Program-made: the position numbers and the translations under genes | Shown: one piece after another, positions 1 through 64,000 of the stretch | How the letters are laid out: each line of letters starts with the position of its first letter | Numbering within the stretch: position 1 is the first letter of the stretch | From: Balanoglossus misakiensis | Taxonomy: Eukaryota > Animalia > Hemichordata | Assembly: GCA_040954595.2 (NCBI GenBank) | Contig: CM082593.2 | Location: 2,453,830-2,517,829, forward strand | Direction: 5' to 3' | DNA: 64,000 nt | The notes under the pieces: generated by a model | What the model saw: the letters and a program-made list of their open reading frames with translations, nothing else | What the model was told of the DNA's origin: nothing | The model's database searches: none

Positions 1-501
1 TTCTGGTGGAATTTCACCGGTGAATTTGGCAATCTTCTGTAACTGGGGTCCAATCACCCAGACATAGTCAAAACCTCCTTCCAAGTCCAGTGCCTCGAAA
101 TGCAACTCAATATTCTGAGAAAATCAAAGCAAACGTCGTTGTTAGTGTTGGGAAGCTATTAAGCCTAATAGACACAATTTGGATGAGTACTGTGTCAAGT
201 GGCTGGGTAAGATCAAGGAACTGCATTGTAAAAATTACTTCCACTTCCTAATTCGAAATGACAACAAATTACTTGTATCGTGTATACTTTGCTAACGGAG
301 CAGTTTGACTAGCAATACAAGCGCGTGCGCACTAGAGACTTACTTTGCCGTTTTCGGAGGAAATGCTGAACTCGCAACGGGCGTTGTTTTCGTACAGAGC
401 GGTGCCATCATAGCCCAGAGACGTGATGGTTCCAGTATCGCCGGTCAAATCGTGAGGCGTACCACAGCCAGAATCGAAAGTTGGTTGTTCAGTTCCAGAT
501 T
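1..501 (-). other. CUB domain (partial)
   Basis: GCGTPHDLTGDTGTITSLGYDGTALYENNARCEFSI...NIELHFEALDLEGGFDYVWV...KFTG; CUB pattern across exons 501-344 and 114-1. Confidence 0.8.
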
Positions 502-3500
502 CTGCAGGTGAAATTGGGATAGAATGAGTGAACGATGAACTAATGAATTGGTAGATGTTATATTATGCCCTTTTGTGACAGCATTTCTTCGTGCAAGCCA
601 AACGGTACAGACACACAGGAAATCGTCAAACTCACCAGGTGCCATAACAGAGACTTCGCAAAGGGTGACGGGATTGCCACGGTCGGTTTGGAGGCTGACG
701 TAGCGACCAACGATTGGCTGGATGCAGTCGACGGTGGTGATTGTCATTTGCAGACTTCTGGCTGTCAACACCTCGCCACACTGATGGTGAATCTCGATGT
801 CGGATTCTGAACCGACTCTCACAACAGCGCCGACAAGACCGCCGCCTGTACAGGAGAGAGTGAAAGAATCAGTTAGTCATGAACTGTCATGCAATTGATA
901 TCTTATTGAAGTGATGAAGAGACAGTTTCTGACTGATGTGCCACTGTGGAGAAACTGTGGCCGTTCATTCTCTCAGCAACACAGAACTATTTACAGTTGT
1001 TGTCTTCAAAGAGCAGAATCGTTGCTTTAATTCATCCAACAGCTTTCCTACACCCAAATCCACCCCTCCCCGCTATAGTTACAAGCAAGACGACACCAAA
1101 CAGACACTTCTAAACTTGCGCTTACCTCTGTAATCGTGGCAGTCGGCACAGTCACAATGATCGGTGGTTTTACCGCACCAGGCGTATGGCGAGCAGCATG
1201 GGAATTCTCCGTTCGGGTTGCATTCACCAGGTGATCCGTCGGAGGCTGGGAAGTCTGGTCCACATCGCAGGTCTGACCTCCATTTCATGGCGTTTGCTGT
1301 GAAATTTAAAAAAAGAGACACTAACGTGAGTCATCAAACGTTGTAATTTTCAGTGACATCAACTCTCTGTTACAGTAATATAGTGGTAAACACCCGTGTC
1401 CTTAGTATACAAACCACACCCGAAAACACATTATATCTAGTCGTTGAAACATTTGTGTGCCCCCAAATCCGGGTAATGGAAATCAGTTCAACTCAACAGG
1501 TCATCACGAATCAATTTATACGATCAAATATCGATAAATGTTTCTCAAACAATGGTTACTACTTACCGTAGTCAGTACAGGTGCCACATGTACAATGGTC
1601 AGCAGTATTGCCACACCAACCGCCTGGTGAACAACATGGATAGATAGAACTGGGGTCACACTGGGCTGGACTTCCATCATCGAGTGGGTAGTCTGCTCCG
1701 CAACGTAAATCATTCCTCCATTTGTTTGCTACGAAGAAAAAAGTGAACATCTTTAGAAAACAATTCTCTTATCACAAACTAGTCCTTTCCCCTAATACGT
1801 ATATTTTAGACAGTATTGTAATATGCAACCGCCACTTTTTAAAGACAATTTAAATTGACTTACGTGGTCTTTTCAGAATGACTCTATGTACATTGTACGG
1901 TTTTCCAAGGTCAACCTTCCACCACGATTTGTCTTCAGCATCTATCAAGGCGCAAGTCTGGGGGTTGCCATCGCTACCATAGGGTGCGTTCGAACCGGAA
2001 CTGACGAAGGCAACTCCGGTTGGAGCAACATTTGTAAGGGTTGGTTCTGGGAATGGAGAGAAGTATTTTAATGAAATAACAATGTCATCAATATAAGTAG
2101 CATAAGAAAATGCCAACGCCTCTCTTAGAGTGCCCACTTTGTGATATTCACACAGTGTCCGTTATTGATATCTGAACTGCGTCCTTTGCGAAGACAAATT
2201 TATTTTAATTAAGTCGTAATAATCATTTTTTTGTCAGAACATTAATTCTCCACTCACCTTGTTCTCGGTACTTCTCGAAGAAATCATTTTCATTCCAATC
2301 GAAGTCTCCACATCCGGGGAACCCACCCGGGACGCTTGGCTGTTCGTTAGGTTTGACGTTGAGTAAGATGGCCATACCGCCGAGTAAATGATGCTCAATG
2401 TGACAATGCAAGAACCACCATCCTGTAATTGAAGAAGATATAATAAGCAAAGTTGTATCGCCAGCTTTGTGCACTCATTTTCAATGCTTAAAGACCACAT
2501 CAAAACAAGATCACAGTAATCCACGACGCCTTTCAGGAGTTTTGGCCGATAGACTTGCACACACCACGATGCTCATTCGAACGAATACAGTAGTTTTCAA
2601 ATCAGTTTTATAAAGGAAACCCTTTCAAGAGTATAAGTGAGTCATGATTACCTGGGTTGTCAGTCGTCAAGCGTGCAACGACGTAGCCACCAGAGGGCAG
2701 AAGAACAGTGTCTTTTCTTGGTGGATTGAAGAGGTTCTGGGGAATGGAGTCGGGATCCTCGTTCCAGGTGTCGTTCCTCCAGCGTGGTTTATTGCATGGA
2801 ATCAACATACTGTGAATGGAAATGAAGCCGTCAGTCGAAGAAGTGGAAAAAAGTTGGAAGGCGTTTATTTCTTTTCAATCACATGTTAACCAGTATTTTA
2901 AGATGGTGAAGTGTAATCAAGTAAAATATTTGACAGAAGATTACTATATAAGGACATTCTACCAGTATTGTAGAAAATATATATTACTTTATATTACATT
3001 ACCTGTCAAGAGAACAGCACTGTGTTTCATCGTCTGGGCATGGGCAACACAGGTCCTGGTTGGCTTGAACGTAGTGTCCGTTTTCGTCCTGTTCTGGGAA
3101 TCCCATCTTCGTCACCAGCAGACTGTGTCCATGGATGTGAATTGGGTGAAGAGAACCATTGTGGGAACCGCCAGAGCCGACACTGGTGAAGACGAACTGA
3201 TAGTGTTCTTCTTCCATGGTGATGAAGTTGGTGCACTTGCAAACAGTGTGGTGATCGGGGGCGTCGCATTCTTCGTCGCACTTCTCAAAAGCGGCGCTTG
3301 GGTCAAAGTCGTGGATGGACAGCTGTGTTGGTGAGACGAAGGCCTTGCCGTTGCAGACCGGGGCCGGTTTCTGGCCTGGGAGAGCCGTTCCGAGAGCCAT
3401 GCCGCCTTTACCTCCGAAGACGAAATTCATGAAGTACTGTGCCTCTTTGGTGACGTGGGCTGGAGTTGGATCCAAGGCCAGTTCTCTTGCAGAACGAGAG

Positions 3501-6050
3501 AGATCAGCTATGTGGATGCACTTGGTATTGGACCAAATTGGATAGCCCTCAAATGGACAATTGAGTGTGACGCACGGTGCGGTGTCCTTGTTACAGTGAC
3601 GCCAGACATCTGCTGGCAGATTGTCGGTGAGGAAGGTACCACTAGTGTCGCCATAGCGGAGAACAGCAGCGTTGGTATCGTTGAATGGACGGCGATTGAC
3701 TTCATCAAAACGCATGGTGTCGGCACGGACCACGTATTCTGTATGTTCAGGGTCGGACTTGGTAGAGAGAATGAAGTCGTATCTCTCACCTGCTGATACG
3801 ACGATCCAATCAACATCAACGGGATTAACATCGAAACCATCTGATGTGATCACCTTCAACTTGTGGTCGTCAACAGAGATACGGTACGAGAAGACCATCT
3901 GAGCGCCGACGACGCGGAAACGATATCTGTGGCCGGGCTTCACTGCAAAACCAAAGTAGGGCGTACGCTTCTGAGGATCGGTGAGGTCGTAGCGGCCACG
4001 GCCGTTGAATATACCGGACTTGTAGGGAATTGGACTGATTTCGAGACCATCGAAAGTACGTTCACCATGGAATCTGACGCCATCTTCAAACCAGCCACCG
4101 GCCTTGAAGAGTTTCTCGAACATGTGATGAGATTCTTCGTGTTGCCAGTCTGAAACCATCATGATGAACTGGTCAAATTCGGGAATGTGGCGCTCGTCAT
4201 CGAGAGCGAGAAGGTTGAAATCGTAGTAATGCTGGTTTGGTTCATCTTCTTCATAGATAACAATTGGTCCAGCCATACCTTCGCTGAATTGGACGCCGGT
4301 GTGAGAGTGATACCAGAAGGTACCTTTGGGAAATAACAATATATATTGCAGAAGTAAATATTTTGTGGAAATCAACAGCGATTACCATTTCTCTGACTCG
4401 GAATGTTATAAAACAAAAACTGCAAATGCGATAGTTCTGCGTAGGAAGCCTATTTGAGCAATGTTGTTGTTGTTGTTTTTCCATGGTGTCATGCGCACTA
4501 GCAAGTCAACTAAAATATTCCAATGAATGACGAAACTCGTCAAACCAAAGACAAAAGAACTCACCTGGAGGCATGGCAGCGAATGAATAGACAAATGTGC
4601 CACCTGGTGGAACTGGGCACTGTGAGATGTACGGCACTCCGTCCATCCAAGGAGTTCTCATCTGGTATATACCGTGCCAATGAATTGTAGTGGCATCCTG
4701 CATCATAGCATTGTGCATCGTGACGCGTACGATGCTTCCATACTTAACCTGTTGGCGAAAACATTAAATCAGTCGTTTATTGCAAAACTGTTCAATGTTT
4801 GTGTGTTACCGTCAGAGTTAGGCAAAAGGGTGTCAGAATAATCCGTGGATATTATTTGATTTCGAAATTTCCATTTGTAGCCTATATTTATTGCATGGGA
4901 ATCGTTCTGTATCAAAGTTAACTGAAATTTCAGCCATTTTGTCCGAATGCGGATGACGTCATGTTTTAATAGACAACTTACTCTGATAGCTGGTCCTGGT
5001 ATTCTTCCATTCACAGTGATGACACGACGCTGAACGCCATCACCGGACAGTTTGACGTCCTCTGCGAGAAAATGACAATTTATATATCTTATTTAGTGAT
5101 GTCGGATGTTTTGTTGATAAAAGTTAACACAGTCAGTTTGAGATGGTAAGCGTTGTGCCGAATTCTGGGGCTTATTATAATCTAAGCTTGCAGTGTAAAC
5201 TTGAAAACAGGAATAGCGCGTCCTTTCAGTAACATTCTGCATTTCTTGCACTCAGGAGATTAGAGGCATGCGCATTGTTGTGAAAAACATCTTGATTTTT
5301 CACTTACCAAATGAAATGGCTCGGTCAGTGCCTGCGCAGTCCGGGTCATCAATGTAACAGGCCACACACGTAACGGTGTTGCCGTCTGGATCTTCACAAT
5401 CGCTTACGACGGTGTTGCCGCTGTACGTCATGGTGTAGTCGTGTTCAATCTCGAAATCGTATCTACAAACTGGAGAAAACATCATATAAATCAATAATTA
5501 ATAAATTTGGTTAAAAACGAAGATCAGCGAACACAAAACGAAAAGTTTGCTGAGTCATTTGTTGAAGAAATAAAAGGAAAGAAACACTCCCCAAATAAGA
5601 ACACCTTATTGCCTACTTACCCACACGATAATCATCAAGTTCAGGGATGTATTCCTTTTCGCAGACTCCTTCATCTTGCAAAACAGCCTGTCAAATTTAG
5701 AAAACAAAATGCGCGCAGATGTAAATGTCATGTGACAAGATACCGTCTGTTCCAGTACAGGAATATTCCTAAGGGAGAGTTCTGCTAGCAGCAAATATCA
5801 GAATAAAGTAACATAAATACATCTTAACTGTATAGACGCAATTTCTGTTTGCATGGCTTTCGTTTAGGAATACGTATGTGTCGAAATTAGGTCCAAAAAG
5901 TTCCTAGTTTGCCTACTGAGCGCTGTTGGTTTCAGAGTTCTCGTGGTCTAACACTATCATCATCACGACACAGATATTTGCGCAAAAACAGTTTCTACAT
6001 ACCTTTGAAAGGGCAAACAGCCCGAGGAGGGCGAGAACCGGCAACTTCAT
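1..6050 (-). CDS. Secreted multicopper oxidase (laccase/ascorbate-oxidase-like) with C-terminal F-type-lectin-like, 2x hevein-like and CUB domains; 3' end lies beyond the window start
   Basis: Phase-compatible GT-AG exons: 6050-6003 (signal peptide MKLPVLALLGLFALSK), 5687-5621, 5469-5308, 5061-4982 (ITVNGRIPGPAIR), 4748-4565 (TIHWHG), 4323-3003 (GTFWYHSH...HPIHIHGH), 2809-2651 (NPPRKDTV...DNP), ~2423-2259 (GWWFLHCHIEHHLLGGM), 2046-1864, 1728-1567, 1296-1126, 845-636, 501-344, 114-<1. All four copper-binding signatures are intact, with Met as the T1 axial ligand. Confidence 0.95.
636..2046 (-). other. F-type lectin (fucolectin/FTP)-like domain split in two halves
   Basis: Exon 2046-1864: TNVAPTGVAFVSS...DGNPQTC...SWWKVDLGKPYNVHRVILKRP. 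Exon 845-636: LVGAVVRVG...QCG...DCIQPIVGRYVSLQ...TLCEVSV. Together they match the NVA/WWxVDL/GRYV/LCEV pattern of F-type lectin domains. Confidence 0.85.
1126..1728 (-). other. Two hevein-like (chitin-binding type 1-like) Cys-rich modules, one exon each
   Basis: KWRNDLRCG...QCDPSSIYPCCSPGGWCGNTADHCTCGTCTDY and KWRSDLRCG...ECNPNGEFPCCSPYAWCGKTTDHCDCADCHDY; both carry the CCSxxxWCG hevein motif. Confidence 0.85.
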
Positions 6051-6108
6051 GGTGCGCTGAGACCACGGTCCAAACAGCAGTATGAAATGTGGAGCCTAAA
6101 TCGCCCAC

Positions 6109-6115
6109 TTTTATA
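6109..6115 (-). promoter_or_regulatory. TATA box of the multicopper oxidase gene
   Basis: TATAAAA on the minus strand about 60 bp upstream of the ATG at 6050. Confidence 0.6.
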
Positions 6116-6135
6116 CAATTTTGGGGGTGAATTAA

Positions 6136-6570
6136 TCAGGTGACTTGTCACGTTATTAACTTATTATGCAAGTTGTTGAATATTTCACTAATTTGTAATT
6201 CGAATTTTTTAGGTACACTAACAACATCTCGCAGTTAACAAAAGCCTGGTCAGGTGATCAGTCACGTGGCATACCCTCAGATGTCTCGAGTTTCTAATTC
6301 TGGATTTGTATTTTCCTGCCCGTAACTCTTCTTAAGTTTCATAACATTTTACTTTGCCACTTTTACGGGTATTGTGCTGTTTTTTGGCTTATCGATCCTT
6401 ACACAAATGTAGGTGACGCAAATATATTAACAAGATGTAGTCAATAAGCCGAAGATTTCAGTTGGGTAAGAAAACAAAATTGACATAAAAACGTGTGAAA
6501 AAGTATGATAAAAGTGGAATAAGTCAAGCTTTGCTCCAATGGTTAATTTGTCAGGTGACCTGTCACGTGA
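6136..6570. promoter_or_regulatory. Three copies of a tandem E-box element TCAGGTGA-nnn-GTCACGT
   Basis: Copies at 6136-6154, 6250-6268 and 6551-6570 in otherwise AT-rich upstream DNA. Confidence 0.6.
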
Positions 6571-8300
6571 TTAGTCATCGGTTAATTTTTGCGCTTTACT
6601 GCTTAATTCGATAAAACGTGTGAATTGGTGAATTAATGCATAAAATTAATAATGGAAAAAAATGTTTCTGAAATCCACTTATACTAGTTTCTTCTGTTTG
6701 CAAAGTTTTCCTATACAAAAATCACTCTTGATAATTTTTTTCCACAGAAAATGAATATTTGTGATATAAAGGAGCATACAAGTATTCAATACAAATTTAT
6801 TAGAAAAATCGCTTTCTTGTGAAAGGTTCCTTACCAGAAATAATCGACATAAAAAACATAATGCATAAACAACACCTCCTCCCCCGCCTCAATAACGGCA
6901 ACGAAATTACGAAGCGGAAACGCAGAACACTGTACTGTCTCCATAACTGAGTGTTGGTGCTTGAATTTTAATGTGCACTAAAAGGACATATATTTGATGG
7001 ATTTTTTTTTGAATTCCCGAATTTGCTCAACCGCCGGTTGTTATAACAAAACTCACATATACTATATAATGACTTGGCATGTGGCATTGTTTGATAATGA
7101 CTAACACGTTAAGTTAGAATTTGAAGTGTCCATGTTCGGTCAATCAGTATATAAGTAAGTGAACAGATTGAACAGTACGTAAACACGACTGGCATAAACA
7201 CAGAACAGTATAAACACGATTGGTATAAACGATATAACATTGCTAAATTATTTGAACAGCTTTGAGTGAGAACTTTGCGAATTATACAGACCTATTATAA
7301 TTATGTATTTCTCAAATCTGCTGGTCCGAACCTTGATTGCTACAAGTGTTGATTACGAAAAACACAAATTTGATTACGTCACCACACAGTTGTCATGAAT
7401 GAATAAAGATGGATTGTATTTCCTGTGCATAGTTCCGTCTAGTTTAAATGCGGGAATTTTCCTATTATAAAGTCTAACATTCTAGAAAAATTAACTGAAA
7501 ACCAAATACTGACGACTCCTATTGAACGAATGCAGCAATTTATTTTGAAAGTAAAATGTGAACATTATATACTGTACAGTTTAAGAAACTTAGAATATTG
7601 ACATTCATCACCATATGCATACAATTCTTGTGCCCCAGAAATGTTTTTTCCTTTATATTCCAATCAATAACACATTGTAGAATATAACCATAGACAACAG
7701 AAGGAACTCCAGTCTATCATATACTATGAATGAACATGACAAATGTATTACGAAGAGTATTCTGGTGGCTTTAATACGGGCGTTTTGTTTGAAAATCGCG
7801 TTGGCAGCTTTTTGAAAAAACATAAACCAGCGGACGTCAAGAATTTTGATTACCCGTTCATTTTCAATATTTTCCAGAAAAAACTATCAAAACCCGTATC
7901 CTGTTACGTGATATTCAAGTATTGACAAAAAATCATGAATATTCGTATGGGCATTCGTGCATAATCCAATTTATATTATTCAGTTGTTTTTCCCACGGTT
8001 TTACGAATTACTTGTTTTTAAGTGGGACACGCACGTTTCTTCATATGACTATGTTCAAAGATGCTTTATAGATTTTACTCCTAAAATGTTCTGAAACGCT
8101 GCCAACTAAATTGGACATTTTCTTGTCAGAATAACATGGCGACTGCTCTAACAAGAAAAACAACAAACAGATTAGATAACGTGTCACCGCTCGTGGTTTC
8201 GTAAAGAAAACCACGACCAGTAATAGGCCTACAGCTCTTAAAAACGTTTTGGACTTATCTTGTTTCGTATAGCATCAATTCAACTTCCAAAACACCTCTC

Positions 8301-8301
<1 letters not shown>

Positions 8302-8358
<57 letters not shown>
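8302..8358. repeat. (CAT)n microsatellite, ~19 units
   Basis: Directly visible; it produces the spurious poly-Met ORF 8275-8463. Confidence 0.97.
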
Positions 8359-9719
8359 TGAATACTGTTGATGTTGGTCAATGACCTGTAGAAAGTTCAG
8401 TAGATAGTTGAAAGTGTCAAACGGAAAAGATGGAAGTCCCACAGGGCGGTTTTTGAAAACCATTCAGTGGAGACTTCGGGGCTTGGCTCAGGTATATATC
8501 GAACTGACTCCCGTGAGTTTCCGGTTTAATCAGTAATTTGTTATTCAGGACAAGCAGTTCTGTATACATTCATTTTCAAGAACGTTTTATTTTCTGTTTT
8601 CACACGAAATATCATGATTTGACTCGGGGGGGGGGGTGTCGATCCTGTACAATACAACGCCAACTCGAGTCGATGGGCTGCTCCCCGTATACTGCCAGTA
8701 AACGCACCATATGGGGCTTCTCCTTTGCTATACGGTTGAGGGCCCGTCAGTGAAGAGCCTTGTAGCGAACCATGGGCTGTGGGATGGAAGAGTCTAGTAT
8801 TTTATAGGATATTCATGGCCTTTGAAACCGGCCAGAAGCAAACAGTCTTCCCTATGTTCTCCAGGGGGCGCCAAATATGCGTTCGGGCCCGGATCACCTC
8901 CCCATGATATATACACAATATTCAATATATGCTGTCGGTTGTCACAGTTCTCAACAGTAGAAAATGCATTTTGAGTACATTAGAAAGGAAAAGGATACTA
9001 GTATTATCGAAAGCGACCCTTTATATACCCACAATGCAACGCAATCAAGCTGCAACGTCAGAGACGATTCCTACACATGCGCACCACGTCACGCTAACCT
9101 GTTCGGTGTTTGATACATCCGGAGATCGGCAGAATTACATTAGTTCAACGCTAATTATCGCCACCGGTGGCGTACGATCAACCCAGTATCGTCGGTAAGG
9201 GGGGTTAGTACCCGTTTGTTCAATTCTAGTTTTATTTCACCCCAATTTTCGCAGGAAACGAAAACAGTTGTTACATTTCAGATATGCCATTTTAGTGCTG
9301 TGTCGTGTGTCGGCCATTTTGAGCAAGTATGTTTCAGCTGGTCGATTCCTAAGTGCATGTTCAAACACTATGTGTATTTCACATGTTGTTCGAATATGTC
9401 GTACATGTACCCCCTTCCCTCAAAATGTCCACGCCGCCAACTTTACACCCTTCTATATCTTACCATAATGGGCGTGACCGCCATATCGCTTTTAATGTTG
9501 TTTGGATGATGTACCCGGCTTCATCATTTCATGTGATGTCAGTCAGTACTGTAGACAGTGTTCCAACACTCAAATCCACGTCTGCTTTTCTGATCTACAT
9601 AACCCCACGCGTTCGTTTCGTCAGAAATACTGCCTTGTGCCATTTTGTTACAGAAAATGTTAAAGTAAAAGGCATAGCGTGTCGCACACAGGCGTGTTAC
9701 GGTCCTGTGACGCTGGGAT

Positions 9720-9926
9720 TCCCAACAGAGCGTCCGACTTCCGGGTTTGTGTATTCAATGTGTCGTCGACGACACCTGTGTAAACGGTTACCAGTGTTTG
9801 TCACTTTTGGCCACGTATTCACAGACAGCACGACCTCCTCCCCATTACATTTACTGCGTGTTGTGAAAAAAATCTCTATGTAACTGTCACTATGTAATGA
9901 CCAATTCCTTTCCTTTCGTTTCCAGG
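9720..9926 (+). promoter_or_regulatory. Probable GBF1 promoter / 5'UTR intron
   Basis: CpG-rich stretch with ETS-like ACTTCCGG near 9737; strong acceptor tcctttcgtttccag ending at 9926, upstream of the ATG exon. Confidence 0.4.
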
Positions 9927-10188
9927 ACTTTGCGAAATCCTTGTGTTTTCAGTCACTTGTGGAACTCACATGTGGAACTCTACTCAGTGGTATTCTGATC
10001 AAGAACAGAAGCAGTCATCTTCATCCGCTGTTAAGAGCTGATCGTTGCAGACGTAAAACACTTGGATGTAATCATGTGGTACTGCGATCAAAGATTTGTG
10101 ATGTAGGAAGGATTTTTACCATGTGCTGCATTGGAACTGACGAAAATATTTGTGTATAAATTGCAAAAGTGAAAAAAACCTTGTCAAC

Positions 10189-13100
10189 ATGGCAACAAAG
10201 ATCTCAGCTCCTCCAAATGGAATTTACATCGTCCAGGGAGAAATGTCCTTGGTGGTGACAGCAATGAGAAGGAATTCAAGATGGAGTTCTCATAGTCCAC
10301 AGGTAAAGTGTGTCTGTCTGTTGTCTATACATGTATGTATAAATGTAATAGTATGTATGTACATGTATGTATCTATGTATGTATCAATATATGTGTGTGT
10401 AAGGTCGTGTATAGGTCATAATAATGGTCTATTAACACTATTCCCATCCACACACAAGGATTGTATTGTTTACCCCCATAGAAATATGCTGGGTCCAGTA
10501 CATTGCTGTGTTAAAGAGAACTGTCCACTATCTTCAATGTTTTGGAAAACAATACAATTTTAATTTAATTGTAATAATTGTTATGCAAATTAGCCAATAC
10601 TGCATCAACAAACCCTGGGAAGAGATGATCAGCAAATTATTCATAGATAATCATGGTTTCTTCATTTCTATTGCAGGATGAAGACCAAGATCCTCTTCTC
10701 GGGAGTTTTTCTCAACTAAAGGAAGTTATCAACAATATCTCAGGTAATTAAATCATTATGCTTCACACTTACTCACATTTACGGTTTTTAGGAGGATTAA
10801 AAAAGCGGTCTTTTCAATGAAAAAAAATAATGACGCACCCGGTTCAAGTATGAACTGCTCATTAATACTGCAACACCGAAGGAAAAATAAACAATGACCT
10901 TTAGATGGATTATTGGGCTCAGTGTTCAGATATTGTATACGTCGGCTGTGCCACACTTCATGTCCTTGCTCTGATGCGATCCTCAGGAACGGACAGACTA
11001 TTTTTACTCATCGATTAAAAACCCCATCTGTTGACTAGACGTGCATGTTTCAAGGTTTTGCAGAAATCCGAGGTTTGTAGAGCAGATTATGGTATTTTTA
11101 GATACACAGTTGTAGTAGGTGGTGTGCCCTGAACGCTATGATGCATCACCAACTCACTGTTGGCACAAGATAATTACTCCATTGCAATCATTTGACTTCA
11201 ATATGATAGTTGCACATCAGTAGATACATTTACTTTTTACTCGTACATGTACGCACATGAAGTGAACTCTAGACTTGTATAATGAGCAAACAAAGCAGTT
11301 CAACTGTCATCAGACTATGCATCATTTGTGAAGATGCTTTTTCACCTTTGGTATTCAGACATAACGTACTAAAGGGACATGACATGTACACAGTGGGCAT
11401 TTTCTTTGGACTGTCACTTCTTTCAAATATCAGATTCATGCATGAAACGTTTTGTTCAACACAAACAGTTCTATTGTGGTACGTTGTGCACACACGCTGT
11501 TGTGTAATCTTACATCGGAGTTTAATTTCCTGTACATGTCAAGATGTACAATGTCCTATCAATATCATTGAAAACAGGGTGGGGGCAATTTGTGGTAATA
11601 TACAGATGTTGGCGGAATATAAGTACATGTGTATACTGCCAAAGGTTTCTTCAGTAAACTAAAATTTTATAAACTGTTCTTTGCTGTTTGGTTTTGATGT
11701 CGTTTGAAAATGGTCTTTGAGGTCTTGATCATGAACATTTTAACTGGGATCTGGCCATGGCTTAAAAAATCCTCATTTTCAATAGGATAAGATTATCATA
11801 CAATTACATGTCCTCTAATATTGGATCCGGGAAATCAAATCCTGGGAATCAAAAAATAGTGACGGAGTGAGTTAGCAGAGATCTCATTGCGGAGTTTCCA
11901 AGTGTTCAGTCCCTCTCCCTCAAGATACTTGAACTAATTCAGTAATTTTGTTGAGTTGAGTGAAGCTCACTTAAGTATCTAATTATCAAAGGACTCTACT
12001 AAAATATTTCGCAGGCTGAATACTACTGTGGAATTAGATGAAGAGAATTGATCAATATTGACAGTATTTGAGATGCCAACATGTATAAAATGCCCCATAA
12101 ATTAGGGCAGAATAGAATTGCAGTGTTTGGCATTATGTAGCGCATTGTCGTAAAATCAGTACCCTGAAGGAAAGAAGAGACGTACAAGTACATTTTGTAG
12201 TCATTGAATATGCTGTGAAGGAGCTATTTGAGTGGAGTGATGTAGGCGGATGGTTGCCTAGCAGTGGTTGTCATGGCTGCAGAATCCGTGAAGTCAGAGA
12301 TATAAATAGAATCTGATGTGTGTGATGTCGGTATCTTTTCTTGCACATAACACAGAAGATAATTGATTAATATGGTGGACGTCTTCATATGATTATGAAT
12401 GTCATTGGCAAACAGTGTGTATTTGTAAAATGTCAGGAAGATAAAAATTTTGGTTTTGAAATTATTATGTGATTTTATAATAATGTCAAATGTGGAACAA
12501 CGGATCAATTTCATCAGTCCAGACCTTTTAAATCTTGAATGTATGCCTGTCTGATGGACATGTTTGCAGTGCATTACATTGATTAAGATGTAAATATATA
12601 TTTAAGTGTTGTATTCTTCCTTAACCCCATTTTCCTGTTCCCGTCTATTCCAGACTTGAATGAAGTGGAACCCAACGTATTCCTGACATCATTCCTTGAT
12701 GTGATCAGGTCGGAAGACACAACCGGACCAATAACAGGTCTTGGTCTGTCTTCAATCAACAAATTCCTCTCCTATGGGCTCATAGGTAATTAACTTAATT
12801 TGGTCCATACACTCTGTCTTAAAAGATGATAAAATAAATTATTCATAAAAGCATGTTGATGTTCCCATGATGGAATTTGTTTCACAGACATGCATTGAAA
12901 GGTTTTTGTCAGGTACATAACATATTCTAATGTTTCTTGATTTATTGTCTGCCAGTTTCTGTCAGAACAAAGAAAAACATTTCTATGACATCAAAAACCT
13001 CATGAATGAATTAATTTAGTGATAATAATAATGTTATGGAGGACTCACACTTTGCATAAAAATACACTCTTCCAGATATTTCCTGTGATGGCGCTGCGAC

Positions 13101-16100
13101 AGCGATAGAGAATATGGCTGATGCAGTGACACATGCAAGGTTTGTCGGAACTGATCCAGGCAGCGACGAAGTAGTTCTAATGAAAATATTACAGGTAATT
13201 ATCCAGCTGAACTTTGGTAAATACCTGTGTGGCAGACCGCTACCTTTTTCTTGTAGAAATTTTGAGTATTTTGTTTCATGCAGGAAATTACACGTGTTAT
13301 TCTGCTCAGTGAAACATGCTACATTGTCAGTTACTCTCTCTTCTCCACATATCCTGTATTTTCGTCGCTTATATTTCTGTTCCATATTTTTCCCGCAGGT
13401 TTTAAGGACATTGCTACTGACTCCAGTGGGCACGCTTTTAACCAACGAGTCTGTCTGTGAAATTATGCAGTCGTGTTTTAGGATATGTTTTGAAATGAGG
13501 CTCAGTGGTAAGTTGTATGTGATGTACATATTGTACAGTATATATTGCAATGCATGTAATGCACATAAACAAAGTAATGTATGCAGTCTAAAGATTGATG
13601 GCGCACTAGACCAAGCAGAATTGGTGCAAAGAAGATCATCATAGGAAATATCAGCAAATAAATTTTCTTGACAATTATTGAAGAATCTATGTAAATTATC
13701 TCTACCACAGAGCTGTTACGAAAGTCTGCTGAGCACACTCTAATGGACATGGTGCAAATGCTATTTTCAAGATTACCATATTTCAAGGAAGAAAAATTGT
13801 CCAGCATGCGAAAGGTGAGTTGTCCCCTGCAAGGATTATATGAATGCATGTTCCATTTACACTATCCAGTTTGATTGTATCACCCATGAAGGTGAAAGGG
13901 TGATTATAGCCAATATGAAATCAATTAACATTTTGTTTCATTGGCAGTTAGATATGAAGGTTCATATAACCAGGCATAACAGGGGATGTGTCTTCTATGT
14001 TTTTCAGCTGAAAATGAGAGCAGGTGGAATATCGGAGTCATCCAGGAGCAAAAAGCCAAAGAAATCTCCCAAAGTGCGGCAGAGGAAAGAACGACAAGCG
14101 ACCACTCCGGTTGAAGACAAGGACAAAGACATTACCACGTCGGTTACATACACGGCTGCAACGACCTCCACAGCGGGTACAACGACCACGGCCGCCACCA
14201 CCACCAACGCAGCCACCACTACGACTGCAGCACCCTCTGCGACACCAGCGACTTCTCCGGATGTTCCGCAGGATTCCAGCCTGGTCTCTCCCGTCGGCGA
14301 CAGCGGGGTGGAGATGAAAGAGGCGTCGCCAGAGTCGGAAAACAAGCCGGAGATTACGGTGACTGCGGTCGAGAACGAAGCGAAGTACGACAGTGAATTG
14401 AAACCACCGGAAGATCAACCAGAAATGAAGGTAGATTTTTGATTTCAGCATTCTGTATTCCCTGTTTCAAATTCAACCAATGAATGTGATTAACCTTCAG
14501 GATCTGTATATTCAAATCACCAGTTATTATTGCTATTTTGATATACTTATTTGTTTGTTTTGTTTGTTTACAGAAAGCTGGAAGTGAGTGTGATCTGGCC
14601 ACAGACTCAGAGAAGGCTGAGTCACTACCAGAGATAGCTGAAGATCTCGACTCTGTCACTGAGCAGTCTGACAGCGCATCTGTACAGGACTTGGAATACG
14701 TTAGCTCCAGAGGGGTACGATTTACACCTCAGCAAACAGCAAGAGATGGTAAGTGTTGGGGCAGGTTGTGTGTGATGTTTAGATCTATGAAATGTTGCAG
14801 TATATAGAAACATTAGAAAGTAAGCTGATAGGATTGCTGCACAAGTAGAATCTAACCATTGTGGTCTTTTCTCTATTCACCTGTCTAGGATCTGGGCCAC
14901 TGATTCCCCATGGTCTGCCCTGCGTGAGAGAACTTTTTAGGTTTCTTATATCTCTGATCAGCCCACATGACAGGTAAGAACATGCTATGCAAAATGTTGA
15001 TTATTGTGAACAGTGTTGACAGAAAGCACTCAGTTGCATACACCAGAAAATCTTAGAACTATAAGGGAAGAGTATTGTATTGAATGTCATTTTACAAATG
15101 TAACTGTTGTTTATGAGTGACATGTTTGTATTTTGTTTTTGTGGTTTCATAGGCACAACACAGATGTCATGATTCACATGGGGCTAAGCCTGCTGACGGT
15201 CGCTCTAGAAACTGGTGCTGACCACATCGGCTCCTACAATGCTCTCTTGAGTCTTGTCAAAGATGACATGTGCAAAAACTTGTTCTTTGTAAGTATCAAA
15301 GTCAAGATCAAGTGTGAAGTTAACACAGAGCTAACAATAGGTTGGCCTGCTAGTGCCGTTATTGTTTGTGCATTTGTCTATTATGACATTTAAAAATGAA
15401 TTTTACACAATCTTTTCATTTTTCAGTTACTCCAGTCTGAGAGGTTATCGTTATTTGCAGCTTCCCTGAGAGTCTGCTTCTTGTTGTTTGAATCGATGAG
15501 AGAACATTTAAAATTCCAATTAGAGATGTATTTACACCGACTGATGGACATCATTGTGTCCGAAACACCAAGGATACCGTATGAGCAGAGAGAGATGGCG
15601 TTAGAGTCTGTAGTACAGGTCTGTGTCTATGTAATGTCTTGATGGGTTCTTGATATCTTGGTGATGTTTGAGTTTTAGAACAAAATTGTCTCGTGTTAGA
15701 AACGGATATGTGTTGAGATTTATTGGTTTATATAGACTCCTTGAATGTATAAAAAGACTTCTCAAAAGACCTTATGAAATATCTGAATCCTTTTACTTTC
15801 AGCTGTGGAGGATCCCGTCCCTTGTCACTGAGTTGTACCTCAACTATGACTGCGATGTCTACTGCAGCAACCTGTTTGAAGATCTCACCAAGCTTCTCTC
15901 AAAGGTGTGTAAACATTCAACAGTGCTCATCCATAGCCTTTGCAAATTTTTGAAAATCCCCCCCCCCAAAAAAAAACAAAAAAAAAACAACCAAATTAAT
16001 GGAATTTCCCACTTCATTTTTGACAGAACGCATTTCCAGTCGCTGGCCTGTACACCACACACCTGTTGTCACTAGACGCACTGCTCACAGTGATTGACAG

Positions 16101-19100
16101 CATAGAAGCTCATTGCCACAGTCGGATGCTCAGCGCCACGGCAACGCAGCAACAACAACAAAGCGAGCAGGAAGAGGCGGAGGCTGCCGACAAGAAACCA
16201 GTCGAGGTCACCATACACGTTGAAGATATCCCTGAGGAGGAAGAAGAAGAAAACCAAGGTGAGTGTGACTATGGCAACATCAGACTGGCACGTATCACTG
16301 ATACAGCGTACATTATATAATCGATGAAATGTCATGTCTTTGCATGAAATTGGTTCTACTGTCCCAACACAGGCATGAAAGCTTATGCTGTCTGTGATTT
16401 TTACATGACATCATTCTTTAATCTGTCTCAACACAGGCAAGAGCCGGACTGTATCAACGACCTCAGCTGATGGTGAAGACTCTGGCACAGAGTGTGACAC
16501 TCAACACAGCACGGCGCCACACCCGGCAACCTCAGGGTATGCAATGGCACAGTACATAGCGATGCAGCGACAAGAATCCAAAGATGACAATGGTAAGACA
16601 CACTAAATGAGTTGGTCTCTCTTTTACCCTCTATGATACAATTATCTGTGAATAATGACTGACTTGTACCCTCCCTAGTACAATTATCTGTAAATAATGA
16701 CTGATTTGTAACCTCCCTAATACAATTATCTGTAAATAATGGCAGACTTGTACCCTCCCTAATACAATTATCTGTGAATAATGACTGACTTGTACCCTCC
16801 CTAATACAATTATCTGTAAATAATGACTGACTTGTACCCTCCCTAATACAATTATCTGTGAATAATGACTGACTTGTACCCTCCCTAATACAAATATCTG
16901 TAAATAATGTCTGACCTTTACCCTCTATTATATAATTATCTGTAAATAATGGCAGACTCACCCTTTATCATACAGGCAAGTCCAGTACTAGTGAAGTCCG
17001 ACGAGGCAGAGACAGGCGCTCCCAGTTTGCCAGCAACATACCCACGGCCGACGATCTGATCATGATCAAGCAGAAGAAGAAACTCCTTCTGGCCGGCTCT
17101 GAGCAGTTCAACCAGAAAGCCTCCAAGGGCATCGCGTTTCTCCAAGAACAGCACCTTCTTAAAGTGCCACTGGATCCAGTTGAGGTTAGCCACTTCCTCA
17201 GGGACAACCCCAAACTGGATAAGAAGGTCATGGGGGAATTTATATCCACCAAGAAAAACGCCAAGATTTTGGACGCTTTTGTGAAGTAAGTACATTGAAC
17301 TCATGTAAGTTTTAATTTTGGTAGCACTGAAAAAAACCTGTTATTGCTGTGGACTTCAATGATAAGATGTACAAAGTCAGTGAGACACTTTCAAATCATC
17401 ACACCCACTCAGAGTATTATGTTTTTATTTACTTATTTGTTTGTTTGTTTGTTTGTTTACTTAACCAGGTCATTTAGATTTGAAAGTACCAGGATAGACG
17501 AAGCCTTGAGAATGTACTTGGAGGCATTCCGATTGCCTGGAGAAGCTCCGGTCATCCAGCATTTACTTGAACATTTCTCTGATCAGTGGCACGTAAGTAA
17601 AACGTAAAATGGCCAGTGTTAAAAGATAGGGGGAAAGAGGCACTGAGAATCAAGTAGGGAGACCATTGGGAATATCTAAATAACTTACAGCAGAACCCAT
17701 GGATGTTTGGAAAAAGTGACCATTACCACAAAATGCACCACTACTGTCGTCACTCAACTGTAGGTTTTCAACCAGACCCTGTACTGCTTTCACTTTTCAG
17801 GCAGCAAATCACGAACCCTTCGCCAACACAGATGCAGCATTCACGCTGGCGTATGCTGTGATCATGTTGAATGTGGATCAGCACAACTACAATGCCAAGA
17901 AGCAGAACATCCCAATGACAGTCGAGGTAAGTCTGTGCTAGTGTTTACTAGTGAGTGCTAGTTCTCTATTATAGTTGCATAGTCAGCATGAGTAATAGCA
18001 GTAGCATGCGGTGCCCATCCTTGAACCTGGCAGTGAATTCCTTATCCAATCTTGTGTTTTATTTTTATACATCAGGAATTCAAGAAGAATCTGAAACATG
18101 TAAACGGTGGCCAGGACTTTGATTCGGATATGTTAGATGAAGTATACAATGCCATCAAGTAAGTAAAACTGTTTGCTGTTTGGAAACCCATGGAAAGTAA
18201 AGAAGTCAGTCAGTATTTGTCTGTGTTGTGCTGAGGTAGAAAAACAGTATTCACAATTGCCCAAAGACTTTGTACATAAACTGCAATTAATGCATGAATC
18301 ATCACATCACAGGTCTGAAGAAATCGTGATGCCTGCAGAGCAGACTGGACTTGTGAAGGAACTCTACCTGTGGAGGGTTCTACTCAAACGTGGATTTGGT
18401 CCCGGTGGTAAATTTATGCACATCCCCAGTGGCTGTTTTGACCAGGATCTGTTCATGCTGATCTGGGGACCGACTGTGGCTGCGATCTCCTATGTCTTTG
18501 ACAAGAGTTTGGATGAAACGATCATCCAGAAAGCTATCTCAGGATTCAGGTAAGTGATATTAATTCATACTGTTCATTGCTTCTCTTGTTGATCTATTCG
18601 TACTAAAGAAACGACACACAAACACAGTTTTTAATTATCAAACACGACATTCATGCAATTATCAATTTTTATCTTTGACAGGAAATGTGCAATGATATCA
18701 GCTCACTATGGATTGAGTGATGTCTTCGATAATCTGGTCATTTCACTCTGCAAGTTTACAACATTGCTTAATCCACCCGAGGTAGGTACATTTCAAACGT
18801 ATAAAATTGCTGTCTTTCAGTAAGTTTCAAGATTCTGAGATTTGGCATTCACCTATACATTGCCTGAGAAATTTCCTAAATTAAGCGATGGCCACCTACA
18901 GAAATGTTATTGTTGTCTATAACTGAATGTGTACACTTTGTTATTCTGCAGTCTGTTGAGCTGTTGCCAGTTGCGTTTGGTTCCAACGTGAAAGCTCAGC
19001 TGGCTGCCAAGACGGTCTTCGCCCTAGCACACCGGCACGCTGACATCTTACGAGAAGGTTGGAAGAACATCATGGACTGCATGCTTCAACTGTACAGAGC

Positions 19101-22100
19101 CAAGCTGCTTCCCAAGGTCATGGTCGAAGTGGAGGACTTTGTGGATCCCTCTGGAAAGATCTCACTCATCAGGGAAGAAATGCCCACCATGAAGTAAGAG
19201 AGTGAAGTGTTTATTATGAATTGTAATTTTTGTTGTAAAAGCATCATGCAGCATTAGTAGAAATCAACCATCACAGACTACATAGAGGTCACTCACTGTC
19301 TTTTATTTTTTCCCCCATCTAGTCGTACAGATTCCTCCATCTTCAGTTCATTTTATCAGTACATCACGCTGAACCCTGAACCAGCCAATCAGAGAGGACC
19401 AACCCCCGAAGACCAGGAGGCTATCCAGCAAGCACACGCCTGCATCAAAGTATGTTGTCTGTTTCCATGAGGGAACATAGATTTATATTTAGTTTAGTTT
19501 GAGTAACGACTGTACAATTAACCTGTGTGTGCATATCAACATGTTTTGAGATGTGATCCAACATGGCCAATTGTAGTATTGCATTACAAGTTCATTTGAA
19601 TTTTCTTTCAACAGGAGTGTCATCCAGAGCAACTTGTCACAGAAAGCAAATTCCTACGACTAGATTCCTTGCAAGAACTGATCAAGGCGCTGACCTTTGC
19701 GTCATCTGGCCCAGACACGGCCGTCTCCTTGGGGATAAATTACGACGAAGAAGCAGCTGTCTTTTATCTGGAATTGCTTATCAGGGTCATACTGCAAAAC
19801 AGGTAAGGATTTAATGCTAGTACACTTTAAAATCATTTGAAATATTCCTATATAACGGCTGAAATTTTGAGTACCACTTTGAGCAAAAAACCGTATAAGT
19901 ACTCTTCTGACATGAGTTCTGTCGCTTTCTGACTTCACAGAGACAGAGTGATTTCCGTGTGGCAAGGCATCCGAGATCACCTATACAATTTGATAGTCAA
20001 CGCCACTGAGTACAGCATGCTGATTGACAGAGCTGTGGTGGGAATTCTGCGCCTGGCTATTCGATTACTACGCAGGGAAGAAATGGCACCTCAGGTGAGT
20101 GTTCATCCACCAAGCCCCATGTTGATACGTGTACCATAAAGGGAGAAATATTCAAAACGAGAGAAGACAGGCTCTTTTATAGATCACAAATGGACCTCAT
20201 TAATACCATGAGAGTATAGTGCAATACTGTATGTACCCAACATTACAGAACATTCCTATACCTCATTTTATAGGTTCTGACTAGTTTGCGAGTGCTCTTG
20301 ATGATGAAGCCGAACGTTGTCCAGAAAGTATGCAGACAGGTTTCCTTCGGGATGCATGAGTTGCTACGCACCAACGCTGCCAACATCCATTCCACCAGCG
20401 ACTGGTTCACTATATTCACCATCATGAACTGCGTCGGGGCTGGCATGGCTGTGCCGCAGTTGGTCCACTACCATGTGGACATGGACACCGATGTTCCAAA
20501 TGTGGTGCTTGATAGTGGTAAGTCATCGTGTCACCAAAGGTCATGGGGCCAGTTTGCACAAAGCTGCTAAAATGCAGCATGCTGTTTACTTGAAAAGATT
20601 ATGCATGTATGATAGTACATTAGGAAACAAATGCATAGATATGTGCATGTTTTTATGTTTATTAAATCACACAGGATTTCTTATCAATAAAACTCTATGT
20701 CATCTACATTAAATTTTGTAACAGGTGCACAGTCTGACAGTGAAATCTCCACTGGTTCATATGGAACAGCCACCTCTGAGAGAGGATACACTTCTGATAG
20801 CGAGTTGTATGAAAGTCAGCAGAGAGTCGGGCGTTCATCAACTGACATAGATTTACATAGCTCTGCTAGTGGTACCACAGGAGAGTGGTTGCTGGTAAGT
20901 GTTAACACTGTTGCTGTTTCAAAGTTCTCCATGTATTTTAGTGCTTTTATAGTCTCGTTTACTGTAGTCCCAAACATGACACATCACACCTTGATGTCTG
21001 TTTTTCAGGTTGGAAAGGAAGGCGAGATCGAACAGCAGCGACAACACCACCATCATCACCATCACCACCACCACCATCACCACAAGAAAATCCACAACCA
21101 GTACGAGATAGCCATTGATGAGGAACTGCAGCAGCACGACACCAAGTCCTTAATGAAGTGCTGTGAATCGCTGGCATTCCTCGTCAGAGATGCAGCACAT
21201 GTGACTCCAGACAACTTTGAAAGCTGCGTCCATTGCATCAGGGTCTTTGTTGAGGCCAGTGTCAACGGAGGTGAGCCCTGTGCTTTAGATTTTTCATTTT
21301 GAAGAGATGCTGTCTATTTGATTTAAAGGTTGGGTTTCATAAAGTAATACTACAGACCATTTCATCATGAACTGTATTTCTTCTTTGCAGGGAGGTTGTC
21401 GGCGGAATACAAGAGGCACAGACATGCCAAGGAGAAAGAGAGAGACAAGAGTGGTAAACACAGAAAGAAAAGTGGTATGAAAAAATCCAAGACGTCTCCA
21501 TCACATCTATCAAGAGTTTCCAATGATTTTGACGACAATGAAAATGATGGACCTCCAGGAGGGTACCAGTCTCTGTCCATACAAGTAAGATACTTTTTTG
21601 TACAACAGGTGGTCAATGAATGTATATGTTAATTGCACAGGGACTGTAACAAAGTGGCCACTATATATAGGTTTGATGTACTAACCATCAAATACCTTCT
21701 TTGATCAGAGACATTAGAAGCATTTACTATCTATCAGTTGTAAAGCCTAGACTTGTCTGCCATCTTTCAGTTACTCGACTTGATGCACACGCTACACACC
21801 AGAGCTGCCACCATCTTCAGTTCATGGGCAGAGGAGCAGGAACGAGAAGGACTAGAAGACAGGAAAGTGGATGCTGGGGCCAGTGCCCTGTGGATTAAAT
21901 GTTGGTGTCCACTCTTGCAAGGTATGGCCCCTGCCCTTTCTAGTTTGTTCCTTTAGGGAGTTTTCACATGTCAGGATTCAATAGCCAGTCTACCATGCCA
22001 GCCACCCCTGTTTCCGGTTATGGGGGTCCAACTTTACCATAGAAAACTATGGATTTGGACTAAACCATGCCAGTGAGAGGGTTCATATCATCCCCTCTAT

Positions 22101-23551
22101 GATTTCATCTCCAGGTATTGCAAGGCTGTGCTGTGATGTCAGGAGACAAGTGCGCATGTCAGCACTGACATATCTACAGCGCGCCCTGTTGGTGCACGAC
22201 CTGAAAACGCTGTCGGCAGTCGAATGGGAGTCGTGCTTCAACAAAGTGTTATTCCCGTTGCTTTCCAAGCTCCTGGAAAACATCAACATGCAGGATCCGG
22301 TCGGCATGGAAGAGACCAGGATGAGGTCCTCAACGCTGCTTTGTAAAGTGAGTGTAAAAGTGCCATTTCATGTTCGAAAACGCAATCGTCAATTTGACAC
22401 CATTGGTATATCTCCATTTTCTCAGTTATAATGACAGCGACTTCTGCAACTAATATAATACATGCTTGATCTTTTTTTCAGGTATTTCTACAGCACTTGA
22501 CACCTCTGTTGTCACTGCCAACATTTACAGCATTGTGGTTGACAATCCTCGACTTCATGGATAAATATATGCACAAAGATAAAAGTGACCTCTTGGTAAG
22601 TCAGCAAAATTATGACCATGTGGTTTGGAAAATATATACTTCTATTCTTAGCAACAACAAGTAATCTGCACTTATTGTGTTTGTTCTTACCATAGACTGA
22701 GCCTTCCCTTTTCTATTCCAGGTGGAAGCCATTCCAGAATCCCTGAAGAACATGCTGTTGGTGATGGACACAGCCGGAGTGTTCAATGACATGGACACCA
22801 TGGAAGGAGACCATTCCCAGCTGTGGGAAGTCACCTGGGAACGGATCGATTGCTTCCTTCCGGGATTACGGGATGAAGTGTTCAAACCCCAGGAATTGAG
22901 TAAGTGTAACAAATATGGTATTACTTCTTGTTAATAAACCTGTGGGGTTGGTCCAGTATTTCTACATCATTTCTTCTGAATATGAACTGTTTTATGTGCT
23001 GTTTTCTTTCAGTGAATCCCAAACCTCATAGGAGTAAAGAAGTCACAGAGGCACCCAGTCAAGATACAAGTATACCGAGAGATGCACCAATCTCTCAACA
23101 ACCACCACCCCAGTCACAGCCAGTACCACCAGAAGAGAATGCCATATCTGGTGGTATGTTCACAATCTAAGATTTGCTTTACTGAAGGAAGCCATGAGAA
23201 GGCGTTTAGTGTACACTGTGTACCTGTATTTTGTAAGAATAGTCTTTTAATAGTCATTTATTTTCATAGTATCCTCGTTCATTCACAGAAGCCAGCCAGC
23301 CAAGACCCGGCAGTCCGGAGCCCACAACCAACCAACCAACACCACAGCCTTCGCCTGCCAGTGCTGGCGGCAACATCATCCTGCAACCGCCACTGCCCGC
23401 TCTGAGCAGTCCCGGCACCAGCACCAGTACAGTGGTGACTTCTGGATCGGTGCCCATCTTGCTGAACCCCCAGCTGATGCAGGGAACACCCATGCCTGTA
23501 TTGGCAGTCACCCAGCAAGCCCAGGCCATCACCACGGAGTCAGCCCCATGA
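10189..23551 (+). CDS. GBF1: Golgi brefeldin-A-resistance Arf guanine-nucleotide exchange factor 1 (DCB-HUS-Sec7-HDS1-3)
   Basis: ~34 exons, e.g. 10189-10302 ([23 protein letters not shown]), 12654-12785 ([12 protein letters not shown]), 13076-13194 ([24 protein letters not shown]), 15803-15904 (HUS box LYLNYDCD), 17469-17592 (Sec7 FRLPGEAP), 17801-17926 ([12 protein letters not shown]), 22115-22347 (EETRMR), last exon 23289-23551 (VPILLNP...TGA). Confidence 0.97.
16627..16975 (+). repeat. 42-bp minisatellite, ~8.3 copies, in a GBF1 intron
   Basis: Unit ccctccctaatacaattatctgt(a/g)aataatgactgacttgta, starting at about 16627, 16669, 16711, 16753, 16795, 16837, 16879 and 16921. Confidence 0.95.
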
Positions 23552-26145
23552 TGCGACAGATGGCATCTGCACAGATACGAAAACAGATACTTTAAGAACA
23601 TGCATACATATATATACAACTTGACAGATTTTATGTGTACTTGCATGTGTTCTAGAGATCATTCTGATTAGTGATTTACTTCTATAGCATGTAGATATTA
23701 TACAAACTGGCTGTTAACACATTAGTAACAGATGTGTAGTACAGTATCTTGTAGGGAGACAGTAATGTGTATGTGTCACAAAACTAACACTTACAAGACA
23801 ATTATGCATTAAGATCCCCAAACTCTTGTTGCGAATAGGACTTCTCAGGCCTTGAGTATAGATTTCACTTTGAAGAACCTTAATTTCCTAGTCTAGTACT
23901 GCCATATTTCTCTTCAAGAACTAGTCCCAAGGAAATACCAGTACCTTTGAGTTGAACTGTGCTGGCAGATAAAACATGCGTGTGTTTGGTCCCCTGTTCT
24001 GTTTGGCTTTTAGCGTTTAGTTTCTTTAGGCAATTTGTGTTTTCCCCCAGCGACATTTGTTTCATATGTGACACTTGTACAGTATGACTGAATCGGTATC
24101 AGATGTAATATAGCAGTTGAATGGTGTAATATTGTAAAGTTGTACTTAAAAATGGAAAAATTTACTGACTGTTGTTGCCCTTCCCCCAGAGTGTAAATGT
24201 ATGACGTTTACCCAATCGTGAAGTATGGCAGGGTCTTCCAGTGTTGTGTTTAACAGAGATCCCGAATCCTGATAAGTAGCTGTAAATTTTCCAGTTTTGA
24301 ACACATACATGAGATGGCCATGAGACAGGGTCTTATATGCATTTCATTAATTCCAAAGTAAGCATATCAAAAGTTTCAATGTTGAGTATATTTCTCTCAA
24401 AGTACAGAACTTGTGTTCTATTTTTCTTCATGTTGTACATGATATGATGCATTGTTTGGTGTTCTCTATTTGTACTGTAAGATTGTGACAGATATGTCTA
24501 TGTCTTGTAAGTGCATGAACCCTTCGAAGAGAACTGTGTCATCAGTTGCAAAATTAATTTGTATTGGTTGCCATGTTAACTTACAGCCCTTCAATAGTAG
24601 TATCTTTTGTGCTAATAAGTTGATTTGAAATATAGCTGATGCATGTATTTGACAACTGACATGTCATCGGCATATGTGCAATTCACCATCCTGTCCAGAT
24701 GGTAGTGAGTGAGAGAAACTGTGCTAAGAATTTGTCCAGCAACCGTAGCTTGCGTTTAAAGATGTTTCCACTGTTGATACAGTCTGTAAATTTCACATGG
24801 AATGTTGAATAGCTTGCTTGACCATTATTGTTGAGATTTATGATTTGTTGAGTATAAATGTACATGCACCAACAGATGAAAATTTTATGAAGCTGTTCCA
24901 GAGTTCTACATTGTATAGTTTCAAATTTAGAAGGAATACGTCAAATTTTCCTAATGTTATGAGACATAAGTACAATATATAATTATTGATTGTTTTTCAC
25001 AAAAATTGTCATTTGAAAATGGTTCTCATACAAGAAATTCCTAAAAGGTTACAGTTGAAAATTTCTGGTATTTTATTTATATAAAAGGGATAAAATGTAC
25101 ATGTTTGAATAATATTGTCAGTGACGATAATTGGAATTGTTTTTACTGAAACAGGAGATAAACTTTATGACATCATTCACACACAAAAAATATTTTAAAC
25201 TTGCATTTGCCCCAAAAGTTTAGAAACTGATTATCTGAAGTTGCACTGATATGAATTTACAATTGTAAAGGATGTTTATATTTGGCGTTAACAGTTGCCA
25301 AACTTATCGGTTTTTCAGACCCTGTAATGAGAATAAGAGACAGGGGCAAGAACTTTCTTTTGTCTATCATAGTTATTTTTTAAGGTCACGAATGGCTGCC
25401 ACTTTCTATTTGTTCCATCATTTGTCAAAATTTAGGAATGTGCCATGAAGACAACATAAAACAAACCTTATTTCAGGCAACAATGTTACACCATCTATTG
25501 AAAGTGTATTACATAGGTATGCTTTTACAAAGCTATTTTAACTGAGAGGGTTGTTCCTTGAATTCAAATACCTTCTCAGAATTTTCAAATTCTATGTTTC
25601 ATAGTTATGCTCGGAAAGAAAATAATTGTAAAGATATTGTAAAATTAATATTTTTGTTTGTTTTGTTTTAGTAGAAAAATAATCACATTCAACTGTTTTT
25701 AGATTTCTTTTACAATAGTTCATGAAATGGTGCAATTATTTGTGTGTGTATTATAGAAGTTCAGGACGAAAACAATTGAACAACCAAAGAAGTTTAACGC
25801 TCATTAAACGAATATCATTGAAGAGAATAAATTGACAGGTTTTAGTTAATATTTTCAAGCCAGCTTGTTGCTAGAATGTTAAAATTTTATGCAATGAATC
25901 TGTCGCCCTGTGAAGGCGGGGATCCATGATAGATGTAATGGCAACTGTTATGTTCTATTGGCAGAGAAATTCTCAGCCATGCACTGATAACATGGTTCAT
26001 TTTAAACCCTGTTTATTGGTCCTAATTTATACCATGTGTAAATTGATTCGGATGTAATAATTGTTTGTATTGGATGTGTTGTACATTCAAACAGTGAATA
26101 AAATGTCTATAAACATCACACATCTTTGCAATGCGTTTGGATAAT

Positions 26146-26162
26146 GGGGGGGGGGGGGGGGG
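26146..26162. repeat. Poly-G tract (17 nt)
   Basis: Directly visible just after the last AATAAA candidates downstream of GBF1. Confidence 0.9.
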
Positions 26163-26229
26163 ACATTGTTGAAGTTTTCGGAGGACGCGAGAGCTGCAAA
26201 CGCGAGTGACATTCAACACCTGGTACGCA

Positions 26230-26637
26230 ATATGACCAATCATGAAACACACACTGATGTCAGTACTCATGTCAGCCAATCATTGACGATTTGAATATGT
26301 ATACAACTGTACATAGAGGTTTACATTGGTTGAGCGTGGCCACGTGATATGCAAAGTTTCACCAGGTGCACCACGCGCCACTTCACTGACGTCACCACTT
26401 CCACGGTGACCGCATCGTCCACACGTCGACATGATGGACACGGATTACCAAAATTAGGCTAAACGGCGTAGCAGAAAAACACGGAGAAGCTTCTTGTGAC
26501 GACTGGTTCTTCGGGGATTTTGGAAAACTACTCGGGGAAAAATTTGCAGGACCTGGATGTCGAAAGAAGTTGTTATTCCTTGCTTGTTTGCTGGAGTCCG
26601 TTCCCGGGAGTCCGTTCCAGAAACCCAACACGTGAGT
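26230..26637 (+). promoter_or_regulatory. Orphan promoter-like module with candidate first exon
   Basis: CCAAT at 26236 and 26276, ATTGG at 26325, CACGTG at 26341, TGACGTCA at 26387, CpG-rich, donor-like CAC|gtgagt at 26632. Confidence 0.4.
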
Positions 26638-27940
26638 TGACCACCTTCTTATGTAACTTATCATATACTGAATCGTTGAATGTTATCATATATCGTGTAC
26701 TTGGATTCTCGTCCCTGTATAACTTTATGGGAAAAGTGCCCTCATGTCCGTGCAGTGTTTTTACGTATCATGCCCGGCCTTGATGCCCAAATAACGTCGT
26801 CTGCGCGATTTCTGAACCATTTTCATCCTCCTTGCTGCACGCGCACGTCGCCTTCCATACACATTCCATTTGCGAGATCATTGCGAGATCCCAACATATG
26901 ATCGCCCATTATGTTATTGAGAAAGGGGAATTTTTAACTTTACATTAATTAAGGCCCGTAGGGGAAACAGAATCGCGTTCTTTATGTTTGTCCATATTTT
27001 TAATGAAACACAATTGAACGTTTACAAAACAACAAAAAGTAATGCCCATAAATAATTGCAAGTGTCAGTTTTAGAAATCAAATCGATCAAAATACTACGA
27101 AATTATCAAAGTCTAGAAATACAATCTACTAATACTGTATTTGTCCCACACAAATATAATACGCCGAATGTTTGTTAAATCACTCTTATCGACATAAATG
27201 TAAGCTTGTAATGAACGAACAAAGAAACAAACAAATAATATCACCATCACTATAAACTATGTGCAGCTGCAAGGGAAATCAACACTTTGTAAATTACACG
27301 ATTGTGCATAAGAACTCACTACAAAAACGAATCTATAAATCTTTGAAGATGAACAGGTGCACTGTCGTGTCACGACCAATACAAGCTGTGGAATACTAAA
27401 ATGTATTAAGTATCCTTAGGACAGTCAATTCTTGAGAACTTAATTAGGTTTATACACCATGCTAGGGAGTCTGTAAGTGGTTTCTGAACTTCCGTTTTTG
27501 GAACATGGCCGGCAGTAAGCCGCCATCTTGAAATTCGGTTGACCATATGAGATTTGTATCACTCACCTACGTAGCAAATAATAACAGAAATTCAAAGATA
27601 GGGTGATTATCTACTGTGTGAATGAGGCGAGGACTATTTAAAAGTTAACTATTTTCCTGTGTGACTCAGACAAACCAAGGGTTCAGAACATTATCTAACA
27701 TGTTATTTTTGTAGCAAGAAAGTACACATTATTACAGTGGCTATTCAGAAAAGACAGAATTGATAGCAGGAAACATCCATGTTTGCCAAAAAGAAAATGC
27801 TCTTCGTATTATGCATGCAAAGCAATGTACCATCTACATTTATAGAATTACTCCAGCATTTTACTTCAATATCTATTGTTGTATTTGTTTTACCTGATCT
27901 GTCATTGTCTGAATGGTGGGTTGCTAATAGATTTAACCTT

Positions 27941-30900
27941 TCAATTCTTTTGAGTTTTGTGTATGCGGCTCGTGTTGGATTGTCCTGAAGACGGGGAGTC
28001 GTTGTTTGCACCATCCTTTCTGTATCTTTTAGCGTTCTCGTCTCTTGAATCCTGTGATCCACTGGTCCGCTTTCTGGTTTTTCTGAAGGTATAGTGTCCA
28101 CCATTCTGTCTTTGATACCTGCCAACGATACCATCAATCATACCGCTGGCTGTCTCCACATTACATTCTTTACCACTCACTCTAAAGTTGAATTCTCTAT
28201 CAGGAGGAATCTCGCCTGGATATGGAATACTTGGAATCGCGATATATGTGTTGGTAAGGTCCTGGATCCTTTGAATTGTCTTTCCACGGTGACCAATCAG
28301 AAGCCCAAACAAAAAATGTGGAACAGGGACACCCCTTGAAACTGACCGTTGAAGCCGCAGTGTAGAATACTGGTGTTCATCACATCCATTAAACATGTTT
28401 TCATTGAGGCTTCTTGTAGTTTTAGGGGATTTTCTCCTGAACTCTGTTTGTGACTTGCTGTCATGATCATACCTTTCGAAACAGCTGTCTGAACCACTTG
28501 ATTCTGTTGCAGTATACCTGGTAGATATCCCAAGTTTCCTTTCATCACGGAGACCATCTGCGCCCACATCCTGTACAACATGTTTGGTTTCTCTGATGTG
28601 ATCTTCCATTTCTCCCATGCCTGACGATCTGCGATCTCGCCAGTGTTCATCACTTGAGAAACTGTCAGTGTAGTCATACTGCTTGTTGTTGTCATCTAAA
28701 CGTCTCTCTGCAAGGACTGCTGTGGTTTCAACGTGATCATAAGGCAGAGGGGACATTTCCTCACTTCGTGAAGACTCACAGGATCCTTGATGTGTGAGGT
28801 ATGCAACACCCAATTCTCTCGCCTTGCCCATTTCCCTGACTTCGTCTTCACTTTGTAAATCACGCTCCCGAACACGATATCGACTATTCGGCTCTTCACA
28901 GCTTTCGTCACACCGGTCAGTCTCCCACCTTTCATCTGCTGATGAACTACTGGTGACGTTTCTCAGAATAACCACTCTTCGGCCACCATCCCCGTCCACT
29001 GTTGTGCGGACCTTCTCTCTGTACATCAAGTGTGGAGAGTGCAATGTCTGATGCACCGAATGTGGAGAGCGGACTGCTTTATACGTCACATGTGGAGAGT
29101 GCTTAGTATACTTGTAACCTGCATCTACATCTGGTTTTCGTAGGTTGTTGTAACTGTCGCCCCTCTCTTTGTTTTTGTATCCTGATAGCTTTGCTTTTTT
29201 CAGTTGACAGTACAGTTCCCAGACATCCTTTTGTTCTTGATTCATCTTCATCAACCACTTGAGTTTTCTTTTTCTTTTTAAGTGGGGATACAAGCTTCCC
29301 ATCCCATGATTATATTTTGGCATATCATCACAGTCATCACTTAAGTACTCTAAGGTGCTTGCAGTAGCAGCATCTATGAAGTTGCTCTTTTTCAACCGTA
29401 CTCCAGCAGGAGTTTGCTGTTTCTGATGCAGACTCTCTCCGCTAACACTGCCATCCACAAAGGATTCCAAGTAGTTGTGTGCAAACTCTTCCTCAGTGTG
29501 TCTTTGCTGCTTCACACCTGCCTTTGCTCTTCGAGGCGTACTGGGCAGACCATCTCTTCTTTTCTTTAAGGGGGACTTACTGGAAACCGAAGAACCTCCT
29601 GACGTAGAGACATTTTCGAGGAAAGGTATGGTTCTTGGTGGAGTCTTGCTCCATTGTTGGCAAACCTTCTCTAACCACTTGGCCTGGGCCCTGGCTTTGG
29701 CCTGCGCTTCATCATCAGCATCTGCATCAGCATCTTGAGGCTGTGGATGTGAAGGACTGGGGTCTTTGTCCACTGGCCTCGCCTTATCAGACACCGAGCC
29801 TGAATCGTGAGCTGTTTCCCCTTCAATGTTTACATCTTTAACCGGGTTGGAAGCATGAGCATCAGAGGGCATCGTGGTGTACATGTGATGCATGGTTGCT
29901 GGTTCATACGCTGAAGGTGGATAGTACTGCTGGGCAAACTGTTGCTCCATTTCTTGGTAATGGCTTGCATATGATGACATGTAAGTATAGTAATCTTCCC
30001 AGCTGAAACCGTAGGGATAATTCCATGGATTAGCTGCCCCGTGGGAACTTCCAGCATATGTAGGAATGGCGTTCATGTTTGGCATCGTGAAATTCACATC
30101 TGGGTAAGGCTGACCACTATACATGTGTTGCCATGTGCTAGACATTGCATTGTGGAGGGACATTTGTTCAACTGTATCTTGGAGGGTCGGTTCAGCAGAC
30201 AATGTTCCTGTGGAGTAGACAAACAAATATCAACTTATATTAAGTTCATTCATTGTTATATCTGTGATATACCCCTCAAAGTGACAAATCTCAACATGTT
30301 ATAGACATTTGACTACCATTCTCTTATATTTAAGTCATGCAAATTATATGTTGATGTATGACTGGTTTTCTTACCTCCACCTTCAACATGCTGAGCCATC
30401 TTCTGTACGAGATTCACCATTTCCTGCATGGTTCTTCCATACTGGACATTTGAAGTTGCCAAGTGGACATTGCTTTGTAGAACGTTAAGGAGATTGCTTA
30501 TCATTTCCTTTTCACCTTCTGCTGTTGGAGCTGTACTACAGTGACTGCCGCTAGTTGTCTCTGATGGCTGTACATTTACATGTACTGAAGCATGCTCGTC
30601 TCTCCTGTCAAAAGAATTCACCTTATTCCGATCTTCACTTCCAGGCATGCATGGGTCAAGTGTACCATGATATGAACTTCCAGAATCATTTCCCTCCATA
30701 GCTTGATCCTTTTGTACAGAACTACCGTGCTCACCATTTCTAGTCTTGTCCTGCATGTTTTGGCCACCAAAACTCCCATCCTCAGTGCAGGTTTTGAATG
30801 CGTCCTTACCAGAAGCTTCTGTGCTTTGTGGATGATAAGATGTTCCATCAGATGGAAAGTGCTGATTTGTCTGCATATCAACTTTGGACTTTCTGTTATC

Positions 30901-33900
30901 TAATTCTTCCTTAACACCCAAAGCACCATTTGAGTCTGGATTCAGTGTGTTCTTCAAATCCATTTCCTCACTGGAAGTTTTTTCTCCACTCCCCTTCTCT
31001 TCTTGGTCAGAAGTACTGGAAACTGATTTGTCATCTGTGTCAGTCTTCCATGGTATCGGTTGTACTAACAGACTTGGCTTTTCTTTGACTGGTCGGGAAG
31101 AGGAACTAAAGACTCCAGAGTCACCATTTTTATCTTTGTCAGACAGTGTGTGTTTTGCACAGACGTTTGTCGATTTCTGGACAACTGTGTGATCACTTGG
31201 AGGAGATGACTTAGGTGGCAGTGCTATTTGCTGGTCTTTGGGTTCCTTAACTTCCGCACTTTCTCCTCCAGGATTTCCTTTGATATGTTCGCTTTCATCA
31301 AAATAGCCAAACATACCATTACTCCCTTGACCATCAGCATTTTCATTTATGGCAGATGACATACTACTGGAGGAAACTGGTTTTGTAATTCCAATCTGAG
31401 ATATTGGAAATCTGGAAACACTTGCAATATCGGAAGTGTCAAATCCAGGTTTATTGATGCATGGACTGTGAACACTCTCCTGAGTGGGATGACTGCTTGC
31501 TACAGTGACAGCTGTGGCATTCGCATGTACTGTGCTTTCATCTTTGGTAAACTCGGCAAGGTGTTGAATTTGTTTGGTTGGCACAGGCGTACGCTGGGCA
31601 GCACACTCTTGAGATGGAAAACCATTTTCTTCTCTGTTCTCATATCTTTTACTCCTGGGATCCCTTGAGTCGACTTTAACTCTTTCAGCGTTATGAATGC
31701 TTACACTGTATTTCTGGGCCTTCTGTAAAGACGCAAGATCGAACTGGCTTCCTCTACATCCCCTCAACATTAATTTGCCTCTAGGATTCTTCTTTTGTTC
31801 TGGCGGAGCTGGCCCTCTGTCTACGACTTCCTGTTTTACTCCATCATGTTGAGCAGGTATGCCATTAATGCCACCAGTCGTATTGTTATTTCTATCGTCC
31901 ACTTTATCCACCTCTGTGAAGGAAGGGGTCCTCGACACTGTTTGTTTGCTACATTGACGACTCTTGTCTTGGGCACTACTTGTGTCCACGGTCTGGACAT
32001 ACCAGACAGGAATCTCCTTGGCATCTCCGACTAATGTATTCGAAATACGTCTCGAAGAGTCTCCATTGTTATGAGCATCTGTAGTTCCCTCAGCAGTACG
32101 TTCACTAGAGTAGGCCAGATTTTGAAGAGGATGGCCAATCATGTTGTTACAGTTTGAAGAACTTCCCAAGGACCCATCTGCACATTCCTTTGTCATTAAG
32201 GTATCACAACCACTATCCTTCGCCAACGTTGAAACTCTCTTCTCTATACGATTCCTACCATTAGCATGTTCATAGCCTAGTGGTTTTACCACATCTGGAA
32301 CAGCAGCAGTACTGTCATTTGATGCATCACTTGCTTCAGCAACATCAGTCGGTGGAGTAATGTCCACTTGAGATCCTCCACTTGGTCTCTGCTGGACTGG
32401 AAGAGTTGAGATTGGCAAAGTTATGAAAGTCTTCTCACTTCCCGATCCTGGTGATATGCTTAGGTCATTTAAGCTTGCAGTTGAGTTAGCAGAAGGCATG
32501 GAATCGGCAGTTAGTCCCCCATTCTTATGGCCACCATTCGCTACACACAATCTATTGTGGATATCAGTATATACAATGTTACGCCAGGTGGGAACTTCCG
32601 GTGTTCGTTGTACGTCACCACTGTTACAGACATTGCCAACGCTTTCACTACTACCAGGTTGCTGACTGCTTTGACTCTTCCCATCATTCTCCCCAACAGG
32701 AACGTTTTCAGCTGGTGAGCATTGCATTTGACTTGCACTTCTCATTTGTAAATCCTTCTCCTTTGCGGTATCCACTACACCAAAGCAATTATAACTTACT
32801 CCAGCAGAATTATCCCGAAGCACAGAGTCAAATTTTGGGAGTAAAACACTGCATTCTTTAAGCTGAAACTTTTTCTGTTGGGTTTTTGTGACATAAGGTG
32901 CATTAAACCTTGGACGTGGAAAGCTCAGGACACGTGACTTATCACTTTGATCACCCGGTTCATTTTTCTGTTCGTATTTGGAAGACTCGATGCTTGCACT
33001 GTATCTTTGATCCATTTTGTTCATCAAGTTAAGTTCTTTGTCATCTTCCTTTATTTTGTCGCAATGGACAGGATCACAATTACCTTGGCATGAAGAACCT
33101 TTTGTGTGATGTTCGTCAGGACATACCAGCAGTGGCTTTTTGTTGTGGGTACGCTTACTTTCAGTCACATCAAGTTTTCTTTTCATCGTTTCCACTTCAA
33201 ATGGCTTAGGAATCTGATTTGCTTCTTTGGCAGTTTTGTCTTCTCTGTGTCCAATAGAACCATCTAAAAATCAAAATGGTAATTATTTTCGCATTTTACC
33301 ATCATTAGATGTTCTCATTGCGATCAATACAAATTTACCTCACTTTATTTAATACACGCTTACCCGTTTTTGAAGGTTTCCGCTGCATAAGCCGTTTCTG
33401 GTGCGATGGCACGTGACTCACTTTACTTTTATCTCGTATGCGTAGAATTCCGTAAAGTGTTCCGGACTGTCTAGCAAGGTTGCCAAAACCTAGAAATAAA
33501 AGAGCCTTTCAATAAGTAAATATGATCAACGTGAATTATCATTGTTGTACATTAAAAATACTCGTATACTCGTGTAACGATCGTCTGGTCTTACCTAGCT
33601 CTTCGGTAAATTCGCAAGCTGGAAGGAGAAACATTTTGTTTTCCATTTTTGTCCTCTTGTTTGGTGTTTCATATATGGTGACAGCGGCCTGTGTAGAACA
33701 GGTACAATAAATAGTTAACTGTAGCTATTATTGCTCTAATGTCGTAAGTCCTAGTCCACGAAAGTTCAGTGTAAAGCCTTATTCGAACAAAGCATATAAA
33801 TGCGCATGTGCGTGTATATGTAACCAATCACGTTAATGAATAGTTCGAAATTTATCGTACCTTGTTACCTCGCTGAAGGTGACTAGCCAATGACTGGATA

Positions 33901-36900
33901 GCAACTTGTGACGTAATATAGGGTTGCACTATGAAGACACTGTATGTGCCTTCAACGCATTCGACTAAAATGAACATAGAAAATAGAATGCAAATGAAAA
34001 TTCATGGGATATATCATACAAAAACACTGTCCACCAATTTATTGGGTTTGTTCATTACCTCTGTTGAAACTGTAGACAGAAATACTTAATATCGTCATCA
34101 ATAAGGTATGAAATTAGCAATTTATACCTGGATCTTTCCATGCAGCCGCAATGCAGTCCGTACATCTATCAGAGAATGAACGCTCCTTCAAATGGTCGAT
34201 CGAAACAGACGTATCAAAGCTTATACTGCCTCCCCTATATAAGAAACAACAATTTAGGTCTTAGTGTCTGAATGATATCAAAGAATATCGTTCGTATGGT
34301 ATCTAGGAATTTGTTCAGAATATGGATGAGAATGATTATAAATATGACATGTTTTCGCAAAAAAACATCAGTCGCCGATATTCTGTTATACTTACAGTTT
34401 AATTGGGAAAGCTTTTCCCGCAACAAACTCGACTACGCCTATAGTGTTATTTTTGTGAAGCAAAGTTCCCTCCCATGCCACTGTAAAAGGAATGTCTTCA
34501 TCAGCAAACGACACTGTCTTCGGTCTCTCATCCACTTCCGGTACCTGCATGCAGGACATGCGTATTAAGATTACATCATCACAAGTATTGAAGCCCCATG
34601 AGCTGTCACGAATTATTTTCGTGGTTTTATTCTCAAACTTAGATTGGGTCATCAAAAAAGTTTACTGACATGTATTGTTATCGTTCGATGGTGGCATCCA
34701 TTTATTCTTCTACCGGATATCATCATCTCCGCATGCTCAAAATGGTATCGTCCTACGGCTAAGGATAAGCAGAAGACTAAGACAATTTTATCGATAAACT
34801 TAGCTGTAAAAGTGATAGTTATTGGGACTGTAAATAAGAAAACAATACTTACCCAGACGAAAAACTAATATATGTCATTATTTCAAAATGAACAGACAGT
34901 ACAATTATCGTGTCAATACCTTAAAGATTAATGGCCCTGGAGGTATGTGGCCAATGTGAAATTTGTCGATATGGAAATTCTGTAATACGTAATAAAATCG
35001 GTAGGTCGTGAAAATAAGGGACAGGACCGATTACAGAACAGATTATTCCTTTATTTATACATGTACACGGTCAACAGACCATCACAACTGATATGATGTG
35101 TATAATTATCTTCCATTTATGAGGACGATACGCACAGCACGCACGCGTTCAACCCACGCGTTGTTTTGTTTGTACACCATCATGTGACTACGTCTGACGA
35201 CTTTGTCATTGATAGTACTGTATATCACTGGATTTTTAATGTTGGTACGTGTGAGCACGTTCAGTTTACCACTGGTATATATATATAGCCGGGAACGCCT
35301 TGTCCGTGTCTGGGTATAGGTATATAATATTTTCCTTTGAAATTAATTACGTTTAAACGTAATCCCAGCTGAACAAATCATCGTATATAATATATGTAGA
35401 TTGTGTCATAACGCACAACCATTTATTGTTATTTGCGTGATGTGTACACATGTGAGATTAACCCAGACAGATGGTGAATACAAACCTCTACTGTCTATGG
35501 TTCCGCTGAGTTTATTGTGAGCGGTTTCATTTCATGTTTTACTAGAAAAGTTCATGTCCAAATCTCAGTCCAGACAATGTATCAGACATATACTTACGTT
35601 TTGTGGTTCTTTGTAAAAAACGGCAGGTGTGCCTATCTGGTATGTTACGACTGCATAAGGCAAGACTTGTCTTGGTCTTCTGCTGAGTTTCCCTTGCTTG
35701 TCAAATTCGTACAGGTATATCTGTGGAATGTACAAACCAGTGCCAAGTTCATTTTAAGAGAAGGGGGAGTTTCCAAAAGCCGAATTGAACTACTGTTTGT
35801 TTATCATTGCCTCTCCTAGGCACACTACATAATTAGTACTACATGTAATATTGTAAGACTTTTTAATACAAGTACCAGGCTATATCTTACCTGAATTTAA
35901 ATAAATTCTGAAAAGATGGGAATAAAAAAGCAATGTGGTGATAACGACGCTTTTGATGACAAGCGTACATATAAACTGATAGCAGAAGTCGTAGCTGTCA
36001 TAAAACGTTTGATTCAGAAAAATCAATACTTTTTAAACGATATCAGGCCGCGATGTATTCCGCCCTCCTATCTGTAGCCGTTCTTATTGTATATTTTCCC
36101 ATCCTCAGTGTGCATGTCAATACGAGGCAGAACTGGAAAACGTGTGTTGCCTGCCACTTTACTTACCATTGTTCTCTTCATAGTATTTGAGACTGTATCT
36201 GATTCACGGGCTGTGTCGTAAGCAATGTGGCAGTCATAATTCTCAGTCGGCAGAATCATAGCTTCGGATAAACTTTCCCTTGGCAGTACTGACTTCACTT
36301 TCCCCCTTGTAACCTGTAGTGATATCACAAACGATACTTGTTATATAGTTATATTATAATGATGTTCGATATCCAAATGATTAGTTAAAGTCAAGTATTA
36401 TATAAAACTATGAATAATAGTAACTTACTTTGAATACAAGTAATTGTGGATCTGTTAACGCCCTCGCTGCAACGCACACATCCGGGCATCTCCATAGAGA
36501 CACGCCCTTTGTGTTGTCACCTAAATGGAACAAATACAGACCGCATTTATATGACAAGAAGGTTCCGTTTAAAAATGGCAAAAATTAAAGTTAGTGTAGC
36601 AAGGGATATAGGGTCAGCAAATTATCAAAAGGTAGAACAACAGAAGCAAGTCACAAAGGCAGAGGAAAAATAAATAAATAAATAGTACCCTACCGATTCT
36701 TCCGAAGGTATTAGAATTACATTTATCTGTGCACAATCCGTGTCTTGTTATACTGAACAACTTGGACCCATTACTTTCAACTCGATACAAGAACAGTTCT
36801 TCGAGATCCTTCATTGGCCTGCCTTCATCCTGCATTTCTTTCCTTTTGGCGAGATATTCTTACGGACAGAGAAAAAAAAAAGATTAAAAATTAACCTTAT

Positions 36901-37462
36901 AGGTGAGCGTGCCATCGTGAAACGAAGTCTTCAGATGTAATTTGTTTCTCATAGCATCAGTCAATCAAACGTCATTATCCCACTTTGTATAGTATATGCA
37001 ATATGTTTTTTTACCAAACAATGACAATTTATAACAAATACACTAAAAAATCACAAAATATTCTAAAAGGTCATTTTCATCATTTAACAGAAAGAAGTGT
37101 AGGATATACTCACCGGATTGAAGTTTTCCGTTCTCAATCATCTCTATTCCTGTTACTTGGAGTCGGGCAAACTTCGCTCCCCACGAATTCTTCCTAATTT
37201 CATTTTTTATTTCAATGCTTTCTTTAGACGTCAAATCGACGCTTTGCAGAAGATTGTCTGTTAATAGACAAAACGGACATCGACATTCTGTTCCAAAATC
37301 CTAATTACCACGACCACAAACTGGTTAATCGTGCAGAGCGTATATGATTAAAATCGGTGGGGATGTGATTAAACTAAAGTACACGACAGTTACATCAAAG
37401 ATGGCGACCTGGCACTTACCTCGGACAGGAAAGCTGTCCTTTCGTTTGGACAAGGTGATCAT
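27941..37462 (-). CDS. TASOR/TEX15-family protein: DUF3715 pseudo-PARP + SPOC-like domain + long disordered region + C-terminal KH domain (~2149 aa)
   Basis: 13 GT-AG exons join in one open frame (6450 nt): 37462-37420, 37257-37114, 36858-36694, 36520-36429, 36313-36167, 35720-35598, 34544-34396, 34234-34128, 33964-33861, 33688-33595, 33489-33364, 33263-30375, 30207-27941. Motifs: YLAKRKEMQDEGRPMKDLEE, ITRHGL, GDNTKGVSLWRCPD, VFKVTRGKVK, PTENYDCHI, IYLYEF...RRPRQVLPYAVV (DUF3715); VAWEGTL...LASHLQRGNKAAV...MFLLPAC...LYGILRI (SPOC-like); GLLIGHRGKTIQRIQ (KH). The start codon could lie further upstream. Confidence 0.85.
28121..28342 (-). other. Type-I KH RNA-binding domain
   Basis: VPVPHFLFGLLIGHRGKTIQRIQDLTNTYIAIPS...FRVSGKECNVETASGMIDGIV; intact GxxG loop (GHRG). 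Confidence 0.9.
33364..34544 (-). other. SPOC-like domain (5 exons)
   Basis: Begins with WxGxL (AWEGTLL) and ends with a helix, AAV, FLLP and LYGIL; sits directly after DUF3715, as the SPOC domain does in TASOR. Confidence 0.6.
35598..37257 (-). other. DUF3715 / pseudo-PARP domain (5 exons)
   Basis: Order and wording of motifs (KRKEM..GR...LEE; GL; G..GV.L.R..D; KV..GKVK; PT.NYDCH; YLYEF...RPRQVLPYAVV) match the TASOR/TEX15 N-terminal domain as recalled. Confidence 0.85.
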
Positions 37463-39442
37463 GTCGGTGATTTGAACTGAAAAAAAAGTTTTTGTTGATC
37501 AATATACTGCTGCGCAAATCGTGTCGCACACCTTTTAGTGGATTCACGTCCTTCATTGGATGAATTTTGTCACGTGATTGTTTAAATTGTGCTGAGATGC
37601 CAGTTTTGATAACACTTGTTTCAACAGATATCACAAATTGACTATTCTTTTTAATAATGAATAATTAATCCGCATGAAATTAATATAACGATGTCTCAAA
37701 CCCACGAGGGACAATACTAACGTGAAAAAACATATTTCATGTCAACAAACCGAGCTTTGAAATTCTAGTCACATGAAATTGGGTCACAACATTTTAACAA
37801 ATGCTCAATGCTTTGTAAAGTGCCCAACGGGTTAAATTCCTCTAGTATTAACGCATGCATTTTTCGGTAGCCTAGAAACTTAACCAAATGAGTCCTGACT
37901 GGGTACTTCACAAACAAACAAGTTGAGACCTGTTCATCTTCAACAGTTATCGAACTCTGTGAACTCTATACTTTATTGCAGTATAAAATAACTTCGTGAT
38001 AAATGATGCTACAGTTCCTTTGGTGGCCAATCATTTCACGGAGAACAAGCGTGATATTGTACCGACAGCCACAGACATACGGACAGACAGGGGTAGGTTA
38101 ATCATACACAGGGGTTCCATGTTTGCAGAAGTTATGCGCCACTCTTATGTGTAGGCAAACAAGTAGTGCATATTCCTTTTGGCAGTTTAACATGTACAGT
38201 AATCTAAACTCAAACCACACCTTGAGAACTATAGCGATCTGTTTCATTAACTATTGAACACTTTAATGGTGAATTTGAAACGATCTCTGTGCAAGGACAC
38301 CCAGCTTTAAGAAGTTTCTTAAACACTGGATCAACTACAGGCACATGGTTACAAGTTTAATCACCCCAATTCCCTCTATAGAAGTTCTACTTTACCAAAG
38401 AATAGAAATCGTAGCTAGTGGTGAAAGGGATAAATATTCAAGACACTGTTGAATATTAGGGGCACTCACACCTCTGTGAGATCAGTGTGAGACCCGTATC
38501 AAGTTTCATTACATTTGGTTTATATTGTGGGTATGTTGGTGTAATTGCAAAAGCTGTTAAATGGCAACACTACTCTTCATTTTCACCTTATTTGGTATGG
38601 ACATTCTGAACAAATTACCTACGTGAAAATGATCATTACACGTGTAAATTGGCAATTTAAACTTGACCAAACAGAGAATGGGATAGTTTGGGCGAAACAG
38701 TATCTATTCAAAGTGATATAAAACATTGTGAACTTTCATTTATCCCACATTTTGATAGACACAGTGCGTGTACAACGACGTCATATGACTAAAATCACCT
38801 ATGCATGAGTATCCACCTACCTGTACTATATTGTCATTGGGTAGGCATAAGGGTCATCTCCAAATTTGACACCCAAGGTCACATTGTAGGCGATGGCGTG
38901 CACAGTTCTGTACGAAGTTATGCACCTCTATTTTTGTTTAAAATCCTTATAGCCAAAAAAGAATGATCTTTCTTTTCACCTCAGATAAGTGGGCGTGCAC
39001 GTGTATGTCATGTGAGTGTGAAGTGTGATGCGATAAAGACTTTTCGAAAAGGTTTTATAAGTCTTGCTTCCTCAAAACGCCTGACCCGTCATCAAAGGTA
39101 AAAACGTACAATTGCACGGGGCAAAAATCGCAATGCAGGAACGACGTGCATGATATCCCCTTCCGAAGAGGATATCGCACGTGCACGTGCAGACGACGCC
39201 ACTCGAAGTGTTGTTGAAACCCAGCCAGCCTATCGGAGACATTTACTGACCAGGACGAATTCAGCAGTGGTATACCGTATATAGGCCTATACGTATACTG
39301 ACGGAATAATGGAGGGGTTGGGCCAGTCTTCAGCGCAGACTTCATGCCCGCCGTCGAGGCTACGGCTGTCTTGACGTACACGGAAACGCGGGCTCTATTT
39401 CATTTGATTCAGACTGCGATCTCAGTCTCACCTCTTTCTTAC

Positions 39443-40223
39443 CTGGCAAATGTGATCGCTGGCTGCACGATTACGACGTTAGGGAGGAAGCAGTAACCGC
39501 CATTGTTGATGAGACTTTATGAACTTCGGCCTGGCTGGGACGCTTTTTCGCATCAACAACACCACCGAACAAAACTCGCGGGGTGAAGAGGTCAAACACG
39601 TGTTTAAAATGCAAACATCCGTTGCCAAATGATGGAAGTCCCCTTTTAAATTTGGTCTATAAATAGAACCGCGGACCATCGCAGCTCAAGATCACTAGGG
39701 GGAGGGGTTTTGGCATTCCACACGAAATGCGTCATCGCCTGTTTATTATAAAAACAATAATTTTAAACTCAGCTTGTCCAAGTACATCAAGAACTATTCA
39801 TTCCAGTTAAATATGAAGTGAATGCGCCCCATTTTGGAAAAGATTACACTTTGCAGTTTCTATTACCGTAATAGACAGCTACTTTGCATATTTAATAAAC
39901 TTTTAGTTTTTAATACTAATAGTGATATATTTCTAGAATTACTGCACCTAATTTGATGAAAATTGATACTGATATTGATCTGGCAACATGCCCTCTATAA
40001 TAGACATGTTACATGTTATCCAAGGACAACTGATACGGCGAATAGCAACGCAATGCCAGCCCTCGGCCCCCTCCCCTCCCCACCCCACGCGGCCACGCGC
40101 ACAGACCGCACGTAGCCCTCTAGCGGTGACCTCACCGTTGCTGCACGGTTCAGGTCAACTCAGGTCAACTATGCTGTGTTTACTTCGTGGTGCGCTATAT
40201 TCACAAATTACGACTTAATTAAG
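39443..40223. promoter_or_regulatory. Probable bidirectional promoter region (TASOR-like gene on -, kelch gene on +)
   Basis: CpG-rich; minus-strand YY1-like CAATGGCGG at 39497-39505 followed by donor CAG|gtaaga at 39443/39442; plus-strand donor AAG|gtaaat at 40224. Confidence 0.45.
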
Positions 40224-40996
40224 GTAAATGGAAATTTTACAATAGTCAACTGCCTGCAGCTTTAAATAACGAGTCACTGGTTCTGCACACACTACTAGCT
40301 GAATTGCTCGGTGGTAGGTTTTTGAGCAAGCCACTACAAACCGTTTGCGTAGTTCTACATAGTAGTGTAGTACAACTATACATATACGCACAGTAGGTTT
40401 GGTATTAAAGTACATTGGCTTTAGTACCTTAGTAGTAGCATGGAGCATGGCATGGAGGTACTAGTACCTCCATGGTAGTAGGATCATGTACATATGCGTT
40501 GCGAGCAGGGAGACTCAAGTAATTGTAAAAGGTTGATATTAAAACCCTTCGAAACGGAGGGGGACAGGACTGCAAGGTACAGATATGAAACCCGACCATG
40601 ACCAGCAGAGATAAAGCACCTGTAACCTTCTGACAAGTGCTTTTTCTCAGCTGGTCGGTTTTTCATATTTTTACCTCAAGTTAACCTATCTGTTTCATAT
40701 ATTGGGTTTACAACAATTTGAAAATAGAAGTAATAGAAGAATAGTACTAGTCGACCAGAATAGACTTACCGTTGCTTCCATGTACAAATGCTACTTTCCG
40801 TCGTCCAAGGACAGGAGGCTAATTTTTACTTCTGTATGGGTGATCTGTGCCTTATAAAATCCCGGAACAACCACAAAATAATCACTAGTGTTTTAGTGTT
40901 CACTGTCACGCAAGTGTTAAAGTACTGGCTTCAAAGTTTGTTCCATCTTTTGCTTCCGAAAGACGAAGACTACACAACACTGCTCCAACACGGACG

Positions 40997-42451
40997 ATGT
41001 CCCTCACATGCACATCTACAAGCACCTCTGGCAGCGCACCACCAGCTCGAACGAACCACGCGAGTGTTTGGTACGACAACAAGTTTGTGGTGTATGCAGG
41101 GAATGCAGACAGCAAGTACCAGTGCTTTGATGATTTATGGGTGCTGGATACAGCATCTATGACATGGTCTCAGCCCACTACCTCAGGATCATCCCCTGGC
41201 CCCAGATGCCATCACACAATGAGTCTGGTTGGCAGCAAAGCCTACGTCTTTGGAGGATGGACAAGTGAGTACGCGAGAATTCAACCGTTAATCTGACTTC
41301 TCATCCCCTCCTCTTCATACCTGAGCCTAAACTTATCAACGAGAACAATCGGCTTTAGACCAAACTATTAATGCGATAGGGTTGAACAAGGGGCTATTGT
41401 AGGCGGAGTCTGTATGATGATGCAGTAATCATCCGTTTGCTTTGTGTGGGTGGGGGAGCCCCCTTCCTGCCATTTAACCCTTTCGACACCAAAGTTGAAC
41501 CTTGTCTACCTTTATCTCTTGATCAAGAACTGTTGGCAGTAAAAAATTGTGACCACGCGGTCCAAAATAAAGTCGAATAAGTGAGAGAAAAATACACAAA
41601 ATTGAGAAAAAGTAGCACTAGCATTTGGCAGGGAAAATTGTCATCTTCAAAGGGTTAATCCAACCACGTATTATTGAAGGAAGATATAGGGAGTGTGATG
41701 AAGTTGGTCAGTTCCTTTGATGTCAAACTGTTTCATCTCTACACAAGGTAAACGACGATGCAACTTTCTTCATTCCCTGGATCTGGAAAGCTGGAAATGG
41801 GAAGACCTGACCCCAAAGATGTCGGCTGTTGATCCCCACTCTAGTCACGCAGCCACTGTGATAGATGCCAGTACAGTTCTTGTGTTAGGGAGAGGTGAAA
41901 CAGGCACCCACGCCAAATACGGCTGTAATGTTGATTTCCTGGATGTAAAGAGACTCCAGTGGACCACTTTTCCGGGAAGTACGATATCCCGCGCTGGGCA
42001 TTCCATCACCTTCCAGCCAGACGTTTCCATGAGGTACGCTGTGGCCTACGGGGGCAGACAGCGACACATGGTGGAACAGGTAGTCTGCAAAGCCAAGGGA
42101 GCACCCCCGAAAATCTTCCATTCGAAAATACCGGATGAGGTTCTGAAGTCGAGTAAGAAGGTCGAAGTGCCGCCTGGCCGGAGCTATCATTCCGCCACTG
42201 ACGTGAACGGACTTCTGCTCGTCTACGGAGGATTCATTGAAGGGAAGAGTGTGCGGGGTCTTGTGGATGGAGTCGATCAAGTCTTCCTCTTTGATGTGAA
42301 AAACAATCGTTGGTTGGCACCGGAGAAGAAAGGTGATTGGCCCCATAGGGCGGGACATACAGCAGCGCGAATTGGCGAGAGGAGTGTGCTGCTCTTTGGT
42401 GGTGAACACGCCAAGAAATTCTACAACGATGTTCATGTCATATCGTGGTGA
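40997..42451 (+). CDS. Kelch-domain beta-propeller protein, KLHDC9-like (~323 aa)
   Basis: Exons 40997-41264 and 41748-42451 (phase 1). Kelch repeats PPARTNHAS, PGPRCHHTM..VFGGW, PPGRSYHSA..YGG, HRAGHTA..LFGG. The segments GGWTSKRR, SSHAAT, LGR...KYG and TISRAGHS resemble KLHDC9. Confidence 0.85.
41474..41658. mobile_element. piggyBac-like MITE (~177 bp) with TTAA target-site duplication in the kelch gene intron
   Basis: TTAA|CCCTTT...AAAGGG|TTAA; a related end (ggtgctgaaagggTTAA) occurs near 57992-58007. Confidence 0.55.
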
Positions 42452-44795
42452 CGAAATTATCATTATTGTAACCCACAACATGCAAGTTATTTCAGTATTA
42501 GTCACATCAACTCTGTCATTGATCAACAATAATAGAACTGATGTGACATAGTCTTTATGTCTTAGGAAAATTGTTTGGAGTGTTACCACGTCTGTGCAGT
42601 CAGTCCCCCTTTTTTCCAAATGGCAAACATATATAATCTAATATTCTGAACAGATGTGACACCGTCGATGAAGAGTAATTTCCCCCACTTAGCGCCTGTA
42701 TCCGTCCAAGCCGTAGGCTATATGTGATGAATTATTTTAATTTCTTCAAGGGGATTTGCACAGGTCATGAAAATTGGATATGTCAATTGTGTTCTCAACA
42801 GCAAAATATAAAACATTTAATAAAACATTTGACAGTTTGAAAGAGAAGATCTGTCTGTTCTGCATGGATAGATGCATACAATTTATATTTAATATCACAT
42901 GTAGGAATAATTGCATAGCTTGCTACCAGTTATCACATCACATTTAGTAAATTGGTGTAACGGATAGCACTATCACTCAATACCATCGTACAAAGAGAAA
43001 GAAACATACTAGCACGTAGATGCGTGGGTGTATGTTGTGTCGCAAACCAGGGTGCTCGTGCTCTCTAGTTGTGTGGGTGTCTAGGGGATTGGAATCGACT
43101 CATAAGCGATTAAACCCAAATATATGGACAGTCAGTCAGTACAGGCAGAGTGGGACTTACTACAAAAGACAGGTGTGTGCAGCAAATGTAGCACTCAATC
43201 AACAGACAAATAGATGGGATTTTTACAACCTCACTATATATTGAGAACATAAGGGATTAAAATTAAATTTTGTAGTGAAAAGGTGAAACTGGATGCTTTT
43301 TATTCTCTTCATAGACAATTGTATGATAAATTTTTGATATCCTGTCCATAACACATAAAAAATTCAGGGTTTTATATTCAAAAGAATTTTAATCTTGTAA
43401 GAGGCTGGGCTCTTTCTGTAATTTATTTTATGGGTTTAATAACATGGTGTTTTTATGCTATGTGTTCAGCTCTTTCAGGTTGAATCCCAGATAAAATCTT
43501 TGTTTAATAGAAACTTGCCAATTACACTGGTGTGTCTGCACGATTTTTATTGCGTGTGGATGCATGCATGCATGCATGTCAAACTTGAGTACATCCATGG
43601 TTGATAAACCGTGTTATCATGATCCTTGACCCAGCTGGGCTTCCACAACAGGTGGTCTGATAGTGCCAGGTCTTAATGGTGTACGACCTTGATAGAATAC
43701 CCAGGTAATATATCACCAGGCACTGACAGAATTATGTGCTCTACACCAGAGATTTGGTTGGCAACCTATTTTGGATGTCAAGGTGTTTCAAGTTTTATGT
43801 CATACAAAAAGTACAGCGCTACAACTTACAGTGTAAAATGCCACATATTTCATTTAATTAATTTGTTCCAGAAGTCAGTTTTCATATCAATACATGTAAT
43901 GGATTTGGGTTTGTCGCAATTCAAAGTAAAACTAAAAATACTTGCACGTACAACTTTAACATGTCTTCCCTTAACTGATCCCGATATGTGTTGACGCTGT
44001 AACTTTTGACCCACTGTTGAGTAAAGCGTAGGTGTTTGTTTGTCAAGTATCAGAGTTTAATAGATATTGGTATCTGGTTTCCAAGTGGTTAAAACCTTGT
44101 ACATTGTAAAGGTGAAGGCCTAAATGCAAACCTGGATGACTGCATGTACCTAGCCACTTTAAAAATATCAAATCTCTTCATTTTCAAAATCCAATTTGTA
44201 TCATAAAAATCAGACAACCAGACCAATTGTCTTATGAAAATTTTTAATTCTATTTCTTTTGACAACAATCAAATCCTTGATTCACAACATAAGAATTTCA
44301 TAAAATAAAGCATATATAGATCTATCAAGCATAGTTTTTAAAACAAGAAATTAACTTTTACATTCATTTGCTAAAAAATTGTAAACAATTAAAAGAGCTG
44401 CCAGCTATCTGGCAACTGAGCTAGGATGGAATATATTAAGGCGATTTGAAGAATATTATCCTAAAATGCCTTGTGTTCTTAAATCACTGTGATGTGTCCT
44501 ATTTATCACTTCATGCAGCAAAGAACTATTGCACAACTATTTACAGTAATATTACATACAAGCAAATACAGTTAACTTGAATATTGAAGGGAAAATATTC
44601 TACTTGCAAACACTGATACTCCTAATTATTTGAGATAAAAATATTCCGATTAAAATAATCTAAATGCCGAGAGAACAGTCTTAAACACCCGCAGCTATAT
44701 TTTACAAAATGACAAAACAAAGGTTTGTGTGTTTTTGCCTGTAGAGGGCCTTCCTGCTCAAATTTATGCATATAATTATAAAGCGGTCACATTGT

Positions 44796-48809
<4,014 letters not shown>

Positions 48810-48857
48810 CTTGTCAAATATATGTGAGATCACAGATCGTGCACGGAGTCACCCTGC

Positions 48858-48863
48858 TTTATA
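48858..48863 (-). promoter_or_regulatory. TATA-like box of macroH2A
   Basis: TATAAA on the minus strand about 50 bp upstream of the ATG; CpG-rich surroundings with CCAAT and TGACGTCA further upstream. Confidence 0.45.
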
Positions 48864-51218
48864 ATCAAGGAAGGAACGCTTGGGGTGACGGGTCCGCTTT
48901 ACACACAGTATGACGGGGTCGCAGAGACTGGCTTTCACGATTTGCGGGACACGCCCCCTTTGAAAATGCGTTTTCTTTTGGATAAATTACCGGGGTTAGC
49001 ACACTGTCATGTATCATGGGCAATGACAACGCACGAAGGGCAAACACGCTCTTATTTTGACCTATCTGGGAAGCTTTCAAGACGATTCCTTGGCAACGAA
49101 AACGACAATTATATAAGAACAAAGCTCAGTCGTTTATAGCAGAACAGCTGTCTGTTTATGGATTTTCTGTTTGCATGACATGAGGTCACACGCCAATCAC
49201 TTAGAGTTTCTCCAACCAAAAACAGGCTTTCTGAAAACGATTGCTCCGCCCAATTAAAGCGGGGAATGGGATCTGTTCTTACATGTACAGGTGTTCCTTT
49301 CACTTTGCGGTTGTGACGTCATCAATTAGACGCTTTATTATAAAGGTGACTCAACGGGTTACTGCTGAACTTGTTTGAACACGAATTTGATGATGCAGCT
49401 CACGTCACTCAATATTACACAACGAGACAGTTCGATCGCAGGTCTTGCCTCGCGAATACATACACGTACTCAGGCCTGCATAAATAAAATTTACATACGC
49501 TGATATATACCTGAAATTGGGTATTTGAGTGTTATATTTCAAATTTTCATATTTTAATTTAGTACATCATGCACTATCAGAGAGTGTCGTAAGGTGCAGT
49601 AAATTCCTTTGGTATCGAATGATTGACCAAAACCGGCATGCGCAATTATTCAGTAAAATTTCGGTGTACTTTTAATATACTTTTGTATACCTCTATCACA
49701 GGGAATCAATCAACTATATTTCGTTCGTATTTTCTTTTAAGTTTTGTAAAGTACCCAAGAACAACAGAAACATTTACACAAGGTCCCTGTCATGACACTT
49801 TTCAGTATATGAGGGGATAGTGCGCCGTCTGGCGTCATCATCGCCAAAACTGGATAACATATCATCACAGTTTGGCCGCTGCAGGCGCAGTTTGAACTGA
49901 TAAAACGACGTGGTTTCACCGCAGATTTTTCTCTAATGATCAGTTTGCGGTTTATAATGACAAAGTTTCATTCATAACTTGAGTAACAGAAAAGATAGTT
50001 TGGTTAACATTACTTTTTATAGACTCCTGAGTAGGATGCGGAACTTGAAAGAAATAATGTTGGTCCCTTATCCAACCAATTTTTTTTCTGCTATTTGTTG
50101 AAATGATTTAAGTAGTATTAAACTCATTCTAATAGTACCAGTAATAATACTTTTAGTATGAAACTGCATCATCTTATGCTAGTTTTGTCACAACTATGAC
50201 GACCAGACCCCTTTGAATATAGCTTTTTCGTGAAGATCTTCCCCTACGCGGAAATCGTAAATATAAAAGGGAGAAAAAGTTTATTTAAAGAAATAAAGAA
50301 CGAAAGAGAGAAAGAAACGCTCTTGCTCAGTTGCTGTGAGATGCGATTGCGCTGGAGGGCGTGGCAGGCTGGCCGCCATAGCAACAAAATCGCCGGTCGG
50401 GCGCGAGACGAGGTATTGGAACGACCGCCCTCTTGACAACTTTGAACTTCGTTTGGGGACATTTTGTGCATTTTGGTTGATGAGGAAGCAAGCCCAATGA
50501 ATACGCGAATGTGTTGAGAAGGCTGGAGTTTGTGGTCAGTGAGAAATCAGGACATTTTGAAATGAACAACTCATATATCCGCGAAGAAATATGCAAATTA
50601 ACTTAGTATTACACTAACTGCAGATGCTAGATGTAGTTGTATTTGAACGGTAAGTTTAATACTTAGTCTTCAGCATGTGAATAAGGTCGGAACGATAGAT
50701 AATGGTTGGCTAATTGCTTTTTAAGATGTGTTTTAAGATTTAACAACTGCAGTTTGGAGCGACAGACAGAATGCGACGACTAATCTGTGATGTGAAGAAT
50801 ATATGAACTGAGGAATGGAGGGCAGCCCTACTGTCTGTACGTCACGCCACGGAAAAGCAGAGGCGAAATCTATATTAACAGTCTAGTTTTGATTGTATCG
50901 GGCACAGATAATATCAAAAGCGACATTTTAGGTAACGATTCCGCATTTTAGGACGTGAAAACTTCGTTGACAAAGATTTGTGCGTGGTTCCCATCCTACA
51001 GAAGAACGACATTTTGTCGTCTTCTCTCATCCGGGTGATCACGTGGTGGGTGCAGAGAAAGTCGTCTATAATTCACGGCGTACTGTCAGTCAGTATAATT
51101 TTCAATATAAAACTTGCAATGCGAAATGAAGAGAGTTTCGGAGAGAAACGTTCTTGTATAAGTATCCAGCAAGCGACGTGCATCGACGGACTTCGCGATG
51201 GAAATTCCTGTCGAAAAT

Positions 51219-51243
51219 GGGGGGGGGGGGGGGGGGGGGGGGG
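51219..51243. repeat. Poly-G tract (25 nt)
   Basis: Directly visible. Confidence 0.9.
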
Positions 51244-54200
51244 TAGCTCTAGCTGAAATGTACATCATTGCAAAGGACAGTACATATTTCCAAGAAAATA
51301 ACAACAATTAAATGAAAGATAGTTACAAATTTTGCTGCTCATCTCATTGTCACGCCTCATTTGCATACAAATACATTAACAATAGTAACAATAGCTCAGA
51401 CTACAATAGACTGGTCAAGTAATAAAACACTGGGCCAACCTATTTGTTAGCTGATTGTTAGCTTATTGGAAAAGAACTTGAGCTGTACTCTAGTATACAA
51501 TGTATACTGAACATGCCTTTGTTCATTCACCAACCAGGGGCCACTTGATAAATGTCGGTGAAAAACAAAGTACACTGCCCAACCCTGACTTATAAACGGA
51601 AAGAAAACCTACAGGCAACAAAACTTCCTGTTATACTTGTTGAAATATCGTTACCCTCTGCATACCGGGTAGAGTTGACCATTTATTTTCGACCTTGGTC
51701 AACGGTGATGAATGACCAAGAATGTCTGGGGTGGTCATGTTAGTTGTTGTTGCGTGTATACAAGTGACAGGGCTTAAGTGAGTGAACTGGTTGGCCTTAA
51801 CTAGTAATTCTTCAGCCCATCACTGGAGTATATTAATCCTTTCAATGCTATAGTCAAGAAGGAGGAAAAAAGATTGTGGTAGTTTAGAAAGAAAATTCAG
51901 TGAAAATCTTGTGTTTGTACCTGTAAAGGTCATATTTATTCACTTTTCAATAGCTGTTTTTGAGGATGTTGCCTCAGAAAATTCTCACTCGGGATTTCCA
52001 CTAAAAAATAAACTGATTCGTGACTAATGTTTTTTTTTTTAGATATAGTTCCTGGTTGGTCCGTGTCTACCAAGTTCCTAAATCCGAACCATACACATCA
52101 AATGTTCAATTGAAGATCTTGTGGTTAGCATGGTAACGTGAAAAAGTCAGTGTTGAAAATCCTGTGATTAATGTGTAAAGGTAAGTAGCGTTGACGACGG
52201 CGTATCCTTCACTTGTTTTACTCCTGTTTGACCTTTCCCCCTTAAAATGCCAGCGCTATCGACCACTACACCGCCTCTCAGCTACCAGACACTCCAAGTG
52301 GTTTCAAGTCAAAGGGTACGATTAGAATGCATTAATTTACCACTATCGCCCTGGTGCGCGATAGCGTGGTCGATTCGACTTTGATGTCGTCCGCCCCGCC
52401 TGCGTTTGCGTCACACACACCCACACCTTTGCTGTACAAGTAGGCCACGGTGTTGCGTTATCTCTGTAATCCCCAATTGTGAGTCAATATGATACTGTCT
52501 CCACCCCAGACCATACCCCTTGATGTGTATACTGTAAGAGACACTCTAACATCAGAGGTACGTGTAGAGGCCAGTACATATAGCATTACCAACAAGCGTG
52601 CATAGTCATGCTTCGGTTACAACTCGAGTGGTTCATACCCTTATTGATTTTTCTCCATGATACGGCAAATCGGCGTATTTGCAAAACGCGGCCCTAGGGA
52701 GGGCTCTCTTTAATTTTGATTAATGACTAACTCTGTTTTAGTGGTGTTAAATCTGTACAAGTTGGTTCATAAAAAGTTAAGCAAACATCACAGGCATTGT
52801 AATTTTATAGCTTACATCAGTTATTTGCCAATCGTATTTCATTTTATGTACCTGGCTAGTTACGGACACACTTTATGGCAAATTGGCTGATAATGACGTT
52901 CTATGGGAGTGTTTGTGTACTGTTGGCTGTGCTGTAAACTTGCTGGACTTGATTTAATGAGATTTAGAACTTGCAAATAAATCTAATTAGATTTGAGATA
53001 CCCGTCGTTCCTGATCTGATTAGATAAATCCAGGGACATGTGTCAACCTTTGTCCAAACTCCCATGATGTGTGTAGTTACAGTTTTAAGAGTTGGTAAAA
53101 AATCACTTCAAATTTTCATATGCCCATTATCTAGAACAGACGGTGTCTTAGTCTTAAAAGACCATACTGTTTAGGATATTTGACAGTCCAATTGCATAGC
53201 CTAAGTTTCTGTCGCTTTGAGTATGATAAATGGTACGTCTCTTAAAAATGGCTGTCAGCCAATTTTTGTAGATAACCTGGTGAATTAAATCATATTAACC
53301 TGCAATGTAGGCTAAAAGCTTTTTGTCAGTGCCTGTGATCAGTTGTCATTTGATAGAGATAAATTTGGGTCAACAAGGTTGTAGTTCAGTTTGACATAAA
53401 AATGTTTTGTATAAATCATGTACCTGACAACTCATGACAGGCTGAAGTGCCTTGTAAGCAAGCCACATTGGTTGGCTGATAATGTGATATGTTGATAATT
53501 TTGGCCTGTACCCATTTTGCAGCCCCGGAATTCTGAGGTGATAGTTTCTTTATTGGCTTATTTTATGTTCTGCTCTCCGAAATATGTCAGTCACTGGTTG
53601 TCACAATTATACAACTATGATGTGATTTTAAGTATCAACCAGAAAGTGATTGATCGATTGATAGATAGATAAGACGATTGTAATATTATCAAAACTGAGT
53701 GACTATCTGAATACAAGTCAATGCAAGCAGAAGTATATGTACGAATGGACATCTCTTTGTGTAACTGTTTGATAGATATGGGACATCATATTCCAGCTGC
53801 TCTAGTTTCGACTCCAACATTCCAAGCATAATTCCTGATGGAAAGGCTGCAGAGTGGTCAAATGCCATGAGAAGCCTGCGAAGTATCGCGAAATATGTGC
53901 ACGTATGACAGTTCATGTATGTTGTATCAATCATACCACGTACCATTTCCCTGCCAAGATTTAATCGCGAAACATATGTGACACAAGGTTTGAAAGTTCT
54001 CAGTACCCTTCCCCATGCGTTGAGAAATATAAAACAGCATCAGTGGCTATAAATTATGTTCTTGAGTTCGGAAGTGCCAACAGGTGCAGCTGGCTGGCGC
54101 CGTTATGAATTTCAGAGGAAGTATTCTTGTTGAGTGAGTACGTTGTTGTTTGTATGCATGCGTATGTGGGACAGCGAGCATAAAAGTTGTCTGAACCAAC

Positions 54201-57200
54201 CATGTATTGGGTGTGTATATGGCAACCTACAATGTATACACCTTGCACCCTTTATGAATAGACTTTTGAACAGTCGGCAAAAGTTCAAAATGTTATATGT
54301 GCGAATAATTTATAACCTTGGTGTCAAATTTACGCTGCTTGCAACATACCAGCCGATTGTAGCAGAAACGTGTATTTAATGAAGTGGCACTTGTACACGG
54401 TCAGGTGAGACAGTCCTGGGTGACTGGAATGTTGTGTGAAGGGGGTGGCTTATTTAGACTGTGGTACTTTAAGGCAGGGGCACTGGATCATATCTGCTGA
54501 CCCTTTTGGGTGGAGTTTTGCTGATCGCTGGTGGAAAAATCTGTCGAATGTCTGAAAGAACGCGATTCTTATGTATTCTTGCGTTGGGATTTAACTTGGG
54601 AAGTATTGCAAGACTTGGGAGTGCCCCAGGGTAAGCTTTAATTGCTTTGTCTTCCTTTGCTGTTTAGGGGTGTGTAGTCGTAGGTTTTCAGTTGTGTACA
54701 TACATGTACATAGATGTAGACCTCATAGTTGTTTTAGCACACACACAAATTGTGGTGCTTGTTCATTTAATACCTTATATATATATGCATATTCCCATTT
54801 ATGGTTAAAAGGGTATATTAATGTCTGTCTTTCATATATATGACAATGCACTTTTTACCCATGGCCACCCAAGTAAAAATCAGTCATTGGGTATAGATCT
54901 TCACTTTCCATGGTAAATTAACTGTGCATGGTTAAACGTGCATGGATGACCATCTAATACAACGATTCCAAAGTATGCAGCATCTCAATCAGCACTTTTT
55001 GTTAGCCCAAGTAGCAATTGGCATTTTCATCAGAGCAAGTTAAAGGCAAAGTTGGTTAACAATACTGTTTATTTAGTAAACTCGGTGAATGCATTAATTG
55101 ACAGTCCTAGAGTGGTGTTTTCTATGCCGAGTCAAACAGCAGATTTGTATAACGGTCGTTATTTAGCCCCGCCAGCAGTGTTGACTGGTGTGACACACTT
55201 CAAGCTTGTATCTTTTGTTGGTACGTCGTAGTAGCAAAGGCGTCTTACACTGCTGAGACTGCGTTGTTGGTTTTGTGTCAGATAGAGGCTGATAAATATA
55301 GCCCTGTTGAACTGGTTTTCTTTTAATTGCCAGATGTGGCCCAGTTTAATGTCAGGTTGAACTTCAAATAGTACAACTACAAGATTGATGGTTTTACATA
55401 TCTGACCTACATGTGCACATGAAGTACGTGCGCATATGCACTGTGTTGAGTTTTGCTTAAAAGTTGCTTGATCCTTAAAACCATGGTCACTCCACAAAAC
55501 ACATGAAGCTATATACTTTCCCCCAGTTCTGTGTACACATGGGGGTAAACGTGATCAGGGCCATCACCCTCCTCCCACCCCACCTGGCGGCATTTGACAA
55601 GGGGAAAGTTCAAAGTTGTAAATTGGGTATCAAACAATACCACAAAGGACTGACATAGATTATTATGCCACACATTGTCCGGCGGAACGGGCTCCTAATT
55701 GAATCAGCAGCTAATTTGTGTTCAAATGCAAAGGTCAGAAAGCCTTTCACATGTTTGACAATGGGATGTTAGCATTCATCTGTAGCCTGTGTGGTTTTTC
55801 TTTCTCTCTCACAGATTTTTTGAACAGTGTGCTGGTACAGTTCAGTGTGGATACAGTATAACTGGTACACCGCGGTAGACCAATCCTTGTCGACGACTCC
55901 CACTTGACCGATAGTAAATAAATCAAGATCAACGATTACGGGGGAGTACGTACCTGGGAATAGTGTACAAAGACTGAGAGAAGAGCACAGTGATTTGGAC
56001 AAATCGCCACCAGCATGATTTCCTAGTGACTGTACGTCTATCTGCCTACAAGGTAAGCTACCATATCCATAACAACTTGCTTTCTGAGCTTCTGAAAGAG
56101 ACTTTCATCTTTTCACCTCAGAATTTAGACTTAGAGAAGAGATTATTGTAACAGTTGAAGTAAGGTGATTGGCTGCATTTTGTTTATACCGGAAAGCTAA
56201 ACGTGAAGTCAAAAGTTACTCTCCCCTTTTAAAAAATACAGTTGAATAAATTACCATGATTGATTTCGACCATGTAGGTAAACTTGCAGGAGTCTCCCCT
56301 CCCACTTTACAGTAATGTTAGTCAATTGAAATCATGAAAACTGCATAAGGGTATTTAAGCCAGTTCATTTCATAGTTTCATAAGTGTTTTCAGTGATCGA
56401 CTTTTAAGATGTAGTTTTTCTTTTTACTAAAATTCTTCATGGTACCTCCATGACAGTCTCGCACAGGCATAACGGCAGAGGTCGACAAGACTCGACATTA
56501 ACCATTGACAACAAAGACATGTAGCTGTCTGGCTTCGGGCAAAAACTCTGCAGATGCACAAACAAAAAAGGCAAATGAAATGAATCAACATGACAGGCCT
56601 TCTGTCTCTCTCCCAAACAAGTATTTTACTTGTCTTTCTTGTGATTGAAAGAAAGCGATCCTTCAGAATTTGCCCGCGGAGCTTTTCTAGCATTCAGCAG
56701 TGACGTTCAGTTACACACGTAACACTAACTGTGAAAGGAAACTATCACAGCAATGGTCAGTTACATGTACATTGGAAAGATGAAGTGTTCTATCTATGCA
56801 GACAAGGAAAGTGGTTAAGTCTTTCTTGAGGCCGACAGGTACGGTTGAAATTCCTGAAGTTCCTCAGTGTGTGCTGTCAAATATTTACCAAAGATGTCAT
56901 TTTCCCTGCAATAACCATTGATTGTTCATTACAAAAATGTACATAAGATTAGGTTTATTTTCATTCATTCATTCATGATTTCCCTCTGCATAAAACTGCC
57001 CACCAGGTGTGAACGTGGTGATTATTGATTGGCTGACACCCAGTGATGTGATACTTTACTGTGTGCTAAAGAGATTTCAAAATTCCCAGACACAGTTTCA
57101 TACACTGGGTGAACAGTCTATATACTCGGTGGCAGCTCAGTGAATTAATTAGCCATTAGGCAGATCTCTGTTATGTTTTTCTCGCACTTCACACCAAACG

Positions 57201-60200
57201 GTAACTGTGAAATTCCTGCATGTAAATTAATCGACTCCCTGAATGCAGGTAGTTGTGAACGAGTCACATTGGCTGACAGCAAGATCTCAAACCTTTTCAC
57301 ATCGCAGTGTGGTTCAAGCCCATTGTCATCAATGGCGTGGGTGGATCCATAAACTGAGTTAAAGGGGTAACAGCACAGTTTGCGTGAGAACCTTCGTAGT
57401 AGGAGTCTCGACTGGATCATAGCTGATAGTAGTCGCTTTTACTGTGTGTGAATGGTTAGATTATAATTTGTAATTTTATGATTTAAACCAAGAACTTCTG
57501 TGTCTAACTGCGTGATTCTTAGTATGACGTACCGGTACACTGTGCTGTACCATTGTTGAAGCCTAAAACAAACCAATAAAGGATATGTTACGCACATTGT
57601 TGAACTATCATTCATGACGTATATACAGGTACGTATTAGCGTCATCCAGTTCGTAACCATACACCTGTCTCGTCTGTTGACACTCGGCGTAGAGACCAGA
57701 GTCGAAGTTCGTCATCACTTATTTATTATCTCCACTCTATTGCGTGCCATTAACTGGGTACCTGTTGAAGTCATAACCCATTATCTCCACTTTGTAGTGT
57801 CTCGCATACTAGTCATGTTGGAAGTGGTTGACATGGAGATCTCCGCAGATATTCAGCCCAGAGTTAGTCATCTCAACTGTGCTGTTCTGGAATGCGAAGT
57901 TCAGAAAGTTATCTTCACACAGTACAACCACCAGATAAATATGTGATTTTTATCACATAATTCTGACCGCGGAGATAATTTCTACTAGACTGGTGCTGAA
58001 AGGGTTAAACAGCTAAGTTGTGACCCTTGACCACATGTTTTATCACCTGTGTGGAAAAGTTTACTTTGATCTTTTATGGTTGATCACACCTGGCAGATAG
58101 ATTTGCAGTGCATCTTTTTTGTTTTTCCCAACTTTGTGTCAAACCACTTCAAAAATGCTACAAAAGAAATAACAGAGGACATTCACGTACTTGTTAGTCC
58201 AGACACCATCACTCCACAAAATCAAAGGTAATCCACAGTTCTTGGTAGATGTTTATGTTTTATCTGCACCAGTGTTGAAGACATAGTGAATTGCATCACT
58301 GATGTTCCCTCCTTGGGGAGACTGTGATTACGTGTATACCTTTTTTCGAGTGAGCAGTTCTTTTGAAGGACTTTGCCCATGGCAAGGCTGAGAGAGAAAA
58401 GTGTCTGTGTGGTATGCATATTTCAGTGGTGGAGTACTGGACACATTGGCATGCTGTTTGGAGTAGAACAAGAAACTGCATTTGATGCACAGAAACGGAC
58501 CAAAATATTGAAATTAAAGCCAAAAGTTACAGCGATCCTTTAATGAAATTTGATGGGGTTTATTAGCTCCATATTCCACAGGGACAATGATCATTGTTTG
58601 TATTTGGAACACCCACAATACAGACATGTATAGAACTTGTAGTGCAAAACCTGTCACTAGGGAAAAAGTATTACAACTTAATACGGTCCTTATCAACCCC
58701 TTTGTGTGCTCCTCCATTTGGAATTGTATGGATTTGATTGTCAAATTATCTCTAATTGCTATTTTGGTCTGTTTGTGTAACGCTTTTTTGTAATGGGTTA
58801 GGAGGGTCTCAATAACAATTGTCTGCGAATGGTTCGAACAGAATCCTGCTTGCTGACCAGTGCTCAATGACCTTCAGGGGAATTATATACTCTATGGTAG
58901 AGGAAAATGAATTGTCCTTGGAGGAAATGAAGCGAAATTACGCCTTTCAGGCCTAAGTTCCTGATATCATTACCGAAGTTTACCCCTATGCATAGTTGTT
59001 TAGGCTTGAGACAGTTAAGACTGGTAGGAAACTGGTCAGAGAAAAAAAATACTTGAAAGAAAGGAATTGCTTCTCGTAGCAATTTGATCATGATGATCCA
59101 TTTACCAGCAGCCAGAAATAGACAAATGTCTAGTCATTCGCTGTATATGTGAGCAGACAACCAAACATGGCACTTTGGCAGCAGACTGTAACTTAGACAA
59201 CACAACGCATACCAACAAAGTTATCTCATGTCGTAATGTCATATCTTTAGATTTACTGACAAAGTACATGTGATCCCTTGGATATATGTTAATCACAGCT
59301 GTTACACACACTTTCCAACTCATAAAACTATCATCCTTTTTCTCTCTCAGTACAAATGGTATTTCTATCAAACTCTACACCTATTACAACTACAGAAGAA
59401 ATCTCCCACCCCCCTATTACATAAATGACAGCTCCCTTAGCATAACCATAATTTAAGTCTGGTAATAGTGATTATACTAAACCAGCAAGCCCACAGTTAA
59501 ATTGCATCACTGACCTCCTATAAAGTGAAGTGTTTTCATGTCGTAGAATTTGACTCTTGACCTTTGTCGTGACCTTCGTCTACTTTTAGCACTGCCAACG
59601 GTATCAAGTAACCTTGTTGGCTAACCTCACTCATCATCAATTATGATGGATACCCTCTCAGGGGAGGAAAGTGTGTGTTTGTGTACATGTAGCCAGTCAG
59701 TGGCCCTGATCAAAGACATTTCCAGTTGTGGTACCTTGATTCGCAACTGTGTAATACATCTAGGAGTACATGTACATGTATAAAGAAACTTGTGTTTGGT
59801 TGACGAAGTGTTGAACATGCCAGTATTATGTGTTGGAGCAGCAATCTGATTTATGATCATAAAAACTTATAATAATTTGTTGATTTTGCAGTTAATGGCC
59901 ATATACATTAAAGATAAAAACATGACAGTTTTATAAATAGTTTATGACTACATACCTCCCATGCCATACTTTATTGCTGTCAAAGTGATTTCGTGTGTTA
60001 ACCTTGTTACAATCAAAATCATATCACAGAATAATTTATTTGATATTCTCCTTTCATTGGTGTCAAAGTATCACTTGTGACAATCACAGTTCATGGTGTC
60101 AGTATCTATGTGAAACAAAACACTTTCTGGCACAAAATATCCATTATGATGTCAACAGAGTGTAACATTCTCTTAAAAATGATGAGTTATGAAAGGAAAT

Positions 60201-61028
60201 ACGGATGACACAGTCACTATCAATTAAATTGAAACATCCATCTTTATTACTTATCAGCCATGATGTATTAATTCCTAAAATTGGCAGCAAATCAATCTTC
60301 ACAAATAAGAAATATCATCTTCCAGATTCCATCAGGTTGATATTGTCATGTAACTTTCTCTCTGACCACACATATTTTTATGATCAAAACTATGAAATAT
60401 TATTCCCATTCTTAGTTTTAATAAATAACCAGCTTCCCTATTAATTTTCTTCTGAAATGTGTCATGTATATATATATTCCAGACTTTAAAATCTGATTAG
60501 ATCAATGTATGTTGCAGATTTTGAAATCTGATCTTTGTTCCCCATATCTCCACATGATTCCACCCCTACATTCTAGTGGACGAGCTGAGCAAATACTTTC
60601 ATCCTCAACGCTGAGATGTTGAGAAACTTGAACAGCCCCCAGAAGACGCCAGAAATATTTTAAAGCTGGTTATTATTATGTCTCCGTTGGCTCTCAGTGC
60701 AGAAAAGAAACTTCTCACTTTAAACATATGGTGCGAACCCAAAGCTCTAAAGATAATTAGAAAGTTTTGATTCCAGATATCAGAGACCCAGGGTAAAAAT
60801 AACTACATAAATTTAGAACCCTGGAAGACGTTCTCAGCTGTAGTGGCATTCTTCAGAGCTTGTATATTTACATTGGACAGAAAGCGAGTTCAGCCCATGA
60901 AGCAGGCCAGTGTCAGTCATTAAATATTTTTACAACCCAGCCAGCACAATACATCACACACACTTCATCACCAGACAGGCAGCAATAAGGACGGCCGGCC
61001 CTTTTTAGTCCCTGGGTGTGCTCTGGCT

Positions 61029-61263
61029 TATAAAAGAAGGGGTCCTATATCTTTCAGGTGACCTCATCCGGACAAGAGCAGAGATTTGAAGAAAGCGGTC
61101 AGTGTGGAAACGTCAGCCACCTAGGGTTTTACAGCTGCACGGACATAATTGAACAAGCATCAGGCGTGAGTGCGTGTGTCTGGTACTAGACTGTGGCTGG
61201 TCGTCGCATGCTGCCGACATCTGAAGTCTTTTTAAAATGCCGAGAACATCATAGTCAAGTCAC
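61029..61263 (+). promoter_or_regulatory. TATA box and candidate first exon of an unidentified plus-strand gene
   Basis: TATAAAAG at 61029; donor CAC|gtaagt at 61264 and a second GAG|gtaagt at 61322; ATG at 61208 stays open to the first donor. Confidence 0.4.
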
Positions 61264-61373
61264 GTAAGTGTCAGAATTCTGTTTGCATTGTGTTGTTGTT
61301 TATTGTTGTTGTTTTCTCGAGGTAAGTTCATTTCTATGTGGTCTTCCAGCCTTTGGGGTCTTTGCGATTCCAC

Positions 61374-61438
61374 CTAGTCTAGTATCTAGCCGTGTTTTGT
61401 CCACTTTGCTTCCAAAACATAGCTGGATACTAGACTAG
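61374..61438. repeat. 65-bp hairpin with 26-bp arms
   Basis: ctagtctagtatctagccgtgttttg / caaaacatagctggatactagactag; gattccacc direct repeats at 61366 and 61454. Confidence 0.75.
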
Positions 61439-64000
61439 ATTCTACTTAGACTAGATTCCACCATACTCATGCATGGATAGGCTTTCCGCTAGTGTTCCAC
61501 ACCATATGCAGGCATAAATCTTCACATCCTGACAATCACTCTATGCCAAGCAACTGACATCAAAGCAGTGAATGTGCTTGGTTAGAATTTGCAGGAGTGA
61601 TAACATATCTGCTTGGAGAGATTTCCACGCATTACAAATCATTGATCAATACATTTGTTGCATGATTGTTAATTCATTATGGTGGAGTTCGAGAATGATG
61701 GAAAAAAATAACGTGTGGATAGAAACGTAGACCGAAAACATAATTAGTCTTTCTTGGCACCCCTGGGAATAAGTCATTTTGAAATGGGGGAGCAAATTAC
61801 CTATGAAAGGGGTTTGGTTCTCGCAGTCAATAATGAAAAAGTCTTTTATATCAATCTGTGAAGTGTTTCGTACAAGGATATTCCTTTATTGAAAATGGAC
61901 TATACAAATTGCATCAAGTCTTTATTTGAAATCAGGATTTTTTGGGGGGAGGGGGATGGGGTTGAATTTTCAATGCAAAGATCGTCTGATGCGGTGGGGA
62001 TTAAAGTTCCAAACTCTGTTGGCGCAAATTTAAAGGTGTGTTGTATATACACAATGGTTTTCTTTCTTCACACCCAGCCTTTGTGGCCCACACTACAATG
62101 AACGAATTTGGTTGCTTCAGCTAAGTATACAAACGAAAGATAAAAAAAATCTTTCTTTTTTTTTGTCGTATGTACGTTCTACTTCTCAGCTATACACCTA
62201 GCCCTGTTTCTCCAAATCAAACAACTTGTATTTGTTGTGGGTAGTTTAGGCCCTAGGCATAATCTATGAAGGCATTGAGAAATCAAGGCACATACTTAAT
62301 TACACCAGAAAGTAAATGTACCACTGCCAGGTACTTGGCTTTAATCATGAAAAAAAACAAATATTTGTTTTCTATTCAAGCTTTATCTGTAGTTAGAGTT
62401 TATCTAGGCTACTTTCAACCTGGCAACACTCAGACAGCTTTGTACGTATAAGAACTGGTATACTTCAATGGTATCCAGGACAGTCAGAATTAAGGTCATC
62501 ATTACTTAGTATGAACTGTCACCTTATAAGAATGCAGTGAATTTGACCTCTCAGATGAACTACATCTTTTATCTGATGGCCCAAGCTGGTCATACATGTA
62601 TAACACATGACAGGGGAGTCTGTGTCCTGCTCTGGTCAGCTTCACTCTTATAAGAACTTGAAGAGCTTATTATCGTTTCTGTCATTGGTTGAATCAAAGC
62701 TGAGCACCCCTTGAATAAGAAGTAACACCTGCCTGTGCACCTGTACAAGCGCTTCAGCTAGGGGCTAATCATAAAAGCAGACAGTGCCTGTATACCAGCT
62801 TTGGCTATTTAAAAAGAGATTAAAATAACACCCATGTGTACTGTTATAGACATGAAGTGCACATAATACACCACTATTAGTCTCATCCATAAATATTGCT
62901 GTAAATTTTTGTGAGTCACCATGCAGCCAGTGTTGAGTTACAAATGTGACACCACCAGATGCATTATGGGTAGTCTGTTCCCAAGTTTGGGGGAAGGTCT
63001 GTAATAAAGTGGTTAGTATCTCTTCTTGGGAAGTGGTGCTGGTGTAAACATCCCATGCTTTTAAATTGAACAGTGGACATGAGGTCAACTGAAAAATAGA
63101 TGATGGTGCTTCGTTAGTAGACTGGATATCATCAGGGCTGTTGACATTCACTTTCTCTCTTATCTCTTGGATGTTTATCTTCAGTAAAGAGTTTCAGAGC
63201 GTGCCAGAGACATGGTATGTTACTGATAAGACACTAGAACACTGCGTTATTGTTGCTTGGCTTGGCGGGTGATAGATATTCCTGTGTGTTTTGACATCTT
63301 TGTCAGGGGCTGCACGCAGTGGAAGCAGTTGTGCATGGCTGGGTTTTATGTTCTGTGGTTTTTAAATCCCTGTTCATATTTTTATCCGAGTGTAGACTAG
63401 ATTTGCTACGAAGTGCACGCAGAGTTTTATGTACATAACAATGGACATTTCTCTTTAGTTTTAATGCAGGTAAAGTTGAAAGTACAACTTGTTTTTGTTT
63501 ACCCGTTAGATAGGCAGTATACATTTGAAGTATTTTAAACATGTATTGCATGACAGAGAAACTAATCTGTACAGAGAACTTCTACAAAATAGCCAAGCTG
63601 GTGTCTCACTTCATGTAACAAATATTTGTAAGTTCGTTTCTTGAGAGCAAGCCCTTTGTTGAATTCACTTTAGCATAGGAGACATGCTTGTTGCTGATAT
63701 ACTAGACGCTATGCTTGAATTAGGTTACATGTTGACTGGATTTTAACTGTTGCAATACGTCACACCATTTACCCAGTTTTTATTACCTTACATGAACAAT
63801 TTGGAGAATCTTTGAGACTTATAAGTGGTGTATTAAGGTGTGAAATGATACATACTCGTCCCTGGCTAAATCTGACTTGATCAAAATGTAGAGAAATCAT
63901 TGTACAATCACACGACAGAATTGGAAACACAACTGTGGCTGTGAACCGTTGCAGCAGACAACATCGATTACATTTTAAACTCACTGCTGGTAAATTTAAA

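Follow-up and report, generated by a model that had tools for sequence, protein, structure and literature searches.

Two hevein-like exons nested in the fucose loop of a split F-type lectin domain at the tail of an acorn worm multicopper oxidase gene

We analyzed a stretch of 64,000 nucleotides from the acorn worm Balanoglossus misakiensis (GenBank assembly GCA_040954595.2, contig CM082593.2, positions 2,453,830 to 2,517,829 of the forward strand), hereafter the window. At its start lies a minus-strand gene of 14 exons, which begins with an ATG at 6050, exits the window at base 1 and encodes 1061 aa without a stop. Its 13 introns are all GT-AG, with lengths of 134 to 315 nt. In the order of transcription, the following parts were recognized:

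6003..6050, minus strand: coding exon 1, likely a signal peptide (16 aa), with an ATG, a hydrophobic start and a GT donor; aligns positionally with the N-termini of Ptychodera flava paralogues
2258..5687, minus strand: multicopper oxidase in seven exons (5687-5621, 5469-5308, 5061-4982, 4748-4565, 4323-3003, 2809-2652 and 2422-2258); Pfam Cu-oxidase, Cu-oxidase_2 and Cu-oxidase_3, four copper motifs intact
1864..2046, minus strand: F-type-lectin-like N-half, 183 nt, phase 1-1; PF22633 (F5_F8_type_C_2) at E 1.4e-7, above the cut-off, and alignment
1567..1728, minus strand: hevein-like module 1, 162 nt, 8 Cys, phase 1-1; match to 4z8i at E 7.8e-14
1126..1296, minus strand: hevein-like module 2, 171 nt, 8 Cys, phase 1-1; PF00187 at E 1.1e-4, family HMM 72 bits
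636..845, minus strand: F-type-lectin-like C-half, 210 nt, phase 1-1; 49.8 bits on an independent F-type HMM, restart register as in 26 canonical genes
1..501, minus strand: CUB domain in exons 501-344 and 114-1, cut off by the window edge; PF00431 at E 0.004 and alignment to full-length paralogues annotated with PF00431

Elsewhere in the window, the plus strand carries exons at about 13060-21300 that we take to resemble the Arf exchange factor GBF1, and exons at 40889-42448 presumably with kelch-like repeats. A tandem repeat of about 42 nt, seen as a repeated 14-residue translation, occupies 16431-16964. On the minus strand, two long open frames of 762 and 985 aa (27944-30229 and 30316-33270) with a strong AT skew are likely large exons of one gene.

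Three Cu-oxidase domains matched Pfam above the cut-off, the arrangement of a three-domain multicopper oxidase, and all four copper-ligand motifs (HWHG, WYHSH, HPIHIHG and HCHIEHH..GGM) are intact. The large oxidase exon is 76% identical to P. flava P0001 and P0002, and relatives of the oxidase go under the names laccase-like, ascorbate oxidase-like or ferroxidase in their source records. Because the N-terminus is the sole strongly hydrophobic segment in both the gene model and the full-length paralogues, the product is likely a secreted multicopper oxidase. The lectin and hevein unit is the tail of this oxidase and not a free lectin.

The four exons of the unit (2046-1864, 1728-1567, 1296-1126 and 845-636) had been picked out from the letters and open reading frames alone, and this sequence-only reading proved right to the base, with GT donors, AG acceptors and phase 1-1. 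It had taken the outer two exons as the halves of a single F-type domain. The N-half matched F-lectins of the PDB at E 0.002-0.003; the C-half (845-636) gave no Pfam match, and its only PDB sequence match was eel agglutinin 1k12 at E 1.1. On an independent F-type HMM built from 27 canonical domains outside the acorn worm oxidase family, the joined halves scored 78.5 bits as one stretch (positions 37-143 of 146), against 29.5 (N) and 49.8 (C) bits apart, which bears out the single domain; the uninterrupted paralogue P0003 scored 78.6. Once joined, the halves measure 128 aa, as in the six uninterrupted paralogues tested, and align to P0003 without gaps (84 of 128 residues identical).

An AlphaFold model of the 244-aa unit of the P. 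flava orthologue reached a pLDDT of 84 and a pTM of 0.67, from an input alignment that held uninterrupted domains and so favoured the F-type fold. Its best Foldseek match was again eel agglutinin 1k12 (E 1e-9). A wide structural search aligned it to 1k12 over 134 residues at 2.0 Å with a Z of 20.3, spanning model residues 1-244, and to MsaFBP32 (3CQO) with a Z of 19.3. Matches in the ESM Atlas were only to F-type clusters, below 0.9. A control fold from an alignment of the six nested sequences only had a pLDDT of 38, too low to inform; structure prediction with the inserts, a check proposed along with the sequence-only reading, gave one F-type fold in the first run only. The predicted fold of the P. 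flava orthologue is an F-type jelly-roll, and the two halves are predicted to close into one such barrel, from which the inserts would protrude as a loop where the sugar face used to be.

Fucose-binding F-type lectins carry the motif HX24RXDX4(R/K), as defined in the accessible text of PMC5712786. Alignment showed that both the His and the RxDCCxxR loop are missing from the gene, as had been noticed at the outset, and from 14/14 domains of the family, nested or plain. In the canonical set, the His is present in 22/27 and RxDCCxxR in 25/27. Of the cation motif h2DGx the gene keeps DG, preceded by G,S instead of small hydrophobic residues. By motif, the domain is not a fucose-binding F-type lectin.

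The middle exons had been called hevein-like, and we agree. Each module has eight Cys in register with 4z8i, the Cys pattern of the hevein-like BbtPGRP3 type, and Pfam Chitin_bind_1 matched modules 1 and 2 at E 4e-4 and 1e-4, both below the cut-off. The amphioxus BbtPGRP3 domain binds chitin via Ser51, Trp53, Trp55 and His62, and its presence increases the activity of the amidase on Staphylococcus aureus peptidoglycan about five-fold (PMC4610682, accessible text). At these four positions, module 2 has S, Y, W and H, and module 1 has S, G, W and H. The positions of Ser51, Trp55 and His62 are kept in all 14 nested modules. The Trp53 position holds G, S, Q or I besides Y, F and W among nested paralogues; in 189 other modules the residue there is non-aromatic in most cases, with top counts that include A 36, G 32, S 27, Y 25 and W 6. 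No second copy of the F-type or hevein module was found within the 64-kb window. In about 30 long proteins (among P0022-P0099, ENA records), tandem modules of the same hevein type are joined to a 7tm_1 GPCR domain, and LDLa repeats are often present as well; these proteins are possibly chitin-sensing receptors.

We scanned 317 proteins, 316 fetched plus the gene model, with the representative search covering the best 150 of 14,067 matches. Both domain types were present in 29 of them, side by side in 22 (amphioxus, Glandiceps and others) and nested in seven. Among the 317 scanned, all seven nested proteins belong to the acorn worm oxidase family: besides the gene model these are six records from P. 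flava, of which two are 99% alike. As the six share the nesting, the layout is not a chance one. They comprise XP_070544874 (P0168), XP_070544867 and XP_070545389-92, each combining the oxidase, the split F-type domain, the pair of hevein modules and the CUB domain in the same way; they exist as database records only, named 'uncharacterized', for which we found no paper. Among the matches listed, the closest proteins are those of P. flava, with P0168 83% identical over 557 aa. Identity to the orthologue is 45/54 and 46/57 in the inserts and 43/61 and 60/70 in the halves, so the inserts are as conserved as their flanks. Seven further P. flava records of the family, XP_070545387 and XP_070546847 among them, have an uninterrupted F-type domain. 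P0001, P0100 and P0101 were considered as isoforms, which was rejected because their sequences differ throughout; they are paralogues. The plain paralogues P0003, P0004, P0169 and P0176 share deletions in two oxidase loops, both of which the nested forms keep and the first of which is also kept by outgroups; the substrate pocket may differ between the nested and plain arms, to judge from these loops.

Where the modules entered the domain can be traced. Insertions and deletions in F-type lectins fall mostly in the CDRs, and the intron of MsaFBP32 is placed at the barrel bottom, not in CDR4 (PMC5712786, accessible text). Two Branchiostoma belcheri models (P0120 and P0043) break exactly after the Cys-Cys of the loop, suggesting an intron at the fucose loop. 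Both models fill this CDR4 intron with unrelated residues and are likely mis-predictions. We scanned metagenome contigs for a pattern of an N-half followed by a phase-1 donor, which gave 114 loci and 101 distinct matches; as the pattern demands the donor, the counts speak to the existence of the intron and not to its frequency. Of the 101 matches, 26 have an intron beyond which the C-half resumes in the register expected; in 7 the restart departs from this in a residue or in register, 34 continue intronless (median GC 0.58) and for 34 no C-half lies within reach. The C-half exon of the gene restarts in that same register, gapless to the conserved VRVG strand, and its N-half stops four codons before the canonical loop. 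None of the introns recovered by the scan contained a hevein module; the sole match (L086) precedes a continuous domain. Register and phase place the insertion at what is probably an old phase-1 intron of the fucose (CDR4) loop, one that canonical F-lectin genes also have. That the nested gene and 26 canonical metagenome F-lectin genes have this CDR4 phase-1 intron in common is newly found here. In the intronless genes among L001-L114, which were selected by the pattern, Gly/Ser-Glu codons at the intron position can read as a splice donor and are a possible proto-splice site.

Symmetric phase-1 exon shuffling is a textbook mechanism, and our preferred order of events is that an F-type domain that was already dead took up two symmetric exons in its old CDR4 phase-1 intron. 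We lean modestly towards this gain. The reverse order, in which the family began with the nested form, the hevein exons were lost in the plain paralogues and the dead fucose site is the scar of the insertion, is a serious contender that we place somewhat short of even. In its favour, the plain forms branch from within the nested ones in an oxidase tree with 11 outgroups (94/96, not starred) and carry derived oxidase deletions, and three loss scenarios all survived AU tests (p 0.44, 0.33 and 0.28). Against it, a lectin-domain tree made without the inserts and rooted on 15 canonical domains unites the nested forms in one clade (99/97, starred), as does, weakly, an oxidase tree with 3 outgroups (61/92). 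All outgroup branches in the family trees are long. The sequence-only reading had held that exon shuffling turned a fucolectin fold into a scaffold; of this, the nesting at the CDR4 loop and a non-fucose scaffold stand; the insertion as the cause of the motif loss is a possibility on which the trees disagree and the AU tests do not decide.

On our prediction, the F-type domain, lacking its fucose site, acts as a scaffold that carries the two hevein-like modules. These would bind GlcNAc polymers as in BbtPGRP3, and the oxidase could then oxidize phenolic substrates on the bound surface, in defence or in the cross-linking of mucus. By analogy with BbtPGRP3, we consider it fairly probable that hevein modules, displayed where a dead F-type domain once bound sugar, tether the secreted oxidase to chitin or peptidoglycan. 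The Gly of module 1 where BbtPGRP3 needs Trp53, and the scores of both modules under the Pfam cut-off, count against such tethering. Enteropneusts, the hosts of the family, are known for, and rich in, halogenated phenols, indoles and quinones (PMC6315191, accessible text), which are possible substrates of the oxidase. The modules might instead be structural or protein-binding spacers with little affinity for chitin, their nesting tolerated because nothing else required the loop once the domain was dead. We consider this unlikely: the variable residue at the Trp53 position, mostly non-aromatic in the 189 other modules, and the persistence of plain paralogues without modules would fit spacers, but the Ser51, Trp55 and His62 positions are kept in 14/14 nested modules, module 2 of the gene has all four positions, and conservation of the modules between the gene and its orthologue is about 80%.

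Ligand targeting could also be switched by splicing, as first proposed, with the hevein exons acting as cassettes that give forms with different targets. Part of that proposal stood, as skipping either or both exons keeps the frame and leaves no stop. The full skip yields 128 aa, the exact length of the natural plain paralogues, and would likely fold. The switch of ligand itself is not supported, on three counts. Splice sites flanking the inserts (donors 8/9, 8/9 and 7/9; acceptors with 13-14 of 17 pyrimidines) are as strong as those of the other introns of the gene (donors 7-9/9; acceptor pyrimidines 11-14). None of the six nested P. flava records, which are NCBI gene models, skips an exon. 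The skipped form would not restore fucose binding, because the fucose motif is missing from the uninterrupted paralogues too, leaving an on/off switch at most. We regard alternative use of these exons as quite improbable and infer, from conservation and the NCBI gene models, that they are constitutively included; on the best reading, the choice between a targeted and an untargeted enzyme would lie between paralogues and not in splicing. Contigs from two runs of a single sample continue across the exon-intron borders and contain no splice joints, which carries no information on splicing. That the exons come from another gene or are stray intronic copies is hardly credible, as they share strand, frame and phase with the oxidase gene and both occur, conserved in sequence, in six independent NCBI models of another species.

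The tethered oxidase, as we read it, belongs to a previously undescribed family with a likely carbohydrate-targeting tail, apparently restricted to acorn worms among the best 150 of 14,067 matches. No description of the oxidase protein or of the nesting was found in the literature searched, which covered main texts mostly from outside subscription journals, and the accessible part of PMC12221842 makes no mention of the insertion or of chitin. Annotation pipelines miss such split domains. Because a single gene family retains both the nested and the plain state, and the landing site can be identified, the effect of the inserts can be tested by comparing paralogues, and the CDR4 intron of F-type lectins is pointed to as a recurrent entry point for foreign modules. 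A bolder and rather doubtful extension is that this phase-1 intron is a reusable socket and the dead barrel a display stand for plugged-in binding modules, here hevein. The oxidase family would then split by gain or loss of the plug into an untargeted arm and a microbe-wall-targeted arm, the latter possibly acting on bacterial or fungal surfaces to convert the worm's own halophenols into reactive quinones.

Among known systems, the laccase-like oxidases of other invertebrates (Lingula laccase-5-like P0005, Owenia P0179 and Branchiostoma P0181) likewise have three cupredoxin domains and are 37-41% identical to the gene but, unlike it, had no F-type or hevein module detected. With the eel agglutinin AAA (1K12) and MsaFBP32 (3CQO), the gene has in common the predicted fold and four structural Cys, and its insertion lies in the CDR4 loop of Arg79/Asp81. 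Compared with both lectins, its domain lacks HX24RXDX4(R/K) and the vicinal Cys pair, and two N-terminal loops are shorter. BbtPGRP3 (PDB 4Z8I) has a module of the same hevein-like family, also fused to an enzyme, for which chitin binding and the gain in activity were demonstrated (PMC4610682, accessible text). It has one module set end-to-end on an amidase, whereas the acorn worm gene has two, nested inside another domain, on an oxidase. The gelatinases MMP-2/9 also target an enzyme through modules nested in a loop, in their case fibronectin type II modules, with domains unrelated to those described here and with the catalytic domain itself as the host.

Follow-up and report, generated by a model that had tools for sequence, protein, structure and literature searches.

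Described relatives of the protein considered here include TASOR, the scaffold of the HUSH complex, and TEX15, a factor of piRNA-directed silencing, which represent the two vertebrate families that carry a DUF3715 (RDTS) domain. In both families this domain supports silencing and the TEX15 copy can substitute for that of TASOR, and its molecular role has been called unknown for TASOR and TEX15 alike (PMC10578480). Passages of PMC7532188 indicate that the TASOR pseudo-PARP binds single-stranded RNA weakly and that MPP8 binding requires the DomI domain of TASOR. The presence of DomI after SPOC defines TASOR-like proteins (PMC10578480). Combinations of KH domains with a PARP fold are known from PARP9, PARP10 and PARP14 (PMC10450202). 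A DUF3715-SPOC paralog in lancelets has already been reported in a passage of Appel et al. (2023; PMC10111866) that gives no accession, and this paralog is likely B. belcheri XP_019635360.1.

Here we describe a gene within a window of 64,000 nucleotides (the whole stretch analysed) from the acorn worm Balanoglossus misakiensis. Judged from its sequence, the encoded protein is not a TASOR and not clearly a TEX15, but a member of a third subfamily of DUF3715-SPOC proteins. Our preferred reading, which we hold tentatively and with slightly less than even confidence, is that it is a catalytically dead, RNA-tethered silencing adaptor that lies outside the HUSH core and gained its KH domain in acorn worms.

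Predicted gene structure and the Ptychodera flava ortholog

The gene lies on the minus strand, where 13 predicted GT-AG exons give a single frame of 2149 amino acids whose sole stop is terminal. Predicted splicing joins six small exons (37462-37420, 37257-37114, 36858-36694, 36520-36429, 36313-36167 and 35720-35598) to five more (34544-34396, 34234-34128, 33964-33861, 33688-33595 and 33489-33364) and then to two giant exons, exon 12 (33263-30375, 2889 nt) and exon 13 (30207-27941, 2267 nt). All 12 introns are GT-AG with compatible phases and lengths of 100-1053 nt, the 1053-nt value being the sum of two listed pieces and a rejected 60-nt candidate exon. Including this in-frame exon (34979-34920) would yield a 14-exon model of 2169 aa, but its donor is weak, the ortholog has no counterpart, and the longer model scores lower against the ortholog (1058 versus 1070 bits). 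The coding portion of exon 1 (37420..37462) supplies aa 1-14. An AG acceptor at 37477, a short way 5' of this portion, implies a further exon upstream and makes the choice of start codon uncertain.

RefSeq protein XP_070544893.1 of P. flava is collinear with aa 6-2118 of the predicted protein in one HSP. Identity reaches 76% (164/216) in DUF3715, 73% (119/164) in SPOC and 49% (36/73) in KH, and is about 25-28% in the linker. Word-based searches returned two P. flava isoforms only, and no match when the last exon was used at 414-1320 aa, both being weak evidence of absence elsewhere. With the DUF3715 exon pieces and the KH_1 match described below, the full-length ortholog places the gene model beyond chance expectation.

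A very unlikely alternative is that little or no full-length product is made, because transcripts stop before the giant exons or the KH exon and DUF3715 and KH are seldom joined. Splicing is predicted, junction 33364/33263 falls in unconserved sequence where phase and splice signals are its support, an AATAAA begins 10 nt inside intron 11, and one P. flava isoform has SPOC and KH without the pseudo-PARP. However, residues common to both species bridge the other 11 of 12 junctions, including 30375/30207, which sits inside a conserved block; intron 12 contains no poly(A) hexamer; introns of 100 and 167 nt are too short for a promoter; and RefSeq model X2 of the ortholog carries DUF3715, SPOC and KH in the same chain. 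The first-pass annotation had proposed that eleven small exons and two giant ORFs form one frame of about 2149 aa, and the splice signals, phases and collinear ortholog confirm this arrangement.

Pseudo-PARP, SPOC and family position

The DUF3715/RDTS pseudo-PARP domain (aa 17-232; 35616..37252, minus strand) is encoded by exons 2-6. Full-strength DUF3715 scoring, like the SPOC fold, was carried out on the N-terminal 422 aa of the ortholog, which matches Pfam DUF3715 with an E-value of 1.9e-21. Exons 5 and 6 of the window each match DUF3715 when scanned separately, covering adjoining stretches of the profile (79-126, then 130-150), with E-values of 0.0033 and 0.014, neither of which reaches the curated cut-off. 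The TASOR structure (PDB 6TL1) matches by sequence (E 1e-14), and the structural comparison with the TASOR pseudo-PARP that the first-pass annotation suggested gives a Z of 24.8 for the ortholog model (rmsd 2.5, 197 aligned), with PARP13 as the next neighbour at Z 18.2. These data uphold the original identification of the domain. In the alignment to TASOR, whose triad is L-Y-Q, residues R88, S125 and M197 occupy the H-Y-E positions of PARPs. This R-S-M triad contains no His, Tyr or Glu, its third residue is not acidic, and it corresponds to neither the H-Y-E nor the R-S-E triad of active PARP/ART enzymes. Arg and Ser at the first two positions suggested catalysis of the R-S-E toxin type, which was rejected because the Glu is missing. 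Thus, the domain is likely catalytically dead.

A SPOC beta-barrel (aa 247-410; 33428..34520, minus strand; exons 7-11) is predicted straight after DUF3715, where TASOR and TASOR-like proteins carry theirs. Pfam SPOC does not match the P. flava ortholog, whereas a home-built, TASOR-only SPOC profile finds the domain in the spliced window protein with an iE of 4.6e-5 (controls 9.9 or worse). These values come from the clean profile, and an iterated version that had absorbed the query was set aside. The family SPOC profile matches FPA SPOC with an E-value of 1.3e-6. An initial fold, from an alignment of mostly SPOC-less rows, modelled SPOC poorly and was redone with another alignment. The resulting ortholog model (pLDDT about 90) resembles FPA (Z 14.1), PHF3 (13.4) and SPEN (12.8), although it partly mirrors its input alignment, because TASOR-type homologs were used. 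PARP domains took up the Foldseek results, which therefore carry no information on SPOC, and Atlas matches of 0.88 (SPOC) and 0.80 (KH), both below 0.9, serve as leads only. Together, the profile match and the fold comparison (Z 12-14) bear out the SPOC assignment made earlier. Ser297 stands at a position that is basic in other SPOC domains. The residue is Cys in P. flava and Saccoglossus and Lys in B. belcheri. By visual alignment its column matches an FPA Arg and may correspond to SPEN R3552, in the basic patch whose Arg is conserved among phosphoserine-reading SPOC domains (SPEN, PHF3, DIDO, RBM15).

Separate DUF3715 and SPOC trees both group the window protein with those of P. flava and B. 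belcheri, joined in the SPOC tree by Saccoglossus and Owenia at starred support. As defined by sequence, the subfamily includes acorn worms, amphioxus and perhaps an annelid. The best non-hemichordate match is B. belcheri XP_019635360.1 (E 1.5e-46, 31%, both domains covered). The subfamily lies outside the TASOR clade (30 rows, support 100/98), and its grouping with Saccoglossus TASOR is rejected with a p-AU of 5.5e-7, for a group that was named after the tree was seen. The clade of vertebrate TEX15 (15 rows, 98/95) likewise excludes it in three of three DUF3715 trees with weak deep branches, and its union with vertebrate TEX15 is only marginally rejected (p-AU 0.043). Its placement in the DUF3715 trees is unstable, two of the three recovering it, weakly, as the sister group of the TASOR clade, and it sits on a long branch. 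Other amphioxus DUF3715 paralogs fall nearer TEX15, again weakly, and Saccoglossus has a separate TASOR-clade gene. The description of this gene as a HUSH-like or TEX15-like paralog holds insofar as it is a DUF3715 relative, but not as a placement in the TASOR clade, nor clearly in that of TEX15.

Missing domains, linker and KH

A DomI profile built from 42 PIN-bearing TASORs finds no match in the window or in P. flava, yet it detects TASOR of Nematostella (iE 5e-11), lamprey (3e-11) and amphioxus (9e-10). Several invertebrate TASOR-clade proteins are likewise missed, so that either the profile is fallible or loss of DomI can happen within TASORs. Neither DomII nor PIN was found by Pfam in the ortholog and both giant exons, or by local profiles (iE 69 and 0.83), and TEX15 domains were absent from Pfam scans of the giant exons and ortholog and from profile searches. 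The original report that DomI, DomII, PIN and TEX15 repeats are missing thus stands. Its companion claim, that RNA recognition and the silencing scaffold are joined in one chain, was overstated, because the TASOR scaffold runs through DomI according to passages of PMC7532188.

In one form, the proposal of that annotation becomes an alternative HUSH scaffold that would still bind MPP8, through a diverged surface, with KH replacing Periphilin. We consider this quite unlikely, since MPP8 is bound by the very domain not detected here. In its favor, the SPOC domain is homologous to that of TASOR, the weak sister grouping recurs, the DomI profile is imperfect, and a conserved, amphipathic-looking segment (aa 1350-1395; 30206..30510, minus strand), which reaches the 30375/30207 junction, could serve as a docking site. 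This segment is identical to the ortholog at 37 of 46 positions, but neither it nor the other linker islands match any PDB entry or family, and the segment finds no match in other stored relatives. Against this scaffold role, conservation collapses right after SPOC, where DomI would be, with identity to P. flava of 38% at aa 401-450 and 12-26% on to aa 700. A profile of the Periphilin-binding linker gives an iE of 38 for the window, and also misses invertebrate and lamprey TASORs.

The linker encoded by exon 12 is rich in Ser, Asp, Lys and Glu and likely disordered, with short conserved islands at aa about 920-975 and 1040-1110. Identity to the ortholog is 231 of 830 aligned positions, and a Pfam scan of this exon yields no family. 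The last exon encodes a Tyr-rich island (30028-29861), a basic NLS-like cluster near aa 1705 that is conserved in P. flava, and then KH and the stop.

The KH domain is of type I, spans aa about 2021-2086 (28133..28330, minus strand) and matches Pfam KH_1 with 37.3 bits (cut-off 21.5, E 2.3e-9), and that of P. flava with an E-value of 1.3e-12. Its GxxG loop is intact in both species (GHRG in the window, GNRG in P. flava), in agreement with the earlier report of an intact C-terminal KH. With this domain at its C-terminus, the protein likely binds RNA itself. One such domain recognizes about four bases (PMC10450202), which would not suffice for KH to choose transposons by itself.

Among 177 stored relatives, KH was seen in the window and P. 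flava only. The arrangement is not the standard one of invertebrate TASORs. The closest lancelet protein lacks it, and KH therefore looks like a lineage-limited addition, likely gained in the acorn-worm line. No fusion of DUF3715-SPOC with KH was found in the literature searched. The remark of the first-pass annotation that it knew of no description of this architecture agrees with this as regards KH, but a DUF3715-SPOC paralog had been published, as the passage in PMC10111866 attests.

The best solved KH match is MEX3C (PDB 5WWX, E 1.6e-6 and 8.5e-7), and the domain is most like those of MEX3C and MEX3D. MEX3 is a mostly cytoplasmic mRNA regulator. A rather unlikely alternative is a post-transcriptional adaptor with no chromatin role, whose KH and dead PARP pass mRNA or transposon RNA to decay or germ-granule machinery, much as in PARP13/ZAP. 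The structural proximity of PARP13, the KH-PARP combinations noted above and a passage linking TASOR itself to RNA decay (PMC10111866) are consistent with this possibility, but SPOC proteins are described as regulators of transcription and RNA processing, the NLS-like cluster is conserved, and TEX15 is mainly nuclear (PMC7385494).

It is also unlikely that the protein is a general co-transcriptional regulator with an incidental KH, in a subfamily no longer engaged in transposon control. The lancelet member without KH, the separate Saccoglossus TASOR-clade gene, the long branch and the many gene-regulatory roles of SPOC proteins speak for this view. However, KH retains GxxG and 49% identity amid flanks of about 25%, and both DUF3715 families tested so far act in transposon silencing (PMC10578480).

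Possible function and comparison with known systems

Under our preferred reading of an RNA-tethered silencing adaptor, the protein would enter the nucleus through its basic cluster, and the KH loop would take short single-stranded motifs in transcripts, perhaps assisted by the pseudo-PARP through a weak affinity for RNA. The pseudo-PARP would also perform the same silencing step as in TASOR and TEX15. Partners other than MPP8 might be recruited by SPOC and the linker islands that are conserved, in the case of SPOC probably not by phosphoserine reading. The protein likely acts outside the HUSH complex because nothing in it matches the MPP8-docking domain of TASOR. Transposon transcripts would be the likeliest targets by analogy with the family, from which we infer a role in transposon silencing. 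The core function of the subfamily would be independent of KH, because the lancelet member lacks it. Several observations were counted against this reading, namely that the four bases read by one KH are too few to select transposons, that KH is less conserved than the N-terminal domains, was seen in only two species and is missing from the lancelet member, that its best match is MEX3, that a P. flava isoform lacks the pseudo-PARP, that the DUF3715 tree is unstable, and that a clade with vertebrate TEX15 is rejected at only 0.043.

A bolder proposal, to which we give rather little credence, is that the subfamily is an ancient third branch of the pseudo-PARP family for RNA-directed silencing, one that vertebrates have lost and that needs neither HUSH nor PIWI tethering to silence transposons, since it brings its own means of reading RNA (a KH domain in acorn worms and RS/RG tracts in amphioxus). 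If true, the protein would act as a sequence-guided silencer in one chain and offer a naturally minimal setting in which to study DUF3715 function. The pairing of DUF3715 with a canonical RNA-binding fold, in a natural protein from which the MPP8 dock is missing, suggests that this domain needs only delivery to RNA, whatever the tether. The trees, in placing a further DUF3715-SPOC subfamily of acorn worms and amphioxus next to TASOR and TEX15, also bear on the origins of HUSH and nuclear piRNA silencing, within the reach of a KH form known in two species and a function inferred from sequence.

Like TASOR and TASOR2, the window protein has an N-terminal pseudo-PARP with a dead triad, followed directly by a SPOC barrel homologous to theirs and an extended linker that is disordered, and an isoform without the pseudo-PARP occurs both in P. 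flava and, as reported in a passage of PMC7619638, for TASOR2. It differs from TASOR in lacking DomI, DomII and PIN, in its C-terminal KH and in its position outside the TASOR clade. With TEX15 it shares an N-terminal DUF3715, very large size, mostly disordered sequence and the lack of DomI and PIN, but it has SPOC and KH and none of the TEX15 domains. Lancelet XP_019635360.1 falls in the same clade in both trees and likewise lacks DomI and PIN, but in place of KH it has RS- and RG-rich stretches, which may be an alternative means of RNA binding, and it retains Lys at the basic site of SPOC and Leu/Gln at two sites of the triad. Finally, the KH-containing PARP9, PARP10 and PARP14 and the inactive PARP13/ZAP also unite a PARP-type fold with RNA-binding modules in one chain, although they belong to another ART subfamily, have a different domain order and no SPOC, and include active enzymes (PARP10 and PARP14).

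The gene model and its Ptychodera ortholog

Two giant ORFs lie on the minus strand of the window, 30313-33270 and 27941-30229 from stop to stop, as the first-pass annotation had claimed. Joining 11 small exons to these 2 giant exons at AG/GT ends gives a predicted spliced frame of 6450 nt, with a single, terminal stop and 12 of 12 introns in phase, and it encodes the 2149 aa that had been proposed. The gene is real and conserved. Its Ptychodera flava ortholog, XP_070544893.1 (isoform X2), is named "uncharacterized" in the public record and aligns with the window model in one HSP over aa 6-2118 at 35% identity overall. Identities are 164/216 for DUF3715, 119/164 for SPOC, 36/73 for KH, and 37/46 for the segment at aa 1350-1395; the first linker reaches 231/830 and the stretch immediately preceding the KH 64/255. 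This full-length alignment supports the gene model and makes an acorn-worm origin of the window very likely. The model is also supported by residues common to both species that span 11 of the 12 exon junctions, including 30375/30207. Junction 33364/33263 is the one without shared residues across it, and it is very improbable that the full-length protein is only a minor product.

Certain features of the locus were noted separately. An in-frame candidate exon of 60 nt at 34920-34979 (minus strand), between DUF3715 and SPOC, was rejected for its weak donor and lack of a counterpart in the ortholog. Within intron 5, 17 nt at 35891-35907 (minus strand) are flanked by a pyrimidine tract with AG and by GTAAGA; their inclusion would shift the frame, and the stretch is possibly a poison micro-exon or a chance occurrence. 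Similarly, an AATAAA at 33353 (minus strand), 10 nt inside intron 11, may permit a short isoform with DUF3715 and SPOC only, or may reflect chance in AT-rich DNA. About 200 aa missing from P. flava X2 are kept in isoform X3 and in the window (E 7e-25; window equivalent aa 525-722, at approximately 31100-31700), which suggests alternative splicing inside giant exon 33263-30375. Neighboring genes include a multicopper oxidase (3002-4381, minus strand), a presumably GBF1-like Sec7-domain gene (about 10100-23600, plus strand), a kelch-repeat gene in head-to-head orientation to the gene studied here (40889-42448, plus strand), and an H2A C-terminal match that we take to be macroH2A-like (47476-47814, minus strand).

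The pseudo-PARP and SPOC domains

When 13 candidate exon pieces were scanned one by one with Pfam, DUF3715 matched two neighboring exons at adjoining stretches of the profile (E 0.0033 and 0.014, both below cut-off). The last exon matched KH_1 above cut-off (E 2.3e-9), a weak unrelated match to DCR (E 0.07) appeared in one piece, and the nine others had no Pfam match. Pfam reports KH alone on the entire ortholog, and DUF3715 (E 1.9e-21) when given its N-terminal 422 aa alone. The ortholog N-terminus also matches the TASOR pseudo-PARP crystal structure in sequence (E 1e-14) and, as a predicted model, in fold (Z 24.8, rmsd 2.5, 197 aligned), with PARP13 as the next neighbor (Z 18.2). The degenerate triad of TASOR is L-Y-Q (PMC7955679 Table 1). 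At these columns the ortholog carries R-S-M, as does the window (R88, S125, M197), and the window DUF3715 is, judged from its sequence, a pseudo-enzyme. The DUF3715 domains of TASOR and TEX15 each support LINE1 silencing, with a molecular role stated to be unknown (PMC10578480), and weak ssRNA binding has been reported for that of TASOR (PMC7532188).

The second domain is SPOC, in agreement with the initial claim. A profile from 42 PIN-bearing TASORs matches the window at aa 260-365 (iE 4.6e-5), against a best control score of iE 9.9 among reversed and 20 shuffled sequences. The ortholog SPOC model (pLDDT about 90) resembles FPA (Z 14.1, rmsd 2.4, 121 aligned), PHF3 (Z 13.4), SPEN (12.8), RBM15 (11.9), SPOCD1 (11.8), and Chp1 (10.9), and the family profile also matches FPA SPOC (E 1.3e-6). 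One column, aligned by eye to an FPA Arg that we take to be the phosphoserine-binding position of Appel et al., holds Ser in the window, Cys in P. flava and Saccoglossus, and Lys in the lancelet. Phosphoserine binding depends on the SPOC Arg, and SPOCD1 carries Cys in its place (Appel et al. 2023; PMC10111866).

A separate subfamily and the spread of its KH domain

Invertebrate TASOR-like proteins have been defined by DUF3715-SPOC-DomI, and TEX15 has been called vertebrate-specific (Schopp et al. 2023; PMC10578480). As had been noted from sequence, profiles for DomI, DomII, PIN, and TEX15 found nothing in the window protein or its ortholog (best iE 0.83). The DomI profile detects Nematostella, lamprey, and amphioxus TASOR, and it also misses several invertebrate TASOR-clade proteins. 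A DUF3715 tree of 73 of 149 extracted domains, hand-chosen to span clades, contains a TASOR clade (30 rows, support 100/98), with Nematostella, amphioxus, echinoderms, and Saccoglossus LOC102806952 among its members, and a vertebrate-type TEX15 clade (15 rows, 98/95). The window lies outside both. Its companions are P. flava (100/100), B. belcheri XP_019635360.1 (100/65), and a fragment from Owenia (86/84). A SPOC tree of 31 rows, built independently, recovers in order Owenia (a long branch there), B. belcheri, Saccoglossus LOC144356686, and the window with P. flava (96/94, 96/92, 96/85, and 99/92, all starred). For groups named post hoc from the trees, a window clade with Saccoglossus TASOR was rejected (p-AU 5.5e-7) and one with vertebrate TEX15 marginally so (p-AU 0.043). 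The deep position of the subfamily moved between DUF3715 runs, on the TEX15 side once and beside TASOR twice, starred in none.

The gene belongs to a separate subfamily, and its product is not a TASOR, as DomI, DomII, PIN, and clade tests all fail. Of the first-pass reading as a HUSH-like or TEX15-like paralog, family membership through DUF3715 stands, and placement with TASOR does not. Elsewhere in the family, Branchiostoma species jointly have at least four DUF3715 paralog lines, Owenia has at least three DUF3715 proteins, and in a large mollusc-type clade DUF3715 stands alone in proteins that can reach about 4000 aa.

The C-terminal KH is intact, as first claimed, with its GxxG loop kept in both the window and P. 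flava. The best solved match in both is MEX3C; derivation from a MEX3-like gene is no more than a lead. When longer proteins were searched with the last exon, 2 of 7140 candidates matched, and these were the P. flava isoforms, each with KH_1. A HMMER scan with the ortholog N-terminus gave 273 matches; among the 150 listed, Pfam found no KH in 80 other than P. flava X3, nor in 5 further cluster members. A two-sequence KH profile, which had no positive control, recovered only the two P. flava isoforms from 177 collected relatives (next iE 6.5). The KH form is known from two species among the relatives surveyed, so this architecture is not standard for invertebrate TASOR orthologs; the Saccoglossus member LOC144356686 is a 221-aa fragment with the C-terminus outside it.

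A lancelet DUF3715-SPOC paralog has been noted beside a TASOR-family gene (Appel et al. 2023; PMC10111866). The term "KH domain" is absent from the text of PMC10578480, whose Figure 2 or supplements might show such an architecture. A literature search, with most subscription journals outside its reach, found neither a DUF3715-KH protein nor a hemichordate member of the family treated in any paper, and the DUF3715-SPOC-KH architecture is apparently undescribed so far, as had been supposed.

A possible adaptor role

The favored reading, with somewhat less than an even chance, is that a conserved basic cluster would mark a nuclear adaptor in which KH and pseudo-PARP together might hold RNA, while SPOC and linker islands would recruit partners outside an MPP8-based core. 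MPP8 binding requires DomI of TASOR (PMC7532188), and an alternative HUSH scaffold is quite improbable. Failure of the DomI profile on several invertebrate TASOR-clade proteins counts against the adaptor. RNA binding in HUSH comes from Periphilin (PMC7619638), and a KH domain on its own recognizes about four bases (PMC10450202). An RNA-decay adaptor is rather unlikely. Also against the nuclear adaptor is the lancelet member, which has no KH and only RS- and RG-rich stretches. That the window protein is a general regulator with an incidental KH is unlikely. The window protein lacks TEX15 domains, yet may work like TASOR and TEX15 in a silencing step. The gene offers a way to approach the molecular role of DUF3715 through an assay that already exists, although the KH form has a narrow range and a function that we infer.

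The isoforms bear on the same issue. P. flava X3 has seven different residues at its start and enters the common frame at the exon that corresponds to window 34544, which leaves SPOC-linker-KH; the window has a strong donor at 34852 in its long intron 6, with no in-frame ATG ahead of it. The missing pseudo-PARP in X3 also argues against the adaptor reading, and in this respect X3 resembles the commonest TASOR2 isoform as reported (PMC7619638).
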